Source: Psilocybe cubensis
Taxonomy: Eukaryota
Direction: 5' to 3'
NCBI GenBank assembly: GCA_017499595.2
Contig: CM039006.1
Coordinates: forward strand, 2,976,001-3,040,000
DNA length: 64,000 nt
A model generated the notes under the pieces. The model saw nothing but the letters and a program-made list of their open reading frames with translations. It had not been told where the DNA came from and did no database searches. This document shows, in pieces, positions 1 through 64,000 of this stretch. The translations under genes were made by a program, and so were the position numbers. Each line of letters begins with the position of its first letter. Position 1 is the stretch's first letter.

Positions 1-706
1 ATCGAAGGGCGTGAGGCGATTCGTGCTGCTTACTGGATCGCAGTGGCATATTGGAGAGCTTCCGCTAGGGACAGTCCATCAGTACCTGCTAAATCTGAAC
101 GTCGAATACGCGGTTATCAAGCCAACGTGGTTTATAGGTAAACCGAGTTTTCAAGAGTCAGGCTAAATGACTGATAAACCAGTCGCTAGACAACTTTGCA
201 TCGCTGTTCTTGGCTAGTATCCGGGATAGAGACGAAGTTTTCTCTGCTGCGGGTGACGGGCGCATTCCATTTGTGTCAGCTGAAGACATCGCGCACGCAG
301 CGTTCGAAGCGCTCACGGCTAAACAATCCCCCAATAAAGAGTACTTCGTCCTCGGCCCGGAGCTATACACCTACGAAGAAGTAAGCCGTCTCCATCTCCA
401 CTCAATCGTACGCTGTCTGACATGCGTTACCGTCACTTCAAGGTGGCGAAGCTGTTTTCCACCGTCCTAGGCCGCGAAATCCGGTACAGGCGCCTGAGTG
501 TCGAAGAACAGACGCAGATTTTCGCAAGTGTGATGCCAGCCGAGTACGCGCGCAAGCTGGCTGGAACTGAGCAATTGGCATCACAAGGCGCAGAAGAGAA
601 GCTTTTCAGAGAGGGTGGGGAGAAGAGTTTTATCGGGAAGCAGACCTTATTGGGGTTCATCGAGAAGAATAAAAATATATGGGTTAAGAAGGGTGATGCT
701 GCGTAG
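1..706 (+). CDS. NmrA-like NAD(P)-binding oxidoreductase, EasG/agroclavine dehydrogenase-like; 5'-truncated by the window edge
   Basis: Exons 1-137, 190-380 and 443-706 with GT-AG introns splice to ...KGVRRFVLLTGS...GTVHQYLLNLNVEYAVIKPTWFIDNF...VFSAAGDGRIPFVSAEDIA...VLGPELYTYEEVAKLFSTVLGREI..., the typical EasG/NmrA-like motifs. Confidence 0.85.
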
Positions 707-1431
707 TGTAATGGAATCACCCTCTACCGCCATTGTTACTCATTTTCCTTGTACTGCGATACCCCGATTGATTGCAGGAAATCAATCTACATACCTATCT
801 GTAATTCGGCACAATGCAATGAAGTGATATGGGTATTGATGTTGGAAGTGTCAGTGAACGAGGTCAACAAGCTGCACCGGCGCATTCACATACGTACCGT
901 GTAGTATATCCGAGTGTTTGAACATCGTGTTTGAGAAAGTCTAATCGCTATAAATTGTGCATAGCGTGATCTATCGTGTATACGTCAAAAGAAGTGCATG
1001 ATAGGCTGTATCCGAAGTCGAATAAAGAGATTGCGTCAAATGACTTAGCGTATTTCGACCATGGGTGGGTTATTTGGGAAGCGGCAGTAGCAGATTCGGC
1101 TCTAACTGTGTGTTACCATACTGGAAATCAATACACCGTTTAAAATTTTCTGGCAGGTGTACCTTTTTCGAATTCTAGGTGTGGTTTGCAATTCAACGAA
1201 AACAAACGATAAAAGAAACGGTATGGCTTCAATCAGACTGGCATCCAGATTGAAACCCGCAGAAAAGGCTCCAAATATCAATAGATGCCCGACTCAGCGG
1301 ATAGACTCTTTTTTTACAACATATTTTTCAAGAAGGTCTTCTAATCCCATCGACGTGTGTCGACGTGCATCGACAACGAGGCACTATCAACATCCGTGAG
1401 TGCCATCTAAACCCCTTTTATTCATAATGAC

Positions 1432-1700
1432 TAGGGAGATCAAATAAATTTGATCAGGGTCTATGAGAGGAAAGCTGTCGCGCGCGTCTATGACGCGCTG
1501 ATTAGATTAGATGTCAGCAAGTCGCGTTCTCTCAAAGGCCTTTGTTCATGCTCTCGTATATAGTCACTCGTTTTCTGATCCTTCCCTTTTCTCATCTCTC
1601 TTCATACTCACATAGCTCGTTAGGTTTGTTTAGATCTTGTAGACATCTCTCTTCATACTCACATAGCTCGTTAGGCCTTGCCTAAGGCTCTTTTTGCATC
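1432..1700 (+). repeat. Ngaro split direct repeat A1 (269 bp)
   Basis: Matches 5961-6229 with no mismatch seen by eye. Contains an internal 32-bp duplication (catctctcttcatactcacatagctcgttagg). Confidence 0.95.
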
Positions 1701-1923
1701 AGCCATTCCGGCACGCTTGAGAGACGCTCGTGGCCGCTTTCTCCCTGGGTCATTAAACACCCAAGCGTCGTCTGACAGTGAAAGCGACTCTGTACTTTCG
1801 CAGTCAACCTCCGGGCAGTCAACCGACGACGAATCACAACTAGTGGCCGCGCTTCTGAGTGTTTCCCTTTCATCACCAACTCCCTCTTCTCCATCGTCCC
1901 TTTCATCAACATCGGAGTCTAAC

Positions 1924-2853
1924 ATGTCCTCTTCTGCTAGTGGTGAAGGAAACTCCCCGTCAAATGGCATGGGTTTCGGTTCAGGCATCATGCTCACCAA
2001 CGAGCAACTCGAGATCCTCATCTCTCGAGGTCTGATCGGCAACCAACGCATCGAGGTTCCCGCGGGTCCTGCTACGGTCACTGCAGCACCGCAAGCTGCG
2101 CAGATCCCGCCCTTCATCAGCAATGCTTCTTCAAGTACAGCGCCAAGTGAGTCTCTCGTTGATCTCTTTCCCGACGTTCCCCGCGCTACCATCTTGGAGA
2201 TTGTCCAATTCACATTCCACCCTTTCAACCTCAACAAACTTGACCTGTCTGCACACGAGAAAGTTCACGACGCTCGCTCTTCGCTGGTCTTGGAGAACGA
2301 TAGCCTCACAGTCAAAGCTCGCATTGGGACTGCCAAAGATTACCCCACCCTCCAATCCCTGCTCGAACCTCTATTCATTTATTTCAACATCCTGGGGCAG
2401 TATGCTGCCTCGTCGGGGTCAGCGCGGGCGACGGCAGAGGTTACCTCCGCCTTTGCGTATTATTGCGCGCAGATCACTACGTTCAGTCGAACGTATCAAT
2501 GGCACGCTGTTCTCGCATACCATCAACGCTTTTTTCTGCGTCGGTCAAAGGAGATGGCCCATGGTGATTATTCTGGGTGGAAAGTTCCGGATGCGGCCTT
2601 GCAAGCAATTTGTTTGACGCCCCACACGCGCCCGCTAACTGCTACAGCTTCCAAGGGTCGTTTGGGCGCTGCAGGTGCATCCAGTTCATCTTCCCCATCC
2701 TCTTCTGCAAAGACCCCTACGGCGCAGCAGACCTGCTTTAATTTCAATCGGGGTACCTGCAAATCTTTGCCGTGCCCATCCGGTCGCATTCACAAGTGCC
2801 AGAGTTGCGGTTCAGAGGACCATGGTAAGGCTGACTGTTCACGAAGCGGGTAG
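1924..2853 (+). CDS. Gag-like protein of the Ngaro element (frame open from 1678, first ATG at 1924)
   Basis: First ORF of the element. C-terminal Cys/His cluster CFNFNRGTCKSLPCPSGRIHKCQSCGSEDHGKADC ends in a CX2CX4HX4C knuckle. Confidence 0.85.
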   Translation: MSSSASGEGNSPSNGMGFGSGIMLTNEQLEILISRGLIGNQRIEVPAGPATVTAAPQAAQIPPFISNASSSTAPSESLVDLFPDVPRATILEIVQFTFHPFNLNKLDLSAHEKVHDARSSLVLENDSLTVKARIGTAKDYPTLQSLLEPLFIYFNILGQYAASSGSARATAEVTSAFAYYCAQITTFSRTYQWHAVLAYHQRFFLRRSKEMAHGDYSGWKVPDAALQAICLTPHTRPLTATASKGRLGAAGASSSSSPSSSAKTPTAQQTCFNFNRGTCKSLPCPSGRIHKCQSCGSEDHGKADCSRSG

Positions 2854-5079
2854 GGACTCGCTGGGGCGAGCACAAATTCTCTTTCTTCTTTGCTTTCCTC
2901 TTTTTCAAAAAACTTTGTACCCGCTCGCTCCAATAACCATTTGCTTCTCAATTTGTGTTCAACTTCTTTTATTTCTTCATGCCCCCCTTTGGTTAATGAT
3001 GTTGTTACTCATTCTACTTTCAAACACCATCCTCATGCTGAATTTATTAATCCCTTTGATTCTACTTTCTCCATCCCCCACTCTAATTTGTTTCCACCTT
3101 CTCACCACCTTCCACCTCTTCGTCCTAACACAGACCCCCGCTGTAATTCGTTTAATAATTTTAATGCTTCTCTTTCTTCACAAAGAGTCTCTACCCCACT
3201 CGTGTCCCAGTCCTGGTCTTATTTCCTCCGTGATTACCCTGACCGTGAATTTGTCTCATCCCTGCTTAACATTATTGAGCATGGGGCAAATATTGGCTTT
3301 GTGGGTCCCGATGCTGCACACTCTTGCAGCAATCTCCGATCCGCATTTGAGGATCTCTCCTTTATGGACACTGCTGTCAGCAAGCTTGTCTCAAATTCTC
3401 AGATTTGTGGACCGTTCGCTGAACCTCCGCTGCCAAACTTCTTTTGCTCTCCCTTAGGCGCAGTCTCACGGAAACATGACCCTACTAAGCGCCGGTTGAT
3501 CAACCATTTATCTTTTCCGCCGGGCAAGTCAATCAATGACGGCATTGCTGACTCCGAGGCTCACATTCATTATGACATGTTTGAGCGGGCGGTTGAGGAC
3601 TTGGTTCTTTCAGGACCAGGTTCTCTAATGGCAAAGCTTGATTTGAAAGATGCCTTTCGCCATGTTCCCATACGTCCAGACGATTGGCACCACTTGGGTT
3701 TCTCCTGGAGGGGCTTATTCTATTACTGCACCGTGCTGACCTTTGGTTTACGCTCTGCACCCTACATATTCAATCTCTTTGCGGAGGCGCTTCATTGGAT
3801 TATCCAACGCCATATTCCCGCTGCCTTGCGTCACTATTTGGACGACTTTTTCCTCAATTTTGGCACCTTGCTTCCTGAGTCTTTGTGCACTCATGCTGTG
3901 GAGTGGGTTATGGGCCTCGGTCGTTGCCTTGGGCTGGAGTTTCAAGGTGCTAAAACGGTCTGGCCGTCTACGTCTATCGAGTTCCTTGGCATTGAACTCG
4001 ATTCCGTCAGGATGGAAGCCCGGCTTCCTCACGACAAAATTGTTTTCCTTCGCAAGTTGCTTGCTACGTGGGATGGCAAGAAGTTGGCATCGTTACGGGA
4101 GGTGCAAGAGCTAGTAGGGTACCTGCAATTTGCATCGCAGGTTATCCCTTACTCTCGTACATTTATCCGTCGAATCATTGATTTTTCAATGAAGTTCTCC
4201 ACGCCCTTCCAGCGCCGACACGTCCCAAGAGGAGCGCGAGCTGATATCCGCTGGTGGGCGGTTTATTGCTTACCATGGAATGGTATCCGTCTTCTGTCCC
4301 CATCGAAGCCCAAAGTCGAAGTCTTTACAGACGCTAGTGGTTCCAAGGGCATGGGAGGTCACTTTGGCGACAAATGGTTCTCTGCTCGCTGCCCTCGGCG
4401 CATACGTCCTCGAGATATTCAGTATAAAGAAGCGCTCGCGGTTCTGCAGGCTATGTTGCGCTGGGGTGATCTCTGGTTTGGCTGCCATGTTGTTTTCCGT
4501 GTGGATAACGAAGCCGTCGTAGGGTGGCTGTCTTCTGGTACCGGCCGCTCAGCTGTGTCCATGTCAATTGTTCGGATGATCTTCATGATGGCAGCGCATC
4601 TCAACTTTTCTTTTTCTTGCGTATGGATTCCCACTGAGCAGAACGCAATTGCTGACGCCGCTTCTCGTTTTCAGTACAGCCGAATGTTCCAACTCCGGCC
4701 GACACTAGAAAGAAACTCCTCATTAACGAAGTCCCGGATTATTGGTATAAAACGCACTCTGAGTTCTCTCGTAGAGCCGCGTTCTACCTCTGGCACGGTC
4801 TTGCAGCCAGTACTCGAAAAACCTACTCTTCAGGCCAGAAGAGCTTCCTTGACTTCATTACCCTCAACCCAAAATATCAAGCACAGCCCGGAGTCTTCCT
4901 CCCAGCTAACCCAATCGCAGTCGCTGAATGGATGGCCTCGCTCGCAGATAGAGGCCTCAAATACACAACCATTAAATCCTACTTGTCCGGTCTTCGTTCC
5001 CTCCATGTCGACGCTGGGCTGTCACCCGAGAGCATCACTTCCCCAACAACCCAGCGCGTGTTCAGAGGCATCAAACTAG
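2854..5079 (+). CDS. Reverse transcriptase / RNase H (pol) of the Ngaro element
   Basis: RT motifs RLINHLS, KLDLKDAFR, LTFGLRSAP, YLDD and IEFLG; DIRS-type RNase H motifs FTDAS, IQYKE, VDN and NAIADAASR. The frame is open directly after the gag TAG. Confidence 0.95.
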   Translation, partial: GLAGASTNSLSSLLSSFSKNFVPARSNNHLLLNLCSTSFISSCPPLVNDVVTHSTFKHHPHAEFINPFDSTFSIPHSNLFPPSHHLPPLRPNTDPRCNSFNNFNASLSSQRVSTPLVSQSWSYFLRDYPDREFVSSLLNIIEHGANIGFVGPDAAHSCSNLRSAFEDLSFMDTAVSKLVSNSQICGPFAEPPLPNFFCSPLGAVSRKHDPTKRRLINHLSFPPGKSINDGIADSEAHIHYDMFERAVEDLVLSGPGSLMAKLDLKDAFRHVPIRPDDWHHLGFSWRGLFYYCTVLTFGLRSAPYIFNLFAEALHWIIQRHIPAALRHYLDDFFLNFGTLLPESLCTHAVEWVMGLGRCLGLEFQGAKTVWPSTSIEFLGIELDSVRMEARLPHDKIVFLRKLLATWDGKKLASLREVQELVGYLQFASQVIPYSRTFIRRIIDFSMKFSTPFQRRHVPRGARADIRWWAVYCLPWNGIRLLSPSKPKVEVFTDASGSKGMGGHFGDKWFSARCPRRIRPRDIQYKEALAVLQAMLRWGDLWFGCHVVFRVDNEAVVGWLSSGTGRSAVSMSIVRMIFMMAAHLNFSFSCVWIPTEQNAIADAASRFQYSRMFQLRPTLERNSSLTKSRIIGIKRTLSSLVEPRSTSGTVLQPVLEKPTLQARRASLTSLPSTQNIKHSPESSSQLTQSQSLNGWPRSQIEASNTQPLNPTCPVFVPSMSTLGCHPRASLPQQPSACSEASN

Positions 5080-5798
5080 TTTATGGTGATCACCGCGCAC
5101 CTAAGCTTCCCATAACCCTTGACATCCTTCAGCGCCTCACTTCAGTTTCTGGCAACCTGTCTATTTTAGATAATCTCAATTTTGACGCCGCTACGAAATT
5201 AGCGTGGGCTGGGTTTCTGCGCTGCGGGGAATTCACGGTGCCCAACAAAACCAAATTCAACCCTGTTATTCATTTATCACGATCCTCTATAGAATTTATT
5301 CCATCCATAGCAGACCCTACCCATATACGCCTTACTCTCCCAGCATCCAAGACGGATCCATTTCGCTCTGGTGTCACAATCCTCATTGCACGGGCACCTA
5401 AAGGGACATTGACGTGCCCTGTGGCAGCCATGCAGTCGCTTTTCTTGATGGACCCACGCGAACCCACCGCCCCGCTGTTTTCTGACGCGCTTGGTGCTCC
5501 GTTATCACGTCAAGCGTTTATCTCAATCCTTAAGCGCCGGCTCGCTGCTATAGGAGTTGACGAATCGAAATATTCGGGTCATAGCTTCAGACGCGGAGCC
5601 GCTACCTCTGCAGCTTGCGCAGGCTACTCGGATTTCGAGATTCAATTGCTTGGGCGATGGCGGAGCGACTGCTACAAGCTGTATATTGACACACCTCCAG
5701 ACCGTACCCTCCACCTCTCATCTCGCCTTCACTTGGCCCTTGCACCTCTCCCAGCTCCCGACCCGCTGGCTCTTCCCTGGGCAATACCGGTGGCTTGA
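4656..5798 (+). CDS. Tyrosine recombinase of the Ngaro element (frame open from 4656, first ATG at 4932), overlapping pol
   Basis: Catalytic R-K-HxxR-W-Y motifs FLRCGE, ASKTD, SGHSFRRGAA, LGRW and YKLY. The conserved-looking N-terminal segment HGLAASTRKTYSSG lies upstream of the first ATG. Confidence 0.95.
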   Translation, partial: RRFSFSVQPNVPTPADTRKKLLINEVPDYWYKTHSEFSRRAAFYLWHGLAASTRKTYSSGQKSFLDFITLNPKYQAQPGVFLPANPIAVAEWMASLADRGLKYTTIKSYLSGLRSLHVDAGLSPESITSPTTQRVFRGIKLVYGDHRAPKLPITLDILQRLTSVSGNLSILDNLNFDAATKLAWAGFLRCGEFTVPNKTKFNPVIHLSRSSIEFIPSIADPTHIRLTLPASKTDPFRSGVTILIARAPKGTLTCPVAAMQSLFLMDPREPTAPLFSDALGAPLSRQAFISILKRRLAAIGVDESKYSGHSFRRGAATSAACAGYSDFEIQLLGRWRSDCYKLYIDTPPDRTLHLSSRLHLALAPLPAPDPLALPWAIPVA

Positions 5799-5960
5799 GC
5801 CTGGGCACACACCCCGCCGAGACTTCACGTGTCGGTTGGGTTGTCCCCTCGCAAGAGAGATTCGGCGACAAAAATATACACCACATTTTTGCACCCAAAT
5901 CCTCAGCATATGATCGGGGACCCCCTCTTTCCTTCACCTTCAAGCTGGACGCACCATAGA
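5792..5960 (+). repeat. Ngaro split direct repeat B1 (169 bp)
   Basis: Identical by eye to 6337-6505. Confidence 0.95.
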
Positions 5961-6229
5961 TAGGGAGATCAAATAAATTTGATCAGGGTCTATGAGAGGA
6001 AAGCTGTCGCGCGCGTCTATGACGCGCTGATTAGATTAGATGTCAGCAAGTCGCGTTCTCTCAAAGGCCTTTGTTCATGCTCTCGTATATAGTCACTCGT
6101 TTTCTGATCCTTCCCTTTTCTCATCTCTCTTCATACTCACATAGCTCGTTAGGTTTGTTTAGATCTTGTAGACATCTCTCTTCATACTCACATAGCTCGT
6201 TAGGCCTTGCCTAAGGCTCTTTTTGCATC
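5961..6229 (+). repeat. Ngaro split direct repeat A2
   Basis: Copy of 1432-1700, directly abutting B1. Confidence 0.95.
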
Positions 6230-6336
6230 CCCACCCTTACCACTTCCCAATTCTGCCTTCATTTCCTTGGTTTCTCCTTTCTGATTTATTCATGCTCGTA
6301 TCTACTTCTATTCCCATAGTTATACTCGCCTGTTCC

Positions 6337-6505
6337 GGCTTGAGCCTGGGCACACACCCCGCCGAGACTTCACGTGTCGGTTGGGTTGTCCCCTCGCAAG
6401 AGAGATTCGGCGACAAAAATATACACCACATTTTTGCACCCAAATCCTCAGCATATGATCGGGGACCCCCTCTTTCCTTCACCTTCAAGCTGGACGCACC
6501 ATAGA
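6337..6505 (+). repeat. Ngaro split direct repeat B2 (3' terminus)
   Basis: Copy of 5792-5960. Confidence 0.95.
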
Positions 6506-7085
6506 AACCAATAACAAACGGATCGCCTTTTATCAACCTGTCGCTGATTGTTATCGATCCGCAGAAGCCTCGGGCGCACACGTCCTCTGGAAAATGTTCC
6601 TGAATACGTCCAGCTTCAAATCCAGATGTGGAAATCAGTTGAAGTCCATGATGCCATGATGTCACGATCGTGAATAAACGGGTGCCGGATGTGCCGTTCT
6701 TACTCATCTACACACACAAGTCGAGTGGCACCTTGGAACAACTTGGGAAAAACTAGCACATGCCACAGGTATAAATCCCAGTCCAGCTGGCGTTCATTCC
6801 CTTCACAAACCCCCAAAGACTGCTATGCGATGAAGACTGCATCGCGTCCTCAGAGGACGCTGATTCAATCATCACCGACATGGCAGCAGGCCGCAAACAG
6901 AGGTGCGTCGTTGTGCCACTCGTTGTGGCATCGGTATTAACATATTCTCCTCTTATACAGGCCTCTACGATCGCTCACCAAACGATCGTACTATCGGCAT
7001 CGCGCAGCCAAACGGCAGCGCGGTGTCGATAAAGGCCTCCGTCGCTTCGGCGACGTGAGGCACTGCCATCGAGTGTGTATGCTCG

Positions 7086-7491
7086 ATGGCAAAGCTCGAT
7101 CGACGGTTCTATGCCGTAGACGAGGTCGACGGTATCTACGACCACTTTTTTCGGCGCGGCACAACTGCCCGCCGGTCCACTAAGCAGCAAGTGAGTACTT
7201 CTTGTTATCGATGGCTTTTCGTGGCTAACTTTCTTCCGCATCGTGTTCAGACATCAATGAATTCTATGGCTAACCGTGTGCCTCAAGATGTAAGTCCTTG
7301 ATTTCTATCGTACACACAGCTATACTCACTGTATGCCGCCACATCGCTAGGTTCCACCATTATCAAATGAAGACATTATGCGTGCGTCAAGGTGTGTTTC
7401 AATCTTCATCAATGTGCCCGAAATTTGATCTGACCTACCATCGGTTTACAGATTCTTTTTACTGTGTGCCTCAAATACTCGACTACGATGA
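7086..7491 (+). CDS. Possible small spliced hypothetical gene, or the 3' remnant of a pseudogene
   Basis: Three consecutive 60-bp GT-AG introns with branch sites (7191-7250, 7290-7350, 7392-7451) keep one frame: MAKLDRRFY...KQQ/TSMNSMANRVPQD/VPPLSNEDIMRASR/FFLLCASNTRLR*. No family recognised. Confidence 0.35.
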
Positions 7492-10454
7492 GATATAGAT
7501 GTCCCCTTCACCGTCAAAGGGGTCATCGACTACTTTGGCCGGCTGCAGTAGAAATAACAGCCGGCCCGTTAAGCTCTAGTGAGTATCCCTCCTTTCTGTT
7601 GTCCTCTACAGCGCTAATCGATAACACTTCCATTCAGATAACTATCTACTATGCTCGAACGACGAGCTAGAATACCAAAGTAGGTGAACTTCAGATATCA
7701 TTCGACGCATCGCATACTGACTCGCAACCAACAGAAAAAAAAAAATACACAATATATCCCCACATCATCGATGATTGAACCCTTCTCTAACGAGAAGCCG
7801 GTGTACAACATCGAGTCCCCTCCCCCCCTCCCCCCAAAAATATACTACCCATCCATTGCCCCCCATTCCCAAAATCGCCCCTACCCCATTCTACCGCTCC
7901 CCAGTCAAGCCTGCCGGGTAGGGCAGGACTTGACTGGCAAGGGAGCTCGAGCGGTACTGGCCAGGCCTCTCGCGCTGCAAAGCGCGATCGTAGACCGGCA
8001 CTGTTGTTCGCGCAAGAGAATGACAATGGGGTCTCTTACGGAGACCCACTCATCGCTGGATAACGGCGATCACAACCTCTTCGATCCGTGCTCCTTTCGA
8101 AGCGCGGTTCAAGAGGGATTTTTTTTTCCGAGGAGAGGGTGGCTTCGGTGTTGGGAGATATCCGTGTGCAGCCTTGTCGTGGCTCCTTGGCTTAGGTCGC
8201 TTCTTGAATCGAAATAAATCCGATAGATGTGACTGACCAATCGCACAAAAACAAATTCATTTGTTCTTTGTTGGTCGCTCCGAGCTCGGTATTGACAACG
8301 TGGTGAGGCTCATATTTACCTTGTTTTACTCTATGCTAATAATGCCTTCCTGTGGTCTCCTATCGTAGATATTCGCTATTAATCTTGACAAGTAAGCAAC
8401 TTTTTGGCACCTCTGAGTCTTAGTTACTTAAATGTGTTACCGATGATGATAATGAATTAATACCATTCTTGTCACTTGAACCGTGAACTTTTGAGACGTG
8501 AATAATCAACTCGTAACGGTCGAGAGTGGGAGACACCGTGTTGGGATGCATTGCTGTTCGCAATCTCGTTTTGTCGGTAACACAATCTTTGTGATATACC
8601 TTCGAATCGTCATTTACGAATTACAAATTCAACAAGTCTCTATAACATGATGTACAAATAAATACCCACGAGATGCTCTGCATGTTAATCACGGATGAGC
8701 TACTTCATAAATCTATCCTAAGATTAGGAATCCACGTTCAAAAAATAGACGTTTCAATATATCTGGGTCTGGGTCTAGGTCTGGCTGGGCATGCGCATTG
8801 GGTCCTCGAGTCCTCGAGTCCTCGAGCCCCGAGAGTCGAGAGTCGAGCCATCGACTCCAAATTTACACCGACGTTCGATGAGATTCAGTGGTATCCCAGA
8901 AATATACTAGTGGCTGGACAGTGGAAATGCCTGCGCAGTCTCGAGTCTCGAGTCTCGAGAAGCACCAGGTTAATCAAAGCATATCAATTTAAAGCGTGTG
9001 TATTTATTTCCAAATTCCACATTCCATGGATGATTCAGAGAATCAGATCGAAAATAGCATCAGCGCAGTTGACTTTCTCCCCGCGAGCGAAGGAACTGTT
9101 TCCCATCGCAGTGAGCAGTGTCCCGACTCAGATGTGAAGCATTATGGCCCATTGACATTTTGTTAACGCTCCTCATAAACTACCATTGAATACGAGAAAT
9201 GAAGTTTTGGTCCAGATTTCCAGGTAACCGCCGGACCGGGTTGATTTCCATATAATCTCAGCGCAGTTTTCCGTCAGTGACTGCAGAAGATATCAAATAA
9301 GAAATAGAGACGCGGAAGACCCGCAGAGCAAACGAAGCAAAGGTGTGGTTTTGCGACGAGACAGGACAGTTCAATACTGAAACTGAAAAGACATCGGGCA
9401 AAGCGTGCGCAGATCGAAAGCGAGAAGCAGGGGTATGAAAGACGAAAAATAGAGAGCCATCCGACGAATTTTGCGGAGGAAATAGGCAGGATTCAGCATC
9501 CACAGGCGCACAAGAAATACCATCACAAATATCGCAGAATATGCAACTGGACGCTGTCGCAGCTCACATCCGCTGTAATTAGGGCCGTCCACTTTCACAG
9601 CACCGGAAGAAGGAGATGTGGTATCGTCCGGCAGTTTATCTGGTTCACCGCCATGTAGACGTGTGTGACGGCCCCGCGACCCACGAAGGGGTTGGAAGCT
9701 CGAGATTTGACATTTAATTCATTGACAAGAGTCGATATTTGGAGCACCAGACCCGCACAGCGGGCCGATCCGTCGTTACTGTAACTTCACGCGTAATCGA
9801 GCAAGTAGGGATTCACTATGTGTACAGTGTGAGTCGGGTCAGGGCGAGGTGAGGACAATGCGAAGCTGACTAGTCAATGCGATTGAACTCGAAGAGTGGC
9901 AGGCAGTTGAACCCCGCCCAGTGCCCCAAGCCCGCCAAAGCATCCAACGTTGTGACATCGGAAAGGCTTGTGTGGCTCTAGGTGACCTTGAGAGTAGTCT
10001 TGGAGAGACTTGGGGAGCCTTGAGAGGCCTAGATTCAAGCTTCAAACTCAAAAGTTCAAAATTCAAAGTTCAAAAAGCACAGCACACTCGAATCGGATTC
10101 GTAGACAGTCACAGACGTAGAGATAGAAATGAGATGAGATATTCAAAACGCCATATAAGCGTAACGTAAAGTAAAAATGTGTAAAGTAGAGATAGAGATA
10201 GAAATAGGCATAAAGATCCTCTTCTTCGTCATCGTCATCGTCATCGTCATCGTCGTAAAAAGTTAAAAGTTAAAAGTTAAAAGTTAAAAGTTCAAATATT
10301 CAAAAAATCAAAGAAAATCAGAGAGATACACATATACATTTCATTCATTTCTTGTTCCTTATTCATTCTTCTTCCTTCCTCCTTCATCCTTCCTCCTTCC
10401 TTCCTCCTTCATCCCCCCCCTACTCATAACCCCCTCCCTCCCCCTCCCCCCCAC

Positions 10455-12773
10455 TCACTCACCCCTAACAATATTCCCCGCCCCTCCCCGCCCCGTACTC
10501 TGATACACCTCCCCTTCCCCATGCCCATGCCCGTGTCCATGTCCATGCGCAGGCCGCTCGACGGGTGGCTCGTGTGCAGTTGTATAGTTCGCGTTGCCTC
10601 CGCGGCCTGTTGAGTGGCTGTTTAGGTGTGGGTGTAGGTTTTGATTAGATGAGGGAGGGAGGAAGGGGGAGGGGGTGGTTAGTATGTTTTGTTTGTTCGA
10701 ATGAGGAATGAGGAATGAGGGAGGAAGGAAGGAGGAGGGAGGGAGGAGGGAGGAGGAAAGAGAAGAGAAGACGACGCGAAAGACGCAATATACACAAAAT
10801 ACACAAAAGACACAAGACACAAGACACAAGACAGAAGACACAAGACAGAAGAGAGAACGGGAGAGGAGAGGAGATGAGAGAGGATGGGAGCTCCCCAAGG
10901 CAGAGACACCCAACGCCCAACGCCAGCCCGACACGCAAGGACAACGGCACTGCGCATACAGACACTGCGCGCAACGCCCAATGCCACTCCCAACGCACAC
11001 CCCAAACACCAACACCAACACCAACACCAACACCAACACCAACACCAAATACAACTACAATAAAAGCGAACAAAGCGAAAAAAGCGCAAAACCCCCAAAA
11101 GCCCCCCCCCCCCCCCCCCCAAAAAAAAAAAAAAAAAAAAAAAAGAGTATAACAAAAACAAAAACACTCACTAAACACCCCCACCCCCATTATTAGCACT
11201 AGCATGAACACTAGCAAGCGCCCTCCTCCGCTCCTCCTCATCCGCCACTTCCGCGCTCACATGTGCATGTGCATGCGCATGTTCATTCAAAATGTTCCCC
11301 GCGCCGCCTCTTCCCGTGGAGAATTTGCCTGGTCCTGTAGTAGGTGCAGCACCTATACGCCAAGTAGTGTTAGCATTATCATCTCGGAAAAGCCTGCACG
11401 GCGCTACTCCAATCCAATCCAATCCAATCCAATCCAATCCAATCCAATCCAATCCAATGAAAGATGAGAGATGGGAGATGGGAGATGGGAGATGGGATGC
11501 AGGAGTGAAAAGAGAAAGAGAAAGAGAAGAAGAAAGATTTTAGACGTAGACGTAGACACCTACCACTCAAAGGCCTCGTCGGCGAATGCGAATGCGAATG
11601 CGAATGCGAATGCGACGGCGCCGCATCGAGATCGATATCGAGCGCAGAGTGCGGGCCGCGCGAGCGGGATCGGTTGATGTTGCCTATTCCGCCTCTTCCT
11701 GATGATTTCTGGATCGCAAGAGGTGGGTTAGTATATGCACCGTATTCGGAGTAGATGCGAAAGTAGATGCGAAAGTAGATGCGAAAGGAGGAGTGAGATA
11801 TGGGATATGGGATATGGGATATGGGATATGGGATATGGGAAGTGGGATAATACGCCGTGCGACATGCGACATGCGACATGCGACATGCGACATGTCCGAT
11901 GAGGAAAGTGGAACGGAACAACAAAGCGAAAGCGAAAGCGAAAGCAAACCAAAAAAAAAAAACCAAAAAAAAAAAACAAAAAACAAAAAAAAAACCCAAA
12001 AAACGAAGAACGAAGAACGACATACAACAGCAAACTCCTGACTAGCCACATACTCCCTAATGACCTCCTGCTCCGCCGCTTCAGCCTGTGCCGCCTCGCG
12101 GATATCGCGCGGGGTGCGGGATGGCGAGCGGAGGTTGCCTGCGCCGCCTCGGCCTGTTGAGAATACCTGTTTCGCGTTCGAGTTCGCGTTCGCGTTCGAA
12201 TTCAAGTTCGAGTTCGAGTTCAAGTTCAAGTTCGAGGAGAGAAGGGGAAGAGGGAGGGGAAAGGGGAAAGGGGAAAGGGAAAGGGAAAGGGGAAAGGGGT
12301 GATGTCAGCTACACGTCATACACCATCATAAATTCGCAGGACATGAAAGGACAAACCCACCTGAGCACCCCCGCCCCCACCCGCAGCAGCACCATACACA
12401 GGCGCAGGCTCCCTCCCGCGCGTCACGGAGAAATCGTCGGGGCCCGTGGTGGGACGGGCGTCGCGCGAGGCGGAGGCTTGGCGGATGTTGCCGATGCCGC
12501 CGCGGCCGGTGGACTGTTGTTGTTGGCGGTGGTGGTGGAGGGTTGAGGGGTGGTGGAGGTGGTGGTGGTGTGGAGGGGTGGTGGTGGAGAATGGAGGGGT
12601 TGGGGGTGGAGGTGGTTAGTGTGGCGGTGAGCGAGTGGAGGGTTGTGAGGAGGTGAATGGAGGTAGCGGCAAAGAAACACATCAGATAAGCAGAAGCAGA
12701 AGAGAGAGACAGTACGCACAAAAGTCTCACGGCCGCGCGATGTCGAGCGTTCAGCAGCAGCAGCGTCTGTCAT
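10455..12773 (-). CDS. DUF3602-like protein with repeated (S)TGRGGxGN motifs, about 6 exons
   Basis: Exons encode MTDAAAAERSTSRGRETF / STGRGGIGNIRQASASRDARPTTGPDDFSVTRGRE / VFSTGRGGAGNLRSPSR / SSGRGGIGNINRSRSRGP / KFSTGRGGAGNI / HSTGRGGNANY...QSTGRGGAGNIVRGE*. Internal boundaries approximate. Confidence 0.8.
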
Positions 12774-13099
12774 ATTGCGAATCAGCTACCGTTTCTCTTC
12801 TCTTCTTTTCTTTTCGTTATCGTTGGAGGGAGATATAGAATGTCGCGGAAAACAAACAGAAAACAGAAAACGGAAGAAAGGAAAATGGAAAACGGAGAAA
12901 GGAAGAAAAGAAGGGGTTGTTATAAATGTCAGGGGCGCCAGGTCAGGTCAGGTCAGGTCAGGTCCTCAAATCAAGTCAGGGCGCGAAAATGACAAGCAAA
13001 AGCAAAAGAAAAAGGAAAGGGCAGATGACGATCATCGATCATCGCCGCTCCAAACTCGGCGCAGACCAGGCACATCACATCACATTTGCTATTCTTGTC

Positions 13100-14681
13100 T
13101 TTTTCTTTTTTTCCTCTTCTCTTCTCTTGTCGGCAGTGACATGAGAAGGTGTCATGTATGAAGGAATACTGGATCCAGACCAGTCCGGCTAATGCACCTT
13201 GTCTCGGATCTAGACGTGTCCATGTCATCCATCCATGATCCATCCATCCATGGAGAGACGGAAACATAGACACCCGTGTCGTGCGCATGACGCAACATAT
13301 GCCAATGCGGTGCGGTGTGCTGCGCTTGGGACAGGGCGCTTGGGATTTATGCATAACCCATCGGAATCGGAATCGGGGTGGAATGGGTGGAATGGAATGG
13401 GAATAGGATAGGAATGCGAATGCGAATAGGAAAAGAATAGGAATAGGAATGCGAATGGAATAGGATAGGAATAGGAATAGGAAAAGAACACAACGCACAC
13501 AAAAAAAAAAAAAAACGAAAACGCGAAACGCGGAGCTAGTATCGCAGGACTGGACTGGACTGTACGCGTATGGTCGGAGCGGAGGACGAGGATCGGGGAG
13601 GACGAGCCTCCCGCCCATCCCGTTCCTGCGCCTGCCTGCGTCAGTGTCACATCAGGGCGCACCGCACACCGCACCACCCCAGCAAGCCCAAAACCACAGT
13701 AAGCCCCAAACCCCAGTAAGCCCAGCAACACAAAGCAAGAGAACGATAAGCACACCCAAAGATAAACAAAAACAAAACATCACAAAGATAAAGAGAAGAT
13801 AAAGAAAAGATAAAGATAACGAGAGAGAGATAAAGAGAGAGATAGCGTATCTATCTATGATAGATAGCGTATCTATCTATGATAGATAGCGTGTGCTTAT
13901 CTCTTATCTCCCGCCCTGCCCTGTCCTGGCGTATCACGTACCCCTTGATTCTGAACTACCACCACCACCTTCTCCTGCGCTAGTATGCCAGAAAAGCACT
14001 CCGCCTCTATGTCCACGTCCGCGCCTGCGAGAACAGCACCGATGGATTGTGCTGCAGGTACAAGCACAGCTGCAGATCCGGCGTGAACGATGCGACATGC
14101 GACAGGACTGGCACTGACTCGACCCGACGCCCGACGCATCCCCCCCCTCCAAAAAAAGAAAAAAGAAAAAAGAAAAAAACGAACAAACGAACAAACGAAC
14201 AAAAGCACAAAGACCACTCACCGCGATACAAAACGCGCACAACAGAATCCACGCGGTCTCCTAGTTCATCTCCTTCTTCTCCTTCCTCTCCATCCCCATC
14301 CTCCCCATCCCCGTGCCCAACCCCCCCTTGCCCGTGTCCATTCGCCCCATTCCCATTCCCATTCGCGCGCCCCCTCCCGCGCTCTTTACCCTCCTTACCC
14401 TCCTCCCCACCCCCCACAGCGGAAGATCCACCGCCGCTAAGACTCAACGTCCTCCCAAGCCGCGCACCCAACGCGGAAATTTTGCTGCCTAACGATGCAA
14501 CGCGGCTGGATGGAGAGGGGGAGGATGGGCGGCGCGCGTGCTGTTGCTGTTGTGCTGCGACGGGTGGTTGGGTGGGAGAGGGGGAGGGGATAGAGGAAGG
14601 GACGGAGGTGGGGACGGAGGGGGGAGGGACGGGAGAAGGGAGGGGAGCAGGGACGGGCGAGGATGCGATTGTTGTTGACAT
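13100..14681 (-). CDS. Hypothetical protein with Pro/Ser-rich N-terminus, multi-exon; 3' end uncertain
   Basis: ATG at 14681 opens MSTTIASSPVPAP...DSVVRVLYR, followed by a GTGAGT donor. Further protein-like exons at ~14115-13940 (IVHAGSAAVLVPAAQSIGAVL...) and ~13640-13570. Confidence 0.4.
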
Positions 14682-17600
14682 TTTGCGTTGCTGATTTATG
14701 TTGTGGTTTTGAGGTGGTTTATGGTTGCGTTGTGGATGTGTTGGGTGGTTTTGAGGGGGTTTCGTGGTGGTTTTGTGGGGGTTGTAGGTGTGTTGTGTTG
14801 TGTTGTGGTGGTGGTTGTTGTTTGAAGTCAGCGGTGCTGGTGTCGTCGGTGGCGCTCGTGGATGTGCCGAAGTACGGACCGCGCAACGCGCAACGTCTAA
14901 CGTCTAACGTCCAAGGTGAGCTCGAATCACCTCGCGCTCGAGCTCGCGTTCAAGTATACCGACACGCCGGCGCTGACGGTGCTTGTGGTGGCGATGTGGC
15001 GATGTGGCGATGTGGCGATAACTAGCAGAGTCGTCGATCGTCGATCGTCGATGTCTCGTTCAGTGCGTCTCGTGATTCAGATACCACTATATCGCTGTCG
15101 CGGTGCGGTGCGGTGCGGTGCGGTCGTGCTCGCGGTGCGGTGTGCTGGATGTGGACAGCGGACAGTGGACAGTGGACAGTGGACAGTGGACAGTGGACAG
15201 TGGAAGGAAGGAAAAAGAACACCGACACGTTCCCCCGTTCCTCGCGCCTATTCACTACGCAACGCGATTCGCGATTCGTCGTTCTTGCGTGCTAGAACCT
15301 AGAACCCAAGAAAAAGAATTGTCCAAGCCGATCGAGACACAACGCAACGCAACGCAACGCAACGCAACGCAACGTGACGCGGTGGGGAGGCTGAGACTTT
15401 TTATTTTATTCAGTGTTCGCGCTGGTGCAGCGAGTTGGTGCAACGAGTTCGGGGTGGACTGCGGTGTTGTGTGAGCTGGGATGGTGGGCTGCTGTTCGGT
15501 TGGGCAGAAGCAGAAGCGGGCGAAGCAGAAGCGGGACCAAGACTCCAGGAGGATAGGAGAGGAGTGGAGAGGAGAGGAGTGGAGTGGAGAGGAGAGAGAG
15601 AGATGGATGGTCCGATTTTAATATCGCCGCTTTGCTTCCAGTCCTGGTCCAGGGGGTTATGTTATGTTATGTTATGTTCCGTTTCTTGGCTTGTGGGCAA
15701 TAGGCAATATGTGCGTGCGTTCAACCCTGTCCAACCCCCTTTCTTTTTTGGTTTTTTTTGTTTTGGTTTTCGTATTTTTCTTTGGTGTGTTGTGTAACCC
15801 AACCTAACCCAACGCAACCCCCTTTTGATTTTGATTTCTTCGTGTGGTTTGGATTTTAGATTTTGGATTTACGTTTTCGTGGTTCTCCTTTCGTGCGGTG
15901 TGTAACGTGTTAACGTTTCTCTTTTGCTTGTTGTTTGGGTTTGCTAACTTTGCGTGTGGTTTGGGTTGGGTTTGCTTTGTTCTGCGGTCCTTTCCATCGG
16001 TCCTTTTTTCAGCGGTGCTTTTTTCAGCGGTTATGTTTTTCCTGCCCCATTTTCCAGCGGTTGTCGTTTTTGTATGCTTCTTTTTCGTGTTTTCGTGTTT
16101 CCCATTTTCGTGATACCCCATTTTTCGTGTGTTTCCCATTTTCGTGATACCCCATTTTTCGTGTGTTTCCCATTTCGTGTGTTTCCCATTTCGCGTGTTT
16201 CCCTTTTTTTCATGTTTTCCATGTTCGTGTTTCCTATTTTTTCGTTTCCTTGTCTCTTTCTTCCTATCGATTTTGCATCACTGATTTACAGAACCACAGA
16301 ACCACAGAACTATCGAACCACAACCACAGAACTACCGAACCACAACCACAGAACTACAGAACTACCGAACCACAGAACTACCGAACCACAGAACTGCAAA
16401 ATACTAGTATTAGTATCCTCAACACCTACCGTCACAGTCCCCCCTCATTTCCGAGTCACATTCCAGCACCCCCTCCCCCCTCCCCCTCCCCCTTTTACAC
16501 CCGCGAAACAGGAAGCAGTCCGTCTCCGTCTCCGTCTCCGTCACCGGTACCCACAATCCTAATTTCTGGTCCTGCGCCTGCGTGCCTTGTGGTCTAGTTA
16601 TGTCCGTATGTCTTGCTTGGAACTGGGACTGGGACTGGGACTGGGAATCGACTGGGAGTGGGTCTAGGAGTTGACTTCGCGTGCGCAGGGACAGGGACTG
16701 GGACTGGGACTGGGAGTGCGATCGAGACTGGTACTGGGACTCGGCGTGCGGGATTGGGATTCTTGTTCTTGCGACTGAGCCCTGCGGCTGGGAAATTTGG
16801 GACTGTCACTCGGCGGCGAGTGCGATTAAGGCTTAGATTAAGGCTTAGACTAGGACTAGGACTAGGACTAGGACTGCGATTTATCTTGTGATTCAGCCTG
16901 GGCCTGCGAGATTGGGATTGGCATTGAGATTGTGATTGTGATTGGGATTGGAGATTAGGGAATGCGACTCGACAGCGAGTGCGAGTGCGAGTGCGAGTGC
17001 GAGTGCGAGTGAGAGTGCGAAATTGGGTCTGACAAATTGCTAATTCGATCTGGGACTGGTGTCTGGCGATTGCAACTGTGACTCTATGCGATTGCGACTC
17101 TATGGAACTGCAACTGCAACTGCAACTATTCATGCGACTGCAACTGCAATTATGCATGCGATTGCGACTCTACGAGACCTCGACTCCATGAGACTCGGAC
17201 TAAGCCTGCGTCGTGCAATCGCGATATTATGGCTGAGCGCTGAGCCTGCGAGTACGTTCGCATTGTGACTGCGAATTTAGGTCTGCGAGTATGCCTGGGA
17301 CTAACCCTCCCTCTGCGTCTGCGTCTGCGTCTGTGTCTGCCGGTGTGGGTGCGTCTGCGGGTGTGACATTGGTACGGGGACTGGGGACTGGGACTTCTTG
17401 GGACTGAACCAAACCTGGCGTAACAGACCTCAAGCCCAAGCCTCCAGCCTCCAACCACGAGCTTCCGAGCTTCGGAACTCAGCTCGAACTTTGAAGCTAT
17501 AGAACTAGAATATATGGAATGTGGACTTGCTATTTGCTATTTGCTATTTGCTATTTGCGTATGCAACGGTTACGTTACGCTCGCGGTTTTCCGCCATTTT

Positions 17601-18154
17601 TCGCCGTACTCGCCATTTTCAGCATGGTAATTGTTACTCCACTCTACATTCGGGATGTTAAGCCATACTATCATTGACCAGACGTTCGGTTTGACCCGAC
17701 GCATTCGCGATGCTTACTCCATGCATACTCGCTATTCGCGATCTTTCGCGATACTGGTATGAGTATACACCCTAAAAACCATACGCAATACGATACGTGT
17801 TGAAAGCGCGTATAGACACGCGGTATAATCCACTGATGTGGTGCAGTTTTTCGTCATTTCGTGCTTTTGATAATAATAGCTATTTACTTTTCGTCATTTT
17901 TGTGTATTCTCGCTCATGTTCAATTTATCACTGTTTCGACAATGTTCGCGTCGCCTCGGGTTCCTAGTCTGCTTTTGAGCATTCATGCGTATATTTAACA
18001 CCTGACCCTACGTTTCAGGAACGACAACCGAACCCTAAATTTCGTCTTCGCGTTTTTGTGAGATAATTTCGCGCTATGACTCTATAATGGAATCATCTAA
18101 CCCCTCCTGCCCCCCTCACCCCTCACCTGCATACATATCTCCTTACATATAATG

Positions 18155-18832
18155 GGATTATTCTATTCAGAAACCCCAGAAACCCTAGAAACCCCATAGA
18201 AACCCCCAAAATTCATAAAATCGTTATGAATGTTGTGATGAAGGTGTGATGAATGTTCAGAATGCCGTTTCGGCGGATTAGGTAGGAGCTTGTATTCTCA
18301 TGCGGGCCGTTTCAAGTGGCCACTCGGGTGCGTAGGTGCAACTTCGCTCAAAAATGGAAAAAGCAGTAAATTAACAAGTTAAAAGCCTAGAAACCTCTGT
18401 ATAATGTAGCTCTTTGTACCTACCACCACTACTATACTCTCTAGTAATTTTCTTGTATCTTATAGTACTCTGGATGCCCTACCTCGGTGTTCATAAACAT
18501 CAAATATGATATCCCCTCGAATAAATAACCGTTAAACGACTCGAAAGTCCACTGAATGTGTTTGGTGAGTTTCATTGGCACTATGGCTTGCATTAGAAAC
18601 GTTAGCGTAGAGGAATTTAACAATTGAATGTATTTACATGAAGACGATCAACTACTGATTCAAAAGCAATGACGACGGCACGACACGGCAGACCAGAAAA
18701 GCTAGGTCGGACCTTAGACCTCCCATACATGTTCAAGCAGGGGTTTAGAATGTTGCTTCGAGGACTATTCAGAAACCCCTGGGGTTTCTAGGGGTTTCTG
18801 GGGGTTTCTGGGGTTTCTGAATAGAATAATCC
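18155..18832. mobile_element. Non-autonomous TIR element (MITE, Mutator-like), 678 bp
   Basis: TIRs GGATTATTCTATTCAGAAACCCCAGAAACCC... at both ends. Flanking direct repeat CATATAATG at 18146-18154 and 18833-18841. No coding capacity. Confidence 0.85.
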
Positions 18833-21800
18833 CATATAATGCCTACATTCCTAGATATATTCCCGAACGAAAATAAGCAATGGTATTTACTCCAATTTCA
18901 GACGCCATCCAACGTGATCAACGCATCATCCCATGTCATACAGTCATATGTGAGCCTATGTGCTTGATATGTTCTATGACCTACATACCCGCAATGATCC
19001 CGCGTTCTCGTGTTCTCGTGTTCTCATATATCGGACATAGGTATGTTCCTGCATTTCATTCTATTTTCCAATTCCATTCCGCAGACCCTTATTCCTAACT
19101 TATTCTTATTCTCAAGTTAACCTGACTGAGCAGCTGACTCCCGAGTCCCGACGCTTGATATTATTGAACATCTCCCAGCGCCTGAACGACTGAACAACTG
19201 AACAAGCTTTCTATTGCGACTTGGGGGAGAGCAAGCGAGATCCGAGCCGAGCCGCGGTATTATTTCGCCACTTTCGCGCGCCACAAAAGTAGAGCTACAT
19301 ATTTCAAAATCGGAAGTACGTGTGTATGTACTGGAGATTCTGGGGTGGTCACGATGCACCTGTCCATCTACCTATTGAGCATTCATTCATTCATGCTTTC
19401 ATTCATTCGTTTTTTTAGGTCTTCACAATAAATTCTAAAAAAATCACTCATTTCTCTGCACATTGAACCAGGGTCAACAGGGTCCGATGACTGTGTTTGT
19501 GTCCATTATTTTCGTTTCATTTTCACATTCGCATTCGAGGCGAGGTGCTCACGCGTTCATAGGAATAGAATTGAATGGAAGGTTCGGAGGGGGTGTTTAA
19601 TTGCGAATGTCGCGTCATACGACTACCTGTACTCTCTGCGCTATGTCGACTATTTATCGCGCCATTAGGGCCTCTGGAGTCGTATTTCGCTGCACTGTCC
19701 CTCTGAACCCTGTGTGATTCCATTTCCTTTGCGATTCGAAAGTGGTCGAGAGCTGGTTCAACTTCACCAGATGCGATGCCAGTGTCATCTGCATCATCCC
19801 AACCCCGCTTAACGACGCTGGATATTGTCCGAGTCGTGTATGTATATAGCTAATAACCGGGTCTGGCTACATATGACCATCCGCATCCTTCACATAACCT
19901 AAATTATAGTACTACACAAACTACGTACATATTTTCAATCTGACATGCTTCCCTGTCATAATTCATTGACCCTGACCCTGTTCCTGTTATGTTCAACGTT
20001 CGCGGGATTTTGCGGATCGACGCACGGTCTTCTGTTCTTCTGTTCTGCTGCGATTTAATAATAATCATGGTTCATGACGTGATTCGTGTCTTGATTCTAT
20101 TCTTTTCTCGCTTATATTAGTACCTACATATGCTTCTCCTCTTAAACAACTGATAGGCATCCGTCGAGCGTGTCAATTGACAATGGAGTCCCACTGACGC
20201 ATCGCGAGGAGTGGTCACGTTGGACTTGCATTGTAAATTACATGCTTACTATAATTGAATTTGTACACGGTCCAAGGACGTGTAAGCATTACAATTCGCT
20301 ATTTTCCGAGTCCGACTTTCGCCACTTCCCATTTCCCATTGCCATTCGACGACGTCCGTGATTTGCTCTTCTCACTCCACACCCTCATTCTCCGGGCTAG
20401 CCAATGACTTTGACGAGGCTGTGTCGACGCGCCATCTAATCCCTAAATCTTTCGTACAAGCTTCGATCCTATTTTTTCATTCCCGTAGTACGGCGACATC
20501 CGCGATTCAGCTGCTCTTTCTGTCTTTTTAGGTGCTCATTGGCTCAGCAGCCGAGTGACAAGACGCAGCACGGTATCGGTGGAATAAGGAACGATTCTCG
20601 AGCATGTATGTCCATGGAATCCGCTTTGCTCTTTAGTACCGTTCGCGCTGCGCAGTGCACTGTCGATATTTGCTCCTTTGCATTTGATTGCATCCATGTC
20701 TCCCCATAGATTCACATCACCCTTCCCCCACCCTTCGTCGTCGAGCACACGCCTCCTTCAATTCGTCACACAATCTATCCAGTATCCACTATGCGCATTG
20801 CATGCTCCACTAGCCATCCCCGAACAGCACACAGCATCCAAAGAAGCCCTTAACCATAACCCACCCAGCGTTACTGACTAGTCCAAGCCTTACCCCTATA
20901 TCTGGCATCACATTCCATGAATAAAATTGGCCGATAGCGCAGTTTATAGGTCCCGAAGCACGCCATCCCGGGATCCGTGCACCTCCAAGATCGTGTTCCG
21001 AGGTGCGCCAAGTCCCTCCAAGGCTCATCTCAAGGTCATCTAGAGTCACACAAGCATTTCCAATTCCGCGACGTTAGGTGCTTGGGCGGCCTTGGGTGCT
21101 GGCGGAGGCGAGGGCATTGAGGTGGGATTCAACCGTTCAACTGACTTCCGCACTCTTCCACTTCCAGCTCAGCAGCATTCAACGAGTGTCGCCCCGGGAT
21201 TACTCGTTCGCGTTGTCCTCACCTCATGTTTACACTACATCACCGAATACATCCTGTGGATCCAGCTCCCAGTTGCCCGTCCGTGTATTTTGATAGTCGT
21301 GGGTCGCGGGCGTGTTTATGCGCGGGGTGGTTTTCAAACCTCGAATTTACGACTTCCAGTGTTCATTATCGTCACAGCTTGCGGGGGCGTGCTGTCGAGT
21401 AGCTAAATTTAATCTGGAAAAGCTGCCAGAAAGTACTGCGAACACATTCGAGGACGACGCCAGTGAGGGTGTTCTGTGATAGCATCTAGTTGCATTTTCT
21501 GCAACAACTGTCTTTGACTGGTGTTTCTAGAGTGGTCGTAGTTCCCGAATTCCATTCGTCTTGTCCTCGAATTGTGTGAAGTGGATCTCTGTCTCTCCTT
21601 TAACGCCCCCGCTCACTGTTCTTGGTCTGTCTTGGTTGCTATTTGGTCCTCCCACTGTCTTTGTGTCCTCCTTTGGTTGTGGTTGAGCCTTCTTGTAGCA
21701 ATACCACACCTTCGCTTTGTTTGCTTTTCGGGTACTTTTGTCCTGAATGGCGTTTTACACATCCTAGTCTGGAGATTATCTATCAATATGGATATCTGAT

Positions 21801-23244
21801 CATTGGCTAAGTGAAAAATTTCCACTTCGCCAATTTCGCGGTATATTTTTTAAAGAGTTTGAATATGCCTGGTAATCATGGTGAAGGACTCGCAGCAAAG
21901 GTAGGCCTGATCACTGATCCGTGACGCAAAAAGATAAGATAAGATAAGATAACCAACACCGTCAGATCGCCATCCCTAACACCTTGACGATACATGGATG
22001 TCTTCTGATTCTGTATATTACGAATATTCCGCATTGTTGACAGTTGCCTGTAGGTAGTCAGAAGGTTCCTTACAGGATCATGACACACAGTAAAATCAGG
22101 TTAGGCAGTGTTCGTAACCCACGCTGGTCGGACGGGGGTGATGATTGATTGGATACCATTGACAGGTCCACACGCGCGATATATCTCAGGATCTGCATTT
22201 TGCGGGAGTTTATGACGATGTTCTAAACGTAAGATCTTTGATGTACTCTGATTTACGACCACAATCGCTGCTGCCGGTCGTTTGGTCTGTAAGTGTACCC
22301 TTCGTATTTGTAAACGATGTAGGCGGGAACGCGTTGATCTTCTTGGAGTTCAAGAACAATACCTAGCGGTACAACATGGACTTGCACACTGCGGATCATA
22401 TCGTCAGTCATTTCGCTTTCTGGGAAATTAACTGCGTAGATATGTTATCTACAGATGCAAGTCAAACATTGGTATCGATGAGGCCGTTTCACAGAAGCAA
22501 CGGTGTGAAGTATGTCACATCGCCGCGATACTCCACGCATGAAAGAGAATGGGAAAAATTGGGAGGATATATGGAGAGCGGTCATGCTCTTTTGAATCAT
22601 AGCACTACTCTCGGGGAGGCGTCTTCGGTGAGAGATCGAATTAAGAGACGGAATTCATCATGGAAATTTGAAGTGGTTCATCTTGACGGTCGCGGTAGCT
22701 TCATCTCAGGTGCGTTGACCAAGTTGGCGCTTATATTGACAGGGGTTCAAGCTTCAAGCTTCCAGTATACCATCTTGGATGACAGGTGTGCAGTGACGTG
22801 TTGTGTCTCGGTCAATCACATAGCCGATTTCTATCACGGAGGACGTCAGAGTTAATTTACAACCGGTCTGATCTCTTCAGATACATATTGAAGCCTGAAC
22901 AACGATGGGGATATAACTCTGAAAGAATGGCAGTGATACCGAATGAAGGACCATGTATATCATACTTAAGGTGATTCAAGTGGACACAGAATAGGTGTTT
23001 CTGTGTAGACATTTATTCATGGATTTCAAAGATTTAAATAGGTACATGCACGAATGTCAGATTCAGATGCAACCAGAGGTAGTATCTCTATTTGGTCACG
23101 ATACTGCTCCGCTTAGGTTTGTGAAACGTAAAGCTTGAGAAACCCATTAAAGCTTCACGATCGCATTATATTTTTAATAGACAATGCAAAGGACTATAAA
23201 GCAATGTTGTTACGATATGGAGGACGTGCCATATCATCACTGGA

Positions 23245-24905
23245 ATGTTCAATGACATGATCACGTCAAGTCCTTCTTCCCCACTTTCGCCCCTGGTTTT
23301 GGCCAAGCTATTCGATGCATTGCGTATCAAACAGACAGATAAATACTGCACCGGTATCTACACCTGTTGTGTATCCAATTAGGCTTCAGAATGTAATCCA
23401 TCCACTGTATAGTTGCCTCTATCTGTCTGTTTGCTTACGACTATGGTGAAGAACCCTAATTGAATGTTTTAAAACCCTAAAGCTCACGAATTTACCTAGT
23501 GTTAACATTTGACCAAGAGGTGCGCTTGTTTGCTGATATACGGCATTTACGAGCATCATTATTCACTTACGCGGCACAGATGGCATTCTTCTCGGTAAAA
23601 ATCAGTATCTCCTCAATGTTCCGTAACTGAACATGGTCATGCAGAACAAGAAGATTAGCTTGGTGAAGGCGCTATTCGTCTGCGTGAGTAGGAACGATTT
23701 CAATATAAGATCCTATCTTGCCTTACACTCTCACCTAGAGTCGGTATCTGGTTCCGGGAACATTCCTGTACGTGAGGCATCTGCAATCCCCGACGCAGAA
23801 TAAAATTTGAAAGCTTGACCTCATTTTCCACATTTTGATAGTTCTTGCCTTTTAGGTGAGTTCCGACGTTTTCAAGAGTCAATGAAAGCGTTGACACATG
23901 GGAAATAGGCTACTTCTTCAATGCCCCGAGTGATATAGTGCGTATATTGTTACCTCACATCTGGTCTGTCGTCTAATTTCCCTTCATACCACAGTAGTAG
24001 GTCATTTCAAGTCAAATCAAAGCGTAACCAATTTTGTTAATATGCACTTTAGCTGTAAAAATTTCCAAAGCGCCTGAATAATCCAACGTGTTACTTACAC
24101 CGTATGCTTTAAGGCATACGATTTTTAAACGGGATACACTGGTCTGCTGTCGTGGGGGTATTTATCCCTCAAGGCATGTCCCTTCCCAGCCATGCAGTTC
24201 CATGAATCTCATTGGAACTATAGCCATTTTACAGATCCGACTATACGCACTGTATGGTGCTAATAAGAGACTACTGGCACTGTTATTGCCAATGTACGTG
24301 CTGTGCGGTGCTGCCGGGACAGCTATTCTGGCTGTTGGCTTTGGTCAGGCTACGGCAGGTAAGCCCGACTTTCCACATAGCTACATTAATCCACTTGATA
24401 CAGAATACTGTTAGAAAAAGGAAACATACGCGCGCAGGTTCTTCCGAATGGAAAGGCATGTGCAATCACAGATATTCCGACGTATCTGTACGCTTTCTGG
24501 ATCCCTATAATTTCGTTTGAGCTTCTTTTGTGCACTCTTGCTGTCATGAGAGGGGTCAGAAATTTTAGGGATTATGGATCTACTTTTTCCACTGGGAAGC
24601 GTTTACTAGATATTCTTGTCCGTGATTCCCTCGCGTACTTTCTAGGGTGAGTTCAGGACTACCTGGTCAACTGGAATGAACTACTGATAGGTTAATTTCA
24701 GAATTGCCCTGACTTATTTGGTTTGCCTGGCGATTTGGAAAGTCAACACGGTAGCTAATTATATAAGTCTACAGAGGGTCCAAACTTACACTTGCAACAG
24801 GAACTTTTTGGTGCCCCTATGGCTTTTCAAATAACCATTGCATCTATCCTTTGTAATCGACTGGTTCTCAGAATACATGGAATAATGATGCGAGGAGAAA
24901 TCTGA
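23245..24905 (+). CDS. DUF6533-like multi-pass membrane protein (GPCR-like), multi-exon
   Basis: Spliced motifs SICLFAYDY / LTFDQE / SLVKALF / SRY / ILQIRLYALY / FWIPIISFELLL / LVRDSLAYF / ILCNRLVLRI. Confidence 0.8.
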
Positions 24906-25920
24906 AGGACTGGAACTGATATAATTATTTCATTGAGAACTTTGATAGTTTTAGGAAATTGAACTAGGCATAGATTTATGCCACGTTGTATTTGTAATTG
25001 GAGTTTTTGTCTGAACCATTCCACTTCTTTGAAAGAAACTGGGGATAGTTCTGGCACTAAAAGGATCGGCGGATATTCACATGTAAAAATCGAGCAGTAG
25101 GTGCTTTGGGCAGTGCAGAAAACATCACGGACATTGAGTTTGTTGCGCCATGGTGGAGGACCTTTTGGGATTCCGGGATATTCAAAATAGTATAAGATGG
25201 AGAAGCGTGAAATATAAGGGTTTACGAATAATATAATTTATAAAGCTATAGGAATGCAGTAATCAATTAATATTCAAATAGGGGAAGTTAAAGTGGACGA
25301 TTTAGAGACGAATCAGAGGAGAATCTGGTCACCAGAAGCGTGGGAAGATGCCCAATCGCCCCGGGATCGTTGAAGGAAGCGCCTGTTAGCGCCATCAATC
25401 CCCACCGCCATCAATTCCCACCGAAGGAAGCAAACTACGTACCGTGTCGCGCACGCCTTGATGCTTGAAGGTCCAATACTTAGGGTCTGCCCTGCACACT
25501 ATGTCAATAATTTACATTTAACTCTGCTCCAAAACTGGAATCAACATTACAGAGTCCTTTTTGGTGTAAATTTTTAGGGGATTATTTTTAGTTCAATCAG
25601 CGCCGAGGAAGAAATTATCAGCCAATGCTGAAATGTGGAGACAAGTCAAACTGATTTTCACCAGAGGCTCAATACCATTGTTTTCATCAAGTGGAGGTTA
25701 ATTATTCCATCCAAATCTTTATACGACCATTGGTCCACCTGTACATACCCTGACTATGAATAGAACCCTTACAATACAATCAATTACCTTATACATGGTG
25801 CACAGCTATTACTGCATTGATAATCGTTTATCCATTGATTTTAACCACATTATACATAGGGCCGTCCATTATTCATCTCCCTCCCATCCCCTACGCTGTT
25901 CATTACCCATCCCCTACGCT

Positions 25921-26420
25921 GTTTATTCCTGCCCTCATTATCCATCGGCCTGCTATTCATTCCCGCCCTCGTCATTCAAAGCACCCTTGTGCTGTGGTTT
26001 TTATTCCCGCCCTCATTATCCATCGGCCTGCTATTCATTCCCGCCCTCGTCATTCAAAGCACCCTTGTGCTGTGGTTTTTATTCCCGCCCTCATTATCCA
26101 TCGGCCTGCTATTCATTCCCGCCCTCGTCATTCAAAGCACCCTTGTGCTGTGGTTTTTACTCCCGCCCTCATTATCTATCGGCCTGCTATTCATTCCCGC
26201 CCTTGTCATTCAAAACACCCTTGTGCTGTGTTTTTTATTACCATCCTCATTATCCATCAGCCTGTCTGTTCATTCCCGCCCTTGTCATTCAAAGCACCCT
26301 TGTGCTGTGCTGCCATTTATTCCCGCCCTCATTATCCATTGGCCTGCTATTCATTCCCGCCATTGTTATTCAAAGCACCCTCAAGCCGTGCTGTTTATTC
26401 CTGCCCTCATTATCCATCAA
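25921..26420 (+). repeat. 78-bp tandem array (~6 copies), left subterminal region of the KDZ element
   Basis: Unit ttattcccgccctcattatccatcggcctgctattcattcccgccctcgtcattcaaagcacccttgtgctgtggttt; gives 26-aa repeats in all three frames. Confidence 0.9.
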
Positions 26421-26657
26421 TATTATCCATTACCAAGCACGTTATCCATGAACTCCATTATTCATTTCTGCATCATTTTTCAAAGTACCTGTATTCTTGT
26501 CTTCTAAATCTTTCCTTGTACCGTAACAGATAAACCTATTCCAAGAAAACACAATGCATTCAAGAAAACATAGCCTATAAATAAAATACAATCGTGCGTA
26601 GATCATACAAGAATTAAAGTCCAAGATCACGTGTCACAGTTCAATGTTCACGTTTGT

Positions 26658-29466
26658 CTACACACGGGCTTTTTTACCCGCCTTCTTTCCTCCCTCGCCT
26701 GCAGCCTTTCGCTTGCCCCTTCCCTTTCCGTTTCCTGCCTTCCCCGGCTCTAATTCAGCTGTTGTTGTCATCCCAAAGGCGCTCAATGTTTGAAGCATAT
26801 CATCAACAGCCGCTTCCCATCTGGCTCCTTGAGCACCCGACCACCATTTCAATCCCACCATAACTGTCAACAAACCGTTTGGACCACCTCGTCTTAATCC
26901 TTCAACGGAGTCCCTTGGCTTGGCCACACTGAAAGACAATGGCAACTCGCCTGGAACACTGTTCCTTCGCCATGCTGGTTGTAAGCTGTTCCACCATGTT
27001 AACCATAATGTACCAAATTCCTCAGGTTCAACAGAGGGTAGCGAGCCATAGTTTCTAGATGACAGCCATTTTGATAGTGCTGGGGGTCTCTTTTGCGCAG
27101 GAAATCTCATCTACAAGGGTACGTGTCAGCAGTTTTGCTATAGATCAATGGCATTGTACGAACTTACCGAACTTGTGTCCATATTTCTAAGCTCAGCCTT
27201 TTCAAATGCCTCCCATGCGGCCACGCACTTCTGCCACTTCTCCACGCTCAAGTCCTTGAACAAGAACTCAGTTGCTGTTGTCAACCATGCTTGGGGCAAT
27301 GCAACATCCTTTGAGGCGGCCGCCCTTTGATTACGACCTCGGGTTGTGACAGTAGTGTCTACATTTTCATCTGCCGGCTCCGCAACCATTTCATTCGAGG
27401 CCTGTTTGACTGCGGCATTTGGTAATGGAGTTGTGGATGGAGGAGCTCCATCAGTATGATGGTTCTCCGTCAATGCAAGTGCTGGTGCAGGCAAAACGGG
27501 GGGTGTCTGAACTATTGGTATTTGCAATTTACCTTCGTTCATTTGAATTATCATCTTCTGTAGCTCTACCCAGTCCTCTTCCGGCAGTCCATACGTCTCA
27601 TCTGGTTTGTCATTTGTCCATAAATCCTCTTGCATAGGGAAGCTGAACTGATTGTTGACAGCAAGTTGGTTGACGGCGAGTTGGTTCATGCCGAGTTGGT
27701 TATTGAAAGTGAGTTGGTTATTGAAGGCAAGTTGGTTAAGGAAGCCGAGCGAGTTATTGATGGCAAGCAAAGAATCAATTGCAGGATGGTTGTTGAAGAC
27801 CAGCGGGTTTCCAAGGCTGGGCTGAGGATTCATGATGAATGGGGTATTGAGGGTGAGCGGATTGTTGAAGCCGGTTTGAGGATTGACCAGTGGACCATTC
27901 GTACTGGACTCGACAGGCAGGCCATTGATAGTAGCGTTGGTAGACGGGCCATTGATAGCGGGTTCGGCAGGCAGGCCATTGATAGCAGGTTCGGCGGGCG
28001 GGCCATTGACAGCAGGTTCGACAGGTGCACCCTCACCCTTGCTAGCAGGCTCCTTATTGATGGCCCCTTCGTTATTGATGGCGCCCTCATTATTGATGGC
28101 ACCCTCATTATTGATGGCCCCATCATTATTGGCGCCTAGTGCAGGAGTGGTTGTGGGCGGAGACGTGATGGCTGGCGGCGGGATTGTGGTGGCGGTGACG
28201 GCGGGAGGGGAAGAGACAGCCGTAGAAGGTTGAGTAGTCGGCGGGGTTGGGTTTGGCGGAATGGGAACGGAATGTGCTGCTGCACTTGCGGTAACAGGTT
28301 CCAACAACGCATCTTTGGTCACTTCCTCGGGCTTGGATATAGCTGTGGAGGTGTCTGTTGCTGCGTTGTTTGATTTCTCTGCGACTGCCGTATTTTGATT
28401 GATGGATGAGGCACTTGAGGGTGGTACAATGGCTTGTCGATCCCTATCTTCCTGAGCTAAGTTTGTAGATCAATCAGTGAATCAAAACATTAATGAAATG
28501 ATTTAAGCTTACAATACACGCTGTACAAGAATGTTTGATATGGGGTCACAATATTCTCATAGAACTTATCATTAGCAGTTGAAAAAAGTTGATCGTATTG
28601 ATCTCGACCATTATGAGCTGCCAATGTACGGATTCTACCCTGGTCCGAGGGCTCTGGACCACCCATCAACACAGTAAATGCCCACCCCGTTCGACGACAC
28701 ATTTCATCAATGAAGGCCTTCACGGTTTCAGGCAAAGTGATAAGATTTCTAATGGACAGAGGAAAAATTAGATCCAATCTAATGGGAATCAACCAGTACG
28801 TACACTGCACATTCCTGCGGGCTGACAATCTCCAGCCCCTCTGGCACTTTCAATTTTGACTCCTTGAGTTTCTCCAGCTCAGCCCAAATCTCTTCTTTGA
28901 CTTTGTCGGTTTCCGCATTCCAAGCCTCGGCAATGCAGCGGTTAATGATTGCAATCCGGCTCCCTCCAGGATTCTCTTGCAAACTTTTCATGACGTTTTC
29001 CCTGATTCGGTCATCATAAAACCGCTTGGAGTATAAATTCATCTCAGATAGCAAGCGTGTCGGAGGACTGGTGCTGCCAATTACAATGGTGGGACCGCGT
29101 CGGTGAGTGGAGCCGGATCCCCGGTTGTTGAACCAGTTCACGATTTGCTGCCAAAAAATAAGCGCTCATTCAGCTCGATACAGAAAGCTAGCTTATATTC
29201 TTGCGCAATGTCACCCATTCGGCATGAGAAAGTGAAGAGGTATCAACTCTTGGTTTGGAATCTGGTTTGGATTTCTTTTTTTTTTTGCGAGGGACTGTCA
29301 AAGGTCGCACTTCATCCTCGGCTTTAGCCCAGATGGTAAAAAACTCATGATAGACTTTATTCCAAAAGTCCGGGGTTGTCTTGGTGCGCTGGGCCATCTG
29401 AAAATCCGGAACCTTGGCGGTAAGAAAATCGATTTGATCAGGGGTAGCCCACGGCAGCGGAGGCAT
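26658..29466 (-). CDS. KDZ cargo protein 1: putative DNA-binding N-terminus (homeodomain-like and HMG-like helices), repeat-rich linker, C-terminal WWxxLQPxWR...GPNG...WW domain
   Basis: Exons encode MPPLPWATPDQIDFL...FFTIW / QIVNWFNNR...NLYSKRFYDDRIR...AEAWNAETDKVKEEI / RRTGWAFTVLMGGPEP / P-A-N-rich repeats / KRPPALSKWL...WLTWWNSLQPAWRR...LRRGGPNGLLTVMVGLKWW. Confidence 0.75.
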
Positions 29467-29807
29467 TTTGATAATATGTCTAAGAATAAATGTCCTAAGA
29501 ATAAGTCAAATATTACAACATATCCAAACACAAAAGCGCTGAACAAACTTACTTGTTTAAAAGTTAAAAACTTATTTCCTGATAGACAGGATCGGGCACT
29601 TCTCTCTGCAACCTTGTTTGCCTCCAGAAGCTCTACGCATGGACCAATAGATGCTTACATTATGGGATCCGCAAGATTCGCCGCTATTTCCCGTGCAACT
29701 ATATAGTTTCTTTTTCTTCTGGGGGTACAAATAGCTGACGGGACTCGAAATCGTCTGACTTTTTCATCCCCAACTTCCACCATCAAACATTACTGTATTT
29801 TCAAACC

Positions 29808-30917
29808 ATGACTCGCAATCCCAACCCCCCTCCTCCTCCTCCACCCACGGCGGCAGATGCCAACGTGGTCATCGATCATATCTTGGATTCCCTCATTGCT
29901 CTTGAAATTGCCGGTGAGTAGTATACTAGCACTTATCACCGTTCAAAAAGTAAACAACCATCAGCATCAGATACGGCATCCGATGGAAACCCGGCCTCTC
30001 CCCCTTGTTATATGTCCCTTCCGGAGGTGCTTGATGCCTTCCGTGCCTTCATTCTTCAGTTGGTCAATGGACCAAACCAAACCAGTGGTGAGTTAACTGA
30101 GCCTGTCTATTCACCTTACCTTTTTATTTTCTTACTTTTTTTTTGCCTTACACTTACCAAACTCCTTTTTTTGTATGAGCAGATGCCCCGGGCCAGCCCA
30201 CAAATGGTAAAAGCGCCTATCTGGATTTACAACTGACACTAACATTTATTAACAGGTCCTTCTCGCCTTGACCACCGCATTCAGGCTGCATGGGATGCTT
30301 CTTCCGAATGTCTCGAAGGCAGCTCCTTGGATTCTCCTGCTGGCATTGCTGTGGGTGGTAATACAGGGCTGCGGGCCGTCTCTACTGGTGATTCGATCAT
30401 AGTGGTTAGTTCCGACACTGACGGCGAGTCCGATGCCGACGACGAAGATTACTATGCACACCCTGTATCTTCCTTGGAGCCTGCGCCAGCAGTAGCCACA
30501 AGCACATCCCTTACTGGCGCTACTGCCACTGCGGTCGCCTCTGCTCCGGAAGCGACTCCAGCAAACTATGTATGTTCTACGTGCTCTGGAGGTCGCTGGT
30601 ATGTTGTGTTTGCTGGCACAAATGTTGGTGTATTCGACGACTGGTAAGTAACTCTGTTTTAAATTTTTAAAATGTTGTTCTAATTGTCGCTCACCTGATT
30701 CAGGTCCACAGTCCAACGATACACCTCTGGTGTCTCGCACTCTTGCTACAAGAAGTATTCGAAGAAAGAGGATGCTGAGAAGGCGTACAAGGACTCTGTC
30801 ACGCGCAGTGAGGTTAGAATCCTCCCCACTCCTTCTGTTGCTCCTTCGATGGCCCCAGGAAGCAGTCATCCTCCTCCCCCACCTCCCGCACCCTCTGCTG
30901 GTGCCCTTTCTGCCTAA
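29808..30917 (+). CDS. KDZ cargo protein 2 with an RNase H1 N-terminal hybrid-binding (Cauli_VI) domain and no catalytic RNase H domain
   Basis: About 5 exons. Spliced WYVVFAGTNVGVFDDW/STVQRYTSGVSHSCYKKYSKKEDAEKAY fits the HBD consensus YxVxxGxxxGVYxxWxxxxxxVxGxxxxxYKKFxxxxEA. Confidence 0.8.
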
Positions 30918-31217
30918 TCTTCTTGCTATGTGGTGGGGTTTTTCCTCTTGGATATTTTCCGCTGTAGATAGATCATTTCATTGTCTGCACATTCCAGGAG
31001 TTTCCCCATCCTTCTTGTCGGGCCAGCCAGTATCTAGTCGTTTCATTTAGTTTGTATCTTGCGCATTGAGAGAAAAAGAATATATGTTTTATTTGGTGGC
31101 TCTATCTGTTGGATCCTAAGTGTACAGCGCGAGATTTATATGTAAATACATGGATAGTTAAAAAATTACATGTGGCTAGATATCGTCTGTCTAACCAAAT
31201 GTAAGAAGAATGGTACA

Positions 31218-31905
31218 TTACTTGAGATCTGTCTGGAACTCAAATGACATCCTGGCATACATAGATTTGACTTCATCATAGCCAATAAGGGCAGCCATAT
31301 GAATTTCCTCTACCCATCGATGCACATTATCAACTTCGAGGGCAATGGTCTTCAATTGATTATACTCTGGTCCAAGACCCGTCAACCCGTACACACTATT
31401 TTGGTAACGGTGGATTCGTTCTTGGTAGTGGTCTAGCACAGAATTGCAATCGGCAATGCTCTTGATATTTTTCTGCGCAAGATACTGTGCGCATTGCTTG
31501 GCTGTGAAGGCTATTGGGTCTGACAAGATGTATTCATTGAAGCGTCGTTTGAGGCGCTGGGCCTGATCCACCCAAACTTGAACGGGTGTCTTGACTGGCT
31601 TTGGTTCAGGCAGTTGTTGAGTTTTTCTGTTCAGGTTCTCTTGGCTAGACCTGCGCAGATTGAGGCTTTAGTATATGTAGTAGAGTAGTGCATGGCTGAG
31701 AGAGCACCCACTTTTGTCTCTGAACTTGTTTGTACTGCCTTCGTTTCTTCTTGTTAATCTGCTCTTTTGCCCTATGAGTGGCATGTAAATAAGTACTTTA
31801 TGGTAGAGAACAATATTAAACATACTTCTCATAATGTTTCTTGCTCTTTGCTCTGTTTGCAGCAACTCGTTCTTCAGCAGTAAAGTATTTTCGCTTACGA
31901 CCCAT
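31218..31905 (-). CDS. KDZ cargo protein 3, basic helical N-terminus, hypothetical
   Basis: MGRKRKYFTAEERVAANRAKSKKHYE / INKKKRRQYK / ...WVDQAQRL...VYGLTGLGPEY...WVEEIHMAALIGYDEVKSMY...FEFQ, with GT-AG introns. Confidence 0.7.
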
Positions 31906-32418
31906 GGTGGTAGCGGTGAAGGGAAGCAATGATTCTTAATGAATTAGTGTAGCCGTCTGGGTATTTTGAGCGTTTCACCTGACCTTTTTAACCTGCTGAG
32001 AAACCACTTTTGAAAGCGGTACCATTCGATAGCTAGAATTAATTGGATCAATATTATCTCATTTTTAAACAGATTGAGCTCATCGTTATATTGCTATTGA
32101 TTTTACTAGATATTTGTTTTCAGGATTTGGCATCAGCAAGAGGCCCAGACGGCCCGGCAATCCACATCATTGGTAATCGACCATGCCGCCTAGCGATCAA
32201 AATCCATAACCTTACTCGTTATACATGAAAAGCCCACCACACATTTTTCAAAGCTGTATATGTTATTGATGGCTTGTCAATTGCTGTCGTTGTTATCCAT
32301 TGAAATGTTTGAAGGCCAGGTCAATTGTGTGCACACATATAAAAGCCTTCTTCCATTCGATGCTCGCCTTACTTTTTCCCCACTCGACTTACTTTTTCCA
32401 TCGTCAAACCCTGTTCCA

Positions 32419-33039
32419 ATGCCAAAGGCCACCAAATACAGGAGAAACAAGCCTAAAAACTCCTTTGTGCGTATCTCCTTCTTCAGAACATTGTGTGCCT
32501 GTTGATTGGAATTTGCAGGACTTTTGTGTTGAACCTGGAATTACGCCTGTCTCGCCAGAGGTCAACTCCGACCAATTCCGCTTTATAGTTGAATTTGGAC
32601 CGTATTTTCGCCAAGCAACCAGGCTCAACGAGCAAATGCACTTTATGGATGCATTTCTTGACCTTTGGTTTGCCAAATGGCCTGAGTTACCCGTTGACTC
32701 AGCTGATGTAGACTTTGCGTACCACCGGCAATCCGTTACAAGGAAGGTTTGTCAATTTTAGCTTTGTAGTATTCCTACCAGGTGTTCTAACAACACTTGT
32801 AGAAGGTCCTTCGAGAATTAAGATTTACTGGAGCATTTAGTCACGAAAGTGATCAACCTTGGCGTGGATATCTTGCCACAAAGACGGCCGAATTCCACGC
32901 AAAGAAAGCCAATGTGGCCTCGACATCCAACACATCCGCTAATCATTCCCGCCCTCGGCCCAGGCCCCGCCCCAAAGTCATCAAGCAGGAGGAGGAGGAA
33001 CCGTCCCTAGAGCCAGAGTGCATTGTTATTGACGATTAG
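32419..33039 (+). CDS. KDZ cargo protein 4, hypothetical
   Basis: MPKATKYRRNKPKNSF / DFCVEPG...QFRFIVEFGPYFRQA...FLDLWFAKWPE...TRK / KVLRELRF...IVIDD*, with two GT-AG introns. Confidence 0.65.
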
Positions 33040-33167
33040 AACCTTCTGTTAATGACCCATTTGATATGTTTTCGTGATTATATGTTTGTGTAGCTAATTT
33101 GCATACCCAAATTTATAACAACCACATCGTATTCCACTTGAGTTGCATGATACAATGTTATGTCTAT

Positions 33168-36100
33168 TTAGTGGCATTCTACCATAACATATGCATTGTG
33201 GCCTTCTAATGTTGTCAACGACTCTGAAATACCCTTCCATTCCTTCTCACAAAGAGCTACTATGTCCCGACGAATTCCTGCCTGCTTTTGGGCATATGCA
33301 ATCTTCCCATCTAATGTTGTAGAGTCCGAGATCGAGTTAGATGATGCAACAATATCTGTAGCTCGTGTTTCCCATATATTTGCCTGCCAGTTAAAAAATG
33401 CTATTACCCGACGCATTTCTTCGGCCAGTAGCAAGCATTCTTCCTGCCAGCGATGTGCTCTGGCACGCGACTTGCACCACTCAACACGAAGTACTGGGAT
33501 GGATAGGGCCATAAGTCTGGAAGTGAGCACGAAATGATAAAGATGCACCTGCTTGAGTAGACTTCTCCGCGTCTTCCCCCATGCCATGAACTTTCCATAT
33601 CCAAGACAGCTTTTTGCGCCCTTTGCTCCCGGAGTAATCCATCGAGGTTAGGCCAGTGACATCGGTGTCCAAAAGGGGTCGAAGGATTTGTCGCCATGCG
33701 CACTGGACGAGGGGGGTCGAAAGAGCTTCTAATGCGTTGTATGCAACATTGTAGGTCTTTGTCGCAAACTTGACCTTTTCTTCAACAGCTGCAAGCAAGC
33801 CCAAACTTCTAGTTTGCATTCGCTGGCCACGGGAGTGCCTTTTCTTGGACTTAAACATGTGAGAGCGAAGGAGGAGAAACCCACGTAAGGAATTGAGGGA
33901 TTCTTCAGCTTGAGCGTAACGATATTCCCATTCGCATTTAAGCAAGGGAAGCGAGGAACAACGAAGAGTATAGCCGTTGTACGATAGAAGGAAGAGCTTG
34001 ATGTCTTGGATTGCAACTGGTATTGCGGTATTGGCGTCAATCTTGGAGCGATACAACACAACTCCGGGCATATAAAGATGTTGGACAGCAGTCCAAGCAT
34101 CAATGCGACGCTTCAACGAATTGGACCTTTCTAGAATTTTTGTTTGTTGTAAACTGGTGGAGTGCGGCCCAAGTTTGGCAGTATCAATGGAAAGACGCGC
34201 TCTGATCATAATGTTAGTCGCAAGTGAGCAACAGAAAGAGAGGACGTACTGCAGCTCTTCTAGTTGAAGACCTTGGGAGATTAAGACACTAGGACTGACA
34301 TCAACGTGTAGCGCAAGTGAGTCTCCTCGCTTCACTGCTTCGGATTCCTTGCAAGCTAGGCGCAAGCGGACATCAGACTCGGTGATATTGGCTACAAAGA
34401 ATACAAAGGAGCATTGTGAGATACTGGAGTGAATAAGTGGCAACAAAAACGAACCATTCTTGGCAAGCGCAAAAGGGTTTGGCTGTTTTGGGTCTTTTTC
34501 CCAGGCTTGACACATTTGTGTCCATTCTGACGTTGTATCCTTGGGGAGCACTGCATCAAACTCGATGAAAGACTCCACATGCTCTTTTCGTTCGTGAATA
34601 GCCTCTTTTGCTTTGCGAACAAATGTATCAGCTGAGAAAGCTTGAAGTTGAGAAAATCTACTTATGTCAAAGAAAAGGAAGTAACTGACCAATTGTAATG
34701 ATTTTTCGCCAGTTGTAATCCCCAAAATGGTTGTCCAGGGTGTCATTGCGTGATCCCGGACCCATTTCCTTGGTGCTGCTTGCAATACCATTTGTGGCTG
34801 ACCATCCCCGCTCAGGAGCTTCGCCGTCTGTCCGGCCAACACCCGGTGTGTAGTTGAAAGAGAAAGCGGCTTGGCATTTTTGAACGTGGGCGGGAAGGTG
34901 AAACTTAGGTACAAGGTATACAAGGGAAGGTGCAGAAGGGTTTGAGAGCACATTTTCTGGGTAGATTTGACATCGTTTGAGAAGGTTTACCCACCATTGA
35001 CAAGCAATGTCATATGAGACAACAATGCGAAGCAATATTGTATATGCTATGCTTGACAGAAAAAAATAATCCATATTTACATAGCTAGAAGTCATAGTGA
35101 GTGACGCCCAGATTAATCTTACAAAGGCACTGACCGTTCACCCTTTTGCAGGTCACCGACCGAAACAGGGCGTTTCATGTCGTGCCTACTACATTCAGCT
35201 GTTCCAAGCCCACTAGCAGCAGTACCGTGTCCTCCCCTCGCGTTTGCCGATTTGATAGCATCATGATTATTGCATGTGCTTTTCTCGTCAGCGATTCGAC
35301 CGTCATAAGTAGCCAGGTAGTTCTTGAACTTATTACTTTCCACCATGTAAGCATATCCATGATTCAATCCAGGATCCCTTTCATCACTAGACACATTCAT
35401 TCGCTTCAGGCGGAAATTGGCGTCAATGGCGATGAAAAGAGAATAAAGCCATCTATTATATAGATCAGAAATTTGGACATATATCAAGGTAAAGATCTTG
35501 CCGTTCCGATTCCGGCCTTTCTTTCCAGTCCTCGGGCAAATTAATGCCGGGATGGGGGCAGGCAGGACATAACACAGCGCACTCTCCTTCTTTGGTACCT
35601 TTGACTCCAGACTCTGCGTGCCCGCGACCCATTCGTTTGAGAAGCCGGATGTGCCGCCATTCACGCACAATCCTCATAAAGACAGGATAGCGATCCTAAA
35701 ACAGATGGTTGAGATTACGCTTTGAAGCAAATGGCATGGGAAAAATAATGAAAATATCATACCGGTGGCGGCCTGGTTCCCATGTTGTCAGTAATTCGAG
35801 CTAGTGTGTGATAAAACTCATAGCCAGAGACCTTTGAGTTAAATGAAAGAAGCTGGAAATGTTCGAGAACGTCAAACGTGGCGGCTGTTTTGGGATCAGC
35901 CACAGTTGAGGGAAATAAACGAGCACGGAGTAATTGTGTTGGCTTCAAAGGAGCGTGGGGACACCCACAATATCTCAAGGATACTTCATGAATTCCGGTC
36001 TGACAGATGACAATGAAGTCGTCGTTGAATGCGTTTATTGGGACCTGACAGTCGTTATGTCCAAGCTGAATGTACAACCCTAAGCTCTTCAAAGTGACCT

Positions 36101-36840
36101 TGCGAAAATATCCACTTTCAGTCCAAACCTAAACCGCCATTAGTACCAATGTCATGTTATTGAGTCAAGTCAAATCATACGCTCACCTCAATACAATGGA
36201 AAGGGTTATGGATATGGGAGGAAAGGGTGCACTCGATACAGAAAATCTGCATGCCATAGCAATCCTTGCAACGAAAGGCACCATTACTCATATTAGACTT
36301 GCAGTCGGCAGTTGAACATTGATCCAGGGTGTTGCCACATCGTCCTTCCAACCTCAGAAACTCTTCTACATATGAATCGATATGGGGTGTCCAAAAAAGT
36401 AGCGGATGAGTCTGCATGTATCATGTGGCTTAATAAATATAGATAGACATAAATTTCAGACATACCGACTGTGTTTTCTTTTTTTGTAGCGTTTTTGTGC
36501 TCTCGAGACCATTTTCCCTGTCAGGACGAAGATATTTCTTCAGTCCCAGCGCCTCCAATTCACAATCTTCCATCTCTTCCATGTCAAGGTCGCCATCAAA
36601 AACACGATATGGAGATTGAAAAACCCAGTCAAGCTGGGGTGTAGGCAATTCTGGGGCACCGGGAGGAGGATATATAAGTGGATGAGGAGCGCCAACTGGT
36701 ACTGCCATGCGAATTGAATGTTGATTGAGTCGTCCATGATATTCAGTATGTATATCTCCTAGTAGAACTTGCTTTCGTTGTTGCTCTTCAAGAGATTCGT
36801 ACTCATTGTAGATCTGACGCTTGCAAGGTCGTCGTCCCAT
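33168..36840 (-). CDS. CxC2-domain KDZ transposase, multi-exon
   Basis: CxC2 segment LGLYIQLGH...GIHEVSLRYCGC...QLLRARLFPST...TAATF. KDZ core CPACPHPGINL, IDANFRLKR, CSRH...GDLQKGERYVNMDY, SYDIACQW, VPKFHLPAH...C, GRTDGEAPERGW. C-terminal LSWIW and RVEWCKSRARAHRWQEE. Confidence 0.93.
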
Positions 36841-37009
36841 ATTAGCGGGGGTAGTGAAGACAGTTGTTGATGCTTGGTGCTATGACCTGAAAGCAATGGA
36901 TAATCGTGGGTAATGCACATTGAACGTATATGGAAATGGGGTGCTACTAGAGCATGAATAATGGACACAGTCATGGATGGACAGCGCCATGGATAATCCG
37001 ACATGGGTC

Positions 37010-37660
37010 CATAACAATGGATAAATGAGAAGGGAATGGAAAATGAACCAATGGATAATAGACGCACCAATGGATGGACGGGATAATAGGCGGATGGAAC
37101 ACATAGACAATGGATAATTGGGACGGGAATTGATTATGGAGCGATGTATAAGAGACCTAGTCCATTGGATAAATGAGAAGGGAATGGATAATGAACCAAT
37201 GGATAATAGACACACCAATGGATGGACAGGATAGTAGGAGGATAGAACACATGGATGATGGATAATAGGGACGGGGATGGATTATGGAGTGCTGTCTAAG
37301 AGACCTAGTACATTGGATAAATGAGAAGGGAATGAATGACGGACCGATGGATAATAGACGCACCAATGGATGGACAGGATAGTAGGATGATGTAACCCAT
37401 GGATGATGGATAATGGGGACGGGGATTGATTATAGAGCGATGTATAAGAGACCTAGTACATTGAATAAATGAGAAGGGAATGAATGACGGACCGATGGAT
37501 AATAGACGCACCAATGGACAGGATAGTAGGATGATGTAACCCATGGACAATGGATAATGGGGATGGGCATTGATTATGGAGCAATGTATAAGAGACACAG
37601 TCATTGGATAAATGAGAAGGGAATGAATGACAGACCGATGGATAATGCACACACAAATGG
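37010..37660 (-). repeat. ~148-bp tandem array (~4.5 copies), right subterminal region of the KDZ element
   Basis: Anchor agagac recurs at 37151, 37299, 37447 and 37591. Each unit has several TGGATAA motifs. Confidence 0.9.
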
Positions 37661-38372
37661 ATGAACAATGCCATGAATAATTGTCAATGACTGACGCTGG
37701 GACTGTTGGTGTTTATTCATCGGGACAGCAGGAACATGGATAATTATCATAGACAGTAATTAGTGCAGTACATGTATAATCTTATTCACATCTTTGCAGA
37801 AGGTCTATATATAAAAATGACTGCTAGGCCTCATTGGTCAACATTACTGGTCATTGTGCTGGTAATGTGCTTTTCCCGAAGCACTTTCTTGCTCAGCAAG
37901 CAGCAGTGTAGAATTAGATCTGTCGGCCTGTCAATGGTATAATGATGCAGATGTCGCATTTAATCTCTAAGGATCTGAAATAGAACGAATTGCATTGATG
38001 TTTATGGGTTCAGTTCAAGACATTCAATGTGGTCTATAAATGTGATTCCACCTGCGCGTATCTAATTGATATTGAACTTACTCATCGAATATCCGAAGAA
38101 AAAATATGACACGATTCTACAGTCATTTGTGAAGGATATATAACAGTGACGCAATGATCAATGATTATTTATACCATAATATAATGTCCTGCGTTCAACT
38201 TGACGTATTGCTATGGCGCATAACTTGATAGTTGCTGCAAGTCACCGAACGCATTGAATGGTGCCAAGTAGCGGCTACATGTTATAATGCAAGCATTTGA
38301 GCAACCAGATCCTTGAATCCCTCTAAATACTATCTATCTGGAGTGTACCAGCAAAAGGGGTACTTCAGCAAT

Positions 38373-39639
38373 ATGTCTACATCTGATGTTCCTTTCTCTA
38401 TCCCCACCAGGGTTCAGATATCAGTCATTAGTGGCACTCTTAACTCCGTCGTAGTTTTTGCAATCTTAACTGGTAGGTTATATTTCATAATTGATTCATG
38501 AGCGCCAGGACGGTCCATATTGACAATTTTTAGGTGTGTACTCGATTGTCTATGTTGGGACAATGTACTTTTATAGTAAGCTATTTGTTTACTGTAATCT
38601 ATTCTCTTCTTTTAAACCTTTTAGTAACAAGACGACGCGCGACCAAGAGTAGAATGGTAGTTTTATCTACCATTTCCTTGCTTTACATCCTGTTTATGGT
38701 GCAGTTTGCGGTCCAATGGTATTATCTCAACTTGGCAATCATTGAGAACGGTGACACACGGGTTTCTATCTTCATCTCTGCCCTCACACGTGGATCGGTT
38801 ACGGTTTACGCTGTAACTCAGACCGCGTTTTGTATGATGTTTATTGTGTCCGATGCCCTACTAGTAAGTACTCTTGTATTTTAATCAATTAAAGAATTCC
38901 TAAATCACAGTATAGATATGCTATCAGGTATGGGGTCAGTCAGTCAGAGTCACTGTACTTCCAGTGGCATTAATCATGGCCGAAACCGGTGAGTAATTTG
39001 TGGTCGAGACTCAACAAAGCAGAAAACTTGAAGTGAATGCCATATCCAGGTACTTCTATAGCGCTGACAGTGTTGCCTATTGTCAAACCACGAACAACTA
39101 TCTCATCTATCTCACACTTTAAAACCCTTACATGCATTCAAGCATTTGCGTCCTTCGCTACAACAGCGTTATGTACAGTGCTGATAGGGTACAGGATCAA
39201 CAAAGTTTCGAATATGGACGGAGCCAATCGATCAAGCAGCGCACGGTTTTCTCATATCATCAAGGTTCTGATTGAGTCAGCAGCTGTCTATTTGTTCATT
39301 ATCCTCGTGTATGCTATTCAGGCAGCTATCCCCATTTCGTCTGAGAGTCTCATAAAATCCCCCTTGCTGCTTGAAGGGTATTATCTCCAGACAGTGATTA
39401 CGGCTGTTTCTGTACGTCAGTTTAGTCTCTGGTTCTGGATTCACTTAGATTTTATTCTCCTTATGTGACAGGGTCTGGCTCCAACTTTGATTGCGACAAG
39501 AATTGCATTAACGTCTGGAAAAAGCAAAATTACAGCTGAACCATTGGATAAGATTTCCCAACTAAATTTCCAGCATAGAACTTGTAATGATAGTGTAATA
39601 AGGCCCATGAATAGCTGTACCTCCTCATCCGCTGATTAA
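38373..39639 (+). CDS. Multi-pass membrane protein, 'D.LL/IWRCY..W...ES' fungal family (GPCR-like)
   Basis: Spliced FAILTG / VYSIVYVGTMYFY / VSDALL / ICYQVWG...LPVALIMAE / TVLIGYRI...IKVLIESAAVY / GLAPTLIATRIA. Confidence 0.75.
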
Positions 39640-40522
39640 TAGACACCATGTTTCTTGGATAGACAGTAACACCTTGTATCTAGAGGACACACTCAATACA
39701 CTCAACTGCGAGCGAGATCCTGATAAATGTGTTGATGGAGACTCCGGTATGTCTCGCCTCGTTGTCTGGCCCTCGTCTATATTTGTAATGGTCACCCTGA
39801 AGGAGTTTAACAAAAAAAGGAATTCCCATGTCTTTAAAGAGAGTTGATCATTATCAGTGCTATACCGCTGGATGTCTTTTTCTGCGGGTAGAACTTTTCT
39901 TCAATGCATAAGCGGATAGTTGGTCGTTAGTTAACAGAGTATTATTCAACCATGGGAAAATTGGTTTACAAAATTACCCAGTAAAATAAAGAGCTAGACG
40001 GTCTACGAAAGATGAAGAGACGTGTATCAGCGGCACAGCGCAAAGAACCATTGTGAATGATCCCAGAAGCGAATAGAAAATTGAGGCCGATAAATGGACC
40101 TGCGGGGCGATCATGTTATTTCATCAGTTTCAAACCCCTTCAGACATTCTGATTATCTTGAGGAATTCGTTGACGTTGATCATCAGGGCAAGAATACAGC
40201 TCGCCACGACCATCAAGAAGCCAAATCGTGAGTAAAAGTCTCGATTTGAAGACCGTGCGTGGGAACTTAAGAGTGATTAGCGCATTTGAGATAGCGAATT
40301 CAAGCGAACTCGTGGGGCATTCTGGCCATGCCTGATATACCAGCTGATACTAAGCAATTACAACTGTAGACTAGGCTGCTCAGAGCAAAGTACGCGTGAG
40401 AAGAGTCTTCTTTATTGCAGCAATGAATCCCCAAAAGGTTTCTTGGTGTATTGCGTATAAAGGGTGAGTTTGAAACCCTGTCTCCCTGCTTAATTAATTG
40501 CTTACAGTCGAGACTTCTCGGA

Positions 40523-42289
40523 ATGAGCGCAGAGAGTATTCCCCCCGCACTTTTCGGTCAGCTGAGGGATGTACAAATCACTCGTTTTGCACAGTGTATG
40601 TTCTTCATCTTTCATTTCCACCAAGCGCAGGCTGTCAGTGTAATTGTCTGAAATGCACAGTATCCTCTCAGACCATTATAATCCTCGAGCACTGTAGGTA
40701 TTCCAAGCTGTTTGGTAATCCAAAGGAATACTGGAGGATAACACTTAAATGATTTCAAGTTCTAACGTTTGACCAAGAGGTATGCCCCAACAATCCAAGT
40801 TCTCAGTTGTCTCAGCAGACTGACTCAAGCTCCAGGTTAACTTGATATGGGTGGGTGAAGTACTTAATACAATAGAAGTACTCTTATCATCTTGCCATTT
40901 CAGAAAAGCCCATGGTCATTGGTGAAGATTCTCTTCTTATGTGTGCGTCGCCATTACAAAAATAGAGATTCCAACATTGCTTGTGATTAACTGTGTCAGT
41001 TAGATTCGATATTATGGTTTGGCGAGCGCAGCGTAGGTATCATTCATTACCATATTAACATTCATAGACTCATTTCCCCTCCCGGGACCGCAATTCAGAC
41101 TGAATGACTATAGTAAATTCTGCTCTTCGACTATTTTAATTGCTAACTTAACGAAAATTTTCAAGTTTTGTTCCCTCTAACAATAACTGATTCGGTAGGT
41201 GGAAAAATTGAAGTATTTTAGGTACTAAATTCTCCTTTTTCAGAGGTAGGACTAGTATTCATATGTCTAATTATATCCGAAGCTTGATTCAAAATAGCTG
41301 TAAGTTGATATTCTCATCGTTGATAAACAATTCAATAGCGATCTGACACTTTTCATGTGACATAGGTCTGAGGTACTTCCAATGGCAAGGATGGACAACA
41401 TTAGCAATTAGTATGATGGCCGAAGGTCTGTAAAGATCTATTTTACCAACTCCCTAGCTAATCTATTGTCAACCCATTGATTTAGGAGTGCTTCAAATTC
41501 GAATATACGCCATGTATTTCCACAATAAAACGGTTCTTGTTGTGCTTCTGATATGCTTCGGCATGACTTCGACAGCATCAGCTACGATGATGGCACTGTC
41601 AGCGCGGACGTTGCAACGTAAGTAGTGGCGTCATTTCACTCTAGTAGGCTAGTATTGAAATTAAATTGTCAGCGGTGGCAATCGCAACGCCAATAGGCCT
41701 AACATGTGCTCTCCGTCGCGCGCCAGGAAGCTTCTACGCTTATTGGATACCCCTGCTTTGTTTTGAGGGATTGCTATGTGTATTGGCCCTCATCAGGGGG
41801 ATTCAGATGTCCAGAGCCATTGACCCAACTGAAAGTAGGGAACCAGTACAACCCTCATTTTCGCCCCTCACACGGGGTAAGCGGGTAATAGACATGCTAT
41901 ACCGCGGTTCGATCGTCTACTTCCTAGCGTAAGTAAAGGTTTATACGTCTACTGACATCGTTCATGACTAATATCACTCTTACTCACCAATAGTATCGGT
42001 GCAACGTTCATGATCACCATAATATTTTGGCTGACTTTACCTGTATGTCTATCAACCTATATAGTCTCGCTAAATGCTCACGCATCAGTAACCCACGTTG
42101 TAGCTCGGTTTGAGCATGGCCCCACTAGGATATTGTATCACACTTCCATGCGTCATTGCCAACCGACTAGTGCTAAGTGTGCGTGGAGCAGCGCAATGGG
42201 ATACCACAATGGGAAATATGACAACGTTCGAGGTTAGGGTCGACACGGCTGATCCAGATTCAGAATTGGGGAAGGATTCGGGTGAATGA
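40523..42289 (+). CDS. DUF6533-like multi-pass membrane protein, multi-exon
   Basis: MSAESIP...DVQITRFAQ / LTFDQE / VNLIW / PWSLVKILF / RYYGL / QWQGW / LQIRIYAMY / YWIPLLCFE / YRGSIVYF / VIANRLVLSVR. Confidence 0.8.
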
Positions 42290-43452
42290 AGCGTGGCCCA
42301 AGTCAATATAGTGAAGCAGAACTAGTGAATCTGAAATCCTAAATTTTGCGTAGAACAGAGCAGATGCGAAGCAGCAGTGAAATTAAGAGACAGCAGAGGT
42401 AGGATATAGCGCGCAATAGGAACGCGCGCGTAGATGTTAAAACTGGATGAGGTTACATATATCCATAAGGACGGGCTTGTAAAGCTCACCATATTGATCT
42501 TCCATATAGCATTGACCTTGCTCCTGTTCATGCTCACGCAATGACATAGACCACTCCATGAGTTTGTCAGAACGAAAGGGCATCGCTTGAAACTATTCAG
42601 GAGACACAATTGGCTTTGATTTCGGCACCTTCATCTGAGTTTTGCTTAGATCAGGAGTTCTGGGTCTCCACCCATCATGCTGCATGGCCTCCACAAGCCT
42701 CGCCAAGCTCCAGCACTCCTCCATCCCAAAATGATATCGCTCGTCCTTGGACAATGCCAGTTGACCCATCATCTTGCGCAGAGGTTTCGTCTGTTTCAAC
42801 TTGTACTGCCTTGCGAACGCTTTCTTGATGTTGAGACGCGATATTGGACTGAGAAGAGACAGGTCGTCGAGATGGGAATCCACCAATGATTTGTATGCCA
42901 GTTGCGCTGGAAGAATTTCGTTCAGGTCCGCTTTATCGTATGTGAGAAATGCAGTAGTGGATGGGTCACGGAGTACATCGTGATATTGTAAAAATTCTTT
43001 GAACCTCTTCCAAACAGGCGGAAACAAATCGGCGTTCTCAACCATATCCTATCGCGCATATGTGTGGTAGACGTGAACAAGTTGTGATGATGATGACATT
43101 ATGCTACAACACAGCGTACCTGTCGTACCCCAGTGACTTGCGCGCACTTCTGGTCAATAGCACGAATCCGCGAAGGCTTGACGTACTCGTGGAACGACGC
43201 GTACACTTTCCTGTCGCGTAGGTTGTATAGCAGCGCTGGCATTTCTATGATCTCCCGGATGATGGGTGTCCTGGTAACTTCAAGTTTCATTATTATCAGT
43301 GAGTTGAGATGTATACGTGGACGCTTGATAGCACTGGCGAGGACCATCGTTCCACAGCTCGTTGGCGTTATCGAAGATGGATATCAACGACTACAATTTG
43401 ACGGTGACAATATTGGGTGCAGTTGATGCTTCCGTTGTGATCCGTAGGCGAC
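41067..43452 (+). repeat. Segmental duplication, copy A
   Basis: Direct repeat of 51560-53977. Near-identical up to about 43265, clearly more diverged over the last ~190 bp. Confidence 0.95.
42593..43347 (-). CDS. ERI1-like DEDDh 3'-5' exonuclease homologue with altered active site (copy A)
   Basis: Two exons (intron 43119-43049): LIIMKLEVT...EIIEMPALLYNL...FHEYVKP...CAQVTGVRQ/DMVENADLFPPVW...AFLTYDKADL...LNIKKAF...YHFGMEEC...GWRP, collinear with ERI1-family motifs. Confidence 0.75.
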
Positions 43453-46400
43453 TTACAACTTGGAATATAGAGCTCATCCAGTCTTGTCCAGATGAAAATG
43501 GTGACTTGCACACTCAATACAGGCTGTAAACTATGCCTTTCCACTCATGCTTCCACAGCAATCTCTGTCCCGTCCACCGTCAGCGCCACCCCACCACTCA
43601 ACCGACGCTCCCTCGCAATATCTACTCTGCGATTAACCGTGGTGCGGGACATAGCCGAGACCTCAGCATGTTCTTTCCGCATACACACTCATCCATCATC
43701 CCCTCTGCCAGCTCCACCTCCACTCCTTCCCCCTCTCTCTACCATTATGCGACACAACAGTGTTTTATCCTGCAAACACACCAATCTACAACGTACCTGT
43801 ATGCTTTGGGGTTGTGAGTGAGTCATTGCTCACCCTTGTACACGTCTTCAGAGGGGATGCGCAGGTGTCAAGCCGTACACACCGTCAAAATGTCCCCACC
43901 AGTCGTCGCAATCGCCCTCTGTCATCGTTGTGCTGGGTGCCGAGTCAAGGGAAAGGTGTGTCAATTCACTCATCGTCAGCGTCTGCGAGCAGCTTGGTAC
44001 TCACAGGGCCCCGTGTTCCTCAGACTCCAACCGTCTGCCTTGTTGCATACAATGTCCGTCAACACTTCTATCTCACCGTCATCGCCTCCTCAGCCGCTAC
44101 ATATCTTCGACGTCGTGGGGGATAAAACGATGCTGGCATGTAGAATCGGGCGTCAAGTGTGAGCGGGGTGGTACGGTATGCGAGTTGGTTGGTATTGGGG
44201 ACTCTACAACCTACCTGTATACATTGTGGTTGTGGACCGCAGGGAGCAGGTTGGTGCGGTCCTGCACTGCGTCGTGTGAGTCACATCTTCATCTCATAAA
44301 TGGGACTTTGCTCACCATCGTCGACATCTTCAAAGGGGATGCGCAGGTTTCATCGTTGTGCTGGGTGCCGAGTCAAGGGAGAGGTGTGTCAATGTCATTT
44401 GATACTCACCCGCGCTCGTGTTCCATAAACCCATGGTCTAGTTCTCCTTCGTCGTCATCGTGCCGAGTGTTGAGGTCGAGAGTCCGAGGGCGGCGGCGGA
44501 TGGCTGGTCAGTTGTGTCCGTGAGTCAAACACAAGGTGTGTCACTAAATGTCATCACAATGGGTGCGCATCATGCTTACCTGTACCCATGTCCCATCGAC
44601 TCACCATCTTTGGTCACCACACACTTCCCTCACACGTTCGCCATCGTCGTCATCACGTCGGCTCGTTGTTCAGGTCTGTGACGAGTTGAGCGTCAAAGGC
44701 AAAGTTTGTGAGTATCTCCTATCCCATTAGACACCACCGTACTCACCGCTGTGCGTGATCCCTCACCTCTCCATCATTGGGCTTCAGCCATTGCCTTCAT
44801 CCATTCTCCTTCGTCTTCATTATTTCCAGTGTCGAGGCGGGCAGTCTAACGGCGCCGGGGAATGCTTCGCTCGTCGTATGCAGAGTTGGAGAGTCAAAAA
44901 GCAAGGTCGGTCAGTGTCCCGCATAACAATGGCCATCAGGGTACTCACCAATGTTAGTGTTCACTCAACCAGTCACTCCACATTGCCCTCCTCCGTTATC
45001 CTTCGTCGTCATTGTTCCCGGTGATGAGGTGGGCAGTCCAAAGGCAGCGGGGAATGCGTGGTGGTGGTTGTGTCCAGTGCCGAGGTCAAGGTTCAAACGC
45101 AAGGTGTGTTAATATCTCTCATCACAATGGAGACGTGCTCACCTCTTCTCGTGTTCCAGTCTTTTAGCATTGCGTCGCCGTCATCGTGCGCGTGTCTAGG
45201 TCGACGGTCTGGGGGATGTGGGGAATGCAAGGGATAGGTGTGTCAGTGTTTGTCTGTAAAAGGTGTATCATCCTACTTACAGTTCTATTAGTCTCGTTAA
45301 GCGGAGCGGGCTGTGTTGGCGTCAGCGTCGGGCATGGAAACGTCTACAGTACGGTAGTTCACCGTCTCTCCCAGCATGTTGCGCTGGCATAGGTATGTCA
45401 GTGTGGTCAACCGAATTACAGATGCGGCCGTCTACTCACCGTCGCTTACACAGTCCCTCTCTCTATCCAAACGTTGTCAAATTCATCACGTACGTTGTGT
45501 AACACATTATACAGACTCACCATGCTGAACGACACCAGGTGCGGGCCCAGGGGACTTGGGAGACATGGCGGGTGTGCTGGCAAGGTGCGTCAGCAGTGTT
45601 CAGCGCGTCGGGTGTGCAGTGGCTTACCGTGTTCGCTGTTCGCGCTATACACCTGCACAGTGCCGAGGGTGAAAGAATGCGGGTCAGTACGCTGTGCTGT
45701 GGGCTAGGCTCGGCACTTACCACTGGCGGCACACACTACAGTCCTCAACATGTACATCAGCAAGGGCGTCAGTGAGAGGAAGAGGGTGCTCACCATCGTT
45801 CTCGGCGTCCGTGGATACAGGGAACAGGCGCAGAGCGGGAAAAAAGAGGGGGGAACTGAAGTAAAGGGAAGAGGATGAGGGAATGAAAAATGCCAGCGAG
45901 GTGCGTGCCCTTTATATACCCGCCGTGCTTCTAGTACTAGTGTTACTAGTACGCCTGTTACATGTCGTAAGTAGCACAAATATACAACTTTTTTTTTTTT
46001 TCGTCGCTTGTGGTTACGCGAGGTGTGGTCCGGTCGCCCGTGTGTGAGATATTGGATGAAACTATTCCTCTGGAATACTCAATCGTGCGTTTATTTGAAA
46101 AAATAGGTGACTTTTCAAGTTGGTTTTTGGTGCTGATTGGAAATGAACGTGCATTGTCAAGCGACTTTTCTAGTTCCTTTTGATTGCACATTTCAACAAT
46201 TCTTGATTGAAATTATCGAAGATTTGCTCAATAAACTCAGGCAATTGCAGATTTCTACATTCCACACATAAATAAAACCCCCAAGGTCAACAAGTACCGG
46301 ATTTGTGACATAATTCATTATTTCAGAATAGCCCGGAGCGACGACACCCAAATATCTCGACACCACCTCCAAGCTTCCACAAAACTTCATGACTCGGGAA

Positions 46401-49400
46401 CCTATACGTACCCAGCACACAAATACATACGTACACTCTATCCAAATCGCATTCTAGCACGCCCGGTACACGGCGAGGTGCTGTGGACATGATACAGAAC
46501 CCATCTTCTGACTCGCAGCAACAAATTGAACGCCGCGCTTCAGCTAGTGCAGTTGACGTTATTCATGTTTGGACTAGTGCTTTTCGGGGCCGAGGTAGAG
46601 AGGAAACGTTTGGAAATGGTGTATTTGGTGATTTGGGAGAGGAGGAGGGGGTCCGGTTGGCTGGGAATGTATTTGCGAATTGAGATTTCCCTACGCAAGG
46701 AGTGGATGGGATGGGTTGGAAAAGCAGTCCTCTGGTCTATATATAACGTTAATCGAGGTGTATATGCAGATAACGGGTGTAAATGGATGGTACACAGGTA
46801 AATATGCTCCAGACACTCAGTGAAAGTTTACAATTCATTTCGCAATCGAGGTGCAAATCTCATGTTGAGTCGTGTTCATACATATATCCTTAACAGTATT
46901 ATACAGAAATAAGGTCTTTGTGGCTGCTACGTGCTGTAAATCGACCTATTCTGCACAAATGTGTTCGCAAACCTTCAATTTGCACCCACACAAAACTTCA
47001 AGACCAGTTCCCATTCATCCAATTCACGGCTCACCTAATACATTTTAAACAACGTACAAGACCCCCCAATAGCCAGAAAACCACGAAATAGACGCAGAAT
47101 CGTGTGGAACCTCCATTACACACTGCAACAACCTGAGGACCGATGTCGTTGCTCTCATTTTTTCAAACCTTCTAGGTTGCCTAACGGCACCCTAGCCGAG
47201 CCGATCAGGTCCCCGCTAGTACCGGGAAGAGCCCACGATGAAAGGAGACGTCGATTTTAGGCTGGAATTGCGAATTGGGGGAGGGTAGGATGATTGGATT
47301 GTACGTGAGTTGGATTGAATGTGGTGCTGAATTTTTTGATATCGTCAACCTGGGATGGATAGAACGGATATGGACTGTCTATCAGTGTATGAATATGGGG
47401 ATGGTATGTGGTTAAATGTGTGTATTAGCAACAACTCGAAGAATACAATCCAAGCCCGTATCCGGGCGCCTAAGTCTTAGCAATTCGTTGAACCCGATCT
47501 GACCCAAACCAAGTCACCTTCTACTATTATTAGACTATATTACACGACTCTTCACCTCCCAAGAGGTCAAATTCACGCAGTGAACATCATAGACACTAGA
47601 AACACATGATTTGGTTTGGACAAAGTCTTTACAATTCCTACCACAAAACCTGATCCCCGGGCCACCAACTCATCAGTCACGCATCCCAACACTCCGAGCC
47701 GCATTAACCACTCTCCAGAACAACGGAAATGCGGAAAACGGCTCGCAGAAGTTAGACACGTCGTCAATACAATGTTGAAATCAATGAGAGTGAACCAATC
47801 TTCCACCGGCTTCTGGGCTTTGGAACTCTCCGTTTGAACGTTATCCATTAGCCGAGCAGTGCTAGACTATTCCAGATTCGGACCGGGATTGAAAGGAGAC
47901 GATTGAAACGAGGGGAACGACGATTTTGGGGACGAGGAGAGGTTTGGTGATCTTGACACTTTGGCATCGTGTACTCGGTTTCTAACATTTGATAGTGATA
48001 TACCAATGTATTTTCACTCAATATGAAACGTTTCAGTGCCCTATGCAGCGCTCCCGCACTCAATACTGGTGTATAAGCGTTTTGGATATGTTTGCACGGT
48101 CTGAAGCCAAATCTTTCTTCAATTTATCTCAAATCTTCGCATCGCCATCATATTAACTCACACATATGTAGGTTACACCTCCCAACTCCATATACACCTT
48201 CAAAGTGTCCTATTTAGATGGATAGTCGCTGGATTTGCCTGCTACGTCATCACACGGCCCTCTAAACTTGAACATTGCGACTCAACTTATGACGCCATGC
48301 AATGGCTCCGAACACCCGAAGCACTAATCCGATTTTGGGTGCACTTCGATTGACGCGAAATAGACTGAAATGCTGTTCAAAATATCAACGAGCCGATGAC
48401 TCTGTGTGCGAGTTTCAGGGGAAATTACCGTTCACGCATGAAATGCATCTCTCAGGGACCAGTTTGCGTTCCCAGATCAAAGATATTGACCTAGATATGA
48501 TGAATCCATCGGTTAATTCGATACATTCTGTTTCAATTATTTTTCTCAGAAGCAGTGCGTCATACACGTACCATACGAGGCATTTGAGCCGATTCTGATA
48601 GACTTTGCATCAGTAAGGTATGATACAGGTACGAACAGCTTATCTTATCGAGCACCCAAGACTTGTATCGAGAGCACAAAGCGTCCCGTCTCACGCAGAA
48701 TATCTACATTGCTAGACGTTGTTGTGCGTTTCCGATGCACCTGGAGTTCCAAATCAACTCAAAACATGCCCAAACGCGCTCCCGGCCGTGCTAGATAACC
48801 CACAGACATAGTTGAGTGGGTAGTCGACTGTAAAACCAACTTACGTAAATGGGGACCTGAATAAACAATCGCAGAGATTTAAAATTAGGCAGAAATCGCG
48901 ATGGCGATTTTGAACAGATCGGGCGCTTACCGGACTATACCCAAAGCGGATGCGTAGGAAGCAGCGTAGCTTAATTGCATGTTACAGCAGTATTTGCTGA
49001 GATGTGTCGTCATCCGTAATAGCCTGTAGGTGTTTGATACGCGGAGAAGAGTCCGTCGCCAGCAATGAACCCTGAGACGCGTCGACGCGTCGCGTTTAGG
49101 TGACTTGATGGGCTATTTTGGGAGTCGCGTAGCACTTGTATGCAAATTTCCAGCGGGATTTTTGGTGTAAGGAAATGATTTGAATGAGCTAAAGTGTTTG
49201 ACAAGGTGAGTCAGTGTTGTTCCAAGGAAAGGACGTAGCCGTACGAGTGCACGTAATGCTACGCGGTTGGGAGGCAACGATAAACAAACATACGCGTCTA
49301 GTAGCTCCGTGACTAGACTATGCTGAAATCATGGAGCGGGTATTGTAATGATATTCGGGATGTACGCGAGTTGTGGATTGCAGGGACGTACAATCAAATG

Positions 49401-51493
49401 TTTTCAGAATATATGTTATGGCATCTGAATAAAGAAAATTTGCAGACCTCGTAATGCTCGGAAACGAGGTTGCAGCGTCTAGTGCGGTTGATGAAGCTAG
49501 CAAATTTACTAGTGTATGATCATGTAACAGGAGCTTGGCAAGCAAAAGATATAAAGAGGGACTCGCATTTTGTGTTCTCCAGCTGTTCTGTATGTCCCCA
49601 TGCCGCCATTATCTATGTCGCCCCTATTATTGTTTGGCAGTGCCAAACAAGCGACTCATGCGCACGGACTCAACCTCGACTTCATCCTCGACCACCACCA
49701 TCTCTATGTGCACCATCATGTCTGTTTGAGTTCTCGCCTTCCGCTGAACGTGGGGACGTGACTGTTGAGTTCAAGGTATGTTAGTTTTGTGTGGTGTATT
49801 GGGTTTGACTGACAGTGATTCTAGTTTCGTTTGGGCGCTATGTAATGCATTCCGGGCATTGGTGTGCTGTTTTAGGCGTAAGTTGTCATGTATATTGTTG
49901 TTTGGGCATGTACTGACTGTGGTTGAACAGGTTAATGCTCTGACACGACGTATCGGCTTCCCGCGAGCTATGTAACGCGTTCTGGGATTGTGAGGACTGT
50001 AAGTTGGGATGTATGTCAATGCTTGGGCAAGTACTAACTGACTAAACAGGTTGATGCTCTGACACGACGTATTGGCTTCCCGCGAGCTGCACATTATCAC
50101 GTCGACCGTCATTGTCTTGACGCTATGTATCGACTTCCCGCGAGCTGGTAAGTAATCATTTGAGACGCTTGTACTATAGTGGTGACACCACATCGACATT
50201 GACACTATGTATCGACTCCCCGCGATCTGGATGCCACGTATAGGTAAGTTGCTATTGAAGTTTGTGTGTGGGTGAATACTGACTCTGTTCTCATAGTCTC
50301 GACACCATATATCGCTTTCCCGCGAGCTGCACATCCGCTCAGGTTGCCTGATGCGACATATCGACTCCCCGGGAGGTGATACCACGTACACATTATGGGG
50401 GAGGCATGATTCTGGTAAGTAACTATCTTGACCTAACCTTGGATGCATGCTGACTGTTCTGTTACAGTGGGAATGCTTCGACACTATATATCGCTTTCCG
50501 GCGAGTCACGTCGACCCGTCTCGTCTCTGGAGCCATCCATTGACTCCCCGGGATTTGAAAACCATATGTATATTACAGAGGACGCCTGTGAGTAACGATT
50601 TGTGCTTGTAGTTATATGTTTACTGACTGCACCATTATAGTTCGACACTATATCTCTTTCCGGCGACATACACATCTCCCAGCCTCTCAGATAGTCTTGA
50701 CACGACGTATGGACCTCCCGCGAGTATGTCCCGACAAGCAACACATCATCCACGTTGCCCAGTCTCTGTGCGAGACCTATGGACCTCCCGCGACACAGTG
50801 AGCGTTCTTTGATGATATTTATCTCTTTCTGGCAAGGGACAGCTCTCCCAGTAACTCGGATGGTCTTGACACGACGTACGGACCTCCCGCGAGCATTCCT
50901 CGATGATTGGAATGCGAGAGAACATCTTCCAGTCACTCTGATGGCCTCCCGTGAGCAGGACTGCACAGATAGTGGTAAGTGACTATTTCCGCCCGAGTTT
51001 GTTTTTGTACTGACTCTGCACCGACGCTATATATTACTTTCCGGCGAGGAACATATCTTCCAGTCACTTTGATGGCCTTGATGCGCGCGCATTCCCCGAC
51101 GCTATGCATCGCTTTGGGCACCTCTCCCCGCAAACTGGACTCACAAGTCTTGACACCCGCGAAACTTGTGCAATGCTCGGTATGTTTATTTTGTGGTACT
51201 CACCTCTGCCCCTTATCGAGTTCCCAATAGGTTCAAAGTCATCGAGATCTACTGTTATCCATTCCCGCGGGACAGCTGGACAGGTGTCGACTCTGATTTG
51301 ACAGGTGACAGGTGCGTTCATTTCGTTGTAGACAGACCGGTTACGCCCCCGATTGGCCTTCGGGCGGGGCTAACCTCTGCTTGTACGATAAATTGAAGGT
51401 GTTGTGTTGCATGAAGTTATTAATAGATCTAAACATTTATCCGATACAAATCTCACCAGAAAAAACATTAAGCGAGTCATAAGTGCACACTCA
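43453..51493. other. ~8 kb insert of unknown nature between the duplicate copies; possibly a non-autonomous mobile element
   Basis: No recognisable protein family. Contains internally repeated splice-signal-rich segments (43800-45800 on the minus strand, 49770-51330 on the plus strand) and a GC hairpin near the right end. Confidence 0.35.
49942..51120 (+). repeat. Degenerate ~26-bp repeat (consensus GACACNAYRTATCGNYTTCCCGCGAG), at least 12 copies with variable spacers
   Basis: Copies at ~49942, 50061, 50119, 50201, 50301, 50350, 50480, 50644, 50699, 50770, 50868, 51023 and 51098. Confidence 0.75.
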
Positions 51494-51559
51494 GTGCTCT
51501 CCGTCGCGCGCCAGACATGCTATACCGCGGTTCCGTCTACTAATATCTAGTATCGGTGC

Positions 51560-52793
51560 GACTCATTTCCCCTCTCGGGACCGCAATTCAGACTGAATGA
51601 CTATAGTAAATTCTGCTCTTCGACTATTTTAATTGCTAACTTAACGAAAATTTTCAAGTCTTGTTCCCTCTAACAATAACTGATTCGGTAGGTGGAAAAA
51701 TTGAAGTATTTTAGGTACTAAATTCTCCTTTTTCAGAGGTAGGACTAGTATTCATATGTCTAATTATATCCGAAGCTTGATTCAAAATAGCTGTAAGTTG
51801 ATATTCTCATTGTTGATAAACAATTCAATAGCGATCTGACACTTTTTATGTGACATAGGTCTGAGGTACTTCCAATGGCAAAGGATGGACAACATTAGCA
51901 ATTAGTATGATGGCCGAAGGTTTGTAAAGATCTATTTTACCAACTCCATAACTAATCTATTGTCAACCCATTGATCTAGGAGTGCTTCAAATTCGAATAT
52001 ACGCCATGTATTTCCACAATAAAACGGTTCTTGTTGTGCTTCTAATATGCTTCGGCATGACTTCGACAGCATCAGCTACGATGATGGCACTGTCAGCGCG
52101 GACGTTGCAACGTAAGTAGTGGCGTCATTTCACTCTAGTAGGGCTAGTATTGAAATTAAATTGTCAGCGGTGGCAATCGCAACGCCAATAGGCCTAACAT
52201 GTGCTCTCCGTCGCGCGCCAGGAAGCTTCTACGCTTATTGGATACCCCTGCTTTGTTTTGAGGGATTGCTATGTGTATTGGCCCTCATCAGGGGGATTCA
52301 GATGTCCAGAGCCATTGACCCAACTGAAAGTAGGGAACCAGTACAACCCTCATTTTCGCCCCTCACACGGGGTAAGCGGGTAATAGACATGCTATACCGC
52401 GGTTCGATCGTCTACTTCCTAGCGTAAGTAAAGGTTTATACGTCTACTGACATCGTTCATGACTAATATCACTCTTACTCATCAATAGTATCGGTGCAAC
52501 GTTCATGATCACCATAATATTTTGGCTGACTTTACCTGTATGTCTATCAACCTATATTGTCTCGCTAAATGCTCACGCATCAGTAACCCATTTCTATACC
52601 GTTGTAGCTCGGTTTGAGCATGGCCCCACTAGGATATTGTATCACACTTCCATGCGTCATTGCCAACCGACTAGTGCTAAGTGTGCGTGGAGCAGCGCAA
52701 TGTGATACCACAATGGGAAATATGACAACGTTCGAGGTTAGGGTCGACACGGCTGATCCAGATTCAGAATTGGGGAAGGATTCGGGTGAATGA
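51560..52793 (+). pseudogene. 5'-truncated, frameshifted duplicate of the DUF6533-like gene at 40523
   Basis: Starts inside an intron and lacks the first exons. An extra A at ~51880 (caatggcaAaggatgg) shifts the QWQGW exon. Confidence 0.8.
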
Positions 52794-53096
52794 AGCGTGG
52801 CCCAAGTCAATATAGTGAAGCAGAACTAGTGAATCTGAAATCCTAAATTTTGCGTAGAACAGAGCAGATGCGAAGCAGCAGTGAAATTAAGAGACAGCAG
52901 AGGTAGGATATAGCGCGCAATAGGAACGCGCGCGTAGATGTTAAAACTGGATGAGGTTACATATATCCATAAGGACGGGCTTGTAAAGCTCACCATATTG
53001 ATCTTCCATATAGCATTGACCTTGCTCCTGTTCATGCTCACGCAATGACATAGACCACTCCATGAGTTTGTCAGAACGACAGGGCATCGCTTGAAA

Positions 53097-53851
53097 CTAT
53101 TCAGGAGACACAATTGGCTTTGATTTCGGCACCTTCATCTGAGTTTTGCTTAGATCAGGAGTTCTGGGTCTCCACCCATCATGCTGCATGGCCTCCACAA
53201 GCCTCGCCAAGCTCCAGCACTCCTCCATCCCAAAATGATATCGCTCGTCCTTGGACAATGCCAGTTGACCCATCATCTTGCGCAGAGGTTTCGTCTGTTT
53301 CAACTTGTACTGCCTTGCGAACGCTTTCTTGATGTTGAGACGCGATATTTGACTGAGAAGAGACAGGTCGTCGAGATGGGAATCCACCAATGATTTGTAT
53401 GCCAGTTGCGCTGGAAGAATTTCGTTCAGGTCCGCTTTATCGTATGTGAGAAATGCAGTAGTGGATGGGTCACGGAGTACATCGTGATATTGTAAAAATT
53501 CTTTGAACCTCTTCCAAACGGGCGGAAACAAATCGGCGTTCTCAACCATATCCTATCGCGCATATGTGTGGTAGACGTGAACAAGTTGTGATGATGATGA
53601 CATTATGCTACAACACAGCGTACCTGTCGTACCCCAGTGACTTGCGCGCACTTCTGGTCAATAGCACGAATCCGCGAAGGCTTGACGTACTCGTGGAACG
53701 ACGCGTACACTTTCCTGTCGCGTAGGTTGTATAGCAGCGCTGGCATTTCTATGATCTCCCGGATGATGGGCGTCCTGGTAACTTCAAGTTTCATTATAAT
53801 CAATGATTTGAGATGAGGACGTTGACGCTTCATAGCACTGGCGAGGACCAT
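53097..53851 (-). CDS. ERI1-like DEDDh exonuclease homologue with altered active site (copy B)
   Basis: As copy A; differs in the N-terminal residues (MKRQRPHLKS vs IKRPRIHLNS) and by P->Q in exon 2. Confidence 0.75.
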
Positions 53852-54089
53852 CGTTCCACAGCTCGTCGGCGTTATCGAAGATCAAAGACTGCAATTCGAC
53901 GGTGACCATTGAATTTTGGGTGCTGTGGGAAATTGAATCTCCGCTCGACATTGCTTCCGTTGTGATCCGTAGGCGACTCAGGGGCTGGCGGGGTTTTTGG
54001 AGTCTTTTGAACGGTGGGTACAGCATAGGAAATCTCGCAAATCCCGTTCTAACATGGTCATCATTTGCATATCGGCTTAATACTTCCTA

Positions 54090-54854
54090 TCTCATGTGGA
54101 ACAACTGTCTCTGCAACGTGTGCAATCCGTCACAACTGTTCGTTCTAATCTCTATGGTACGGAGTTGCGGGAATATACGAACTATATTTCATTTTATGCG
54201 GTACTGGGTGAAGCTGATATGTTGCTAGTAAGTAAGCAGCACACAGCATTGCCGAGTTTCCGTTAACCTGCTCAATAGCTCAGGAGGTTCCGGAAATCGG
54301 TATGTTCTTCATAGCTACGTAAAAATTAACCTCACATTGATATGCGCTCTTATCATTCCGTGCATTCCGATTCGTGATTGGTCCTGGTACAAAGGCGACT
54401 GTCTGGTTATTGGTTTCTGTGTACATCTCAGTTGCAGCCACAATCGTCATGTCAAACCTCATCGCTTTGAGAATTCATACTATCTCCAAATTCAGTTACC
54501 GACAATATGGGCGACGTCTCTACCATATCCTCCGAGTCGTTCTGGAGTCCAGTATCTTACACGCAGCTTCGTTATTGTCTATGCAATTGTAACGACCCTA
54601 CGAGCAGCCAAATACGGAATTGGCGATATATACACATATTAGCTAGATGTTGATAGAGGTGCAGGTGGATTAAGCATTTGCTCATTCCCGGAATACAATT
54701 TCTATGTGGAGAGAATTGTCACATTTATTGCCATACGTGCTTCACTGTTAAGGAGGTAATAAAGTACTAAACTTCTGGATGTCTGCAGCTAATTGCACCA
54801 AGAATTCTCGTCGCCGGCATTACGGTTTCTGCAGTAGATTATGAAATTATCTGA
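54090..54854 (+). pseudogene. Degraded paralogue of the multi-TM family at 57884/59756
   Basis: LIALRIHTIS...RRLYHILRVVLESSILHA and IAPRILVA motifs are retained, but the frame breaks and the upstream exons are decayed. Confidence 0.65.
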
Positions 54855-55304
54855 TCATTATAACCTTATCCACTCACTTGCAGCAAGAGTTATGGAATCA
54901 CCTGTACATCGCATAATATACTTACTGTGTCCCTTTCCTGTTCAACATCCCAGAATTAGCACATAAATTGAAGTGTGTAGTATGTGCACAGAAATGGCTA
55001 ATCTTGGAAAAAATATTGCTGAATGTGAAAATACGTAATCTCCACAACTCCAGATACATCAAAGCGTGGCGAACCTCAATGACGATGGTGGGAGACCGCT
55101 TGAAAGCGAGAGAGGCGTTGACATCACTGGTGAGATCAACGCCACGTGGCTGGCCATTCATAATTAAAGCGCCTCCTTTGTTCATCCTCGTGGGTCTATG
55201 ATGCTTAATATAACGACCCACTACTCTCATTACCAGACCACGACCACGAAGAGCACAACCGCTGCATTTTCACCACGCTAAATACGACAAATAAAACAAC
55301 TCAA

Positions 55305-57594
55305 ATGGCACCACTCAATTTGCGACCTCCAGGCTTCTTCGGCGCCAATACGGTCGAGATCTCGCCGCCAGCACGCACAGGCGAAACAGGGATCCGACGC
55401 CTAGCAGTCTGCGCCGACAGACTCATCACGACGCCAGACTCTTCAATTGTAACCGTCCCCGACATCATTTCCTACGCTGCACGCACACACGAACACTCCC
55501 CGGCGCTAGGCTGGCGGGACGTCATCAAGGTGCACGAGGAGGTCAAGGAAGTCAAGAAGAAAGGGGGAAGAGACGGGGAGACAGAGAGGAAGACATGGAA
55601 ATACTTTGAGCTCAGCGAGTACAAATATCTTGATTATGTTCAGTTGAAGGAGGCCATCAGTGAGGTTGCGCGGGCGCTTGTGGATATTGGAATTGGGACT
55701 GAAGATGTCGTGGATATATTTGCACAGACAAGGTGAGCTTTACATGTTCTTCTTTTTTCATTCCAGTCTTCTTACAATATACCAGCGTAAACTGGCAACT
55801 CATCTCACATGCGTGTGCACTCATATCAACGACGGCGGCGACTGCATATGACACACTCGGCGAGTCGGGGCTCACGCATTCGCTGAACGAACCAAAATGT
55901 ATTGCAGTATTCACAAACCCAGAACTTCTCCCCATGGTGGCACGCGTGCTTCCACATACGCCCACTGTTCGCTATGTTTTCTACGACGGGCAGCCATCGA
56001 CGAAGCAGCTTGACGAGATCAAGGGCAATTCAGGTATACGCGCGATACACATCGACGAGCTGCGCACGCGTGGCCGTGAGCTTTCGATCTCGATTTTGGA
56101 CTCTCGGAAACCCACCCCATCCACCACAGCTTGTATCATGTACACTTCTGGATCTACAGGCACGCCCAAAGGTGTCATTCTCACCCACGCCAACCTCATT
56201 GCAGCCGTCGGTGCCGTGCACTTTGTGTTCTCTCCCCACCTACCCGCGGGTGGGCGCTACATCGCATATCTCCCCCTCGCACATGTGCTGGAGTATGTTG
56301 TCGAACTGTGCGCCGTGTTTTGTGGCATTGCAAGTGGATATGCACGCCCAAAGACGCTCACAGATGCAAGTGTGCGGGGGTGCAGAGGGGACCTCGCTGC
56401 GCTGCGCCCGAATGTGCTGTTTGGCGTCCCTGCAGTGTACGAGACAATCCGAAAGGCGGTGCTGGCCCGTGTGGACGGCGCAGGGCGGATTTCGCGTGCG
56501 TTTTTTTACGGCGCGTTAACTGTGAAGCGATGGGCGGGTGCGTATGTGCCGGGGGTGAGCTGGGTTGTGGATCGAATTGTGTTTAAGAAAATACAGGAGG
56601 CAGTTGGAGGTGATATCACATTTGCAGTCAATGGTGGCGCTGGGATAAGCAAGGCAACACAGGAGTTTTTCAATGACGCGGTAATGCCACTTACACAGGG
56701 TTAGTACTTTTCTCTCTTAAACAATATTTAACTAACCCGAGTACACAGGATACGGTCTTACAGAAACATCAGGGATGGGTGCGTTCCTCCCGCCCGAGTT
56801 GCTCTCCTATTCCACACTCGGTGCCGTAGGTATCCCAGGGCCGTGTTTGGAGGTGAAGCTGGTAGATGTGCCCGAGTTGGGTTATTTCACGGGAACAGGC
56901 GGGGACGATAACGTTAGTGGGGGGAGTGGGAAACTGGGCCACCTGCAACAAGGCGAGATATGGCTGCGCGGCATGTCTGTTACGCCAGGATACTTTAATC
57001 GGGAGGACTTGAACTCGGACCCCAGTGTTTTTACTGAGGAGGATGGTGTGAGGTGGTTCCGCACGGGCGACATCGGCCAGTGGAACGCAGATGGCACACT
57101 GAGCGTTGTAGACCGCGTAAAGAATTTAGTGAAAATGCGCAGTGGAGAGGTATGTTGTGTGCTTGCTCTTTGATTTTATAGCTACTTACATTCCCACACC
57201 GCAGTACATTGCCCTAGAACGCCTAGAATCGACGTATAAATCCTCCACACTGGTGTCAAATCTATGTATCATCGCAGGTCCAGAGATGGCGCAGCCTGTA
57301 GCTGTGGTCGTTCCACATGAGGGGAATTTGCGCGCAGAGCTGTCGTCATCTGAACCCTTACCAGACCTATGCCAATCAACCAGCGCCCAGACAACCGTCC
57401 TGAAGTCCCTCGCATCCCTCGCGAAGAAAAACGGATTTGCACGTATGGAAATACCGTGTGCGGTACTGTTGAGCAGTGAAGAGTGGACAAGTGAGAATGG
57501 CATGTGCACGGCTGCGGGTAAGGTAAATCGAGCGAGGGTGCGGGAGGTATGGGGAAAAGAGGTGGACCGAGTTGTGTTGGAGGGCGGTGATTGA
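55305..57594 (+). CDS. Long-chain fatty acyl-CoA synthetase (Faa1/Lcf1-like, AMP-binding)
   Basis: Exons 55305-55732, 55786-56699, 56749-57149 and 57205-57594. Motifs IMYTSGSTGTPKG, YLPLAHVLE, QGYGLTET, WFRTGDIG, DRVKNLVK..GEYIALERLES. Confidence 0.93.
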
Positions 57595-57635
57595 TAACGT
57601 TGGGGCAGGGAATTTGATAGGATGTGATCTCGAAC

Positions 57636-57769
57636 ATGGATATGGATATGGATATGGATATGGATATGGATATGGATATGGATATGGATATGGATATGGA
57701 TATGGATATGGATATGGATATGGATATGGATATGGATATGGATATGGATATGGATATGGAGATGGATAT
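57636..57769. repeat. (GGATAT)n hexanucleotide microsatellite, about 21 units, in the 3' UTR region between convergent genes
   Basis: Directly visible near-perfect tandem array. Confidence 0.95.
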
Positions 57770-57883
57770 CATTACTTTGGTTTCTGCTTTGAATTACCCT
57801 TTTCAGGACATTATTTTTTTTTTGGTTGTATGCAAGGGAGATTGTCGAGTAGGGTAGGGACTTCGAATTACCACATCGCCAAT

Positions 57884-59130
57884 CTATGACACAACTTCTG
57901 AAATATTGGAGGGGGATATATCTAACACTGGTTGCTCAACAACTGGCATTGCACCGGACCCCATATTCCGAGAATAATCTGTGGGGATAATCGACGTGTT
58001 GGTTATGAAATATGCATCTGTGCGGTCGGTGCTTGAAGCTGCGATGCGCGCAACAAGAATTGTTGGTGAGGCCGCCTGTAGCATGTACATGTAAACTTAG
58101 TTATACAGCTCGTAGACGATCAATCGGGCACTGATACGCACTGCAATGAATGTCGTAAATCTCTCTACATAGAAAATATATTCCGAAGATGTGCAAACCA
58201 CGTCCTGAGAGAGTGGAAATTGATTTTGCCCAATACCAGTACAACAAATGGACGTGTCGGCTTCGTAAGCAATTCGCATACTCGTCGAAATTGCATAGGC
58301 AAGTAAGGCGACTGCATACAGAAAGCTGGATTCCAGAAGAACACGAAGGATATATGCGTAACGCCTGCCAGAATTTTGGCAAGTGATCTTGGAGACCTTA
58401 TGAATTCTGTAAGCTATGAGAGTTGACACGGTGACCGTGGCTACGAATGAGGAGTATAGTGAAATCATTAACCAGAAAGCATCCAATGTAACAGTTCCAA
58501 TAATGAATAAGACTGATAACAACAAGGGTTAGGGTACAACTCAACGTGGACGTCACTTCAGTAGAGAACGAACTGATTTCGAGAAGCAAAAATAGAATAG
58601 GCATAGTGATGACACGCTTTGACATTCCCCAGATATGATAGCACCTCCATAGCTATCAAAAGGTCAACGATATTACAGTAGTGTCTGAACAAGAGGTACT
58701 TACCAGCAGTACATCAGCCACGGTCAACAACCCGGAAAATGCAATGAAGTTAGTGTACATCCTATTCGCACCCACATCAAGATTGGGGTTATTTTGAACG
58801 GGTGTGAGCGAGAGTTGCTCCACCAACGATATAATAAAAAGAGCTGAAATAGATCCAATGACCATTTTGGAGCGGGAATTTTCGGATCGCCTGGAAACTG
58901 GATTCAAATATAACCTTTATGTGAGCATGACCTTATCAGGATATGTCCCGCGTATTCCGACATACTGTAGAGGTGCAACGTCCCTAGGTAGAGTGCTGTT
59001 TGTACGCCTATAATGAAAAATGCAATCAGAAGTATCTCTGGTGTTGCGCGCATTACCCACCCATCAGGAAACTAGAAAGCATGTTGGAGTTTAACTCTGG
59101 AGACGCGGTACACCCTAAGAGTCCTGGCAT
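57884..59130 (-). CDS. Multi-pass membrane protein, 'WRCY..W...ES' family
   Basis: MPGLLG...NSNMLSSFLMG / VQTALYLGTLHLY / ADVLL / LWRCYHIWGMSKRV...LLEI / LIAYRI...LRVLLESS / AASPTILVARI. Confidence 0.8.
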
Positions 59131-59755
59131 AGCTTGCTCAAAGTTTGTGGGGCCCGAGAAGAATAAATACGATATTGGCTCATGCTGGCTCATGCACTTA
59201 TATACTTCCTCTTTATATCCTGCTATTGCTACGTCGTTGTATGCAACCAAGCAATCCAAAACGTTGTAAAGGCAATACGGTACTACAATCTATTGGTTGC
59301 CATGTTGGGTGTAAGCCAAATATTTAAAGCACATAATTGCAGAGCTTTGCACTGCATGAAACGAGGGGCAGATGTCCGCAGTGAGCCGATTCCCGCCTAA
59401 ACCCATGTATAGACAGAGGTCTGTTGCAATGGGAGGGGTATCCTGCTGCCCACTCCGCTTCCCCCCTAACGACATCCCATGTTTCTCATCCACAACGACA
59501 CGCAGATTAAAGCGTATCGTGCCGTCCACCCCTCACACCACCACATATTCCTTTTCTTCTTTTTGTTCTAAATCGATGAGGTGTAGGTGTAAACAGGGAA
59601 CTCAAGTCTCCTGTACCGTATGAATGCCGTGAACGGTTTAAATAGCAGCAGTGGTCTAGTGGTCTTCAGAATTTGTCAGAATTCACGGAGAACAAGTTTA
59701 GGACGCAAAAGCTCCAAACAATTGTGATTCTGTGAATAATAGCGTATGCAAAAGT

Positions 59756-60915
59756 CTAGATCATATTCTGCATGTTACTGATCGGGGTTCTTTCCAATGC
59801 TAAATGAACAGAAGCATTTTGACGGAAGATTGATGTATTGGTTATCGCAAATACGTCTGAGTCATCGGTGGGTGACACTGTGATGCGCGCAACAAGAATT
59901 GTTGGTGCGGTCCCCTGTAAGCATTAGATACCTTAGCATGTAATTTAGAAAAGATCAAGGTACCATATAACGCACTGCGATGAAAGCTACGAATTTTTCA
60001 ACATAATAATTAACTCTCTGCCACTTGCAGGATGTGAGGCGCTGGTATGCAATGACCGTTATAAATGAATCGACAAGTAATGCGAAAGCGTGTAGAAAAC
60101 TTGACTCCAGAACGATCCTGAGAATATGTGATAGCCGTCTCCTAGGTTCTCGGGGTGTAATTCTGGAGACTGTCTGAATTCTGTATGCAATGAGAGCTGC
60201 AGACGAAATTGTGGCCGCAAATGAGAAGCATAGTGCAGTCATCACCATAAAAGTTGACCCTACAAAGGCAAAACCTGTAACAAATAAGGCTGATGCCAAT
60301 TGAGAGGGGATTGGGATGCGTCATGATGGAGGATAAATTTTGATTCAGAACACACCGATTTCAAGCAGAAACAGGGCACAGGGCAGAGAAATGACACGTT
60401 TTGACATCCCCCAGACGCGATAACACCTCCAAATCTAAAAACATTTAGCGAATCACAGAATGGTGTTATGGGTATGATTGTTCTGACTTACCAGCAACAT
60501 GTCACCCGCAAAAAGCACCCCAGCAAATGCAAAGAAGCCTATAAACTGCATCTTCTCGGTTACATACAGGGTATCACTACTTCGAGTGGGACTCTGAGAC
60601 AGTAACTCCACCACAGAGAAAATATAGGAAACCGAAATGGTTGCAATGACCACCATGGAACGATTGCTCCCGGCCCTTTTAGAAACTGGAGAGATGCGCG
60701 ACCTTCGATAAGTTTAATTCTGTAAGAAAATGGTTCTCTCGTACTATAAAGATGCATTGTGCCTAAGTAAATTATTGTATGTATTCCTGTCAATACAAAT
60801 TTCAGTTGAACAAAGCTCTGGAATTGCATGTTAGGTGTTACCCACCCATCAAAAGACTATAAAGCATATTGGAATTGACAATTGTCGACACAGTACATCT
60901 ATCTGAGACTATCAT
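59756..60915 (-). CDS. Multi-pass membrane protein, tandem paralogue of 57884-59130
   Basis: MIVSD...NSNMLYSLLMG / IHTIIYLGTMHLY / GDMLL / IWRCYRVWGMSKRV / LIAYRI...LRIVLESS / GTAPTILVARI; same intron positions as its neighbour. Confidence 0.8.
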
Positions 60916-61601
60916 GCCTTGAAGAAGATTGGGCGGATTTGAGAGGTGAGATCTGATGAGAAGTAGGAAAGAACCAATTGCGAGTGAATGAGTATATACA
61001 AGCCTGGGGATGACCCCATGTGATCTATGTGCTATATACAACTCGTTCTTCCATGTATCATGTTCAGATTGTGCTTCTGCTTCATCTAAAACAAAGTTAG
61101 AATATGACCTTCCCACTGCTCTCGTTCTACTAGGTAACATCAATGATCGTGTCACGTTGATAATTATAGAGCGCACGAACCATCTAGTGACTTGATCGTA
61201 AAAGTTACAGATGACGATGTTGGAATCAGTGTTGTGAATCGACGCCGCTCAACGATTATTATCCTTCTTACAACCATCGTAACCGACTTGTTATTCTAGC
61301 TATCTGGTTACTCCTTGAGAATCTGATGGGTCTGAAGGTTTTGGCTTCCATTTTGCCCTTTTCGGAACAGCTGTTTCAAGACCCTCCTATCCTCTCGTAT
61401 CTGCCCTCATCAGATGCCTCGGTTGTATCCTGGCCTTTTTCGATCCATCTTCAAGAGTTAATGCGAGGGTAGGCGATTGGGTGCTGCAGTCTTGCCTTGG
61501 AAATAGTACACTTTTGATGTCGCAATGCGTCCCCGCCTGAAATGCGTTGCCGACAGCCGTCCGTAAGTCATACATAGAGACTCTGCTCCCCGTTCTGTGG
61601 A

Positions 61602-62636
61602 TCAGAGGATATTGGAGGTGTGGATTCCTTGCACTGGACCCTCATAGTCAGTAACCACAGCCATAAAATACGTCGTACACACTGAAAGGGGTGCCATTTC
61701 GGTGAAAGGTCGCATCTGTATGTTTGTATGGTCTTGGGAGGTTGTCTCTGTCCCAATTTCGAACTTTATAATGCTGTCGATTGCCGAGCTTTTTATATCA
61801 TAAAGGGATATCCTGCGGATGCTGAGCACGAGGCGGTTGGAGATGACACTGGGGAAGGCAAGGCAGAAGCCTAAGGGCGCTTGACCCAGCCCGGGCTACT
61901 TCAACAGGTGTTTGTTACTCTTGTATTTCGGAATGTAATGGACTGACTGGAAGAAGGATCCACATTATAATCGTGGTCAAGTACGTCAAACCGATCCTTT
62001 ATTATATAGATGTGTAAGTAGAAGATGAGCAAGTATCCAGGGACCGACTAAAACGTACGCGAGAAAGTACATTGCGGAGTCGCGAGAGAGAACAGCAATT
62101 AACTGTTTGCCGTCCCGGAAGAACAGGAATCCATTGGTGTTGCCTATGTCACCCACTGGCTTCGCCATATAAATGCCGCGAGCAACGGCTAGGATGCAAA
62201 GCAGCGCCTCGAAGCAAAATATAGGTATCCAGAAAGAGTACAAATTTCCTGGAGGCTCAAGTGGTATACACGTCAATCCGATGGGGGTCGAAATTGCCTC
62301 AGCTAATTAAGATAATGTAATCAGCTCTTGTGTGTGTAATATTGAAGGGGTATGCATTCAACGAGATGTACAGTTCACCTTGGAGATTGTGCAGCGAGAT
62401 TGCCATGATCACGGCAGATGCTGTTGCCGAAAGGACGAAACACGGTAAGAGGATGGATAGCACCCGCTTGTCTCGGAGATACATGGCATATACCCTTATT
62501 TGGAGTATTCCTGGGGCATCGAGGTTACTGGATAGTGTGCGAAGTTCTGCGGGGTCAAGAGGGTGTAACGCACCTTCACACATCATGCTGATTGCTAGGC
62601 CACTCCATCCTTGCCATTGGAAGTAACTCAGAGACA
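61602..62636 (-). CDS. DUF6533-family membrane protein paralogue; 5' exons not found, possibly truncated
   Basis: YFQWQGW...MMCE / ILQIRVYAMY / TPIGLTC...FWIPIFCFE...SRDSAMYF / PLGFCLAFPSVISNRLVLSIR. Only ~500 bp separate it from the upstream paralogue's stop codon. Confidence 0.65.
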
Positions 62637-63147
62637 GCTGGTCGTGGGTTCATGACACCGTAATGTAACACAATCTTAAAATGTACGGTCAATATGTCCG
62701 CACGTATCGCCGTACCTCGCCGTTTCATTATGTGTTAATCTAGGAATAGTATGACTATCAGCTGCCCTAGGTAGAGTAATATGGGTTTGTTCAGGGCATC
62801 TTGAGTCTAATCGAGGCTTTTGATGATGGCTACAAGGTGTTCCATACTCATCCGCAGCAACCTAATATTAATCATTAACGTGGAATTTCTTACCATTAAG
62901 GTAAGTTTATAGCGACATCAACGCAAAGGTAAATTAAAATTTCAGCAGTCTCGAGTAAATATTCTGCATTATGTTCAAGCTGTGCTCTATGAATGGGGAA
63001 AGGTGGACACCGTGTCGCTAATCAGTTTAGTTTTTATTCCAGCTCGACAATCGCGGTGATAGATTGGTTACAATGAGCATTGATACTCCAGGAACTGATA
63101 CCTTTGGATACATAATAATTTGTTATACTGTGCTCAACAATGGCCCG

Positions 63148-64000
63148 TTAAAACAAGCTTTCATTGTGGTTGGATGCGCTACGAATGTTGAGAACGAGCC
63201 GACACGAAATTACGCAAGGGAATGCAATGCAAAATCCCAACGTAGCCTGATCCATTTCGCTGAACTGTGTTGCGAAAAAAATATAAAGCTGCTAAGTAGC
63301 ATCATCAAGCAAAAGATATAGGACCTACCGGGAAAGCGAACCATATTGATATTGTTATCATATACGTTGCTGTAATACTAATTTAAATGAATTAACTGTA
63401 TCAGTAGATGTTTCAGTGACATACAAAGTAGATAGGACGTACATTATAAAATAGATCGCAGAGCCTCGATAAAGCATATCAACCAGCTGTCTCCCCGATA
63501 CGTACACCAATGAGCGTGGTCCATGCCGCACATTTGCAATGGACCTAGACATCTGCACTCCTTTGACCAACGCTAAGATGCACAGCAATATCTCAAAGAG
63601 GAATATTGGCGCCCAGAAAGCGGAGAGGTATTGTGTGGATTTGAGCGGGATGCAGGATAGTCCTATGGGAGTCGCGAAGCCGTCGGCTAACACAATTTGT
63701 TGGTTAGATGTGAGGTGAGGTGCAAGTGGAGTGGGAGAGGATGAGGGTACCTTTTAGTTGGATAAGAGAGAGTTCTATGATTGTACCGGATGCGGTGGAC
63801 GAAAGGAGGAAGAGGAGTATAAGGGTGATTAAGAGCTTCTTGTTGAAGTACATGGCGTATAACCTGATTTGGAGTACCCCTGTAATGTTCCAACGCGTTG
63901 GCGTAGAATCTGTGGCACTGTGAGAAATAATATACCAACCTTCGCTCAGCATACTAATTGCTAATGCGGTCCATGCTTGCCATTTAAAGTAGGCCAGGCC
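63148..64000 (-). CDS. DUF6533-family membrane protein paralogue; 5' part lies beyond the window
   Basis: YFKWQAW...MLSE / VLQIRLYAMY / TPIGLSC...FWAPIFLFE...YRGSAIYF / LGFCIAFPCVISCRLVLNIR...LF*. Confidence 0.8.

Follow-up and report, generated by a model that had tools for sequence, protein, structure and literature searches.

A transposon-borne gene with a predicted RNase H1-type hybrid-binding domain, very probably a conserved accessory of one KDZ lineage in mushroom-forming fungi

KDZ elements are large, active, multi-gene transposons that reshape basidiomycete genomes, with drug-resistance mutations in Cryptococcus among their effects. Such elements are known to carry extra genes and, to our knowledge, the only kinds described are TET/JBP dioxygenases and open reading frames (ORFs) without recognisable domains. 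Proteins with a stand-alone PF01693 domain, the hybrid-binding domain (HBD) of RNase H1, likewise exist as annotations, and the name of the family derives from a domain in caulimovirus P6 (also TAV). Target-site duplications measure 8 bp in the Zisupton and Dileera families and 7 bp in the Kyakuja families, and the latter are reported to be without terminal inverted repeats (PMC12730594). The extra ORFs of Cryptococcus KDZ elements are reported to have no predicted domains (PMC11343200). For the human HBD, the binding surface comprises Trp43, Lys59 and Lys60, and either the W43A substitution or deletion of Phe-Lys-Lys abolishes hybrid binding (PMC6846478). In Pleurotus ostreatus (Agaricales), the long copy of helpo1.3 contains capE, a gene with PF01693 as its only domain, which lies between the Pro-rich capD and capF, a predicted RNase-H-fold nuclease and putative transposase; the region is a 10.7-kb insert with flanking inverted repeats, and its authors took capE to be a gene of viral derivation that a Helitron had captured (Castanera et al. 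2014, PMC4289320).

Here we have analysed a 64-kb stretch of Psilocybe cubensis DNA (the window) with a stand-alone HBD gene near its middle, together with related loci in other fungal contigs. The HBD gene is very probably a conserved accessory gene of one KDZ (CxC2-type) cut-and-paste lineage in mushroom-forming fungi, as opposed to a chance neighbour of the transposase or a decaying captured fragment. Indeed, it looks like a conserved helper gene because it is intact and sits beside related transposases in many fungal contigs. Taken as a whole, an explanation in which such an accessory gene would encode a reader or shield of RNA:DNA hybrids is the best that we can offer and a likely one, with its separate parts held at different strengths below. 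The features on which the analysis draws are collected in Table 1.

Table 1. Positions of the KDZ element, its genes and the HBD features in the window
Feature	Position	Strand	Basis or detail
Candidate 8-bp target-site duplication CATTGGTC, left copy	25728..25735	.	8-mer count
KDZ transposon, 12,096 bp	25736..37831	.	insertion polymorphism, inverted subterminal arrays, KDZ + CxC2 transposase
Left subterminal repeat array, 78-nt units	25905..26454	.	direct-repeat family D2
Cargo-1 gene, several exons, weak HMG-box match	26661..29472	-	ORFs 29505-29191, 29165-28782, 28849-28493, 28469-27141, 27110-26661
335-bp divergent intergenic region, cargo-1/HBD gene	29473..29807	.	sequence reading
HBD-only gene	29808..30917	+	ATG at 29808, TAA ending 30917; P0001 274 aa, own model 284 aa
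HBD gene exons, own model	29808-29913, 29965-30087, 30183-30206, 30256-30643, 30704-30917	+	284 aa
Hydrophobic run, then acidic/Ser tract (IIVV SSDTDGESDADDEDYY)	30387..30455	+	sequence reading
CxxC (CSTC) just 5' of HBD	30573..30584	+	sequence reading
HBD first half (WYVVFAGTNVGVFDDW; last codon split)	30597..30643	+	PF01693 profile 2-17; motif scan
60-nt phase-2 intron within Trp codon, position conserved	30644..30703	+	GT-AG
HBD second half (…SGVSHSCYKKY…AEKAY)	30704..30782	+	PF01693 profile 19-43; ungapped alignment to 1qhk
Gene g3, convergent with HBD gene	31221..31943	-	ORFs; no Pfam family
Gene g4	32270..32758	+	ORF; no Pfam family
KDZ transposase gene	33171..36879	-	CxC2 36128-35760; KDZ domain 35673-34670, 50-nt intron in it
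Right subterminal repeat array, 148-nt units	37014..37667	.	families D4, D5, D12
Candidate target-site duplication CATTGGTC, right copy	37832..37839	.	skipping contig resumes exactly at 37832

The HBD gene corresponds to a protein already in the databases, P0001, found by an exhaustive phmmer search with window exon 4, to which it is 100% identical. Its entry, by exact look-up, is that of a Psilocybe cubensis hypothetical protein, with 'Ribonuclease H1 N-terminal domain-containing protein' as a second title. P0001 differs from our own model in omitting a 24-nt mini-exon and in using an acceptor 6 nt further on, and both variants stay in frame; all introns read from the sequence are GT-AG and 49-95 nt long. 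Splicing and expression of the gene in P. cubensis are predicted from the gene model and from intron conservation. The encoded protein appears to have two parts: an N-terminal one that is disordered, acidic and rich in Ser/Thr/Pro/Ala, and a C-terminal HBD of RNase H1 type. Within the N-terminal part, the IIVV run and the acidic/Ser tract that follows it presumably resemble SUMO-interaction motifs. The HBD motif occurs once in the window (six frames, 64 kb), and ~300 bp separate the stop codon of the gene from the next gene. Outside the HBD, P0001 has no relatives in our searches: the whole protein, residues 176-240 and residues 14-100 each retrieved P0001 only, and the exon 4 search gave P0001 plus four low-complexity matches and nothing else.

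Much of this had been anticipated by a sequence-only reading of the window. The ends that it gave for the gene are exact, with an ATG and a TAA in place; the spliced HBD motif that it quoted is present, interrupted by the intron in the Trp codon; CSTC directly precedes the HBD and an acidic tract lies upstream, as it had described; and the HBD gene is indeed divergent from cargo-1, with starts 335 bp apart where ~340 bp had been estimated.

Assignment of the domain rests on a full-length profile match. P0001 scores 40.7 bits against PF01693, well above the cut-off of 21 (E 2.8e-10, profile 2-43 of 44), so that the profile search proposed as a check on the domain came out in its favour; the two window exons taken separately cover profile 2-17 (13.5 bits) and 19-43 (16.2 bits). 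No PF00075 and no Pfam family besides PF01693 was found in P0001 at E up to 1, and Pfam searches of all ORFs of at least 70 aa between 24.5 and 38.5 kb returned no RNase H catalytic domain, so that the claim of a domain without catalytic partner holds for P0001 and for the neighbouring ORFs alike. Related HBD genes end ~20-25 residues past the HBD. By sequence, the closest solved structure is 1qhk, the N-terminal domain of yeast RNase H1, which aligns ungapped over 43 residues and reaches E 0.0042 when the HBD alone is the query; matches to a coronavirus protease and a kinesin light chain in the same PDB search were taken as chance, though their E-values resemble that of the true match. The Tyr, Gly, Gly, Trp and Tyr-Lys-Lys of 1qhk are retained in P0001, and W204 and Y219-K220-K221 align without gaps to its Trp and Tyr-Lys-Lys. 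Among relatives, the first Lys of the Lys-Lys pair is R, K, S, C or L. A single-sequence AlphaFold2 model, poor overall with a mean pLDDT of 40, gives strand-strand-strand-helix-helix over residues 179-236 at pLDDT about 40-54. In the ESM Atlas, the model for residues 184-245 resembles clusters of PF01693, with TM-by-query of 0.69-0.74. The nearest whole-protein clusters in that atlas, which we treat as leads only, are from Basidiomycota, about 240-256 aa long, with scores of 0.87-0.88; in the Basidiomycota clusters nearest P0001, 56-76% of proteins have PF01693 alone.

Because the Trp and the aromatic-Lys-Lys surface are kept, the HBD protein should bind an RNA-containing duplex without cutting it, and it is reasonably probable, judging from these residues, that its ligand would be a hybrid or dsRNA. 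Between the two, RNA:DNA hybrids such as R-loops are favoured over dsRNA because the aromatics of the binding surface are the best-kept positions; in the structure of the human domain, the aromatic positions of this family fit reading of a DNA strand, which favours hybrids. The residues of P0001 were equated with the human numbering partly by spacing, a correspondence that we assume. The CxxC just before the HBD is found at the equivalent place in 6 of 17 related first halves (L003, L004, L005, L008, L011 and L040). A Cys-Cys-His-Cys zinc site around the HBD (C181, C184, H216, C218) was considered and dropped, as both the His and the CxxC vary across relatives.

The gene lies inside a DNA transposon, as the sequence-only reading had it; this is borne out by a KDZ/CxC2 transposase, inverted arrays, a candidate target duplication and both filled and skipping contigs in a public DNA run (X1). 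The transposase matches PF18803 (CxC2) at E 3.6e-40 and PF18758 (KDZ) at E 4.8e-19 and 3.8e-40, covering profile 1-217 over two exons. A frameshift in it was suspected from tblastn, and proved to be a 50-nt GT-AG intron instead, through which two relatives read in frame. The cargo-1 match to HMG_box has E 0.02, below the cut-off. No Tet_JBP domain was found by Pfam in 59 + 10 ORFs of the window, nor in 140 ORFs of four related loci (L008, L010, L011 and L032).

The left and right subterminal arrays are mutually inverted, with arms of 28-48 nt that are 71-90% complementary; within the window element these arrays alone are inverted, and over its outermost ~50 nt no terminal inverted repeat was detected (best alignment 28 vs a shuffle maximum of 31). 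The element ends in 5'-CACCTG..GGCCT-3'. When contigs of run X1 were mapped to 22000-40000, filled-form contigs appeared at ~0.3% difference, and one 759-nt contig joined 25692 to 37832 and thereby skipped 12,139 nt. Haplotypes or strains of Psilocybe cubensis thus differ in whether they carry the element. The empty site is imperfect, because the skipping contig is ~88% identical in its flanks and has 36 other letters in place of 35 nt at the joint. CATTGGTC has just two occurrences on the window's + strand, at 25728 and 37832, and its left copy begins 35 nt past the point at which the skipping contig stops matching. These data are most simply read as an insertion of 12,096 bp that duplicated 8 bp of target, the other allele having diverged over those 35 nt; evidence for the duplication in the window comes from this single insertion. 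No second contig of run X1 is at least 80% identical over the HBD gene, and bins 29212-34620 are at single-contig depth, so P. cubensis seems single-copy for the gene at that identity, with the reservation that copy number is beyond what contigs can show. In every related locus the transposase lies on the strand opposite to that in the window, so the window copy is rearranged; an independent contig spans the junction.

Beyond P. cubensis, metagenome contigs scanned with the KDZ catalytic ORF as query yielded 205 relatives, of which the best 80, at 52-71% identity, were analysed; six-frame ORFs of these 80 loci were searched with the P0001 domain, with the motif and then with HMMs built from the matches. 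A split HBD gene was found in 19 of these best 80 loci (of 205), in each case on the same strand as the transposase, with the catalytic ORF 2.3-6.9 kb further downstream. Recovery rose with the length of upstream flank, from 19/80 for all loci to 19/32 with at least 3 kb, 16/21 with at least 4.5 kb and 11/13 with at least 7 kb, counts that use HMMs made from the matches themselves. Downstream of the transposase, the same 80 loci gave no HBD match in 181.6 kb, and one locus (L075) has a weak HBD pair on the other strand. Since HMM E-values are circular for their own seeds, Pfam serves as the independent check: 25 of the 36 candidate ORFs matched PF01693, and such matches were present in 17 of 20 loci. 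In eight loci both halves match PF01693 with complementary profile ranges, and two first halves are above the cut-off alone. Furthermore, a GT donor stands straight after the TG of the Trp codon in all 17 related loci, as in the window, and an in-frame acceptor giving a 46-67-nt intron is present in all 13 loci where the second half was located. The association is not universal: L010 and L032 have the full module with the slot occupied by a gene without recognisable HBD (that of L010 has a CxxC), and L027 and L055 have no HBD gene despite at least 4.5 kb of flank. Across 13 loci, HBD identity and KDZ identity correlate (Spearman 0.66, a value reached in 0 of 2000 permutations); we give this little weight, because any two genes of related genomes would correlate.

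The HBD gene belongs to a module of five genes in the order cargo-1 (-), HBD (+), g3 (-), g4 (+), transposase (+), complete in L008 and L011 and interrupted by contig ends in L001, L003, L004 and L005. Homologues of cargo-1 exons adjoin the HBD gene in 5-9 loci, those of g3 occur at matching position and strand in 11 loci, and those of g4 in 10. In L011 the module is enclosed by inverted arrays and by terminal inverted repeats of 115 nt, the whole measuring ~11.7 kb, with no target duplication found; L008 too has matching inverted arms. DNA similarity between these two loci ends at the module edges, and their flanks are unrelated. Compared with the 80 loci, the window ends and cargo region show no useful DNA similarity, with three short matches that all fall in the g3 region. 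Among five related copies compared over 76 codons of the CxxC and HBD, dN/dS is 0.054-0.155 in 10 of 10 pairs, and by this measure the CxxC and HBD part is under strong purifying selection.

Three other explanations deserve to be weighed against these data. The locus might be a host one, in which five genes surround a domesticated KDZ-derived gene and the 12-kb haplotype difference is an ordinary deletion. The single P. cubensis copy in run X1 contigs (at least 80% identity), the imperfect empty allele and the missing terminal inverted repeat at the very ends of the window element would all suit such a locus; however, the right edge of the skipped segment is, to the base, the start of an 8-mer whose one other copy in the window marks the left edge, the module is enclosed by inverted subterminal arrays in L008 and L011 as well as here, those two loci lose similarity where the module stops, L011 even has terminal inverted repeats, and several diverged copies occur within one record series. 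We regard a host locus as extremely unlikely. The gene might instead be a neutral passenger, a host HBD gene or fragment captured once and carried without function for element or host. A host pool for such a capture is plausible, because the ESM Atlas has several large clusters of stand-alone PF01693 proteins from Basidiomycota (again as leads only); the P. cubensis protein is an orphan outside its HBD, and capture is also how the Pleurotus authors interpret their own PF01693 gene (PMC4289320). Against this, dN/dS stays at 0.05-0.16 in every pair compared, the gene is retained in nearly all of the well-flanked loci (11 of 13), and its position, strand and intron are kept in copies that no longer align to the window at the DNA level. 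A passenger is therefore disfavoured and, in our estimate, very unlikely.

The remaining alternative accepts a function and places it in silencing evasion: the HBD protein would sequester dsRNA made from the element's convergent and divergent genes, or block hybrid-dependent heterochromatin, and so blunt RNAi, as many viral suppressors do. The HBD family binds dsRNA besides hybrids, purifying selection implies that the protein does something, and the HBD gene and g3 point towards each other across a gap of ~300 bp, an arrangement from which overlapping transcripts would arise. In Cryptococcus, small RNAs of 21-24 nt cover a KDZ element whose movement differs according to whether RNAi is present (PMC11343200). 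The idea is reasonable, since the HBD/g3 transcripts would overlap and the Cryptococcus element is a small-RNA target. Yet a second dsRNA-binding module is lacking from P0001, its resemblance to P6 is confined to 44 residues, and its conserved aromatics fit, from what is known of the structure, reading of a DNA strand and thus hybrids. We consider silencing evasion unlikely.

We therefore return to the HBD gene as a conserved KDZ accessory, for which a hybrid-centred role in the control of transposition is a tentative proposal built on sequence comparison. The HBD protein would act as a non-catalytic reader or shield of hybrids that form on the element or at its targets: reading would license or direct transposition, and shielding would keep host RNase H and silencing factors away. 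A more specific version, in which the protein is a dedicated non-catalytic RNA:DNA-hybrid reader within the KDZ transposition machinery, is similarly doubtful at present. Such a reader would recognise R-loops, either those at transcribed targets or those on the repeat arrays of the element itself; the transposase would then be guided or licensed there, or the hybrids would be shielded from host RNase H and RNAi-linked silencing. The sequence-only reading had identified a stand-alone PF01693 domain inside a KDZ element, and this part of it stands; it had also allowed that the gene could prove unlinked to KDZ elsewhere, and linkage was found instead (19 of the 80 loci, and 11 of the 13 whose upstream flank reaches 7 kb). 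The two functions that it put forward keep a conditional form: from its domain, the protein may target integration to R-loops, or it may serve as a dsRNA decoy against RNAi.

Apart from one unrecognised precedent, Pleurotus capE, we found no description of an HBD-KDZ linkage in the full-text literature, a search that did not cover the founding KDZ paper (PNAS 2014). What is new is that the linkage is conserved and, as the codon comparisons indicate, under selection. Our results suggest a different reading of capE from that of a 'virus-derived gene captured by Helitron', and KDZ linkage may account for a widespread group of fungal proteins whose sole annotation is 'RNase H1 N-terminal domain-containing'. 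A selected gene with a predicted hybrid-reading domain provides a testable handle on target choice and silencing escape by KDZ elements, and its product is a candidate natural, nuclease-free binder of hybrids. If the proposed role is true, a eukaryotic cut-and-paste transposon would for the first time be credited with an accessory factor that binds hybrids, and this would also suggest that many uncharacterised Basidiomycota 'RNase H1 N-terminal domain-containing proteins' are transposon genes.

Compared with known systems, P0001 is closest in its domain to the eukaryotic RNase H1 HBD of yeast (1qhk) and human, with a full-length PF01693 match and key residues at the spacing of 1qhk. Unlike RNase H1, it has no catalytic domain, its HBD is C-terminal after ~185 residues of apparently disordered and acidic sequence and a CxxC, and it is transposon-borne. 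The comparison with caulimovirus P6/TAV drawn in the sequence-only reading survives for the 44-residue PF01693 domain that P0001 and P6 have in common and fails for the rest of the protein: no P6 region beyond that segment was detectable in P0001 by Pfam and sequence searches, and the closest solved relative by sequence is cellular RNase H1, not P6. The element itself resembles fungal KDZ transposons in having a KDZ transposase with an N-terminal CxC cluster, a large size (12 kb) and extra genes. Its candidate duplication equals in length the 8-bp duplications of Zisupton and Dileera (PMC12730594). It differs from the KDZ families that carry TET/JBP in having no such gene, as do four related loci, and in the TET/JBP paper the terms 'RNase H', 'hybrid' and 'Cauli' have 0 occurrences each. 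Where the extra ORFs of Cryptococcus KDZ elements are reported without predicted domains, the window lineage has a conserved accessory gene of recognisable, predicted nucleic-acid-binding type. Finally, the helpo1.3/capE insert, whose capF is not stated there to be a KDZ transposase, is much like the window unit in both layout and size (PMC4289320).

In the metagenome contigs L001, L003-L005, L008, L010, L011 and L032, which encode relatives of the window KDZ transposase (best 80 of 205), the transposase gene follows the transposon gene g4 and shares the strand of the gene carrying the RNase H1 hybrid-binding domain (HBD). The accessory block of the window retains the order and strands found in these contigs, whereas its transposase gene (33171-36879) is inverted relative to all of them. 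Because one contig of the public DNA run X1 crosses the g4/transposase junction of the window, this inversion is not an assembly error confined to the window. A few other X1 contigs also matched portions of cargo-1 and the transposase gene; none of these covered the HBD gene, g3 or g4.

Among the relatives, the complete element on L011 has, internal to each of its two ends, dense inverted arrays with a unit length of about 50-65 nt; no target duplication is visible. Two further loci encode, in the position of the HBD gene, a product in which the domain may have been lost or replaced (see table); the L010 reading frame nevertheless ends in a CxxC motif like the one that precedes the HBD in relatives.

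Features of the window and of related metagenome loci
Feature	Location	Strand	Remarks
Complete relative of the window element	L011:1312-13063		115-nt terminal inverted repeats beginning TGATTAATAAACCC
Gene in HBD slot, no recognisable HBD	L010:4863-5603	+	locus with cargo-1, g3, g4 and transposase
Gene in HBD slot, no recognisable HBD	L032:5250-6260		locus with cargo-1, g3, g4 and transposase
Antisense open frame, 242 aa, opposite HBD gene	window 30249-30977	-	longer than every sense exon
In-frame tandem repeats, 27-nt and 18-nt	window 27892-28131	-	within largest cargo-1 exon
Direct repeats, >1.3 kb	window 41067-42395 and 51560-52899		98-100% identity, 10.5 kb apart
Direct repeats, 269 nt	window 1432-1700 and 5961-6229		identical; ORFs between them

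Elsewhere in the window, a reverse transcriptase (RVT_1, E 4.8e-11, within 2854-5076) lies between the 269-nt repeats, and 1432-6229 is a compact LTR-type retroelement. The longer direct repeats look like either the long terminal repeat pair of a young retroelement or the product of recent duplication; part of their sequence recurs in inverted orientation in the arms at 62572-62632 and 63933-64000. Host-like genes and a microsatellite lie at 11174-12304 (minus strand), 55703-57170 (plus strand) and 57636-57761. The genes comprise two DUF3602 ORFs and an AMP-binding enzyme spread over two ORFs, the latter directly followed by the (ATGGAT)n microsatellite.

Within the HBD gene itself, the long antisense frame has no Pfam match and is probably a side effect of the low-complexity composition there. 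In addition to the window, 6 of 17 loci retain the CxxC that immediately precedes the HBD. In L003, L004, L005, L008 and L011 this region gave weak matches to Ima1_N, a Cys-rich family (E 0.0017-0.024, below the cut-off), covering F-x-C-Q-H/Y-C-Q-Q; the CxxC region may be a small, putative zinc-binding addition in part of the HBD gene family. At window 30387-30455, a hydrophobic run precedes an acidic/Ser tract (IIVV-SSDTDGESDADDED), and a comparable hydrophobic run and acidic tract (DDDIVVVL) is found at L064:5009-5632, on another of the metagenome contigs; both presumably resemble SUMO-interaction motifs.
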